Of a DNA stretch of 64,000 bases, positions 1 through 64,000 are shown one piece after another. This DNA is from Eledone cirrhosa (taxonomy: Eukaryota): assembly GCA_964016885.1 (NCBI GenBank), contig OZ024740.1, forward strand, positions 377,208,001-377,272,000. Reading direction: 5' to 3'. The notes below the pieces were generated by a model. The model had not been told where the DNA came from. It saw only the letters and a list, made by a program, of their open reading frames with translations, and made no database searches. Within the stretch, counting starts at the first letter, position 1. Each line of letters starts with the position of its first letter. A program made the translations under genes and the position numbers.

Positions 1-268
1 CCATTATTAATAATTATTAATTAATTCAATCGTGCAATGCCTGTACGTGAAGATACTTTTTAAATGAGTAAAGACTGTGTACTGAGCCAATCCCACTCTC
101 TGAACGACAGTAGCGATAACCCGAAAAGAAGAGAAGATCAACATCATCGGTAACTACTGAGCCGCAGGTTTTATACCGGAGTTATCCCAGTTTCCTGAGT
201 TGGCTTCTCCTAGACGGATGCCCTGACAAGGCTATAGGTCCTTCACTCCTAGTGGTTTAACCGCGCGA
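1..268 (-). mobile_element. 5' UTR of an RTE-clade LINE (runs off the window start)
   Basis: Reverse complement is colinear with 59820-60080, the leader upstream of the RTE APE ORF (e.g. cctgcggctcagtagttaccgatgatgttgatc). Confidence 0.8.
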
Positions 269-309
269 TACATATGTACATGTATATATACATATTTACA
301 CACTTTTGG

Positions 310-484
310 ATGGCTGCTGACTCTTATGAGTTCTTCCGCCTTTTGTCAGGTTTTGTTTTTTGGTGTCCAAAACCACCCTCCTCACCAAGTAAACTTGGTG
401 GGGTTGCCGGTTTAGTCGCCGACGACCGACCATGCGACAGGTTGTACTGGGTTACATGTTACCAGTAGCACTCAAAGAGTGACC
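310..484 (-). mobile_element. 5' fragment of the RTE-derived non-autonomous family
   Basis: Matches about 37290-37480 and 48690-48874 (accctcctcaccaag...tttagtcgccgacgaccgaccatg). Confidence 0.75.
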
Positions 485-501
485 CAACATACATACATGC
501 A

Positions 502-594
<93 letters not shown>

Positions 595-599
595 TTTGA

Positions 600-785
600 A
601 ATGTGCGCATCCATATGCAATTGGCCCTAATAGCAGTTGATCACTATCATTCATAGATGAGAAAATCTTATAAGGTACCATTAGAGATAGCGTAAAGTGA
701 ACCATGACGCCTCCGAGGAATCGAACCCCACATCTCTCATGTGCCAAGTGAGAGCGTTGGCCACTACGCTTAACAGTCTCTTGCC
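600..785 (-). mobile_element. tRNA-derived SINE-like repeat
   Basis: Minus strand has an A-box-like taagcgtagtgg and a B-box ggttcgattcc with tRNA spacing. A related fragment lies at about 1480-1600. Confidence 0.5.
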
Positions 786-989
786 ACTAATTCTGTCTTT
801 TTTGAAGATTTTAAAATCGTAGCTAAAAGTGAAAGCAAAGCTTATTTATTTAATCAATTTAAACGCCTGCATAGGGCTAGTAAGCCATGACATACTAGGG
901 GAAATGTCTTGTACTTCTTACAGCTGAGAACCTTAGAACAAGATAAACAGAGATACGTGAATATAAAAATTAAATTGAAAATTAAATAA

Positions 990-1175
990 TTGTTTCTATT
1001 TTTGGCACAAGGCCAGCAATTATCCCAGAGTGTTACTGGTACTTTATTTTATCGACCCCGTAAGGATGAAACGCAAAGTTAACGTCGGCGGTATTTGACC
1101 TCAAAACGTAAAGGGCCATAACTCTGCGATGTAAAGCATGGTTTCTGACGCTCTACCGATACTGCCAATTCTCCA
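990..1175 (-). mobile_element. SINE with Nin/Deu-like central domain
   Basis: Contains the reverse complement of tttcatccttacggggtcgataaaataaagtaccag, shared with copies at 1660, 3331, 23985, 30380 and 45305. Confidence 0.7.
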
Positions 1176-1659
1176 TTAAATAATGAAATAAAATTTAAAT
1201 AGAGAAGGCCAAATGAAGGCTAAATAAGCATAAAAAAAGATAAAGTAAAATGGAAAGCAGGGGAAGCTTGTTGTTGAATCTTTTCGTAACCTTCCTGTAC
1301 TCAAACATTTCTAAATATTTGGCAGGTATTACAATATATTGTATCTCTAATCTTGATTCATTTTTAATGATCGGCTTCAAGATGTCCTCTCCCTCTCAGA
1401 CTGATAGTTTTTACATTGGCACAAATAGTGCCAAAATGTTTCTGGGAAGTCACCACAAACATTGTAATTGAGAAAATTAGATGAAGTTCCTATTAGACGG
1501 GGAAAAAGTGAACAGAAGTGCCTACTAAGAATGGAACCACGCATCTCTCGGATGCCAGGCGAGTGCATTAGATTTTAAGACTGTAGCTAAGATTGTAAAC
1601 AAAGCAGTTGACTTACGAAAAACTGAGAATATTTTTACCCGGTTTCATTATTTATAAAG

Positions 1660-1875
1660 CCGGTGGATTGGCAGCATCGGTAGAGGGTCGGACGCCATGC
1701 TTTGCAGCATAGAGTTAAGGCCTTTTATGATCTGAGTTCAAATCCCGGCGAGGATAACTTTGCCTTTCATCCTTACGGGGTCGATAAAATAAAGTACCAG
1801 TCACACACTGGGATCGATTTAATCGACTTTCCCCTCCTCCAAAATGGCTGGCCTTGTGTCTATATAAGAAGTCAT
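1660..1875 (+). mobile_element. tRNA-headed SINE with Nin/Deu-like domain
   Basis: A-box tggcagcatcgg, B-box gagttcaaatcc, then gcctttcatccttacggggtcgataaaataaagtaccag. Confidence 0.75.
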
Positions 1876-3330
1876 TATTTACAATATTCAACTAATATTT
1901 GATCATTTGCGTTTGGATACACACATTTGAAATATTATTTTCCCAATGGTTTTGATAGCAGTCCGAGGACATCATCCATAATAACAATCATATTATTAAT
2001 CATCCCTTTCATAGCAGCAATGATCTCGATAGTAGACTCAAAGATATTATTACGGATATTATTATCAAGTTATAGTAACAGTAAAGGTTTTAATATTAAT
2101 CGTAAGATAACACATGCCCATACACATGGACACCCACGAAAGACCACAAGTAAAAATATAATGAAGTAGAATGTGGGGTATAAGATGTTTGCTAACATAA
2201 GCCTGCATCAGTAGATTTGATCATTCACATAGTTGCCAATCCCCAGGTCCTGATTACAGGTAGTCCATGTTGTCTTTGTACAGTTATGAGCTTAGATCCT
2301 GTGCTTAGGTCTATATTTGGAAGACTCGCGGCGAGTGGTGTTACTAAGTTAACTGTGTCATCCTAATCTGCTTGTTGTGTTAATATTGCCATTGGGAATA
2401 CGAGAGTTATTAGATTGTTCAGTTCGTCCCTGGTAACGCTCAATTTTGATGTTTAATTTGCTTTTTGCTGTTTATAAATGCAAAGTAATACTCTAGATTT
2501 ATAATTGTGGAGTATAGTAATTAATCACGCAGCTGATGCTTGTGAGTAGGTGGAACGTTATTATCAATTATTTTGAAGAAAGTATTTGGAATCCATATGG
2601 AGCGCTGAACCATAAATGTTTCTGTTTGTGTGTACATTTAGTTGTTTGAAGTGTTCCCGCCGATAGATGCATATGCTGTCAGTTGGGGTTGCTTGTGGAA
2701 CTTCCTACCACTTCTCTATGCATTCAATCATGATATGAAGGAATGGGTTTAGGGTTCCAATTGGTTCAGGTTCGATTTCAGTGAGGTCGCGTTCATGTTC
2801 CCATCATTTCTCTTCTAATATTTAATGAACCGATTGTTCTATCTGTTATAATTGGGTTGAATGTCTAAGCTCCAGTGACTCCCATTTAATTACCTATCCT
2901 AGTCCCTGAGGTTTCTCTAGCTTCAGGCATAATATCTATTTTATTTCTAAAACCAGATATATTAAGAGCGGTTATTAGTAAATTGCTATTGCTAATAATT
3001 ATACTAATATGTGCGTAATGCGTGTGCATATGGTGATGATTATAATCTAAAATTGTTCGCTAGGAATATACGAATTGTTCAGAAATCTTCATTAAGATGG
3101 AGTACATTAGAACACAGCAAGCGCACGGACGTAAAACAAGCTGTTCAAGTCAGATGCAGGAATATTCTCCAAGGAAATCTCCAAAGTGGTAAGATACAAC
3201 GGACCTCTAATGAAGTTTCCAGAATAAGAAAACTACGCAAGATTTTATACATAGAAACAATTGTGACAGATTCTAATAAATTTCTGTTTGCGACCTCAGT
3301 TGTGTTTTGTTAATTATTAGTTCTGTGTAT

Positions 3331-3560
3331 GGCGGTGGATTGGCAGTATCGGTAGAGTCGGATACCATGCTTTGCAGCATAGATTTACGATCCTTTACGA
3401 TCTGAGTTCAAATCCCGCCGAAGTTAACTTTGCCTTTCGTCCTTACGGGGTCGATAAAATAAAGCACCAGTAACGTAGTTGGATCGATTTAATTTTTACC
3501 CCCCCCCCCCCAAAAAAAGAAAAGAATTAGTTGCCTTGTGCCTATACTAGTATACTAGAG
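3331..3560 (+). mobile_element. tRNA-headed SINE with Nin/Deu-like domain
   Basis: Close copy of 1660-1875. Confidence 0.75.
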
Positions 3561-3799
3561 ATCGTTAATTATTAGTTCTGTAAAAGAAACACGTGCGGAA
3601 AGATTCGTATCCAGTCAAAGATAACTTAGACCGGAATTTCACGCCTTTTCCAACACCAATATTCACGTTGAGAAGGAAATAAACGGGTAAGCTGAAACTG
3701 CACTTGCTTGCATAAATAGCTTTCACTTCAATATAATTCTAAAATTTTATTGAATATTAAAGAACATCTGTTTGTATAATCTAAGCATTCCTAAATACA

Positions 3800-4138
<339 letters not shown>

Positions 4139-4140
4139 CA

Positions 4141-4860
4141 ATGATATTAAATAAATGGAAACAATATTTATAAAACCATATTTATTCTATTAAATATATT
4201 TCAAGGGTACCAAAACTTTGGTACGCACTCATCAGATAAAATACAAAGTTTGTTTTATAAATATTGACATAACCAGAAAAAATACCGTAACGGTTCAAGT
4301 TTTTCCTGTATAGTGAAGGAAAAGAGAGGAAAAATCAGATATTTCAAATTATTAAGATGAGTATGCAAATGAGGTTGAGGTATAGGGCTGAAAAAACTAA
4401 TTGATTATATATACAACATTATAACTCATAATATAGCTAAATAATTTTGAAATTCTGGAATCATATCCCACCATTCCTACAAATTGTTAATTCTTTTGGA
4501 ATTAACGTAAATACAAGCTCTTCTTTCTTTCTGTTTTTTCTTCTTCCTACTCATACATACACATATCTTAATTATTTAAATCTACATAGCGTCTAAAAAT
4601 AACGTTTTTTCAGCCCGATACCTCAACCTCATTTCCATACTCATCTTAATAATTTGAAATATCTGACTTTTCTTCTCTTTTCTTTCACTATCCAGGAAAA
4701 ACTTGAACCCTTAACGTATTTTTTCTGGTTAATGCAATATTTATAAAACAAACTTTGTATTTTATCTGATGAGAGCGTACCAAAGTGTTGGTACCCTTAA
4801 AATATATATAATAGAATAAATATGGTTTTATAAATATAGTTTCCATTTATTTAATATCAT
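4141..4860. mobile_element. Non-coding foldback element (family B), about 260-bp inverted arms each with a hammerhead motif
   Basis: 4141-4397 is the reverse complement of 4604-4860 with scattered substitutions. (TA)n lies at the left flank. Confidence 0.8.
4183..4243 (-). ncRNA. Type I hammerhead ribozyme motif
   Basis: tattttat CTGATGA gtgcgtac-caaagttttg-gtaccctt GAAA tatatt TA atagaata. Stem I 8 bp, extended by ttataaaac/gttttataa. The + copy at 4758-4818 has GAAA>AAAA and a palindromic tatata stem III. Confidence 0.75.
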
Positions 4861-5102
4861 TGAATATTATACTCCAGAATACTTGTCGAGTGCTTTGAAT
4901 CAGTTATAAACATTTATATTTGTTGAATTACCAACAAATTGAATATCCCTTTCCTTTTGCTTATATATATATATGTATATATAAAAGAAATAGGATTTCG
5001 CTTCAAGCATAGCTTTATACAATATGTATAAATATTTCGTATCTCCAAGGAAATATGGTTTTAGGAAGTCGTAGCTATGCGACTGTCGCAAGCGGTGGGA
5101 GA

Positions 5103-5148
5103 GACCGTCCTGACGAAGGCCAGTTAAGCCTGAAATGCATAGACGGTT
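5103..5148 (+). ncRNA. Type I hammerhead ribozyme
   Basis: gaccgtc CTGACGA aggc-cagttaa-gcct GAAA tgca TA gacggtt: canonical core, 7-bp stem I, palindromic stem III, AUA site. Confidence 0.9.
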
Positions 5149-5346
5149 GTCCCCCTTGCTTCTGCTGGACATCACCAGAGGGCGTTAGCCCCCCGGTGTT
5201 TGCATAGCTACGACTTCCTAAAACCATATTTCCTTGGAGATACGAAATATTTATACATATTGTATAAAGCTATGCTTGAAGCGAAATCCTATTTCTGTTT
5301 TATTATAAGTTGAGCCAACTTATGCACAGTCGCAAGCGGTGGGAGG

Positions 5347-5392
5347 GATCGTCCTGACGAAGGCCAGTTAAGCCTGAAATGCATAGACGGTT
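5347..5392 (+). ncRNA. Type I hammerhead ribozyme (second tandem copy)
   Basis: gatcgtc CTGACGA aggc-cagttaa-gcct GAAA tgca TA gacggtt. Confidence 0.88.
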
Positions 5393-5530
5393 GTCCCCCT
5401 TGTTTCTACTGGACATCACCAGAGAGCGTTAGCCCCCCGGTGTTTGCATAGCTACGTCTTCCTAAAACCGTATTTCCTTGGAGATACGAAATATTTATAC
5501 ATATTATATATATATATATATAATATAGTG

Positions 5531-5670
5531 AAGGCGTGTGGCTGAGTGGTTAGAGAATTGGATTCGCAATTGTTAGGTTGTGAGTTCGATTCCTGGACCA
5601 GGCGATGCGTTATGTCCTTGAGCAAGACACTTTATTTCACGTTGCTCCTTCTACCTGGAGTTGCGACCGA
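5531..5670 (+). mobile_element. tRNA-derived SINE (CORE-like tgtccttgagcaagacactt)
   Basis: A-box tggctgagtgg, B-box gagttcgattcc. Related to 47800-48122 (-). Confidence 0.7.
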
Positions 5671-6065
5671 TAGATAGTATTAGCAATTGGAAAGACCAAC
5701 GGAAACATTGTTCCTTCGGTCCGATTTGACGAAAGTCGATCGTTAAAGATATATAATATGTATAAATACTTCGTATCTCCAAGGAAATACGGTTTTAGGA
5801 AGACGTAGCTATGCAAACACCGGGGGGCTAATTTTTGTATATATATATATATATATATACAAAAATTAAATTAAGGGTTATATATATCAAATAAACATAT
5901 GGAACAATCACAGGGAATAATTTGTAAAGTACGTAAGTGCACATAGCTAGGTAGGTAACCAATTAAAGTTTAACCAGAACTTCAAATATAGATACGTTTT
6001 AAAAGGTATGCGATTGTTCCATATGTTTATTTTATATATATATATGTCAATCTATTTCTAGTTGA

Positions 6066-6111
<46 letters not shown>

Positions 6112-6159
6112 TATAAGTTAAAACAATGAAATAAAAAATCAAGTCATTAGAGTTATACT

Positions 6160-6299
6160 TCACTGCTTTACGATCGTTTCTAGATGGTGATAATACATTG
6201 TATCTATACTCAGTTATTGATCTATATAAGTTTACAAACTATCAGATAGAGAGAATATTTACTTATACGCATATCACCAGCTGTTTTCAAAAGCAATAA
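6160..6299 (-). ncRNA. Variant hammerhead (U3-A8 core, long stem II) in the PLE-1 terminal repeat
   Basis: ttattgctt TTGAAAA cagctggtgata...tatcaccatcta GAAA cgatcg TA aagcagtga. Stem I 9 bp, palindromic stem III, GUA site. Confidence 0.7.
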
Positions 6300-7058
6300 T
6301 AATTTTATTCAATAATAATGTTACTGAGAATTAGTATCATGTCCATATTTGGAGGTAGTTGAAGAACTAACGAATCAAATTGCTTTTTTCATATGGTGTT
6401 AAGATGAAAAGTAATACACTTTAGTTGAGGTCATGACCTTTGAAAGGAATGGTTGAAAGGTGTTAGTAGAAATGGCATAAAAATCTATTAGGAAGGAAGG
6501 GGATTGTCAAACTGATAGTTGAATGTATCTTGTATAGTGAATTTAAAAGGAATGTCAAAATAAATGGTGATTAGTGTTGTATTGAGTTTTAAGGTGAATA
6601 TAAATTAATGTTATGGCTAGGAAAGATAGTATATTAAAAGATGAAAATTATAATAAGATAATGTCATATAGTAATGCGATAATATACAACATAACCAACA
6701 GAATATAGTACGGTGTGGTAAATTGCACTCAGTATAATATAACATATTATGCGCTCTAAAATATTACTAAGTATGTTTATGCATAAACAATCAAACTCAG
6801 ATAAGTACATGTTGGCATAATTAAAACACATACATTTCATAGTCTACAAAGTGCATATATTCACACCACATATAGAGAGAGGTACAGTTATATTGATATC
6901 TAACCAAAATATACATACGTGCAAATAGATGCAAACCTAAATACACATCCACACGCATGCATATAATCATATATATACATATCCATACATAGCTATAGCC
7001 ACACATACACATCTATACCCCCATATATACATATACATATACAGATACATACACATAT

Positions 7059-7137
<79 letters not shown>

Positions 7138-7235
7138 TATATACATACATATATACATGGACATACATACATATATACATACACATATACATATATATAT
7201 ACATATACATACACACACATGTATATACATATACA

Positions 7236-7274
<39 letters not shown>

Positions 7275-7429
7275 CACATACATATATATATACACACCTA
7301 TATATATACATATATATACACATATACATACATATACATATACACACACATACACATACATACACAAGCATATACATATATACACATATACACATACATA
7401 AACATATATATATATATATACATATACAT

Positions 7430-7492
<63 letters not shown>

Positions 7493-7495
<3 letters not shown>

Positions 7496-8140
7496 TAAAT
7501 CATGTCCTTAGAATTATAAGATAAAATATATACTATTTCCTCTTCTTATTAGCATAATTAACCATATAAAAATCAATTAGACCAAGCTATAAGAAGAAAG
7601 GCTCTTATGAAGAAATCTCCGACAAATAACCGAAAGTGGCCTCTTCGCGGTGGCCCCAATAGAGTATTTATCCAACATTTCGACAGCATGTAGAAACTGA
7701 CTAAATATATCATCAACCATACACAATTAGGTGTAAAATTAAACTTAGAAGAAATGTGTACATACCGTAATTATATCTCTACCATGGTTTCATCCGTATT
7801 TTTAGACATCCAAATAATAGGAATGTCTTGAGTTAGGATTCATCAGGAGACAAACTCAAAATCAGACATCTAGTTTTCCGCGAAGAGGCCACTTTCGGTT
7901 ATTTGTCGGAGATTTCTTCATAAGAGCCTTTCTTCTTATAGCTTGGTCTAATTGATTTTTTATATGGTTAATTATGCTAATTAGAAGAGGAAATAGTATA
8001 TATTTTATCTAATAATTCTAAGGACATGATTTATGATATATTGCTCTGATTATTTAATTTATTAATTCTTCATAGAGCTTAAAAGTAACCGGTTGCAACA
8101 TATATATATCTATAACTTTATGTATATGTAAACCTTTATA
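7493..8140. mobile_element. Non-coding hammerhead-bearing element (family D) inserted in the PLE-1 3' UTR microsatellite
   Basis: 7493-7650 is repeated inverted at about 7878-8040. Same family as 44360-45228. Confidence 0.8.
7774..7852 (-). ncRNA. Type I hammerhead ribozyme with extended stem II
   Basis: tgtctc CTGATGA atcc...agacatt/gatgtct...ggat GAAA ccatgg TA gagata. Confidence 0.85.
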
Positions 8141-10842
8141 TATATATATATATATACACACACATAAATATATTTCCACATCATACATAGATGTTTATTT
8201 TCACTCATGCAATTACGGGTGGCTGTGTATCTTGTTGCCTTTAGTCATTAACGCATAAATCTAAGGAAGCTAAAACATTAAAAGGCAAAAATAAGCATGA
8301 AAGCATATAATTGGGGGAAAGAGGTACTAATAAATGTTATTCTATACGGAATTATAGTGAGTTGCTATTTAGAATATTTAATTAGGTTTATAGTATTTAA
8401 TTAGATTTATAGTATTTAAATGTTTTTCGTATACGGTGATTACAGTCTATGATCAAATCCTGTCTTTTATTTAATAAATCGTCCTTAGATTTAGTAATTT
8501 CCAAGATCTCTCCTGAACATAATCCGCATTCCCTCCTGTTTCCAAGATATGGAGTTTTTTGTAGAATGGTGTTCCACGATAAATTAAAATCTATTTTCTT
8601 CTTTTTATAATTATTTACCGCTTCAGCTAAAGATGTGGTATTGCTAGATTTGTATTGTTGAAACTACTAGAGTGTGCATAAACTATTTTCTTAAATGTGT
8701 TTGATGTAGATCCTATATATGTTTTGTTGGAGTCTGTAGTAGACACAGTGCATTTATATACTACATTATTAATCAAACAGTTTCCATTTAAGGGGCAAAT
8801 GCTTCTATTTCTACAATTACAGGCATACGTAAGATGATTATACTATTCTCATTTATCCTTGAGCTATTCCTATTGTAATTAATGATAGCAGGAGAATGAA
8901 GGTTGCTTTGTGGATAGCTTAGTACTAGTGTTGTATTATAATTTTATGTTCTGTTGTGTTTGTGTTGGTGATTTGGGTGGTTGTGTTTTCTAGGTTTAAG
9001 GATTGTATTATTTGTCTTTTTAAAAGATTCAGCCCTATTTAAATTATGTTGCGGTGGTGTAGTCATATTATTTTTAAGTTTATAAATGTTGTAGTTGCTT
9101 ATGTTTTGTTTGAGGTTGTTTGATATAGAGTATTTAACAGTATATTTGTTAAATATTTGGTGGTATCTGTGGTTTGGTGGAAAATGTTTATGTAGTATTT
9201 CAAAGAATATTTTGGGTATTTGTCCAAGAGTTTGCAGGTTGAAGGGTGCGTTGTACCATGTTATGTTTCTTTTGCGGTTTTTAGTTAAGTTTTTATTATC
9301 CCTTATATTATTGTGTTGTGCTCTAGAAGAGTTCCTATGGTTAGTGTCCTTAATTGTGAAATTTGGTAAATCATCGTGGCTGTATTTGGTGTTATTTTTG
9401 GGTAGATTATGAGATTTTGAGAGCTTGGTATTCATATGTGGGTTGATAAACATTGGTCATAGATCGTGTAGTAATAGTTGTTGTGGTTTTTCGGTTGTTT
9501 GGTGTAATAGGAATAACCACTTTAAGTATTTGTTTCAATGGTATTTTTTGGTGTTTGTAGTTTTTGTTAGGTTTTATGTTTTGGTCCATAGTAGTGTTGG
9601 GGATATATGGGATCTTTTCTTTATATCCACTTCTAGTTAAGGCCTCGTTGTAGAAGGGTGCATTATTATAAAATATATCTTCATTGGAAGATAATTTAGA
9701 AAGTCTAAGAGAAATGTTATATACTAAGTTCTTGAGTATAGAGCCTGGGTGGTTAGATCGTGAATGTACATAATGTAGATTCTGGTTAGGTTTGTAGTAT
9801 GGTTGATAAGTATTGTTATCTAACAATCTTAGCAATTCCAATATAGAGAAGAACAAAAAGCAAATTAGATAATTCCCCAAGGACAATTACAGCCTTAACA
9901 TCACTTTTGAAAACACTTCAAAAGTAGCTAATTTCCTTGATGTTACCTAAATCTCTCTAAGTATTCGTAGAGAGATTTAAGGTAACATCAAGGAAATTAG
10001 CTACTTTTGAAATGTTTTCAAAAGTGATGTTAAGGCTGTAATTGTCCTTGGGGAATTATCTAATTTGCTGTTTGTTCTTCTCTATATTGGAATTGCTAAG
10101 ATTGTTAGATAACAATAGACAATCATCCCGATAAAGACCACCTTTGAGGTGGGGAAAAAGTCATTAATGTTACAGAGGAGAAATAGTCCAACGACGTCTG
10201 TAACTTGAGCAGAGTCCATGGATCCCATCGTAATATCGAATAAGTTGTTATACGTATTTATTGTCCAATATTCATCTTGAAAGTTTAGTAAGGTTTTTCT
10301 AGCGTGCGTTATGATGTTGATTTCCTCAGTAGATAAATTCGATCTATTTCTGGCAAAGATTAGTGCTTTGTTTAAAAGAATTGGAGAAATCGAAGAATAG
10401 TAGGAATTTAATGTCGAATTTAATGAATGAAGCTGAGTTTTTATTCTCATTACTAGTAAACCATTCGATAACTTGGGAAGTGTTATCCCATAGTGGATGC
10501 GATACAAATGTTCTAATTTGCGGAATGATACGATCAACAATCTTTTTGCTGATATTACCGATATCAGATTTTGATGGGCATATCAGTCTAATAGATGGGT
10601 TCGAGTTCAAGTCAGATTTATGGTCTTTCAGGTTGAAGTGTGGGCTTTTAGGCATGAAAGGCTCAGTCCTATCTTCAATCTAGAACTTTTTTAATATATC
10701 ACATGATATGTTTACTATATCACATGATATGTTGTTGAAGGGGATTAGTGCGGTGGTGCATTTTGCTCCTTTAATATATTTTTCATAATTGATTATAATA
10801 TTTAGTTGAGCTCTTTTTTTTTTATCTAATTCCTGTATCACA

Positions 10843-11361
10843 ATGGAAAAACAATATTTGGATACTGCGTTGAAGAATATTCCAATTCCACCTAAAGATG
10901 AATATCTACTCTTACTCATACAAAGAACTAACCAATTTATTAGGAGAATGAGATGGAGGGCCTACCATTTTGACAACAAAACTAATACAAATGAAATGAA
11001 GTACCGCTATGGATTCAAAACATACAAAAATCCTCCTCATAATATTCAACTGGAAAATTTTGAGAGCGCCCTACTGAATTTGATTAAAAACATAAAGTTC
11101 AGAAAACACAAATCAGAATTCCAAAGGGGATTAGACTCTACCCTTCTACAACTGAAAAATTTAAAAAAGGCCCATGTCCATTCTGACAAAACTGGTAACT
11201 TGTACCATATGGATATCGATAAATATAACCAGTTCATATATAAAGAACTTAGAAAGAACTATAAGAAAGCAAATACCACCGCACTAACATCCTTGAACAA
11301 CATATCATGTGATATAGTAAAAAAGCTCCAGATTGAAGATAGGACAGCCTTTCACGCCTAA
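10843..11361 (+). pseudogene. Inverted N-terminal part of the PLE-1 ORF
   Basis: MEKQYLDTALKNIPIPP...RRMRWRAYHF...YGFKTYKNPP...DKTGNLY aligns with ORF 15855-16562. Confidence 0.85.
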
Positions 11362-11411
11362 AAGCCCACACTTCAACCTGAAAGACCATAAATCTGACTT
11401 TAATTAATTTA

Positions 11412-11551
11412 TTATTGCTTTTGAAAACAGCTGGGGATATGCATGTAAGTAAATATTCTCTCTATCTGATAGTTTGTAAACTTACATAGATCAATAACTG
11501 AGTATAGATACAATATATTATCACCATCTAGAAACGATCGTAAAGCAGTGA
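11412..11551 (+). ncRNA. Second copy of the U3-A8 hammerhead (PLE-1 inverted terminal repeat)
   Basis: Same core and stems as 6160-6299. Confidence 0.7.
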
Positions 11552-11727
11552 AGTATATCTCTAATGACTTGATTTTTTATTTCATTGTTTTAACTTATAT
11601 CAAGACTCTGTTTTCCTTTTAATGTTTTATTGTTTTCTGAGATTTATCTTAACCTACAACATTTTCAACATATGGATTACATTGAGTTCTTCATACAGAA
11701 TAGACCCCACAACTTACAGTGGATACC

Positions 11728-11819
<92 letters not shown>

Positions 11820-11958
11820 AATTGAAATACTAGAGTGTGTTGGAGTTAGACACTCTCTTCGTATTATAGAAATGACAGTAAAGGTATAGCTCAATGTAAT
11901 TAAACAGAGCCGAAGAATTATGAAAATATACCAAAGAAGCCTTCAATACATCAAAAGT

Positions 11959-12012
11959 CTTTATTAGCCAACAATGTTTCGTCCTATTAAGGACTCATCA
12001 GGGCAATTAAAG
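11959..12012 (-). ncRNA. Type I hammerhead ribozyme in the PLE-2 3' region
   Basis: ctttaattgcc CTGATGA gtcc-ttaata-ggac GAAA cattg TT ggctaataaag. Confidence 0.85.
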
Positions 12013-13843
12013 CTATATGAAGCACTATCAGCCAATACAAGCCGAAAACTCAGAAGAATATGGAGTGTACGTAGATTAAATCATAGGAAAATAATCGGGT
12101 AAAAATTATCAAGTAAAAAATTATCAAGTAAAAAATTATCAAGTGAAAATTGCTAAGGAAGTAAGTAACATTTTGAACCATATTACAAATATAGTCCAAT
12201 GCAAAAACTAGAGCTAAAACAGAGGTGGTGATATAGAGCGGGAATTATTGTACTATATATAATATAATATAATATAATATAATATAATATAATATAATAT
12301 AATATAATATAATATAATATAATATAATTAATGATGATAATAATAATAATGTTAAAAGGCCCAATATACATATATATATATATACATATGTACACTTATA
12401 TACATATATATCAATACACATGTCTATCAATAGAAGCACAAACTAACCCTTATTAAGAGTTTAAATATAAATAAGAATAATAAGAATAAAAATAAAAATA
12501 CAAATACAAATGAAAAATACAAATGAAAATAAAATTAAAATATAATACATAAAATATTTACAGTATAAAATGAAAAATAAATGATTAAAAGTAAGCATAA
12601 AATATATAATAAGCTATTTAATTATATAATAGATAATCTCCGGTTAATTTGCACAAACAATATAAATGTTACAATAACATTAAAATCACAATATTATAAT
12701 ATAATGGCATATAACTTAACAAATCATAGGTTTACAGTCAGGGTGAGAAAAGACATTGTACAGAACTAAATTATATTGGAAAAATTATGTTGGAAAAATA
12801 TCAAAACCATTGCAAGAAAATAGATCAAATTTCTATACAGTTGGCGTAAATAAATATTATCCAAACATTACAAGAATTATAAAAAATATAACATCTTACA
12901 GGATTTACAGAATTTAACATAACATAATGGTACATATAATAATCGGTAAATAATAATGATCAGTAGTACGTTTACAAAGAGTGGATTGATATAAAATTTC
13001 AATATAAAATATTGAACATAGTATAATATACATAATTACAAGGTTGGTGGAGAGACATTTGTGGATAAGTGAATGAGAGCCAGACAGACAGACTACGCAC
13101 GGTAGTATATATAAATTAATACAATCAACCGGAAATCGAAAAACAAAAAAACAAAAGTATTTACTTAGGTGTCGCATGCAGTTAAGTAACAAATTTTGGA
13201 AACAAACCCGGATAAATGACTAGAAAACCCTATTAAATTGATTAATATTGAAAGTAGTTAAAATACATAATAAGTCCATACAAAATTAGCTATGGTTTAA
13301 GTAATCAAAATCCCCGAATTTAAATATATCACTATAAAAATATATCTGGAAAAAAATGAAATATTCAACTATCAGTTGAATAACGTTATCTAATAAACAG
13401 ACTTTAAATAGAGTTACGGTAGGCCAATGGGGACAGAAAAAAAAGAAATGTATGGAGGATATGAAAGAGCATAAAATCGTAATCAACATACTGTATTATA
13501 CAATAGAAAGGAGCGTAAAAGGGAATTGGATATAATTATAGTATATTTGAAGGGGCGAGTGACAAGTATGTATGTGTGTGTGTGTGTGGGGGGTAGTTAT
13601 CCAAAGAAGAATCCAAATAAAATAAAATAGAATAATATAAAATAAAATAAAATATATAATCAGATATAAACTCATAAGGTGTTAATAGTGAAAATATAAT
13701 ATTTAAGAAGATAGAAATGGTATGGTAGCCAAAAGATTATGAAAGCTATAATGAAAAGCTGTCAAAAGCCAATGATAAAAATGATGATAATGATGGTGGT
13801 AAACATAATAAACCTTAACTAAAAAGATAAGGGAATGTAGCAG

Positions 13844-16532
13844 CTAATGGATACAATTTACACTACTAGAACCTTTAGGTTTATAATAAAAGTAAGAATT
13901 TGAAATGGCGTGGGGGCAAGAAGAGAATATCCCAGACTTTCTATTAAGTAAGGTTTCCCTAGAGAAAATTATAGAGTGGGTCTCAAGGATACAGAGATTG
14001 CAAAATTTAGTATGTGTTGAAAGGTTATTAGAGCGTGCTACTATACGCCAACTAAGGCTATATGGCATATTAGCCCCCTTAAGATCCCAGATATGGTGTG
14101 CTAAAGAAGTAGAATTCTTAAACTTAACATGTTTAAAATTAGAGATATGAGAATTAAACCTAGCCTTAAAAGTGTTAGATGTAGAGCCTATATACGTGTT
14201 ATTAAAAGAATTAGTTTTAACCACACAAGCATAAACGATGTTCTTAGAGAGGCAGTTACCGTTTAAAGGGCAGTTAGCACTCACTCTACAGTTACACTTC
14301 CGGGTGTTATTGATCGGCTGAAGTAGTGGTACATCGCACGTAGGATTACTATGAGATAAAGTCTGCTCTGGTGGTAAGGCATTTACGGATCTATTCTGAC
14401 TAACAGCACGTAGAGAGGAGTATCCATCCCTAATTTTCCCATTGTTAGTGCTAGCTAAATGAGAACTAATATTAGGGGTGGTAGAGAATGAAAGTTTAAT
14501 TACATTTTTATTAAAAATACTATGGTATTTATTAGTTGGAGGGAAGTTTTTCTCTAAGATAGAAAAGAAAGACCTAGGGATGTTAGTTACTACTTCCTGA
14601 TTATAAGGCGGGTTAAAATAAGCATTTAGTCTCCTTCTATTTTTATCCTTACCAACTCTACCGTTATCTATTGTCCCATTATTAAGATTTGGGTTACTAC
14701 AAGGATTAGTTAAAACCACATTACTAGAATCAGCCGAAACTCGATTAAGTCTCTTTCTGTTTCTACCTCTAGTATATCTGCCGCCAACTGGAATCATATC
14801 AAAAGGATTAGGGCCAATAATAGGATCAGTAGAAACAACATTATTAGAATTAGGTATATCAAAAGTATTACCAATGGGTGAGCGCTCAGAGGGCTCGACT
14901 TGATTCCTAGAAGTATTAGATTCTCTGCTACGAGTCCGGTGGCTTAACCCATGGATGGGTTCAGATACACCTATGTGATTTCTACGATTCTTATTCTTTC
15001 TACTCCCATTCATGGCCATATTATGGGATATTATGTTATTATTATTATAAGTAAGCGGAGACTTTCTAAGGTTACTATTATTATAATGTATTTTACCAGA
15101 GTAACCTGAGTTAGCTAGGGCATTATTATAGTACTCTGCATGTGCATTAAATGTTCCTATGTCCTTAGAGAGTCTGGAAATCCTATTAGATACACCATTA
15201 ATTATAGAGCGTATCATAGATTTGGGGTGGTTAGAATTTGGACTAACATAAGAGAGTATTTCATTAGGCTTATGGAAGGGTTTAAAACTATTAGTGACCA
15301 AGTCCAAAGTCACATCTAAAAAGTTGACCGCTCTATCGTTTCTATCTATCGTGATCGAAAGGTTATAGCTTTTTAAAAACTTATAAAGCTTCTTCTTATT
15401 ATGTTCGACGTTGTTGGTGCTAGAGTTAATCACAAACAATGCATCGTCACGATAAAGTCCGCCTTTAAGGTGCGGAAAAGTAACATATAGTTCATTTAGG
15501 AGGAACAACCCAACAAGATCAGTTACCTGGGCCGAATCACTCGAACCCATTGTAACGTCGAAATTATTGGGCGTGTTTTTACGGGTCCAAAAAGTATCCT
15601 CAAAATTAATGATAGTTCTACGGGCTGCTAGTATAATATCTACCTGTGATCGTGTAAGGCTGGACACTCTCATAGCCAACATTAAGGCTCTATTAAGGAG
15701 GATGGGTGAAATCGATGTGTAATAGGCATCAATATCGAACTGGATAAACTTACTAGATTCAAGTTTATTAATGCCAGAGAACCAATCTATAATCTCCTTA
15801 GTGTTCCCCCAAAGGTTAAAATTAACCTTCTCCCTAACATCTGGCATAATAAGGTCAAGGATTTTTTTTACTAATTATGGCTATGTCAGACTTAGAAGGA
15901 CAGATGAGTCTAACAGAGGGATTACTAATGAAGTCTACCTTATGATCCTTAAGAGTGAATCTCGGTTCTCTAGGGTAATATGGCTGGGTATACTTATCTA
16001 GGCCAAGATCCGAGACTATCTTAAGACCCTCACTATTGATATGGTTCAAATTATCCTGCGTAGTTTTTTTATAATTTCTATGCAGCTCCTTATAAATAAA
16101 ATCGCGGTAAGCGCTGTAATCCATAGAGTATAGATTCTTAGTCTTATCAGCCGGGACAAGAATAGACTTATTCGCACTAAAACCCTTAACAATATTTTTA
16201 GGTCTAGACTGGAACTTGTCAAACTTATTATAATTTCCATGTCTAGTATATGGCCTATACTTAATATTTTTGACAAGGGAAAGTAAGCCATTTTCAAAGT
16301 TATCTAGTAGTACATTATGTGGTGGGCTCTTATAAGTTTTGAAGCCAAAGTTATTGAAATGAGTTCTATGCTTGGGGTCAGTCCTATTCCTATTAATATC
16401 ATAGAGGAAAGCACGCCATCTAATCCTTTTTACGAAGGAGTTAACACTAGCAATTAATAGTTTTTCATAAGTATTTCTAGAGGGGATGGGAATATTCTTC
16501 AGAGATAAAGGCAGGTAACTCTTTGTTAGCAT
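13844..16532 (-). CDS. PLE reverse transcriptase / GIY-YIG endonuclease polyprotein, split by one frameshift in an A8 run at 15862-15869
   Basis: RT motifs FDIDAYY, VTMGS...DLVG, LYRDD, FLDVTL. C-terminus CNC...CPLNGNC...IVY...YIGST...FKARF...H...HIWDLK...CNLC...E...LLN...CPH. Removing one A gives SKKILDLIMPD, matching SKKIVDRIIPQ of PLE-1. Confidence 0.9.
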
Positions 16533-16719
16533 ACTGTCAGATATATATAAAGGCCAAAACACCAGTATAAAGGAGGAAGCTCAACCAATCGGGAGCAGTA
16601 ACAAGAATTGAAATACTAGAGTGTGTTGGAGTTAGACACTCTCTTCGTATTATAGAAATGACAGTAAAGGTATAGCTCAATGTAATTAAACAGAGCCGAA
16701 GAATATATTGTATATTTTC

Positions 16720-16769
<50 letters not shown>

Positions 16770-16868
16770 AACGTATTTAGGACTGCTTAGATTATACAAA
16801 CATGTTTTTTAATATATATATACATACATACATACATACATACATACATACATACATACATACATACA

Positions 16869-16901
<33 letters not shown>

Positions 16902-18439
16902 GTGTGTGTGTGTGTGTGTAATATCTATATATATATATACAGCTATACATACATATGTACTTAGAGGGAGACTTGTGTTTGTGTGTTTATACAAGTTCTT
17001 ATTGTTGTAGTTGTTTAACGTCAGGTCAGACTTAACTGAGCAAATCAGTGTTCAAAGATGTTTGGGCTGTTACCAATCAGTCATTGTCTTTTCAGATATG
17101 ATCTCTCTAAGTCTACATTGACAACGTGTCGTTTTTCTTTATAGCTGGGTACGATGTATGAGCGATTTTGTGTAGGTTATAAATAAAGTTTGATTAAATG
17201 GCCAGTCAATAAAATAAAATAAAATAAAATGAATATAAGAGGCCATCTACCTGAAATGTGTTATTTAGACTACCTATTATATAGAGTTTGTTGTAGTAGT
17301 GTAGTATTCACTAGATTAAATGTACGTTGTTTAATAAAAGTAATATTTTATGTCTTGGTGCCTCAGATCTTATTCCACTGGACCTGTCTTAAATGATATT
17401 TGTCATGTAAAATATTTCTCTGTGATTTATAATTTGTTATATTTCTCTCTAACATCCTCTCATTTTGTTTCTTCTATTCTTTTTTTCTTTCATTCGTTTT
17501 ATTTTTTCTTCCATTCATTTTATTATTATTATTATTTTTTTTTTTGTCTCGCAAACGTCTTTCACTCGTCTTTTCTACTTTCAATTCTTTTCCATTTACT
17601 ATATCATTTTCCTTTCCTTTTCCGTCATTCACTACTTTCTTGCTTCGTCTTCCCCCTACTCTAACTTACACCCCCCCCCCCCCGTCACTTTTTTGGCGTG
17701 TCATCTCTTTTTTTCCCTTTTCTCCAGCCAAGGACACTTTCTTTATAAATCCTTCTGATTTTCACTATCTCTCACATGCTCTCTCACTCACTCTCTCTGT
17801 CGTCTGCACACACTAACTCATTATATTTCGCTATATATATATATAAGAGTGGATGTGAGTATATATATATACGTTTGAATATGTATAATAAAGCCAAAAC
17901 AATGCAGGTATGGACATAGAAAAAAGAATGCAATTGCAAAAGATATTGTTGACAAATGGTCTTTTACCTTAGATTTATTTAAATGTCCTTAATTTTCGAG
18001 ATAATATCTCTTCTTCAGAGGGAAATAAAGGTCTCAAACCAGCGTTCTAAATATCTTACCAAGCCATGCTGACAGGAAATAGTATAGAGTATCTGTTCTA
18101 TCTCTAATGTCAAAGAGTTAAAATTAGGTGGATAAAGAGTAGTCTCCCTTTAAAAGGGCTTTGTTTAGGTTTTTTTATTTATTTTTTTTTTTTTTATATA
18201 CATGCCTGTTTAAGTGTGTGGGAGAATGCAAGAAGGTGTAAGTATGTGAGTGTGTGTGTGTGAGTGTGAGAAGATAAGTCTATTCGTAAATGTGGGAGAT
18301 AGGTGTTATCTGGTGTTAGAACTGGTTTTGTGTGTGTATGTGTGAGAGAGAATAAGTGGAGGTGTAAGCGTGTGTGTGTGTGCGTGCGCGTATGTGTGTG
18401 GGGGGTGTAAATATGGGGCTAGAAGCCCTATCAGGGTAA

Positions 18440-20070
18440 AGAGTTTTGCGTCATCTCTCAAGCCACATACAATAACATAGCCTTTGAACACCTAAGCGAC
18501 AATGAATTATACACAGAGATCCCGGACATGACTGCAGCCCAGATCGAAAAACAGACCAACTCCATTTGGTTCGATATCTGTAGGAGAAGACAACTCCCAA
18601 ATAAAGTTAAGCTCAACTACACCACTAGAAATAGCAGACTGTCCACTTTCTACCACCTCATCAAGACCCACAAGAATAGTACTAAGACGCAAATAAGACC
18701 CATCGTCTCTAGCATAGAAGGACCCCTATACAAAATTTCCTGGCTCCTCTCCCAGGTCCTCAAGCCTCTACTCTCCACCTTTCCCGGGCATGTCAGTAGC
18801 TCCGACGAAGTTACACGTAGACTACACCAACTCCAGCCAGAACAACTTAAACTAAGTAAATACGCTTTTAGCCTAGACGTTGTCTCCCTCTACAGTCCCC
18901 GCTCATCCAGCTGTCGATTTATTGACGGACTGCATGGTCGCAGAGGACATCCACTGCTACGGCCTCCACCCGACGGACATACACCAGCTTTTGTCCTTCA
19001 TAGTAGACAACACGTACTTCACCTTCCACCACCACACATACAGACAGACAACATGATTACCCATGGGATCCAGCCTATCGGGCCTGCTGGCCATCACCTA
19101 CATGAACCAGCTAGAATGCCGAGCCCTCAACACCTGCCACTCCCATGCCTCCTTCACCCGATATGTAGATGACATACTCATCCTTACATCATCCCGTGAG
19201 GAGGCAGATAAAATATACACAGCATTCTCCAGCATGGACGCCAGTATAAAGTTCAGCATGGAACACCCCGATGACCGCGGATCCCTATCCCTACTGGACT
19301 TCCAACTCAGGGTAACAGAGGAAGGCAACATCCACATCTGCTTCTATAAAAAAGCCGCCAGCAGGGACCTGTTCGTACATTTCAGATCAGCCCTCCCACT
19401 CGGTGCCAAGTTTGGATACATAAAGAACGAACTGGCACGTATCCGGAACAAATGCACCGACGCTAGAGACCGAGACACACACACCACACATTTCCTGGAA
19501 GTACTCAAACTGAACGGATACACGACATCCACCACAAACCGAGCCAGAAAGAACAGAGGACACCACACCCGAGGCACTAACACTTGCTTCCTGAAGCTCC
19601 CACACTTCAGTGAAGAAACAACAACAGCCATCCGCAGAGCCATCAGACGAGAGGGACTAGATATCCAACTGGCCCACTCAGGTCCTTCTCTACGCGGACA
19701 GCTAACGAAAAGACACTCCACCAGACATGACAACTGCTGCAGACTAGCCAACTGCCCCATCAACGACACAGACCTATGCCACCAGGCTTACGTCGTATAC
19801 AGACTAGAGTGTGACAAATGCAACAACTTCTACGTAGGTAGCACCACCAGACCACTCCACATAAGAATAAAAGAACACCTCAATACTAACGCTTCCTCAT
19901 TTAAGAAACACCTAGTTAAATGCAAAAACACCGACAAAACCATAACAGTTAGGATAGAAACTAAGGAAAGAAACCTCGGCAATCTTAGAATTAAGGAATC
20001 ACTAATTATAGATAAAACACAACCACCAATCAATAATAGACTAGAACTCAGCACCCAATTTATAACCTGA
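18440..20070 (+). pseudogene. PLE-3 RT plus GIY-YIG ORF, 5'-truncated and frameshifted near 18895
   Basis: LIKTHK, IRPIVS, SLDVVSLY, MGSSLS, RYVDD, LSLLDF, VVYRLECDKCNNFYVGSTTRPLHIRIKEH, KESLII...PPIN. Confidence 0.88.
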
Positions 20071-20468
20071 TAGGGCTTCTAGCCCCATATTTACACACCC
20101 CACACACACACACGCACGCACGCACACACACACATGCTTACACCTCCACTTATTCTCTCTCACACATACACACACAAAACCAGTTCTAACACCAGATAAC
20201 ACCTATCTCCCACATTTACGAATAGACTTATCTTCTCACACTCACACACACACACTCACATACTTACACCTTCATGCATTCTCCCACACACTTAAACAGG
20301 CATGTATATAAACAAAAATTTAAAAAAAAAACCCTAAACAAAGCCCTTTTAAAGGGAGACTACTCTTTATCCACCTAATTTTAACTCTTTGACATTAGAG
20401 ATAGAACAGATACTCTATACTATTTCCTGTCAGCATGGCTTGGTAAGATATTTAGAACGCTGGTTTGA

Positions 20469-20536
20469 GACCTTTATTTCCCTCTGAAGAAGAGATATTA
20501 TCTCGAAAATTAAGGACATTTAAATAAATCTAAGGT
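20469..20536 (+). ncRNA. Minimal hammerhead motif in the PLE-3 pLTR (inverted copy about 17966-18033)
   Basis: cct CTGAAGA agagat-at-tatctc GAAA at TA agg. Stem I extended by tttattt/aaataaa and acct/aggt. Confidence 0.6.
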
Positions 20537-20674
20537 AAAAGACGATTTGTCAACAATATCTTTTGCAATTGCATTCTTTTTTCTATGTCCATACCTGCAT
20601 TGTTTTGGCTTTATGATACATATTCAAACGTTTATACCTCATTATACAATGCTTCAAGTGAACTATAACCTCCT

Positions 20675-20723
<49 letters not shown>

Positions 20724-20740
20724 TTCTCTATTTGTTTTTG

Positions 20741-20797
<57 letters not shown>

Positions 20798-21299
20798 AAC
20801 CATCTCTTTTTTATATTTCTTTTGTCTCTACATTTCTCTCTTTTCTTTTATTGTTTCATTTTATTTTATTTTACCTACATGAAATGGACCTACATGAACT
20901 TAACCTACATGAAATGGACGAACTTCACAACACCCCATGCTATATATAGAAACAAATATTACGTACAGAACGAAACGTTCATAATGCAAGAAGTCAATCC
21001 CTTGATTCGATGGAAATGTTACACTCCAAATATATTAAGAATTATTTCTGCATTTCTGAAATAGTTCCCATCACCTGAGGAATTGAGTTCATAAGATAAT
21101 TATCTCTAGATTACATAAGGTAAATATCTATTAATCATGTGTCTATCTTTCAATATTTGTTTATCTCCACTAATTTGTTATATTTCCTTTCAACAAAATA
21201 TTATTACTCCAGTCTCCCTATTTATCTTTTTAGAATGAATTCTCGCCTCTTTTCTATTTAAATGTTTATGTCTCTATCTCACCCTTATTCTATATCTCT

Positions 21300-21360
<61 letters not shown>

Positions 21361-21380
21361 TCTCTCTCTCTCTCTCTCTT

Positions 21381-21447
<67 letters not shown>

Positions 21448-22399
21448 ATTTTTATCTTTATAATTCTTCGCATAAAATTGGTAATTCCCCCTTAACGTTT
21501 CATAATTTTGTATAAATGAATGAAATCGTATGTAATTGTCCTCAGAGCTTAATTAAATGAATTGTGTTGTTGGTGTAATTATCATCATCATTATTATCAT
21601 GAAGACATGCTATTGTGAGCTCGAATAAGTTTTGTTTTAACGTATTTAAATTATTTTGCTGTTAGAATTTTTTGTTGCAAAGAGAATATATAAAGTTTTA
21701 GTCTATACCCTCAAGAAGGGAGACCCCATAATATTTGGACCTTGGGCTGAAATACTTCAACTTTATTTTTAAAATTTACGCTCACAACCGTTTTCTTTTT
21801 TTTTGGGGGGGGGGGGGGGGGTTAATGGAGGCGATACGCTCCCTACTTACAACCAAAGTATCGAAAGGTGTGCGTCACGTAACAGCGACTTGGATTCAAG
21901 TCCAAATGTCGACAAGAACGTCACTACAACTACCGCCAATATCACCAACACCAATACAGACATTAGCACTACTGCAGCAGCAGTAACAAAAACATTAAAG
22001 CCAGCACAAACAACAACGACAAAGTTCATACAATAAAAATATATGAACATGTATATACCGCAATACTGGAGTCCAACACATCACCACCATCAATTCCTAC
22101 TACTGTTGTTGACGTAAGTAAGGTTCTTGGTTGTATTCTGACTGCTGATGGTTGGTTTACTGCCAGTGTGAGATTTGGCAAACGAACCCACATCCACAAC
22201 AACAACAGCAAATCTATATAAATGGCACAAATCACAAACACATTTGAAATGTAAATTCCTGATGTAATTGGAGACTACTGAGGGACACTTTCCAAAAGAA
22301 ATTATACCGACATTTCGGTACAGGAGCCCACAACTAGCTGGAAGGACGGATCAATTGTCTTTCCTCCAAAAGCATCTAAGTGGTCTCCCCACTTTTTCC

Positions 22400-23985
22400 T
22401 CCTCTTTATCCAACACGGCCTCATTCAGACTAGGCTACATAAATGCTCGTGATCTAGGGTTGTCTTGGAAGCAGAGCCACCTACTCAAAGACCTCATAAT
22501 GTGGTGGCTATCAGTGAGACTAGAGTTTCCAAGAAATAAGCCTTGGCACCCATTTTCAGTGGCTACGAGGTGTATACATCACCAAGCCGCCCGGAATCTG
22601 GAGGTGGAGTTGCTACGTTTCACTATACCGACCATCTTCCTGGACTCAGAAGGCAAGATGGTGGTGCTGAACGTGACCAACAGCGAACGATATGCTTTGT
22701 GGCTAGTGGCTATCTATGTCCCGACAAAAGCAGGACGCCCTGATTTCTTTAGGCGCCTCGAGACTTTTCTAAGAATGTAGGTAACTGTAAGTAGATAACT
22801 GGAACCGTAGCTTAGACCCATGCTGGGACTGTTTGGGGACAGCAGATAGGGGAGGAGGGTGTAAAGGCCTCGCAAACTGACTCACACATTTCCAATTGTC
22901 TGACAGGTACCAACTGGATTTCCCGACAGTGCCAATGTCGACATGGACAAACCGTATCGGGTCATCCAGGTCTTATCTAGATATGTATTTTGAAGCAGAT
23001 AAGGTTAACATAAGCTGTCCACAATTCAACATAGTCGACTATACAGTCTACAAATTTGTAATCTGTACAGTCGACTTCAATAGGCTTCAAAGGCAGGAAC
23101 CCGGTTGCTTGAGGCTGAACGCGTCCTGTCTAGCGCGCAAGTCCTACAGAGACTGATTAGTGAATTAGTTAAGTGGGCGTTGATGGAGGCAATTGCCTAC
23201 GACAAATGGTCGTTTGCCCTAAAAGGTGAGATTAGAGTAGAATCGATAAGGTTTGGTATAGGATTAACGATAGAGAAAACTAGACTAGAGAATGAGATAG
23301 TTAGAAAGCTAGAAGAAGCTTTTATGAAAAGTAACGCAACCGACGAGCTTGCGGCGAGATTGGCTCTGGACTAATTCTTCAATACAAAACACAAACACTG
23401 CATTGTCAGAACTAGGGTGCGTGCTCTTAGTTACCAGGGAACGAAAGGCGTTTGATGGGCCCGAGTGGCGGAAGCGTGGCGTGGTAACAAAGCCAAAATC
23501 TGGTCTTTGGCGGACCATTGTGGGTACATGTTACTCAATTCCAGGCAGATATAAGCGGCTTTTCAGCAATCACTTCACTCAACTGTCCGTGAGTGGTGGT
23601 GGGTAATGGATTTCAGTGCCTACTTTGATAGCCTGCTGCGGATCTCGACCACGGGGATAATGTTGTGAAAACCGATAACAGCCACTCAAATACGGGAGGC
23701 AATGACTAACTGCACGGGAGATAAATCACCTGGATTGGATGGTCTGCCTACGAGCTTTACGTTTACTTGCTTGAGTTGTTCAGTGACCTCTTAGCAGAAG
23801 TCTATTGCAACTGGCAGCAGAACGGCAGAATTCCCAGTTCCGTGAGCGGTGAAGTGGTGGCGCTGCTGACAAAGAACCCGAACAAGGGAGACCATATTGA
23901 TAAATTTAGGCCCATAACACTGCTAGATATAGAGTTTAAAATTTGGGCCAAGTTGTTATCGACGAGGCTGGCACTTGCTGTCAGT
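22400..23985 (+). pseudogene. Degenerate L1/Tx1-like LINE ORF2 (APE plus start of RT)
   Basis: GYINARDL, LVAIYVP, TWTN...SYLD, KSPGLDGLP, FRPITLLDIEFKIWAKLLSTRL across several frames. Truncated by a SINE. Confidence 0.75.
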
Positions 23986-24170
23986 GGATTGGCAGTATCG
24001 GTAGAGCGGCAGATAACATGATTTATGGCATATACATACGTCCCTTTACGTTAGGATATCATTTTTACGGGGTTGCTAAAATAAAGTACTAGTAACGAAC
24101 TGGAGTCGTTTTATCGACTTTCGCCGTCCTTTCAAATTGCTGGCTATGTGCCAAAAGTAGAAACAATTAT
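23985..24170 (+). mobile_element. Diverged Nin/Deu-domain SINE
   Basis: ggattggcagtatcggtagag head and ttacggggttgctaaaataaagtact. Confidence 0.6.
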
Positions 24171-25073
24171 GGTTATGAATACCATTATTATTTTAGTTGT
24201 TTTCTTGTTACTCTTTAATTTCGCTGCGCACCAAATGCAGTTCCGTGTGCCTTTGCGACGTACTTTTTTGGTTTTTATATTATTGTTGTTGTTTTTTTTA
24301 TTTCATTGAGATTATTAATTGTAATTTTCAAAGTGGGCCATAACGATTCAACGTAAGGTCTTTCCGATTTAAAATGAGATTCAAGATTTGAAAATGAGAC
24401 GTTACGTCTAAAAAGTGATAATAGCGATTTCAAATGAGATTAACACATAAATTTGACTCCGATATTTTGATGGACGAACAGAGCGCATGACATGACATCG
24501 TAATATCATTTGTAATATCAGCAATTTTATTAATTCGCTAATGAGGCAAACAATTCAGGATATTGTTCCAGTTCAGTATCTTCCAGTTCATTCAGAGATA
24601 AGCTCGGCTATAGCATCGGTCAACAATTATAATAATCTATAAGCTGACAACAAACAACGTTGAACACTTTTGTCTTCTTTGTTCCATGTTCACTTGATGA
24701 TGCATACGCTTAACTCTTAAATGGTGCCACACTCTGCCTAAAACAGGCAACGGTTTTAGAATTCGCACACTCCGTCAGGTTTTTTCAATGCAATAATTCC
24801 TTAAAATCCAAGCTATTACTATCGCAATGAAAAAGAAGCGGTCTTCCCTTTTTATTTTGTTTATAATATCGTACTTTCCAACTGATAAAGTTTTCCCTTT
24901 CGTAAGCGAATATGCGTTCTGTATTTAGGGCTAATTGAATCAAGCAAGTTTATATTGTGTTTAAACGATATAAGCTTGCAAAAGAATCGCTATTCTCACA
25001 TTGAAATTATGTTCCCGCCTTGAAGTCGTTATTGTCACGTTGAACTACATGCACTCACGTTGAATTACAAACA

Positions 25074-25387
25074 CAGTGGAACCTCGGTTCACGACGAACA
25101 ATTATTCCGAACATAAAGCGTCTCGGTTCAGGAACGATGTCTCGAGTAACGAAGATGAAAGCCGGCAACAACGGTTGGCAGCAAGCTTGGAGTATCGGCG
25201 GGAAAGCATCATATGCTGTGTAATTAGTTACTATGGTGATAACTAGCTGTCTTTCACACACAGTCTCTCTCTCACTGTATTTTTCTCTCAACATTTCGTA
25301 TAGAAAAAAATAGATTCGGTTTCCGAACATTTCGGGTGACGAACGACCTTCAGGAACGAATTAAGTTCGTGAACAGAAATTCCATAG
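25074..25387. mobile_element. Tigger/pogo-like MITE
   Basis: Imperfect TIRs cagtggaacctcggttcacga / tcgtgaacagaaattccatag followed by TA. No ORF. Confidence 0.6.
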
Positions 25388-25536
25388 TACTGTATTTTCT
25401 GTGTTGCGTATTTGTAAGTCATGGAGAGGGGTTGTTTATATAAGATTTTGCATCAACTTCTTCAGCAATAACTTGGAGATTTTTTACGTTTTCAGAAGTT
25501 GGTAAGCGGAAACTGCAAAAGCTCATTGCACATGTA

Positions 25537-25584
<48 letters not shown>

Positions 25585-25727
25585 CAGATTAAACTTGAAT
25601 CTGTTCTAATAATAAATATTTTCTCTACGGATTTACATATATATATATATATATATATGTATGCATGTATATATATATAATCTTTATCGGGCGCACTTCA
25701 GATTTTAGTCTTCACATTTATTATTAC

Positions 25728-25882
<155 letters not shown>

Positions 25883-27257
25883 TCACCGATGAAATACCGA
25901 TGCTTTTCGGACGAAGTTCATTACATTATTTGTTCTACACCGCCGAAGTACAAACCTTTTTTTGTCAACCACACCATCAGAAATGGAGTGTGCCAATGTT
26001 TAGACAATTGGGAGTCAGTAGGTAACGACAGTTATTGCTCAAAATGTCCGATATAACTTTAATAAAAAAAAAAAGCATCTATAAATGATAAATAGCTAGA
26101 TAAATAACCAATAGCTATGTAATGATCGATTGCTTTTTCACAGCAGGAAAATATACTTTATCATGTATTAAAACTTTTTCGTCGTTTCAGGTGGGAAGTA
26201 GTGCGTGTAAGACTATAAAAACAACTTTGGTCTTAGCATTGAATACTGTGTTTCTCAGCTTGAATTTTCTTTCCTTTATTCCTTCCATTTTCTTCATTCT
26301 CGTCAGTATTAGCAGGACGTTTTTGTTGTACCATTTTTATTTAGTTATAATAGTTTATTTTTATTTTATTTTTTACATTGCGGGTACTGTTTGTTGTGGA
26401 TATTTTTGCCTTCTTGGCGAGAAAAGGCATTTATTCTGTATTTTGTTCTCCTTTAGCACAGTTATTGTTTTGTGTACCTGCCACTCGTAGGTGGGTTAAT
26501 CATGTGTTAACAGCTGCAGAAGCTGGTAGTTTGGGTTATGATAGTAGTGTTGGTAGGCATATTAATGGTAATGTTAATGACAGATACTGCAAAATACCAT
26601 GCACAGGTGGATGCTACGTTTAGAAATCATTCAGTATTTTTGCCTGTAAACAGATAATACATTTCATGTACTAATGTCACTGTTGAACGTTAATGATATA
26701 TAAGACTACATTATAGAAGTTGTTTCCACCAGCCATATATGTACAGAGATACTTTATTTATCTAGGCTACTTATATGTGTTACGAAATTCGCTTTGTAAG
26801 CACGTGATTTCGGTTTCACTCAGGTTGCATGGCACCCCGAGGAAGTGTCTTCTGTTACTTCCATTGGCGCTATGCTGTGACAGTTAAGCATGGTTTTAAA
26901 AGTAGACGAATATAGCATGCAGTAAATATTAAGCAAGTGATTTGCGCAACTAATGAGAAATATATGAGTATAAGCATTAGAGGTGATATTGCACCATATC
27001 TAAGCATATTATTAAAGAAAAAGGTGCGCTAGTTTGAAGAAATTGTGCATATTTAGATCAATACACTAAAATGATGAGTACACAGAAACATTCTATATTA
27101 CTGTTATTCATTAAAATAATTTTTACCCTCACCGAATTTTAGTGGTAGAACGCTAAAATCCATTTTCACTATATCGTGCACGTGCTGATTTTTAAACACA
27201 GTTGCGTTTAAACAACAGCCGGATTAACAACCTTGGTTTCGCGTTTTATATATATAT

Positions 27258-27774
27258 ATGAATGTATGTATAGTATATTTGATAATATACTGTATGTTTA
27301 TTTAAAAACATTTTGAAGACCATTCGCTATGAGTTTTAAAGTAGTGATTATGTCACTTACTTTGTCTCGGTAAAAACAAAGGGAAGCAACCGACAGCTGT
27401 TTCTCGTTTGTAAACGGTTATCAAGATTGCTTATCCCCTCGCTTCTGCCGAGACTTATCGAAGCTGGATTCTTATAGAATTCCAGTGATGTTTAAGAGCT
27501 GATTAAGCAGAGCAGTTGCCGGTCCAGCAAAAATTAGAAATTAGTATCAGTGCTCTGAAATAGCGATGTATGAATGAATGAATGTATAGTATATTTGATA
27601 ATATACTGTATGTTTATTTACCTTTGTTTTTGCCGAGACAAAGTAAGTGACATAGTCACTACTTTAAAACTCATAGCAAATGGTCTTCAAAATGTTTTTA
27701 AATAAACATACAGTATATTATCAAATATACTATACATACATTCATACATACATCGCTATTTCAGAGCACTGATA

Positions 27775-27779
<5 letters not shown>
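27258..27779. mobile_element. (TA)n-flanked structured repeat (family E1): about 316-bp unit with terminal redundancy plus inverted pieces
   Basis: tagtatatttgataatatac at 27271 and 27587. 27621-27779 is inverted. Homologous to the 312-bp array at 37512. Confidence 0.75.
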
Positions 27780-27837
<58 letters not shown>

Positions 27838-28568
27838 AAATATGATAATAATGGAGCTGCGGCGCTGCAAATGGGTTACATATGAAAAAGTTTGTCCTCA
27901 TCAGTGGCCTTCCAACCGTCGTAGGCATTTCGTCGCATTAAAGGCCATATACCTCAGCTTGGTGCGAGCAACGGCTAAAAAAAGTCGTTGGGACACGTAA
28001 ATAAGGGGGACGCTAGGGTAAACAAACAAAATGGTTTAAGCAACAGAAAGTGATGAAGAAGAAACAAGTCCCAGATTTCTATGAATATAAATTCGGTGGA
28101 ATCGTGAACGAGAGAATAAAGACCATCAAACCTGGTTGAAATGTGAGCAAGGAAGGAATTTCGCACAGGTCTAACGGGAGGAAGAAGGGGTCTGGTCTGC
28201 GAATTCGGTAAACATAAGTTCTGTGAAGTCGCAGACGAGAGAGAGAGAGAGAAAAAAAATTCATACCGGCTTGACCAAGTGCCCGCGAGAAAAGGATTAC
28301 GGACAGGTCAAACGGGAAGAAAGGGGAGGAGGAGAGGTAGTGACAGAGAGTGAGTGAGTGAAAGGTGAGGAAGAGGCTAACAGAGAGAGAGAGACTGCTA
28401 GAAAGGGTAAAGACACAAAGAACGAAACAGACTGGTGGCAGCGGAGGAAAAAATATATGTGTAAATATGATAATAATGGAGCTGCGGCGCTGCAAATGGG
28501 TTACATATGAAAAAGTTTCACCAGTCTGTTTCGTTCTTTGTGTCTTTACCCTTTCTAGCAGTCTCTCT
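27838..28568. repeat. About 625-bp unit with 55-bp terminal direct repeat and 50-bp inverted tail
   Basis: aaatatgataataatggagctgcggcgctgcaaatgggttacatatgaaaaagttt at about 27838 and 28463. 28519-28568 is inverted relative to about 28390-28437. Confidence 0.7.
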
Positions 28569-28569
28569 G

Positions 28570-29210
28570 TGGAGGAGCTGAAAGTGAACTTGACTGAAAA
28601 TTACCAAAATCACAATTGGCTGTGCGAAAGAACAATAATGGCTCCAAAAAACACGCCGTTAATAAACTCAAAGAACAGTTAATGCTGTCTCTTCTAGGAA
28701 ATCTTCACATTTACAAGTTTGTCGACGCAATCCCGGATCAAAATGAAGTGGTGAACTATCTCCAGAATTTTTCAATTCATTGGAGCCCCCCGGACTACCT
28801 CCCAAAGTATTAGGACTTAAAGTTGGAACTCCTGTAATGCTGCTTAGGAATCTAGATCCGCCAAGACTATGCAATGGGACACGACTGGTGGTAAAGAAAA
28901 TGATGTCACATGTTATCGAGGCAACAATTCTTTCTGGATGTGGAAAAGGTGATGATGTCTTCATTCGAAGAACCCCTCTCCTTCTATCAGGAGCAGAAAT
29001 TCTCTTTTCATTCAGACGTCTGCAATTTCCAATTCGTGTCAGCATTGCAATATCCATTAACAAATCCCAAGGACTGTGGCCGGACTCCTCTTGGAAGAGA
29101 CATGTTTCTCACAATTATATGTTGGGTGTTCCCGAGTGGGAAGCAGAGGAAACCTTTTCGCATTTGCACGACGCGGAAAAACAAAGGACATTGTTTACAA
29201 CGAGGTGTTA
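28570..29210 (+). pseudogene. Helitron Pif1-like helicase C-terminal fragment
   Basis: [36 protein letters not shown]...[21 protein letters not shown], frameshifted. Confidence 0.85.
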
Positions 29211-29470
29211 TAATCAAAAATACGAGGAGGAAGGTAAGTATATACCTTTTATTGCACAGCCCTGATTATTTCTTATTTCCCTTGCTAACCAAAATCAGTT
29301 TCTTTTGTCTTACGTAAAAGCTGTCAAAGAAGAGATGCTCCAATGGTACGACCAAGTCATTCTCAAATGCGATACTACAAAATGTTTTCTGTTACTACTG
29401 ATTCGTTGTTATCTGACGTAATAAATAAAATAGATGACTCGATGGCTACAGGCTTATTCAATCCTAGCAC

Positions 29471-29670
29471 NNNNNNNNNNNNNNNNNNNNNNNNNNNNNN
29501 NNNNNNNNNNNNNNNNNNNNNNNNNNNNNNNNNNNNNNNNNNNNNNNNNNNNNNNNNNNNNNNNNNNNNNNNNNNNNNNNNNNNNNNNNNNNNNNNNNNN
29601 NNNNNNNNNNNNNNNNNNNNNNNNNNNNNNNNNNNNNNNNNNNNNNNNNNNNNNNNNNNNNNNNNNNNNN
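29471..29670. other. Assembly gap (200 N)
   Basis: Run of n. Confidence 1.
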
Positions 29671-29731
29671 ACTTCATTCTGGCTAAATTTTCTTTTGCAA
29701 TATAAATACAGATGTGTTGGTATTTGTGTTT

Positions 29732-30050
<319 letters not shown>

Positions 30051-30061
30051 AATATATATAT

Positions 30062-30116
<55 letters not shown>

Positions 30117-30145
30117 TATATATAATATATATATATATAATATAT

Positions 30146-30179
<34 letters not shown>

Positions 30180-30379
30180 ATATGTATCCTGATTCTCTTT
30201 TGAGATGAGTTTGAATTATTTTTCCTAAATCTTACGCTAACTACTTTTCCCATCTTGACGTTATAGTCACATATATGTTATAGAATACTATTAGCTTCTC
30301 GCTAAAACAATCTCTATACCTCTCATTTATATATATAATATATATATATATAAAATATATATATATATATATATATATA

Positions 30380-30500
30380 TAATTGTTTCTACGTTAGGCA
30401 CAAGGCCAGCAATTATCCCAGTGTATTACTGGTACTTTATTTTATCGACCCCGTAAGGATGAAAGGCAAAGTTAACCTCGGCGGAATTTGAACTCAGAAT
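30380..30500 (-). mobile_element. Truncated Nin/Deu-domain SINE
   Basis: Reverse complement of the SINE body, B-box onward. Confidence 0.7.
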
Positions 30501-30502
30501 GG

Positions 30503-30559
<57 letters not shown>

Positions 30560-31211
30560 GGCGATATCCAATTTTAGCGGCCTAAATGCCGCTTACTTGC
30601 TGTAGTTGCTGCTTACTTCAATGTATGAGGCTATTCCAACAAATTTACATTCCCCTTTTTTTAGCCGTTAAAAGAAATATAGATTTATTTATTGTTTTTT
30701 TTTTTGCCATTTATTTGCCACTGGGGCATAGATTTCTTTATTTCCCCCTTTTTTGTTTGTTTGCTTGTTGTTTTTTTTTGCGATTTATTAGCCTTTTGGG
30801 GTCACACACACCCCAGTAGAAAGTGTGCGACCTTTCTGCCAGGGAACACAGAGAGAGGGGGGTGCTCCCTTCTTCTCTTACCTGTACAAGCCGATATAGA
30901 GAGATGGCCCACTTACACGGGCCATTATTGCTACTTTCACCCATCTTTCATGGAATTGGCTGGGACTGAGTGCGTTTTTCTCCACCTTGATCCTTCTTTC
31001 GAAGTGGTATCGGAAGAAGAGGACCATTTGTTGGCCGGCGACATATCCCCACAGCTTCCTCGTTGCAAACGCATCTGGGACATTTCTTTTCCAAGGGGTT
31101 TCCGTCCCGGAATCTGTGTCTGTAGAGCCTTTCCCGAACGGGCAGGGCCCCTCGGTATAATAGTAAGTATTAGTGGTTGTAATAAAAATGCAATAAAAAT
31201 GTAATAAATAC

Positions 31212-31347
31212 CTTCACTGATTTCTTTCCTTATATTATCAACAGAAGTTGGTATGTCACCCAAAGTTCGCTTTGTATGTTCCCGAATAGCAGTGAATTTT
31301 GATAAAACTGTTTCTAATTCCTTCTCCACAGTAAGACAAATATCCAT
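31212..31347 (-). pseudogene. RMND5: RMND5/GID2-like first coding exon copy
   Basis: MDICLTVEKELETVLSKF resembles the recalled RMND5A N-terminus MDQCVTVERELEKVLHKF. 136 nt ending at a phase-1 gaag|gtattt donor. Confidence 0.65.
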
Positions 31348-31514
31348 GTGTAGTCCAAAAAGATAAATCTTTAAAAAAATTATAATAATTCTTTATTATT
31401 ATTATTTCTGTAAATAATTATTTTTCTATATATCTCAAACCTTGCCAAACACCACATCTGTCCATCTGTAAATTTAAATGACTGTTCTTTCATACTTATC
31501 CTCTTCAACTACAC

Positions 31515-31650
31515 ATGGATATTTGTCTTACTGTGGAGAAGGAATTAGAAACAGTTTTATCAAAATTCACTGCTATTCGGGAACATACAAAGCGAACTTT
31601 GGGTGACATACCAACTTCTGTTGATAATATAAGGAAAGAAATCAGTGAAG
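31515..31650 (+). pseudogene. RMND5: RMND5/GID2-like first coding exon copy
   Basis: Inverted twin of 31212-31347 with the same protein and donor site. No downstream exons recognised. Confidence 0.65.
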
Positions 31651-32303
31651 GTATTTATTACATTTTGATTGCATTTTTATTACAACCACTAATACTTACT
31701 ATTATACCGAGGAGCCCTGCCCGTTCGGGAAAGGCTCTACAGACACGGATTCCGGGACGGAAACCCCTTGGAAAAGAAATGTCCCAGATGTGTTTGCAAC
31801 GAGGAAACTGTGGGGATATGTCGCCGGCCAACAAATGGTCCTCTTCTTCCGATACCACTTCGAAAGAAGGATCAAGGTGGAGAAAAACGCACTCAGTCCC
31901 AGCCAATTCCATGAAAGATGGGTGAAAGTAGCAATAATGGCCCGTGTAAGTGGGCCATCTCTCTATATCGGCTTGTACAGGTAAGAGAAGAAGGGAGCAC
32001 CCCCCCCCCCTCTCTGTGCTCCCTGGCAGAAAGGTCGCACACTTTCTACGGGGGTGTGTGTGACCCCAAAAGGCTAATAAATCGCAAAAAAAACAAACAA
32101 ACAAACAAAAAAGGGGCAAATAAAGAAATCTATGCCCCAGTGGCAAATAAATGGCAAAAAAAAAAACAATAAATAAATCTATATTTCTTTTAACGGCTAA
32201 AAAAAGGGGAATGTAAATTTGTTGGAATAGCCTCATACATTGAAGTAAGCAGCAACTACAGCAAGTAAGCGGCATTTAGGCCGCTAAAATTGGATATCGC
32301 CTA

Positions 32304-32334
<31 letters not shown>

Positions 32335-33662
32335 GCGAGAGAGAGCGATAGTCACATATAAACCACCCCCATATATATAATCTATCTATCTGTTAGACAG
32401 ATAGCCACATACATACGCACGCACACATGCATATACACACATGATTTGATAATTATCGCAAACACACACACAGTCAGTACGAGAGGGAAACGGAGAAAGC
32501 ATGTAAAATATAGAGTGGGGTAAAAGAGAGACGAATTGACAGACGAACAATGACAGAGAAACAGAGTGGGAGAGAGAAGAAAACAAAAAGTAAAATTATA
32601 TAGTAGGTGGAGAAAAGGCGTGAAAGCGTTTGTCTGTGTGAGTGAGAGAAAGGCAGAGAGGGAGAAATAAAGTAAAGAATGTGTATGTGTGTGAGAAAAG
32701 AAGACATGTGAATGTAAACATAGGAGAATGTATTCTGTCTGTTTTCGTGCAAGCAAAGCAACAGAACTGATGAACATCCCGCATGTTAATCGAGGATGAA
32801 TACGACTGACGCCAACAACAAATCATTATCAAAACAATATTACGTTGACAATATTTCAAAGAATGAAGTTTTATCGGAGATAAATTTTACGCGAAATCCA
32901 TGTGATGGCATCTTCCTGGCAACCGAACACAATGCAGGTGAGTCAGATGGTTATTTACTCTTTAATTCGAATTTAGCACTTTACAAACTGTTTTGAATAT
33001 ATATACTTTTTTTCTTTTACACTTCTTCGTGATAAAATAACAATATCATCGCGACCACACAAGTTCAATATGCGTGTGTATATGTGTGCATTGATCATAT
33101 AATATAGTACTATATATGTGTGTGTGTATATATATGTGTGTGCGTTTGTGTGTGTATAAACACAACTTTTTGGATCACTGCTGCAGGTTTTGATTTTGAT
33201 TAGCATTTTGATATTTTTAATATATCTCAATATAAGTACATCTGGGTGTATTTATCAATGATGGATTTATGTATACAGTTTACATGTATAGAAGTTTATG
33301 TATTTATTTTGGTTCGAGATATCAATCTGTTGTCTCACATTATTGCTCACCGATCAATCATACAAAAGAAAGTTGTTTACAGATATTACGGAATCTATAT
33401 AGAAAACTGTATGATGAACAAAAGGAGCTGCACAAAATACTTAAAAGAAATATTTAAATATTATTTTCTCCCTCGTTTCTTATATATATATATATATATA
33501 TTGTTATACTTTGGGAGGGTCATGTTGCCAATAAGAAACACACGCACCATGCTTTCCTTCAATTTATTATATATTTATAAATTTATAAATTTACAATACC
33601 CTCCCAAAGTAGGTTTCAACACACGATTTCAGATAAAGAATCTTGCTAAACAAATTCAGAAA

Positions 33663-33758
<96 letters not shown>

Positions 33759-33829
33759 ATATATATACAAGGTGTCCCCCAAAAATGTATACACACTTCA
33801 ACAGCATTCTAATCAAAGAGTATACACCC

Positions 33830-33900
<71 letters not shown>

Positions 33901-34024
33901 ATATAAAAATACTAGGAAATAATAGACAAAAATATACCTATTTCTTCTTCAAAGTCCCGACTGCATATACCTATGTATCTGTGTATGTATATCATTACTA
34001 TATATATATGTGTGTGTATATCAT

Positions 34025-34136
<112 letters not shown>

Positions 34137-34199
34137 AGGTATAGAGAAAAAACCCACTAGGCATGAAGTAGAGATTAGATGAGAAAAATTTAATTAGAG

Positions 34200-34230
<31 letters not shown>

Positions 34231-34361
34231 CCTTTTCTAAAATCAGTGACCTATGTAAACAACTCTTATATGACATATGTGAGGCGAAACTTTAAATCGC
34301 AACTATGTTATATCAAATTTCAATATTTATATGTCGTGGGTGTATAAAGTATATTAAATCC

Positions 34362-34690
34362 AGGCATGCCTGTGTGGATAAGGAATTCGGTTTACAACCA
34401 CGTGTTTTGGGGTTCAGTCTCATTGCGTGGCACCTAAAACAAGTGTTTTCTACAACTAATGCCTTGTAACTGAAATATAGATGGAAACACTGTAGAAGCT
34501 CCTCGTGTGCATATATATCTGTATATCTGTGTGTGTTCACATTTACTATATGTTTATGTTCAATAATTTAGTAGTTCAACGAAAAAAGACCAATAAAATA
34601 AGTACCACACTTGAAACCTAAAGTACTAAGAACGGATCAATATGATCAACTGCAGCCATGTACTATCCCACATGGCTGCAGTCAAATGAG
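34362..34690 (+). mobile_element. Diverged tRNA-derived SINE
   Basis: Degenerate A/B boxes (tgtgtggataag, gggttcagtctc), aaaataagtacca domain and a catggctgcagtc tail. Confidence 0.5.
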
Positions 34691-34771
34691 TACACTACAC
34701 CTTGGATAAGCGTACTCTACTATACCCTCGAATCTTGTGGATAACATTTAGTAGTGTTGGTGTATGTAATG

Positions 34772-34812
<41 letters not shown>

Positions 34813-34816
34813 ATGC

Positions 34817-34873
<57 letters not shown>

Positions 34874-35113
34874 AGTATGCATGTATACGTACATACATAT
34901 ATGTATACAGACGTACAGTAGCATGCACATATATATATATATATATACATATATATACATACATATGCATACAGGTACACATACATATATGCACGTATCA
35001 GTTTAGCGGCGCTAACGTCGCTTTGTTCGTTTGTAAACAAACTGAACAGCCTGAATTTATGCCATACGGTGTTAAGGCAACCACGTCACCTTTTTGTTCA
35101 ACACTGACACAGG

Positions 35114-35158
35114 AACGATGTACTAGTTTCAAGCTTGTTAGCTATCATCAGCACCGTT
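35114..35158 (-). ncRNA. Type I hammerhead ribozyme
   Basis: aacggtg CTGATGA tagct-aaca-agctt GAAA ctag TA catcgtt. Confidence 0.88.
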
Positions 35159-35578
35159 TACCCATCTGCCAGATAGTTGAACGTTCGAAAGTATATACTT
35201 TCCTTATGAAAATTAACGGCTGAGCAGCCTAATTTGCATATTGAGTGAGTTAAATCGGTCAGGCATACCGAAAACGATAATTTGAAACAAAATGAAAACG
35301 AAATTTCATTTCTCACTCTTAGTATGGCACTTACTTAAATGTAAGTATGCATGTATACGTACATACATATATGTATACAGACGTACAGTAGCATGCACAT
35401 ATATATATATATACATATATATACATACATATGCATACAGGTACACATACATATATGCACGTATCAGTTTAGCGGCGCTAACGTCGCTTTGTTCGTTTGT
35501 AAAAAACTGAACAGCCTGAATTTATGCCATACGGTGTTAAGGCAACCACGGCACTTTTTTGTTCAACACTGACACAGG

Positions 35579-35623
35579 AACGATGTACTAGTTTCAAGCT
35601 TGTTAGTTATCATCAGCACCGTT
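35579..35623 (-). ncRNA. Type I hammerhead ribozyme (tandem copy, one stem II change)
   Basis: Same motif, with stem II taact/agctt. Confidence 0.8.
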
Positions 35624-36126
35624 TACCCATCTGCCAGATAGTTGAACGTTCGAAAGTATATACTTTCCTTATGAAAATTAACGGCTGAGCAGCCTAATTT
35701 GCATATTGAGTGAGTTAAATCGGTCAGGCATACCGAAAACGATAAATTGAAACAAAATGAAAACGAAATTTCATTTCTCACTCTTAGTATGGCACTTACT
35801 TAAATGTAAGTATGCATGTATACGTGCATACATATATGTATACAGACGTACAGTAGCATGCACACATATATATATATATACATATATATACATACATATG
35901 CATATATGTATACATATATGTATGTACGTATACATGCATACTTACATTTAAGTAAGTGCCATACTAAGAGTGAGAAATGAAATTTCGTTTTCATTTTGTT
36001 TCAATTTATCGTTTTCGGTATGCCTGACCGATTTAACTCACTCAATATGCAAATTAGGCTGCTCAGCCGTTAATTTTCATAAGAAAGTATATACTTTCGA
36101 ACGTTCAACTATCTGGCAGATGGGTA

Positions 36127-36171
36127 AACGGTGCTGATGATAGCTAACAAGCTTGAAACTAGTACATCGTT
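36127..36171 (+). ncRNA. Type I hammerhead ribozyme (inverted copy)
   Basis: aacggtg CTGATGA tagctaacaagctt GAAA ctag TA catcgtt. Confidence 0.88.
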
Positions 36172-36688
36172 CCTGTGTCAGTGTTGAACAAAAAGGTGAC
36201 GTGGTTGCCTTAACACCGTATGGCATAAATTCAGGCTGTTCAGTTTGTTTACAAACGAACAAAGCGACGTTAGCGCCGCTAAACTGATACGTGCATATAT
36301 GTATGTGTACCTGTATGCATATGTATGTATATATATGTATATATATATATATATGTGCATGCTACTGTACGTCTGTATACATATATGTATGTACGTATAC
36401 ATGCATACTTACATTTAAGTAAGTGCCATACTAAGAGTGAGAAATGAAATTTCGTTTTCATTTTGTTTCAATTTATATATATATGTATATATGAAAAATT
36501 CGGGTCTCCCACGGTTGAGCTCCGGCCGTTTTAACAGCTTGACAAGAGCTCAGCCGTCGGGGTTCCGAATGTTTCATATTACCCTCTCTACTATCCCGAG
36601 TATCGAGTACTCTGGTGAGTAATGGTCTAACTGCTTTTTACCACCCCCATTCTGTATATATATATGTATATATACATGTATATATATT

Positions 36689-36747
<59 letters not shown>

Positions 36748-36870
36748 ATATATATACATGTACTGGTATATATATATATATATATAAATGTATATATAAA
36801 TGTATATATAAATATACATTTATATATATATATACATATACATGTATATATACATGTATATATATATATA

Positions 36871-37476
36871 TGGTGGCTGCCAACTCGTTTTCGAGTACGG
36901 CCACTACCTTACATCCATGTAGGAGAACCCCTACCGATGCGCTGAACAAGTGTGACTTTTTAGTCCAGCCAGCGACTTGAAAACTCTGGTACAAACACTA
37001 CACTTGTGACAAATATTGACACATAGTGCTGGGCCCATGATACCATGTGATGACAAGTGCAGAGAGATCTCCAGATATAAAGCAATGCCTGTGCCGTGAA
37101 GCTTTTATAGTGAGCAAAGGCACTGCACAAAGCCAGTCCCACTCTCTTAACCAAGATGATATTTACCAAAAAGAAGAACAAGTCAACATCATTGGATACC
37201 ATCAGAGTTGCAGGTGTTATATCAGAGTTTTCCTTCTCCTAGAATTCTGCCTTGACAAAGGCTAAGGGGTCATCTCTCCCAGTGATTTTGGATGGCCATT
37301 GAGTCTTAAGAGCTCCTTTGCCCTTTGACAGGTTTTGTTTTTAGTCCTGCAGGATATCCAAAGTCACCCTCCTCACCAAGAAACCTTGGTGGGGTTGCCA
37401 GTTTAGTCGCCAACGACCCGACCATGGGACAGGTTGTACTGGGATACATATTACCAGTACCACCAAATGGTGACCT

Positions 37477-37480
<4 letters not shown>
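36871..37480 (-). mobile_element. RTE-derived bipartite non-autonomous element (about 610 bp)
   Basis: Close copy of 48268-48874. The 5' part resembles the RTE 5' UTR. The 3' end gtactcgaaaacgagttggcagccacca resembles the RTE end atactcgataacgagggggcagccatca. Confidence 0.8.
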
Positions 37481-37511
<31 letters not shown>

Positions 37512-37516
<5 letters not shown>

Positions 37517-38973
37517 GACAAACATAGAATATTCGAAAATATTCTGTATGTTTATAATAAACATTTTGAAGACCCAATCGCTATAGAATAGAATACGTCA
37601 CGTATTACAATTTGAGATTCTCGATAAAAGCAAGGGAAGTAATCTACGCGTTTCATTCTTATTAGAAATCATCAGGATTACATATCCAATGCTTTTATCG
37701 AGAACGACACAGCTAGAGACTTATAGAATACTTAGCTGTGTACAGGAACTGGTTTGAAAGAGCGGTAGCCGGTCCGGCAGAAATTAGAATTTGGATTTAA
37801 TGCTCTGAAATAGCGATATATATGTGAAGACAAACATAGAATATTCGAAAATATTCTGTATGTTTATAATAAACATTTTGAAGACCCAATCGCTATAGAA
37901 TAGAATACGTCACGTATTACAATTTGAGATTCTCGATAAAAGCAAGGGAAGTAATCTACGCGTTTCATTCTTATTAGAAATCATCAGGATTACATATCCA
38001 ATGCTTTTATTGAGAACGACACAGCTAGAGACTTATAGAATACTTAGCTGTGTACAGGAACTGGTTTGAAAGAACGGTAGCCGGTCCGGCAGAAATTAGA
38101 ATTTGGATTTAATGCTCTGAAATAGCGATATATATGTGAAGACAAACATAGAATATTCGAAAATATTCTGTATGTTTATAATAAACATTTTGAAGACCCA
38201 ATCGCTATAGAATAGAATACGTCACGTATTACAATTTGAGATTCTCGATAAAAGCAAGGGAAGTAATCTACGCGTTTCATTCTTATGAGAAATCATCAGG
38301 ATTACATATCCAATGCTTTTATCGAGAACGACACAGCTAGAGACTTATAGAATACTTAGCTGTGTACAGGAACTGGTTTGAAAGAGCGGTAGCCGGTCCG
38401 GCAGAAATTAGAATTTGGATTTAATGCTCTGAAATAGCGATATATATGTGAAGACAAACATAGAATATTCGAAAATATTCTGTATGTTTATAATAGATTA
38501 CTTCCCTTGCTTTTATCGAGAATCTCAAATTGTAATACGTGACGTATTCTATTCTATAGCGATTGGGTCTTCAAAATGTTTATTATAAACATACAGAATA
38601 TTTTCGAATATTCTATGTTTGTCTTCACATATATATCGCTATTTCAGAGCATTAAATCCAAATTCTAATTTCTGCCGGACCGGCTACCACTCTTTCAAAC
38701 CAGTTCCTGTACACAGCTAAGTATTCTATAAGTCTCTAGCTGTGTCGTTCTCGATAAAAGCATTGGATATGTAATCCTGATGATTTCTAATAAGAATGAA
38801 ACGCGTAGATTACTTCCCTTGCTTTTATCGAGAATCTCAAATTGTAATACGTGACGTATTCTATTCTATAGCGATTGGGTCTTCAAAATGTTTATTATAA
38901 ACATACAGAATATTTTCGAATATTCTATGTTTGTCTTCACATATATATTGCTATTTCAGAGCATTAAATCCAA
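37512..38973. repeat. Tandem array of 312-bp structured units (3.1 copies) followed by about 1.5 inverted copies (family E2)
   Basis: gaagacaaacatagaat at 37514, 37826, 38138 and 38450. Strand switch at about 38495. (TA)n flanks. Confidence 0.92.
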
Positions 38974-39005
<32 letters not shown>

Positions 39006-39107
39006 ATAGATATATACGATATATACATGTATATATATATACATGTATATATATATATTTATATATACAAACATATATATACATATGTATATTATATATA
39101 TATAAAT

Positions 39108-39842
39108 AAATGGAAAAAATTTCATTTCTCACTCTTAGTACGGCTGTTACTTAAATATAAGTATGTATACGTACATACATATATGTATACAGACTTACAG
39201 TAGTATGTATATATATACATACATGCACACAAATATATATGTACGTATGGATTTACCGAGCATTATTATAATGCTCGGTTTGTTTGTAAACAAACATCCC
39301 GAATTAAGCCAAACAGTGTTTAGCAACCATCGTTGCCCTTTTGTTCAACACTGACAAAGGAACGATGTACTAGTTTCAAGCTTATTAGCTATCGTCAGCA
39401 CCGTATACCTTCCTGCCTGATGATTGAACGTCTGAAAGTATATACTTTCCTTATGCATATTAACGGCTGAGCAGCCTAATTTGCATATCGAGTGAGTTAA
39501 TCGGCCGGGCGCACCGAAAACGATAAATGGAAAAAAATGAAACGAAATATCATTTCTCACTCTTAGTACGGCTGTTACTTAAATATAAGTATGTATACGT
39601 ACATATATATATATATATGTATACAGACGTACAGTAGTATGTATATATATATACATACATGCACACATATATATATGGGATGTTTGTTTACAAACAAACC
39701 GAGCATTAAAATAAATGCTCGGTAAATCCATACGTACATATATGTGTGCATGTATGTATATATATATACATACTACTGTACGTCTGTATACATATATATA
39801 TGTACGTATACATACTTATATTAAAGTAACAGCCGTACTGTA
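39108..39842. mobile_element. Diverged subfamily of family F with hammerhead at 39361-39405 (-)
   Basis: acggtg CTGACGA tagct-aata-agctt GAAA ctag TA catcgt. Unit plus partial repeat plus inverted piece at 39678-39842. Confidence 0.85.
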
Positions 39843-39847
39843 GAACC

Positions 39848-39891
<44 letters not shown>

Positions 39892-39928
39892 TATACATAT
39901 ATATATATATACATATACATATATATAC

Positions 39929-40010
<82 letters not shown>

Positions 40011-40012
40011 AC

Positions 40013-40055
<43 letters not shown>

Positions 40056-40059
40056 TACA

Positions 40060-40097
<38 letters not shown>

Positions 40098-40107
40098 CAT
40101 ATATACA

Positions 40108-40157
<50 letters not shown>

Positions 40158-40160
40158 TAC

Positions 40161-40263
<103 letters not shown>

Positions 40264-40309
40264 TATACATATATATATGTATACATATTCAGATATATAT
40301 ATATATATA

Positions 40310-41002
40310 TAGACGATTCGCTGGCTGGATCTTGAGGACTTTCCTTACAAGAGATCGAGACACCATGTTGACACTGTGGAGGACTTTTGTCCTAAGCCGC
40401 CTGGACTACTGCTCCCAGCTGTGGTCACCCCATAGTGTCAAACTAACCACGGAGCTTGAGGCAATCCAGCAAAGCTACACCAAAAGGATTGCCAAGATGA
40501 GGGAGACGAGCTACTGGGAGAGGCTGAAGGAACTGAACCTCTACTCCTTGGAGCGAAGACGGGAGAGATACGCAGTGATCTACATGTGGAAAATCCTGGA
40601 GGGACTAGCACCAAACTTTGGCATTGGGAGCTGGACCAACCGTCGAACAGGACGTCACTGTGTGGTGTCAAAGGTCCCGTCTTCCACATCTAGAATAAGG
40701 AGCAGGTATTGCAATAGCCTGGGATTCAAGGGCCCTCAACTCTTCAACAGGCTGCCGAGGCATCTGCGAGACTTGCATGACGTGGAGGTGGATGTCTTTA
40801 AGAAACATCTCGACACCTTGTTATCCAGGATCCCGGATGAGTCCACAGCAAGACACGAGGGAAACCTAAGGGCAGCAGCAACAAACTCCCTCCTACACCA
40901 GTGGCCAACCTATACAGGCTGGAGATAAAATGTGTAGCAACAAGGGCGGTGCCCCAGCATGGCCTCAGCCGGATGGCTGAAACAGGTAAAAGAGTAAAAG
41001 AG
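40310..41002 (+). mobile_element. 5'-truncated CR1/L2-group LINE 3' end
   Basis: [19 protein letters not shown]...LEAIQ..YTK...[19 protein letters not shown], followed by a short tail ending in taaaagag repeats. Confidence 0.85.
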
Positions 41003-41061
41003 AATATATATACACATATACATATATATACATATATATATACATATTCAGATATATATTC

Positions 41062-41108
<47 letters not shown>

Positions 41109-41153
41109 TATATATACATATATATATATATATACATATTCAGATATATATTC

Positions 41154-41206
<53 letters not shown>

Positions 41207-41207
41207 C

Positions 41208-41262
<55 letters not shown>

Positions 41263-41315
41263 CATTTATATATACATGTATATATATACATGTATATATA
41301 TATACATGTATATAT

Positions 41316-41363
<48 letters not shown>

Positions 41364-41385
41364 ATATATAAATATATATACATAT

Positions 41386-41467
<82 letters not shown>

Positions 41468-41621
41468 ATATATAAATATATATACATACATGTATATATA
41501 TAAATATATATACATATATACATGTATATATATATATATATACATGTATATATACATGTATATATATATATACATATATATATACACATGTATATATATA
41601 TATATACATGTATATATACAA

Positions 41622-41673
<52 letters not shown>

Positions 41674-41683
41674 ATATATATAT

Positions 41684-42553
41684 TCTACCATTAAAACCCG
41701 GCGTTGCTCGGGGTCATTAAGTTACCAAAGTTAGGTTGCACCACACATTTTATGGCAGCACTGCGTGAATGAATTGCAGACCTGGAAGCATGAGCTGCGC
41801 CAGCAGTGACAATTGTAGTTTCGCCTATGGATATTATCTCTGTGCAAAAAAGTGTTGAAATTTATTGTTTCACAGTACTTGCGCAACACGCGCGTAGACG
41901 ATGCCAGCCGAACAACAGAGCTGCGATGGAGTTGTTCTGCATGGTTGTCTGTGTATTTTCTAAATTTAAGACAGCAGGGAGGGTTATGAGGGAGAGTTAG
42001 CTGTTGTTTCTAGCTGGTTTAGTGACCTCATAGAGGATATGTGTTTTCTAAATTTAAGACAGTAGGGAGTGGTGTGATATGGGGGAGAGTTAGCTGCTGT
42101 TTCTAGCAGGTTTAGTGACCTCATAGAAGATATGTTTTCTAAATTTAAGACAGTAGGGAGGGGTGTGATATGGGGGAGAGTTAGTTGCTGTTTCTAGCAG
42201 GTTTAGTAACCTCATAGAGGATATGTGTTTTCTAAATTTAAGACAGTAGGGAGTGGTGTGAAGGGACAGTATCACCATCAAGCTTGGAAAGAGAATGTAG
42301 CAGAAAGTATGAAGTTGTATAGATTTTGAATGGTAGTAGAAAGAGTTCAGCAGTTTAAATGAGAGAGGAAAATCGTAAAATATTGAGTTTTATCTATTTT
42401 TTGCGTAATTGTGGGTGAAATTGAAAAAATTATCTGCGTCAAGACGCAATCGAAACTATTTCGAGTACTGAATTGTAAATTTCAATTGAAGAAATTCTAT
42501 ATCGTAGATTTCTATAACGAAGGAGCATGACCACACACTGAGCTTTATAGATT
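41684..42553 (-). mobile_element. Probable non-autonomous Helitron with internal minisatellite
   Basis: Subterminal hairpin cccggcgttgctcggg next to cta, and the other end ctttatagat. About 90-bp unit repeated 3.3 times at 41950-42262. Confidence 0.55.
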
Positions 42554-42556
42554 ATG

Positions 42557-42597
<41 letters not shown>

Positions 42598-43041
42598 TAT
42601 ATATATATGCATACACATTACCGCCAGGAAAGCCTGATTATTTCTTTTGAATGAAACAGTTCTAGCCCTGTAGAGCCCATATCTTGATATAAGAGATAGT
42701 TATCTTTATAAAATTATGAATTAATATTCACTGCTCCATCAATGTTGAGCTGATTTAGATGGTTTTGGCTGTTATTTCCAGCATCAATATGTGCCTGTCG
42801 TATTTTCCTAGTACCTTAAGTATAAAATATTCATACAGCATTTCAGTATTGTAACACGTTGTCTCGCCATATGTTCTACTAAAGGCATGGTATGTATCAT
42901 ATATATTCAACTTGTTCTTTTGGCTGGAATATATTAATTTAGAAATTCAACTATACAACACCTTGTTCATCATATGGTCTAGCAGCGGAAAGGTATATAT
43001 GATATATTTTCAACTTGTCGTTTTATTTCTCTGAAGAATTC

Positions 43042-43140
43042 ACCTTCTGATGAAGAAACTTAAATTCTTCCAATATTGGTTATTCCAAATCTTGGATTTC
43101 CTGATGTTGTATTTTGAGTTTCAGAAACCATAGTCGGAGT
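43042..43140 (+). ncRNA. Degenerate hammerhead with long stem II
   Basis: acctt CTGATGA agaaacttaaa...tttgagtttca GAAA ccatag TC ggagt. Stem I is weak. Confidence 0.45.
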
Positions 43141-43312
43141 ATTATATAAGTTAAAACCGACTTTTTTAGCCGATGTGGCTTGTATCGCCACCAAAATAAG
43201 ATTTTGGCTTAAGTTTGATATATCTGAGTGAATAATTCATTAATCTCCTGTCATTGAGATGCTTACGTATTAGAGACAGTTAACGTTACAGAGTTATAAA
43301 TTAATATATATA

Positions 43313-44225
43313 CGAGGTTTGTCAGAAAACTTCCAGGACTGATGTCACAAAAGATTTATTTCAAACCCAAACTTCACACTAACAGTTTTCTCCTTCAAAG
43401 TAATCCGCCTGGAGTCTAATGCACTTTTCCATCCTTTTCTGCTACACTTGCATGCACTCCTGGAAGGATTCTTCCGGGATCCTCCGCAGTTCCGTCGTCA
43501 CAGCCTTTTTGATGTCGTCCACGTCTTTAAAACAGGTCCCCTCCGGGTCGTACTCGAAGATCCATGACTCATCACCGGTGATGACTGTCTCTAGCAAGTC
43601 TGGTTCGGTTTCAAGACGCTCGAGGATGTCCTGGCACACTTGCATGCGTCGACCCTTCTGGTCATCGTTCAGCAGTTTTGGCTCCATCTTAGCGCAGACT
43701 TTCCGCATGTCCAAATCTTCAGTGAGAATCTTCCAGACGCTGTCCCGATTCATGCCCAACTCATTTGCCATCAGTCGAACAGTCAGCCGACGATCGCTAC
43801 GCCCCATCTGCCTGGCGCGCTCAACGTTGACCTCAGTCCTGGTTGTTGAGGGCCTTCCGCTCCTGGGGTGATCTTCCACGTCCTCGCGTCCTTTTAAACC
43901 TCTTGCACCACGAAAAAACACGTGAGCATGACATCGTCTCATCTCCATACACTTGCTGCAGCAATCCCAGTGCCTCTAACGGAGTTTTCCCCAACCGTAC
44001 CAGAAATTTCAAGTTTGTTCGTTGCTCTGTGCTCATTGCTTGACGACCTGAAACAGAGGACATGTATATAAAATTATGAAGAAAACATTTTGATCGCTGC
44101 AGAGAGCTAAGATTACAGTTACATACTCCAGGGGGGTACTTTGAAGGAGAACACTCTCAGTGTGAAGTTTGGGTTTGAAATAAATCTTTTGTGACATCAG
44201 CCCTGGAACTTTTCTGACACACCTC

Positions 44226-44226
<1 letters not shown>
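43313..44226 (-). mobile_element. Internally deleted mariner transposon
   Basis: About 70-bp TIRs (cgaggtttgtcagaaaacttccagg / cctggaacttttctgacacacctcg) with TA TSD. Frameshifted transposase EQRTNLKFL...W.KRF...RSGRPS...ITGDESWIFEYDPE fused directly to the C-terminus. Confidence 0.92.
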
Positions 44227-44288
<62 letters not shown>

Positions 44289-44359
44289 TATATTATATAC
44301 ATATATATATATATTATATACATGTATATATACATATATATGTATATATACATATATAT

Positions 44360-45228
44360 ATCATAAATCATGTTCTTTGAATTATTTTAGATAAAATATA
44401 TACCATTTACACTCCCAATTAGCATAATTAACCATATAAAAAATCAATTAGACCAAGCTATAAGAATAAAGGCTCTTATGAAGAAATTTCCGACAAATAA
44501 CCGAAAGCGGCCTCTTCGCGGTGGCCCCTATAGAGTATTTATCCAACATTTCAACAGCATGTAGAAACTGACTAAATATACCGTCAACCATACACAATTA
44601 GGTGTAAATTCAAACTTAGAAGAAATGTGTACATACCGTAATTATATCTCTACCATGGTTTCATCCGTATTTTTAGACATCCAATTAATAGGATATGTCC
44701 GGAGTATCGGATTCATCAGGAGACAAACTCAAAATTAGACATTTAGTTTTCCAAAGTGATCGCGCCAAAAATAGATTCAAAAATGGCTAAGAATCGTGAT
44801 CTACCAGTGGTCAAAGAATGTGATTAGTTGCTTACGGCGGGTAGGCTTGTTGCTAGAAAGCGCAGCCAAATATCGCCTAATTGTATCTCAACCTAACGGG
44901 AGATTATTAAATATAAAGGTTTACATATACATAAAGTTATATATATATATATGTTGCAACCGGTCACTTTGTGGCTCTATGAAGAATTAATAAATTAAAT
45001 AATCAGAGCAATATATCATAAATCATGTCTTTAGAATTATTAGATAAAATATATACCATTTCCTCTCCGAATTAGCATAATTAACCATATATTTTATCTA
45101 ATAATTCTAAGGACATGATTTATGATATATTGCTCTGATTATTTAATTTATTAATTCTTCATAGAGCCACATAGTGACCGGTTGCAACATATATATCTAT
45201 GACTTAATGTATATGTAAACCTTTATAT
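44360..45228. mobile_element. Family D full unit (about 653 bp) plus terminal redundancy and inverted piece; hammerhead at 44645-44724 (-)
   Basis: tatcataaatcatg at about 44360 and 45013. 45090-45228 is inverted. Motif tgtctc CTGATGA atccg...cggat GAAA ccatgg TA gagata. Confidence 0.85.
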
Positions 45229-45304
45229 TATACATATATATATACATATATATACATATATATATATATTATATACATAAATACATATTATATATATATT
45301 ATAT

Positions 45305-45445
45305 TACTGGTGCTTTATTTTATCGACCCTGTAAGGAAGAAAGGTGAGGTTAACTTTGCCTTTCATCCTTACGGGGTCGATAAAATAACGTACCAGTAAT
45401 ACACTGGGATAATTGCTGGCCTCGTGCCAAAAGAAGAAACAATTA
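45305..45445 (+). mobile_element. Truncated Nin/Deu-domain SINE with inverted 5' piece
   Basis: actggtgctttattttatcgaccctgtaagg is inverted relative to ccttacggggtcgataaaataacgtaccagt. Confidence 0.7.
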
Positions 45446-45467
45446 TATACATATATTATATACATAA

Positions 45468-45557
<90 letters not shown>

Positions 45558-46574
45558 GTATGTATATATATATATAAACTTAAGAAAATTAACAAAGGAC
45601 AACGAACGGGAAAAAAAACGATTTTTTAAAAAAAAAATAAATGTAAAAACGAAGGACACAGAACTCCATGCTCATCGACCGTTGAGATAGTCTTGGGCAG
45701 TTTCAACCCCTACCAACGGTACTACGGGTCTATCCAACCGGAGTCACAGCGTTGGAAAGAGCCAAACGCTGTCCAAAGGAGTGACAGAAGAAAGACAAAC
45801 AGTAATTTATAGCCGTTACGCTACAAACATATACAATTTTGTGTGACGTTAGGGAAAATGTCTTGTGCCTCACATAGTACGTAAAACATGAGTGAAACAA
45901 AGAAAAAAATTGGAAGAAAAAAAGCAAGAAGAGGAAAGTAAGATATCATGTTAGAAAACGTAAGCCATTAAAATAAATGTGTGTGGGGGGGGGGGGGGGA
46001 ACACACGTTCACTACATTAGACAACGAATGGAAACAAAACAAAACGAAAAACTATTTTGTGCATGCGTATGTGTGTGTGTGGTTACAGTTTGTTTATGCT
46101 TTTCACCAAAATGCGATTTCACCAAAATAAATCGATGAGATATACACCAGAATTGAAAACATAAATATTGTATGATGAACAACATCGGCTAGATGCTTTC
46201 AAGGCGGCACCCCAAATGGCAACAATCTAAAGACTTGACAATTGAAATAAATATAAAATAATAAAATATCCATATATTCGTGTTTGTATCTATGTTTATG
46301 ACATATATTTATATAATGTTTTACATATTACTATTTTACTGGTTTCAATCATTGGAATTGGGTCATGCTTGGGTACCGCTTTAAGGATTGTATTTACCCA
46401 GGATGCGCCGCATAATTGGCGCCCCAACAACCCTGGAGGGTCGAGCAAAGAGTGAAGTAATATATATATATATATATATCGTAATAAATGGATGCTTAAG
46501 TACGATCAGCAAACTACAACTATCAACTCGGTGTATATCGCCTTTCCTTCCCTTCTCTTAACCTTTTCTGTCTC

Positions 46575-46634
<60 letters not shown>

Positions 46635-47505
46635 CTCTTTCTTTCTCTCTCTCTCTCTCGCTCTCTGTCTATCTCCCTCCTTCTCCACATCTATCAACCT
46701 GCTCTCTGTGGGAATAAATAATTACAAACTTGATAATATCAACACAATGCCTAAGTTGTCACTTTGAGAGTAAGCAGTATAATAAAACCACTTGTTGGAC
46801 CCCAGTCACAACATTTAGATTAAGCTATCTGTATTCTTCACAACTCTCTCTCCCATTTCTCCTACCCCTACATATCCATCTCTGCCTCTCCCTTTCTTTC
46901 TCTCTTCCTTTTCTACTCTATCTTCCCCAATTACTCCCTTTAAGAAATATAAAGAAACCATGATTCAACCATTCGTTCTGAAGATTTGGTGGTACGATCA
47001 TCATTTGAAAATTGAGTATTTGCAAATTAATAACTACTAATTTGCATATAGCATGACTAGGCTGAGTAACTACTAAAGAAACATTTGTAAAAACTTGGAA
47101 TAAATTACCTTTTTATGATTTCTACCTGTTTTATTAATCATTCTTTATCTACACTTCGGAATATAAAAAAATCGGAAACCTAGTTTCTTTAACTGTTCTT
47201 TTGTAACTCGTTGAGTAACCCCCTCACCGTACGTCGACTCTATTTAGTGTAGTAATTAACCATTACTGCATTCAGTTTAATCCTAAGCATTTCTTGCATA
47301 ACCTAATAATATATATATATATATATATACTTATCCGCCCACGTCACACATCTTGACAAACACTTTTCAACCCCCTAATTTCACTCCTCCTGATAAAGGA
47401 CTAAGCTCCGATATGTTGAAAGATTCATTTTCATTTTCCAACAAGCATGAAACTAATAAGACTTCGTGCAATTGTATTTCTGTGTTTGACTTTTTAATGT
47501 TGAAC

Positions 47506-47592
<87 letters not shown>

Positions 47593-47799
47593 AACCTAGT
47601 GGCAGTGTAAGTATTATACTTATTCTGTATCCTTATTTTTTTTAGTTAGATTATTCTCTGCAAAATAACAGTTTTGTGGTTTCCTGTGATATTGGCAGTG
47701 TGCAAAGCTCTAATGTCTTGGATTATTGGTCTTAATTTTCCCATGGAGCCATCATAGAGCCACATGATCGTTATATATTGTATAATCGATCTCTTTTTA

Positions 47800-48122
47800 T
47801 ATACATTTTTTTTGTGGCCTCCCTCGGTCATTAAGGAGCATGGTTTTGCACCGAGAAAGTTTCTCTTTGAGACACATGCCTGGCAATGTTTGTTTGTGGA
47901 AGACCAGCAGTCGACCATGCATATCAGTCTCCCCTCTCCACGCCACCATTGTTGTTCAAGGGAAAGGCCAATACACATTGGCACCAGTGACGTCGCAACT
48001 CATTTCTACAGCTGATGAGTGAACTGGAGCAAAGACACAACACATCACCCGGTCAGTCCGAGAATCGAACTCACAGCTTTTCAATTGCAAGCCCACGCTC
48101 TAAACACTAAGCCATGCGCCTT
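47800..48122 (-). mobile_element. tRNA-derived SINE
   Basis: aaggcgcatggcttagtg head and gagttcgattc B-box. Related to 5531. Confidence 0.65.
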
Positions 48123-48123
48123 C

Positions 48124-48177
<54 letters not shown>

Positions 48178-48267
48178 TATAGATATATATATATTTATAT
48201 ATATATACATATACATATACATATATATATATATATATATACATACATATATACATACATATACATA

Positions 48268-48874
48268 TGGTGGCTGCCAACTCGTTTTCGAGTATGGCCA
48301 CTACTTTATATCCATGTAGGAGAACTCCTACCGATGCGCTGAACGAATGTGACTTTAGTCCAGCCAGCGACTTGAAAACTCTGGTACAAACACTACACTT
48401 GTGACAATTATTGACCCATGGTGCTAGGCCCATGGTACCATGTGACGACAAGTGCAGAGAGATCTCTAGATATAAAGCAATGCCTGTGCCGTGAAGCTTT
48501 TATAGTGAGCAAAGGCACTGCACAAATCCAGTCCCACTCTCTTAACCAAGATGATATTTACCAAAAAGAAGAACAAGTCAACATCATTGGATACCATCAG
48601 AGTTGCAGGTGTTATATCAGAGTTTTCCTTCTCCTAGAATTCTGCCTTGACAAAGGCTAAGGGGTCATCTCTCCCGGTGATTTTGGATGGCCATTGACTC
48701 TTAAGAGCTCCTTTGCCCTTTGACAGGTTTTGTTTTTAGTCCTGCAGGATGTCCAAAGTCACCCTCCTCACCAAGAAACCTTAGTGGGGTTGCCAGTTTA
48801 TTCGCCAACGACCCGACCATGGGACAGGTTGTACTGGAATACATGTTACCAGTAGCACCAAGTGGTGACCTGAC
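48268..48874 (-). mobile_element. RTE-derived bipartite non-autonomous element
   Basis: Copy of 36871-37480. Retains a zinc-finger relic [17 protein letters not shown]. Confidence 0.8.
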
Positions 48875-48955
48875 ATAAACTAATAATGATCACAAATGCA
48901 TGCTACCTAATGTTTCAAGCTTATCATATATATATATATACATATACATATATAT

Positions 48956-49037
<82 letters not shown>

Positions 49038-49042
49038 GTATG

Positions 49043-49148
<106 letters not shown>

Positions 49149-49296
49149 AAGCTTGAAACATTAGGTAGCATGCATTTGTGTTCATTAATAGTTTATGACC
49201 CTGTGATATACAGGCGAAACTCTAGGGTAACAAGACTCACTATTTAGCCTTAATAAAAGAAATATTGAAACTACATTTCTCTTACTCGTCAAGCAC

Positions 49297-49339
<43 letters not shown>

Positions 49340-49369
49340 AAAGAATAGAGGTGTAACACACAAGTTATT

Positions 49370-49949
49370 ATATATTGGTAAACGGAATAGAAAATGCTGA
49401 CAAATTGTTCACAGTTGAAAAATGGTTTAATAAGGAATAAAAGAGTATTAGTAATTGTATGGGTTAGTATTCAGTTGTGGTTTTAAGTTTTTAAGTTTTT
49501 ACCGGTTGCGCATTTCTAAATGCTTTTCAAAAATAATTTTGAGATAGAGTGTCCGTGTTGTTTGCTCTGATCTGATTAGTTTTGGGAATTCTACCTGTTT
49601 TTATGTTTAAAAAGTGGTTCCAGCGCTACTTTGGTGTTGCAAAAATTCTTGTGGTCAAAACAATTTTGATTTATCGGTAGAGGTCATGTGAATGTAAAAA
49701 ATTGATTTTGCGCCAAGACTGTTTTTATGTTAAAAAAGTGGCTCCAGCGCTACTTGGTGTTTGCAAAAATTCTTGTGGTCAAAACAATTTTGATTGGTCG
49801 GTAGAGGTAATGTGAATAAAAAATTGGTTTTGCGCCAAGATTGAGAAGCACAACTGAATACTAACGCATACAATTACTAATACTCTTTTATTCCTAATTA
49901 AACCGTTTTTCAACTGTGAACGATTTGTCAGCATTTTCTATTCCGTTTA

Positions 49950-49953
<4 letters not shown>
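49370..49953. mobile_element. Family A element with inverted terminal piece and an internal 121-bp duplication
   Basis: 49370-49475 is inverted at 49850-49953. About 49595-49715 is repeated at 49716-49840. Confidence 0.7.
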
Positions 49954-49983
<30 letters not shown>

Positions 49984-50028
49984 GTTTCGCGCCCGTCCCT
50001 TCAATCTATCTAATTTCTCATTCCTTCT

Positions 50029-50170
50029 TTTGATGAAGGACTAGCGTCTGAAACGTTAAAACCTTATTCCTGTTATTTCAAGCGTTAACCTACTATATTC
50101 TTTCCATATAATACTGTACCGATTGGATTGTTATTTCTGTTTACCTCTCGTACATATATGTATATATATA

Positions 50171-50220
<50 letters not shown>

Positions 50221-50351
50221 GTGTGTATGTATGTAACAGGTAAACAGAAATAACAACCCAATCGGTACAGTATATGGAAAGAATATAGTAGGTTAACGCT
50301 TGAAATAACAGGAATAAGGTTTTAACGTTTCGGACGCTAGTCCTTCATCAA
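50029..50351. repeat. Inverted repeat around (TA)n with degenerate hammerhead-like motif
   Basis: TTGATGA aggac-tagc-gtct/c GAAA cg TT aaaa on both arms. Stem I is poor. Confidence 0.5.
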
Positions 50352-50551
50352 ATTAGAGATTAGAGAGAGATTAGAGCAAACATCACGAACTCTATCTCAA
50401 AATTATTTTTGAAAAGCATTAGAAATGCGCAACCGGTAAAAACTTAAAACTAAAACTGAATACTAACCAATACTTATTACTAATTTATACTTATTCCTAA
50501 TTAAACTATTTTTCACTGGGAAACATTTGTCAGTATTTTCTTTTCCTTTTA

Positions 50552-50592
<41 letters not shown>

Positions 50593-51143
50593 ATAATAAT
50601 AAATGTGAATACTAAAATCCGAAGACTAAAATCCGAATAAGGATTATATATATAAATATATATAAAAACCGTAGAGCAAATATTTATTAAAATTACAGAT
50701 TAAAGTTTAAGCAAAGAATTGCTGCTTTCACCCTTAACGGGATCTTCTGAATATATGAAATAAATAGGGAACAAAGAATCAGTGTCGCCTCTTATACATA
50801 TTTAATCCCATATTACATATATTTCACTGCCGATCAGCTCGAAAAACGATCGTCTATATTCGTTTCTGACTCTGGAACCGAAATTCACATGTAGATTCAC
50901 GTCCAAATGTTGCTGAATTGTTAAACAACCGATTTGTTATTTTCGGTTGTTAGAAGAAATGGCTGATCGTCGATTTTATTATTCTATAGCAAAGCTGTCA
51001 CGTATGAACGGCATATGTACTCGGCCAGCATAATTTAACATCGTGAGTGACAGCGAAAGATGCTGAATTCTTGGTCGCATATCCCCAGAGGTTTGACCAA
51101 CACGATTTAGCGTAATAAAATATCAACGATGAACCATTTCTTC

Positions 51144-51181
<38 letters not shown>

Positions 51182-51194
51182 ATTATACATACAT

Positions 51195-53895
51195 ATGATG
51201 GCTGCCCCCTCGTTATCGAGTATGGCCATTGTACGAGAAAAAAAAAAAATATATATATATATATACATATATACATACATATACATACATACATATACAT
51301 ATATATATATTAATAACAATAATGATAATAATAATAACAACAATAATAATAACGATAACAACAACAATAATGATATACATATACATATATATATACACAC
51401 ACATAAACATATCTATACACACACACACACGATAACAACTAACAGCGCTGCGTTCGAATGTAGCTTTTTAGCCCAGCCAATGATCTAAAATGTCTTGCAC
51501 AGAGTCGGCAACCAAAACATTCACTGAGAATAGCCGGCTGTGGTTGGAGTTCATGTACTTTTGCATGTCGCTTAAGCCCTCCTGCTGATTTACATTCTCT
51601 ACCACATGCTTGGCAAGCATGATGAGTAGCATCTCCAACAGCAGCCTGGTAGTCAACCACTGGTCTTACTTTATGACTGCGAAGATGACTTTCGAGTCTA
51701 GCTTTGCTTAGGCAGAGTCTCGCACAGACGCTGCATGTCAGCACCATAGTAGCACCCTCTCCGTCTGGAACTGCAACAGCAATGCCCTTCCTCACATCCC
51801 GCTTTACTTTCTCGTATGCGATTCGAGATGCCTCAAAGGCAACTTTTCCCTCATATACAGTCTTTCTCCATTTATTACGATCAGCAGCAATATTTTCCCA
51901 TGTATCAGCAGAGATGTTAGCGTCTTTCAAAGAGGCTTTCAAGGAATCCTTATACCTCTTTTTTGGTTTATGTGGCGGTCGTTTTCCTTTAACTAACTCT
52001 CCATAAAAGAGTTGTTTTGGGTATTCTAGAATCCTTCATCCTGGCAAGGTGACCACTCCAACGGAGTCGTTGCTTAAGCACAAGAGCTTCTATACTGTCA
52101 CACATAGAGCTTTCCAAAATCTCGACATCACTGATGTGGTCCCTCCAGTGAATGCCATGGATCCGTCTGAAACACATCTGATGGAAATGCTCCAATTGCT
52201 TAAGGTGGTGTCGTATGTGACCCAGGTCTCGCAGGCATAAAGAAGACAAGAAAGCACACATGCCTTGTACACCTTTAAAAAAAATATAGATCTTCTTGCA
52301 TATGTCTCGCACGAAATAAAAAAAATAAAAAAAAAAATAAAAAATTAATCCCTTGCTTCCCCCACCCCCCTCCCCGCCTCCCCCAGCCGCCTAGCTTTCC
52401 GAAAGCATCACTTGCTTTCCTAATCGTAAGTGAGATTTCACTATCAAGGTTGCTGTATCGATTGACAGTGCTTCCCAAGTAGACAAACTGATCAACCACT
52501 CCGAGTCGTTTACCATACACATAGATATTTGGTTCAGTGTACTGCTTACCAGGGGCAGGTTGGTACATGACGACGGTTTTCTTGAGACTTACAGTCAATC
52601 CTAGAGCAGTGCAAGCGTCAGAAAATGCATTCAAAATGTGCTGCATATCACTCTCTGTGTGCGCTACAAGATCGCAATCATCTGCATACAAGAGGTCTCT
52701 TATGATTGATGTAAATACTTTTGTCTTTGCAGCAAAGCGCCTGGTGTTAAATATGCTGCCTGAGGTTCGATATCGGATGTAAACACAATGCTCGCAATTC
52801 CTGAATGCAATACAGAAAACCATTGCAAAGTATATGGTAAACAGGGTCGGTGCTGGAGTATCCCCCTGTTTCACTCCATTTTTTACTGAGATAGGCTCCG
52901 ATATGTTACCTCCGACATTAACCCAAGCCTTAATGTAGTCATGGAAAGACCTAACTAAAGCAAGGAAATTATCAGGGCAACCAACCAAGTTTCTGGAGAA
53001 CCTACAATAATGCATTTCTGTTAACAGTATCGAAAGCTTTTGTCAGATCGACAAAAACCTGATACAGATCCAAACCTTGTTCCATGCACTTCTCTTGGAG
53101 CTGTCTAGCTGAGAAGATCATATCAGTAGTGCCGCGTCCAGCACGAAAACCAGATTGACTTTCAGGAAGAACACAATCTGCAATGTGTGTCAGCAGACGG
53201 TCCAGAAGCACCCTACATAAAACTTTCCCTACGACAGAAAGCAATGATATACCTCTGTAGTTCCCACAATCATTCCTGTTTTCCTTTCCCTTCTACAAGA
53301 CCACCATTACTGCATCTCTCCAGTCCTCAGCTACGGATTCATTAGCCCATATCCTGCCAAACAAAGAGTGAAGATGTTGCAGGAGTCTCTCACCACCATA
53401 TTGTAGGAGCTCAGCATGTATGCTATCCATACCTGGAGATCTTCCACTGTTCAGCTTCGAGATAGCCACTGCAACCTCCACAAGCGTCGGAGGTTCTGCG
53501 AGAGCTACTTTCACAGGATTTTTTGGAATGAGATTAAGGAAATCTTCACTGACGACAGACGGCTGATTCAAAAGATCATCAAAGTGCTCTCGCCACCTTC
53601 GTAGATTTCCCTGTGAGTCACGAAGAAGTTCTTTGCCATCCTTGCTGCGAAGCTGTGTCACCAGAGAGGAAGACGGTCCATAAACCTCACGCAAGGGACT
53701 GTACAACAGCTTTGTGTTATTGGAATCTGACGCAGTTTGTATCTCACCAGGCCTTCTCACTCCACCACTGATCCTTCATCTGAGAAAGAGTCCGCCTAAC
53801 ACGTGATTTTACATCCTTGAGTTCCTTATGCAACGTATTCCTCTCCTGTGGTTTTGCCGTCAAGTAGCGTGACAGAGCACGTCTCTTATCTTGTG
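51195..53895 (-). mobile_element. 5'-truncated RTE LINE (degenerate ORF with C-terminal C2H2 fingers)
   Basis: SPGMDSI, LPESQSGFRAGRGTTDMIF, FVDLTKAFD, GVKQGD, LLYADD, RLRWSGH. Highly similar to 61330-63939. Confidence 0.92.
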
Positions 53896-53920
53896 CAGAT
53901 ACCCGTAATATGTGATGGAT

Positions 53921-53952
<32 letters not shown>

Positions 53953-55280
53953 CACTTCCCTCATATATATATATATGTATATATACACTCCCCTCATATA
54001 TATATATGTACATATATATATATGTGTGTGTATATATGTGTATATATATATATGTATATATATATGTGTGTATTTATGTATATATAAGTGTATATATGTA
54101 TATATATATATGTGTGTATGTATATATATATATGTGTATATATATATATTTATATGTATGTGTATTTATATGTATACACACACACACATATATATATATA
54201 CATATATATACATACACATATATATACATATACACATATATATACATATATACACTTATATATACATAAATACACACATATATACATATATATATATATA
54301 CACACATATATACATACACACACATATATATATATATAGGGAGAGTGTATATACATATATATATATGAGGGGTGTGTATATATATATATACACACACACA
54401 CACAATCCATCACATATTACGGGTATCTGCACAAAACATTGAGGAACCTGCAGCTTCAGTAGAAGACATTTACACAAAATATGATCATGCAGTAAGACCG
54501 AACGCACAACCACTTAGTGGGAAGCAAACTTCTTAACAACACAGTACCAATTTTTTATACTTTTAAAAATACTTCATTTATTTTATTCAATCAACACTGG
54601 TATATGTCTGATTCTGATTGTATTGAACCTGATGTAACGAAAGTTAAATACCGAATATGTGACATGAAGTGTAGAATAGTGAACATTGATCTAGTAATAC
54701 GGTTTGCAGCCGCTCTGCTAATTGATAAGCCAATCATACTACAAAACTCTATGTAATGAGCTTTAAAACGAAATGTTCCACTTATCACGCTGTATTCCTT
54801 AAGAAATAAATGAACGTTTGATAATATCATTATTCACCCTCTATGATATAATAAAACATTTTGTTATTGTTGGCAAATCATTACAACATCAGGCAAGATA
54901 TCTCGCAGTTGTTTCTCCGTCTCATTAGGTTTGGGGTCGATAAAATAATGTACCAGTGAAGGATTATGATTGATATAATCAACTAGCCTAGCCCTCCCCA
55001 CCTATATAAGTAATTATTCATATTCTAACAGTTTGTGAGTGCACAGGTGTGTCCATATCTGTATGTGTGTGCTTAGATATTTTTTATCTATCATTGAAAA
55101 GTACTTAACCCACATATGTACGTGCGGTATATACACAGCATAGAATATATTGACAAATGAATGAATAAATAATTCATGATTCTTTTATTTGTTTCTATAT
55201 TCTACTGTGCGTGAGCTTGTGCGGGCACGTGTGTGTTTCTGTACGTGTGTGGATGCGTTCATATATAATTTACGCAGCAG

Positions 55281-57756
<2,476 letters not shown>

Positions 57757-57896
57757 TGTCAAGTAAATATGTTTTGAAACAACGAGCGAGGTTGAAATTA
57801 GAAATAGAAGCTTTCGCTATATTTTTGACTAAAGATATTTTGGCGTGAAAGTGGGGTTTAGAATCCTCTAAAAAATGGAAAAAGATGGGTATTGAC

Positions 57897-57944
<48 letters not shown>

Positions 57945-58000
57945 GTGAGGTTTTTTTTACAAAATGAAAAATAACCGAGGTGTCCTACACGAGTGGAAGT

Positions 58001-58366
<366 letters not shown>

Positions 58367-59590
58367 CCTAAGAGATTGTTTTGGTAAAAACAGGAGCAAG
58401 CAGGAGAAAGCTCTCAACATTCGTAGTTTGTAGTTACGATGGAGATTCAGTATAATAGTAACATTAAGAAAGATATTGATGTTACATAAATCACATACAT
58501 CAGCATCTTCTTAATGTTCTTATATATATATATATGGGCACAAACCAAATTTAGCACTCGATATAATCACCTGGAAATACTATGTAATCCATGGATTATT
58601 CGTATATATCCAATTATTAGTGTAAATCCAGGAAGATAGTTTCATCAGATGAATTGAATATGGGATTTCAGTTTAATACAAGCAAAATATTTCAATATAC
58701 CATCCGTTTATTTCGTAAAGACTGATTTTATATCAATCCTGCTCGCAGCTGTAGTGGTATGTAATCATTTACACATTGAAAGTTGCATAAGTTATTACAG
58801 CTCGACTCAAAGAATTAAGTCGCGTCATTAGATATAAACGGGACAAGATTTCAGAATCAATATGTCGCTGAGTATAACAACAATGTCGTTCTTTATCCCG
58901 AAAAATATTTTTCACTTGCAACATAAAAATTAAGAAATAAATAAAGAGTAAAAGAGAAAAGAATTAAAAGAAAAAAAGAGAAAAATGACAAGAAGCATGA
59001 CAAAAGAGGGTATATATTTTAGATTGTGTCAAGTCGGGTTGCATGCCTGACACACCCATGCAACAATGGGTGTATATTGTTGTGTGTGGCGTCAGAATTT
59101 GAAAAGGGAAATAAAAACAAATATACATATAAAACAGTAATAATAATAATAAATAAAAACAAAATATGAAACTTAAAAGTGCGATTGGCAGATAATTCAA
59201 TTTAATTATCTAAGTCACTGCGTATTATAAATCTCAGTTAGCTTGTTACAGAACTATCTTATCTTTTGCTTTCCAAAAGTCGAGAGTTAAATAGTCCAGA
59301 AGGGAAAAAGCCTTAATGATGCCACAAAGTCTAGTGTACTTTCATAATGGTCAATTGCTGGCGGGTACGTTGATAAGTTTGCTATAACTCTCCGTTCCAC
59401 ATTGAAGGTGATTAAATATATATTACTTAATATACAAGGATATCAGTGTTATGAAAAGTTAAGAGTTGGAAAATTTAATAAATTTGTAAAATTATAAAAT
59501 TTGAAAAACAAGCAGTAGTAATGGCAGACAGTCCGAGTCTGTCAGTGGTGATGGTGTGTGAGTGTAGTTGAGGTGAGGTGCATCGTGTTG

Positions 59591-59649
<59 letters not shown>

Positions 59650-59780
59650 GTGTGTATATATATATATGTGTATATATATATATGTGTATGTGTATATATA
59701 TATATATGTGTGTATGTATATATATATATATATATATGTGAGTTTTTATAAGTGAGTTTTTTTTTTTTGTTTTTTTTTTT

Positions 59781-60081
59781 GCGCGGGGATATAGAAATAA
59801 TCGGGCTGGATGCCCGATCGCGCAGTTAAACCACTGGGAGCGAAGAAACCCTAGCCCTTGTCAGGGCATTCTTCTAGGAGAAGGCATCTCAGGAAACTGG
59901 GTTAACTCCGACATAAAACCTGCGGCTCAGTAGTTACCGATGATGTTGATCTTTTCTTCTTTTCGGGTTATAGCTACTGTCGCTCAGAGAGTGGGATTGG
60001 CTCAGTGCACAGTCTCTCCTCACTTTAAAAATATTCGTCACGCACAGGCATTGCACGAGTGCATTAATAATTATTAATAGT

Positions 60082-60122
<41 letters not shown>

Positions 60123-63100
60123 GTTACTATTATTATTACTTTTTTTTTTTTTTTTCCAATTCAATGATGTTCCAGAACAATATAAAAGAGATAATTGGCA
60201 ATTTAGGTTCTGGAACAAAAAAGATAATTGGCAATAAGGGCAGGGGCCCCAGATTATCACAGCCTGGGCCCGCTCGTCATCGTGCCATTGTAATAGAGCC
60301 AGACAAGGCATTTAGTCTTGGCTGCTGGAACGTACGGACGCTGCTTGACAGGAATTCCTTGAAGCGTCCTGAACGAAGGACCGCTCTTGTTGCAAAGGAG
60401 CTTCGAAGTTACGATCTTGACATCGTGGCTTTATCTGAGACGAGGTTAGCTGGAAATGGTCATCTTACAGAATTTTGTGGAGAATATACATTCTTCTGGA
60501 AAGGAAGAGATGAAGGAACCAGAAGAGAGGCTGGGGTAGGATTTTCTGTTAAGACTGTACTTGTGAATAAATTAGAAGAATTCCCAGTAGGGATTAGAAA
60601 GCGTCTTATGTCCATGAGAATTCCGCTGGACAAAGGAAGATATGCGACCCTGGTGAGTGTGTATGCTCCAACTATGAATTCTGTCGATGAAGAAGAAGTG
60701 TCCTTTTACCATGCCTTGAAAGGTGTTTTAAGAAATATCCCTCAGGCAGACAAAGTCACCGTGCTTAGTGACTTTAATGCTAGAGTGGGTAGGGATTTTA
60801 ACACATGGAATGTAATCGGAAGGCATGGGGTGGGAAAGTGTAACAACAATGGTATGCTCCTGCTGCAGATGTGTGAGGAGCTGGATCTGTGTGTTACCAA
60901 CACCATGTTCCAACAAAAGAACAAATTCAAGACCACATGGATGCATCCTGCATCTAAGGAATGGCATCTTTTGGACTACGTCCTAGTCAGGATGCGTGAC
61001 AGACAGGATGTGCAGTGTGTTCGGGCTCTTCGTGGAGCTGAGTGCTGGACGGACCACCGCCTGGTACGCGCAAAAGTGAAACTAATCACTAAACGTAAAG
61101 TCCGGGCTCCTGGTGTTTCCCTGCCCAAAAGATTGAATGCTGCTCGTCTTTAGGATAAACATGTGAAGAGGACATTGGAAGAAGAGATACAGGCTGCAGA
61201 TCTTGGTGAGGATTGGCCGACCCTTAAAAAGTCGGTTTATGATGTCGGCAGGCGTGTTCTGTGATTGGTGCAGAGAAAACATCAGGACTGGTTTAATTAG
61301 AATGATGTACATATAGAAGACTTGTTGGCTGATAAGAGGCGTGCTCTGTCACGCTACTTGACGGCAAAACCACAGGAGAGGAATACGTTGCATGAGGAGC
61401 TCAGGGATGTAAAATCACGTGTTAGGCGGAGTTTTTCTCAGATGAAGGTTCAGTGGTGGAGTGAGAAGGCTGGTGAGATACAAACTGCGTCAGATTCCAA
61501 TAACACAAAGCTGTTGTACAGTCCCTTGCGTGAGGTTTATGGACCGTCTTCTTCTCTGGTGACACCGCTTCGCAGCAGGGATGGCAAAGAACTTCTTCGT
61601 GACTCACAAGGAATGCCACGAAGGTGGCGAGAGCACTTTGATGATCTTTTGAATCAGCCGTCTGTCGCCAGTAAAGATTTCCTCAATCTCATTCCAGAAA
61701 GTCCTGTGAAAGTAGCTCTCGCAGAACCTCCGACGCTTGTGGAGGTTGCAGTGGCTATTTCGAAGCTGAACAGTGGAAGATCTCCAGGTATGGATGGCAT
61801 ACTTGCTGAGCTCCTACAATATGGTGGTGAGAGACTCCTGCAACATCTGCACTCTTTGTTTGGCAGGATATGGGCTAATGAATCCGTACCTGAGGACTGG
61901 AGAGATGCAATAATGGTGGTCTTGTACAAGGGAAAGGGTAACAGGAATGATTGTGGGAACTACAGAGGTATAACATTGGTTTCTGTCGTAGGGAAAGTTT
62001 TATGTAGGACCGTCTGCTGTTTTATGTAGGACCGTCTGGACCGTCTGCTGACACACATTGCAGATTGTGTTCTTCCTGAAAGTCAATCTGGTTTTCGTGC
62101 TGGACGTGGCACTACTGATATGATATTCTCAGCTAGACAGCTCCAGGAGAAGTGCATGGAACAAGGCTTGGGTCTGTATCAGGTTTTTGTCGATCTGACA
62201 AAAGCTTTCGATGCTGTTAACAGAGAGGCATTATGGAAGGTTCTCCAGAAACTTGGTTGCCCTGATAAGTTCCTTGCTTTAGTTAGGTCTTTCTATGAAG
62301 ACATGAAGGCTTGGGTTAATGTCGGAGGTAACATGTCGGGGCCTATCTCAGTAAAAAATGGAGTGAAACAGTGGGATATTCCAGCACCGACCCTGTTTGC
62401 CATATACTTTGTAATGGTTTTCTGTATTGCATTCAGGAATTGCGAGCATGGTGTTTAGATCCGATATCGAACCTCAGGCAGCATATTTAACATCAGGCGC
62501 TTTGCTGCAAAGACAAAAGTATTTACATCAATTATAAGAGACCTCTTGTATGCAAATGATTGCGATCTTGTAGCGCACACAGAGAGTGATATGCAGCACA
62601 TTTTGAAAGCATTTTCTGACGCTTGCACTGCTCTAGGATTGACTGTAAGTCTCAAGAAAACCGTCGTCATGTACTAACCTACCCCTGGTAAGTAGTACAC
62701 TGAACCAAATATCTATGTGTATGGTAAACGACTTGGAGTGGTTGATCAGTTTGTCTACCTGGGAAGCACTGTCAATCGATACAGCAACCTTGACAGTGAA
62801 ATCTCACTTAGAATTAGGATAGCAAGTGATGCTTTCGGAAAGCTAGAAAGGCGACTCTGGGGTCGGCGAGACATATGCAGGAGGATAAAGGTAAAGGTGT
62901 ACAAGACATGTGTGCTCTCTTGTCTTCTTTATGCCTGCGAGACCTGGGTCACATATCGACACCACCTTAAGCAATTGGAGCGTTTCCATTAGATGTGACT
63001 CAGACGGATCCATGGCGTTCACTGGAGGGACCACATCAGTGATGTCGAGATTTTGGAAAGCTCTATGTGTGACAGTATAGAAGCTCTTGTGCTTAAGCAA

Positions 63101-63754
63101 CGACTCCGTTGGAGTGGTCACCTTGCTAGGATGAAGGATTCTAGAATACCAAAACAACTCTTTTATGGAGAGTTGGTTAAAGGAAAACGACCGCCACATA
63201 AACCAAAAAAGAGGTATAAGGATTCCTTGAAAGCCTCTTTGAAAGATGCTAACATCTCTGCTGATACATGGGAAAATATTGCTGCTGATCGTAATAAATG
63301 GAGAAAGACTGTATATGAGGGAAAAGTTGCCTTTAAGGCATCTCGAATCGCATACGAGAAAGTAAAGCGGGATGTGAGGAAGGGCATTTCTGTTGCACTT
63401 CCAGACGGCGAGGGTCCTCCTATGGTGCTGACATGCAGCGTCTGTGCGAGACTCTGCCTAAGCAAAGCTGGACTCGAAAGTAATCTTCGCAGTCATAAAG
63501 TAAGACCAGTGGTTGACTACCAGGCTGCTGTTGGAGATGCTGCTCATCATGCTTGCCAAACATGTGGTAGAGAATGTAAATCAGCAGGAGGGCTCAAGCG
63601 ACATGCAAAAGTACATGAACTCCAACCACAGCCGGCTATTCCCAGAGAATGTTTTGGTTGCCGACTCTGTGCAAGACATTTTTGATCATTGGCTGGGGTA
63701 AAAAGCCACATTCGATCGCAGCGCTGTTAGTTGCTATCGTGTGTGTGTGTGTGT

Positions 63755-63795
<41 letters not shown>

Positions 63796-63939
63796 TGTGT
63801 GTATATATGTATATGTATATGTGTATATATATATATATATATTTCTTTTTTTTATTTTTATTTTATTTTTTATTTATTTATAAAAAAATTTTTCTCCTGG
63901 TGCAATGGCCATACTCGATAACGAGGGGGCAGCCATCAT
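59781..63939 (+). mobile_element. Near full-length, inactivated RTE LINE
   Basis: 5' UTR, APE (WNVRTL, VALSETR, VYAPT, DFNARVG, LLDYVL, TDH), RT, three C2H2-like fingers and a 3' end motif. Multiple stops and frameshifts. Confidence 0.93.
60164..63725 (+). pseudogene. RTE APE-RT-zinc finger ORF, disrupted
   Basis: ORF track pieces 60080-61153, 61322-62029, 62120-62458, 62717-62992 and 63053-63685 are consecutive parts of one protein. Confidence 0.9.
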
Positions 63940-63956
63940 ATATATATGTATGTATG

Positions 63957-63989
<33 letters not shown>

Positions 63990-64000
63990 ATATATATATA

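What the first reader, a model, noticed from the sequence alone, without database searches (positions are those of the whole stretch)
6160..6299. PLE-1 terminal repeat holds a U3-A8 hammerhead with a roughly 100-nt stem II domain
Seen in both copies (6160-6299 minus, 11412-11551 plus): 9-bp stem I, UUGAAAA, a stem II base agcugguGAUA/UAUCaccaucu enclosing further hairpins (guaagu/acuuac in the + copy), GAAA, palindromic cgaucg, and a GUA site. Inference: an autonomous Naiad-type element uses the variant core, linking the U3-A8 small elements to PLEs. The insert may be a protein-binding or regulatory module.
Basis: partly seen in the sequence, partly recalled or inferred. Interest (0 to 1): 0.75.

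Follow-up and report, generated by a model that had tools for sequence, protein, structure and literature searches.

The report
Long-armed hammerhead of Hydra-type retrotransposon
This is a hammerhead RNA motif, predicted to cut itself only in pairs, at the end of a Hydra-type (not Naiad) jumping gene; its core variant is already published, but its second arm is predicted to fold as a roughly 100-base hairpin, kept by matched mutations in three related families, that likely serves as a binding site for the element's own protein.

Summary
The motif is real in both copies: 9-bp stem I, U3-A8 core, 103-nt stem II domain, palindromic stem III, GUA site. 0 of 2000 shuffles matched; a 17-base anchor occurs 1,929 times in the genome.

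The carrier is a Hydra-clade Penelope-like element (C-terminal GIY-YIG, RWR, DKT, CxCX5C), not a Naiad, and the window's copy is broken. U3-A8 in Penelope-like elements was published in 2014, so that link is not new.

The long arm holds up. Two sister families here have the canonical C3-G8 core and 100-116-nt arms. Across 13 copies, 8 of 24 pairs change on both sides, including core pair 3-8. The arm is predicted as one irregular rod with a near-invariant apical internal loop; the GUAAGU/ACUUAC helix competes mainly in the two mutated window copies. Published Hydra hammerheads have 3-7 bp in stem II, and Rfam misses this one.

Likely mechanism: slow cleavage as a dimer, with the rod as a protein-binding site (inferred). 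No cleavage or RNA data. This scan has already noted long-armed Hydra hammerheads here and in other genomes. New variant of a known kind.

The parts
6160..6299 (-). Hammerhead copy A (type I, U3-A8): stem I 6299-6291 with 6168-6160, core 6290-6284, stem II domain 6283-6181, GAA 6180-6178, stem III palindrome 6177-6170, predicted cut after A17 at 6169
11412..11551 (+). Hammerhead copy B (type I, U3-A8); predicted cut after A17 at 11542; two private changes (11435, 11515) weaken stem II
11428..11530 (+). 103-nt stem II domain, predicted as one irregular rod; its basal helix covaries across three families
11467..11492 (+). Apical block of the rod: UGAUAnUUUG ... UACAUAGAUC, a 4x3 internal loop between two short helices, near-invariant in three families while the terminal loop varies in length
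6219..6244 (-). Same apical block in copy A, with one private C-to-U change
6111..6312 (-). Terminal repeat arm A, ending at the family's short 3' end and running into (TA)n
11399..11731 (+). Terminal repeat arm B with the family's long 3' end; holds the tail motif at 11669-11693 shared by the three families; runs into (TA)n
8400..10736 (-). Broken Hydra-clade ORF, residues 161-830 of the intact sister protein: RT core, CxCX5C linker, C-terminal GIY-YIG at 8833-8400; frameshifts, stops and a local inversion near 9811-10117
10756..11404 (+). Inverted 5' part of the same element: 5' end, start codon, residues 8-205 with RWR and DKT motifs; joined directly to arm B
6313..8399 (-). Long 3' untranslated region of the element, interrupted by a foreign foldback insertion at about 7488-8173 and a (TA)n-rich tract

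Best explanation
This is a type I hammerhead ribozyme motif in the terminal repeat of a Hydra-clade Penelope-like retrotransposon, with a lineage-specific U3-A8 core and a stem II predicted to extend into a rod of about 100 nt; it likely cuts after GUA only as a dimer, and the rod likely serves as a binding site for the element's own reverse transcriptase. SHOWN: the motif, its copy number, its place at the 3' end of a C-terminal-endonuclease element, direct repeats 4.7-6.7 kb apart around the ORF in full-length copies, covariation of stem I, core pair 3-8 and the stem II base, and a near-invariant apical block. PREDICTED: the rod fold; a strained monomer stem III (gain under 1 kcal/mol) against an 8-bp intermolecular duplex (-10 kcal/mol). 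INFERRED: two repeats on one transcript, or on tandem copies, pair through ACGAUCGU and cleave slowly or with protein help, trimming element RNA from read-through transcripts; the rod, whose last base lies about 70 or 200 nt upstream of the two 3' ends, gives the RT a handle on its own RNA. U3-A8 is most likely a derived compensatory switch made after the arm had grown. The two window copies are on opposite strands and probably inert. Odds by step: true hammerhead motif under selection 0.93; cleaves as dimer or with protein 0.75; rod selected as a structure 0.85; rod binds the element's protein 0.4.
For: Non-random match. 1,929 exact anchors, reversed control 0. 62 of 73 full-length copies keep U3-U4-G5-A6-N7-A8-A9 and none has C3-G8; among five subfamilies only N7, the free position, changes in the core. 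In a core-pattern search, 100 of the first 100 listed of 1,072 matches have U3 and 99 have A8. Sister families F2 and F3 have C3-G8, a rewritten but paired stem I, and arms of 100-116 nt. On 13 copies: 97.1% of cells paired and 8 of 24 pairs changed on both sides; slid controls gave 31-54% paired and 0-3 such pairs. RNAalifold independently finds stem I and the stem II base. Rod z-scores: -2.08 to -3.35 in 4 F1 copies, -2.19 and -1.60 in 2 F2 copies, -5.99 and -6.85 in 2 F3 copies. Upstream 3' UTR identity between families is only 32-38%, against 45-63% for the arm and 86-90% for GAAA to stem I. Dimer energetics. Dimer dependence, low activity and protein assistance of PLE hammerheads are published (PMC4209133; PMC11167929).
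Against: No cleavage, probing or binding data. The 8 double changes reflect about three lineages, and four of them sit on the single split between F1 and F2/F3; 'further pair types' did not exceed shuffles (14 against 15.7). Within F1 alone, retention of rod stability is not significant (38-66 of 400 random mutants did as well; Fisher p=0.079), and 7 of 13 variable paired columns break a pair in some subfamily, all in the middle of the rod. The apical block is invariant, so it gives no covariation evidence. Position 10.1-11.1 is a C-A mismatch where G-C is usual, and no loop II lies near the core for tertiary contacts, so cleavage may be very slow. In an Anolis PLE, hammerhead mutants did not affect insertion in vitro. 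Nothing tested here points to the RT rather than a host protein.
Confidence: 0.55

Rival explanations
1. The hammerhead is real but the long arm is a tolerated passenger: an old fold-back duplication inside stem II, of the kind these elements make often, kept paired only so that it does not disturb the core. It has no function of its own.
For: Fold-back junctions are common in these copies. The arm tolerates 4-nt and 10-nt length changes. The middle of the rod covaries weakly in F1. A neighbouring Hydra family works with a 14-nt stem II domain.
Against: The apical block keeps 18 of 20 positions identical in 16 of 16 aligned sequences from three families whose upstream UTRs are 32-38% identical. 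Arm length stays at 99-116 nt in nearly all copies seen, and no short-arm form occurred among 73 full F1 copies.
Confidence: 0.2
2. The arm acts in translation or RNA stability: in tandem copies the repeat lies about 300 nt upstream of the start codon, and the ribozyme fold or its cut allows cap-independent initiation of the ORF.
For: Layout hammerhead - tail - ORF in L206-L208 and L242. Type I hammerheads in viral 5' UTRs promote cap-independent translation (PMC13725137, passages).
Against: Cleavage would leave the arm on the upstream product, away from the ORF. 'Long helix II' in that paper means 6 bp. No RNA evidence here.
Confidence: 0.1
3. The conserved apical sequences are DNA-level promoter elements of the terminal repeat, and the rod is a side effect of AT-rich symmetric sequence.
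For: PLE terminal repeats carry promoters (review PMC6765202, passages). The apical block shows no covariation.
Against: The spacer between the two conserved blocks ranges from 6 to about 30 nt, which suits a hairpin loop better than a composite DNA site. The basal helix shows G-C, G-U and A-U series that need RNA pairing.
Confidence: 0.1
4. The U3-A8, C-A-mismatch form is a catalytically dead relic kept only as a structural or dimerisation signal.
For: Mismatch at 10.1-11.1. No complete ORF in 4 of 4 F1 copies read, while the C3-G8 family F3 has many 830-codon frames.
Against: Both core bases changed together and stayed fixed through five subfamilies while only N7 moved. The C-A mismatch is shared with the young F3 family. 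U3-A8 ribozymes are reported active in vitro (PMC3088659, passage).
Confidence: 0.05

Closest known systems
Hydra-clade C-terminal EN+ Penelope-like elements and their hammerheads (Craig et al. 2021, PMC8557442; read: passages, section 11, supplement parts 1-2 and searched rows)
   Same: RWR/RWK and DKT motifs, CxCX5C linker, C-terminal GIY-YIG without CCHH, CxxC and CxH, (TA)n targets, inverted truncated arm, type I hammerhead near the 3' end with short palindromic stem III and an extra base opposite an extra base at the foot of stem II.
   Different: All 26 Hydra rows of File S2 have a C3-G8 core, a 3-7 bp stem II and a 3-10 nt loop. Here the core is U3-A8 and the domain 103-107 nt. Full-length units are 4.7-6.7 kb against 'generally under 3 kb'.
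U3-A8 minimal hammerheads of Cercyon PLEs in Schistosoma mansoni (Cervera and de la Pena 2014, PMC4209133; read: parts 1-2 of 4 and passages)
   Same: U3-A8 core covariation in a PLE terminal repeat; about 1,300 hits there; predicted dimeric action.
   Different: Helix II of 7-8 bp and helix I of 4-5 bp there; another PLE clade. The switch here is most likely independent, since both sister families keep C3-G8.
Poseidon element of Anolis carolinensis (PMC11167929; read: passages)
   Same: PLE hammerhead near the start of the ORF in tandem copies; a genomic 'tail' marking RT start sites, like the two 3' ends seen here.
   Different: No long stem II is described in the passages read. Its cleavage was shown to need the protein, which is untested here.
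Naiad elements (Craig et al. 2021)
   Same: (TA)n insertion, inverted and tandem structures.
   Different: Naiads have an N-terminal endonuclease, DKA, a CxC motif and IFD, and lack canonical hammerheads. This element has the opposite domain order and DKT.
Rfam Hammerhead_1 (RF00163)
   Same: Same topology and core order.
   Different: The model gives no match to copy B at E up to 10, while it finds the short neighbour at 12007-11963 with 29.1 bits.

Membership tests
Type I hammerhead ribozyme | Core YUGANRA ... GAAA ... UH in type I order with a complementary 3-8 pair | tested here: met
   U3-A8 in 62 of 73 full copies; 3-8 is U-A in 7 and C-G in 6 of 13 aligned copies
Type I hammerhead ribozyme | Stems I and II paired and covarying | tested here: met
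   2 of 9 stem I pairs and 5 of 7 stem II base pairs change on both sides
Type I hammerhead ribozyme | Purine-pyrimidine pair at 10.1-11.1 | tested here: not met
   C-A in all three families. Hydra hammerheads often have a U-U mismatch there, and U-U is a known active variant; I found no report on C-A
Type I hammerhead ribozyme | Self-cleavage after H17 | not testable with these tools
   No assay possible; no RNA run listed
Dimeric PLE-type hammerhead | Short palindromic stem III able to pair between two copies | tested here: met
   ACGAUCGU in all three families; duplex -10 kcal/mol; monomer gain 0.2-0.7 kcal/mol
Hydra clade of PLEs | Single ORF with RT and C-terminal GIY-YIG | tested here: met
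   Window pieces map in order on the intact 830-codon sister frame, endonuclease last
Hydra clade of PLEs | RWK-type and DKT motifs | tested here: met
   RMRWR and SDKTGN at 10810-11361; same motifs in Hydra-1_Obim, compared by eye
Hydra clade of PLEs | CxCX5C linker; CxxC and CxH in the endonuclease; no CCHH | tested here: met
   CNCRNRSIC, ECGLC and CNH in the window and in the sister ORF
Hydra clade of PLEs | Insertion into (TA)n | tested here: met
   Both arms and the displayed family copies end in (TA)n
Hydra clade of PLEs | RT phylogeny places it in the clade | not tested
   Reference proteins were seen only in a supplement and were not available to the tree tools
Naiad clade of PLEs | N-terminal GIY-YIG endonuclease | tested here: not met
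   The endonuclease is at residues 686-830, after RT
Naiad clade of PLEs | DKA motif; no canonical hammerhead | tested here: not met
   DKT and a type I hammerhead are present

The most novel reading that the evidence does not exclude
A clade of Hydra-type retrotransposons has grafted a 100-nt protein-docking rod with a new conserved internal-loop motif onto hammerhead stem II, making a ribozyme that the element's own reverse transcriptase binds and switches on, coupling cleavage to cis-preferred copying. Thousands of such ribozymes per genome are invisible to current descriptors, and the sister families give a natural C3-G8 versus U3-A8 comparison on the same scaffold.
Probability: 0.3. Interest if true: 0.72.

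Novelty: new variant of a known kind. Interest (0 to 1): 0.42.

Why it matters
What hammerheads do for Penelope-like elements is an open question: activity in vitro is low, and in one element cleavage was not needed for insertion. A selected 100-nt domain on stem II suggests that the ribozyme region has a second, binding role. The young sister family F3, with many intact ORFs, makes this testable with purified protein. The U3-A8 core alone, and the link to PLEs, add little.

Tried and rejected
Naiad assignment: rejected.
Multi-hairpin insert with GUAAGU/ACUUAC as the family fold: rejected as the main fold, with one double change in its favour.
Rfam: the whole-window scan showed no hammerhead in the 150 rows listed of 252; the 681-nt rescan missed copy B.
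Pfam gave nothing for the Hydra proteins: no family above cut-off for the 4 Hydra pieces among 6 proteins scanned.
Expression and cleavage ends: no RNA holder listed; this is no evidence either way. Both read-laying runs used contigs only. Runs X8 and X10 (organism E) match stem I, a C3-G8 core, the first arm bases and the tail, but no piece spans the arm, so a long arm in that organism is not shown.
5' truncation hot spot at the ribozyme: 18 of 99 copies end 100-130 nt upstream of GAAA, against 18 in the first 100 nt; suggestive only.
A-to-I editing signature in the rod: none; private A>G 9 against T>C 11, p=0.83.
Within-F1 selection tests: not significant.
Intact F1 ORF: none in 4 copies read, but only 106 of 47,801 candidates were scored.
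Literature: 8 searches found no description of a PLE hammerhead with a stem II near 100 nt. Lunse et al. on PLE hammerhead dimers is not held in the library and was seen only as a citation; it, unread supplements of PMC4209133 and subscription papers may bear on novelty.

Full report
1. Observation. Both stretches hold the motif as described and differ at 5 of 140 bases. In copy B the parts are stem I 11412-11420 with 11543-11551 (9 bp), core UUGAAAA, a 103-nt domain, GAA, the palindrome ACGAUCGU and A17 at 11542. A descriptor that allows up to 250 nt in stem II matched 0 of 2000 shuffles of the 790-nt region at three stringencies. The copies lie in a 202-nt inverted repeat, 6111-6312 and 11399-11600, 95.5% identical.

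2. The carrier. The genome is 3.0 Gb in 1,796 contigs; the organism was not established. The insertion spans about 6111-11731 and runs into (TA)n at both ends. A minus arm carries residues 161-830 of the element protein in broken pieces, then a long 3' UTR and copy A. A plus arm carries the element's 5' end and residues 8-205, joined directly to copy B. The protein has RWR, DKT, a CxCX5C linker, a C-terminal GIY-YIG, CxxC and CxH. These are the features given for the Hydra clade (PMC8557442 section 11), and the N-terminal part resembles Hydra-1_Obim by eye. Naiads have the endonuclease at the N-terminus. No RT tree was built.

3. The family (F1). A 17-base anchor occurs 1,929 times, the reversed control 0 times. 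I fetched 99 of the first 100 listed places: 73 copies reach the core and 26 are 5'-truncated. 62 of the 73 have an intact U3...A8-A9 core, 11 carry scattered changes, and none has C3-G8. The domain is 107 nt in 46 copies, 103 nt in 19 and 99-113 nt in 8. The copies fall into five subfamilies, 1.9-3.5% from their own majority sequence; in the core only N7 changes between them. That anchor fixes the 3' half by design. An independent search on the 5' half gave 1,072 matches, with U3 in 100 and A8 in 99 of the first 100 listed. Copies end at two places, about 58 and 190 nt after the predicted cut, so inserted copies come from RNA that is uncut at the downstream ribozyme or rejoined (inference). 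One F1 copy shows direct repeats 4.7 kb apart around the ORF (L242). None of 4 F1 copies read had a complete frame.

4. Sister families. A search on the shared tail motif led to F2 (1,509 candidates) and F3 (753 candidates). Both have the canonical core CUGAAGA, the same stem III palindrome, a rewritten but paired stem I, and arms of about 103 nt (F2) and 101-116 nt (F3 lineage). F3 is young: 3 of 3 full-length copies fetched have an open 830-codon frame between repeats 6.1-6.7 kb apart, 70% identical to the window's N-terminal piece. With both sisters and all 26 published Hydra rows at C3-G8, U3-A8 is most simply a derived switch in F1, made after the arm had grown (inference by parsimony).

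5. Covariation. On 13 real copies from the three families, 97.1% of cells pair and 8 of 24 pairs change on both sides: two in stem I, the 3-8 core pair, and five of seven at the stem II base. Slid controls give 31-54% paired. RNAalifold recovers stem I and the stem II base unprompted. Caveats: the structure was drawn from these sequences, the changes reflect about three lineages, and pair-type diversity did not exceed shuffles. Between families the upstream UTR is 32-38% identical, the arm 45-63%, and GAAA to stem I 86-90%.

6. Shape of the arm. Family copies fold as one irregular rod, with z from -1.60 to -6.85 in 8 of 8 tested. The window copies are weaker, -1.50 and -0.16, because of private changes. 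The tip carries UGAUAnUUUG and UACAUAGAUC, with 18 of 20 positions identical in all 16 aligned sequences, forming a 4x3 internal loop under a terminal loop of variable length. Within F1 alone, selection on the middle of the rod is not shown: 38-66 of 400 random mutants kept equal stability, and p=0.079 against private mutations. All five variable paired columns of the basal helix keep pairing.

7. Mechanism. Stem III adds under 1 kcal/mol as a monomer, but the palindrome forms an 8-bp duplex of -10 kcal/mol between two copies. This matches the dimeric, slow hammerheads described for PLEs (PMC4209133). In an Anolis element cleavage needed the element protein (PMC11167929, passages). I infer slow or protein-assisted cleavage between two repeats of one transcript or of tandem copies. 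The rod has a fixed, sequence-specific internal loop a short way upstream of the 3' ends, which fits a handle for the RT; this step is a guess at about 0.4, and earlier scan notes proposed the same. Rivals are a tolerated fold-back, a role in translation (PMC13725137, passages), a DNA promoter motif, and a dead relic. The two window copies face opposite ways, so they cannot dimerise in cis on one strand, and the ORF is broken.

8. What is known. U3-A8 was reported as natural covariation in 2011, with activity in vitro cited (PMC3088659, passages), and in Cercyon PLEs in 2014. Hydra hammerheads in File S2 have 3-7 bp stems II with 3-10 nt loops; the longest domain in that table, about 52 nt, is in a spike-moss element. 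Eight paper searches found no PLE hammerhead with a stem II near 100 nt; one key paper on PLE hammerhead dimers could not be read. A 2026 preprint on retrozymes and PLEs was read in part 1 of 5 only. Rfam misses copy B and finds a short neighbour. This scan has already noted long-armed Hydra hammerheads in this and other genomes; its notes on permuted Naiad hammerheads concern a different motif.

9. Verdict. Real, selected, and a new variant of a known kind. The Naiad link is wrong and the core variant is published. The value lies in the conserved 100-nt arm and in the C3-G8 versus U3-A8 sister pair. Interest 0.42.

Noticed in passing
window 11817-16704, minus strand: A second Hydra-clade element (ORF pieces 16580-15855 and 15874-13844, 39% identical to F3 over 670 columns) bounded by a 102-nt exact direct repeat, with a canonical short C3-G8 hammerhead at 12007-11963.
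   Followed up: partly
window 44719 minus and about 7845 minus: A third hammerhead family, C3-G8, with a 50-nt stem II domain (z -2.25) and palindrome ACCAUGGU; one copy sits in a foldback inserted into this element's 3' UTR.
   Followed up: partly
L206-L208; G000:C6:49529791-49557560: Family F3 is very young, with many 830-codon frames, including five hits about 6.6 kb apart on C6 that look like a tandem array. A good candidate for biochemistry.
   Followed up: partly
window 11669-11731: The tail after the ribozyme holds a motif shared by all three families (3,835 and 8,362 pattern matches), also matched by contigs of runs X8 and X10, followed by a possible small hairpin. It may mark a promoter or RT start signal.
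   Followed up: partly
L122 and L134: 2 of 30 tail-anchored copies begin within about 5 nt after the predicted cleavage site. Too few to read as cleaved templates.
   Followed up: no
window 18423-20070, plus strand: Another Penelope-like element with RVT_1 and C-terminal GIY-YIG Pfam hits, of a different clade from the Hydra elements.
   Followed up: no
window 30857-32005, 37504-38975, 51375-63794: Several long inverted repeats of 450-650 nt at 95-100% identity, probably further fold-back insertions.
   Followed up: no
loci L004, L027, L037, L038, L043, L050: Further hammerhead-like matches with 26-44 nt stem II domains and AT-only stem III palindromes recur in unrelated flanks.
   Followed up: no
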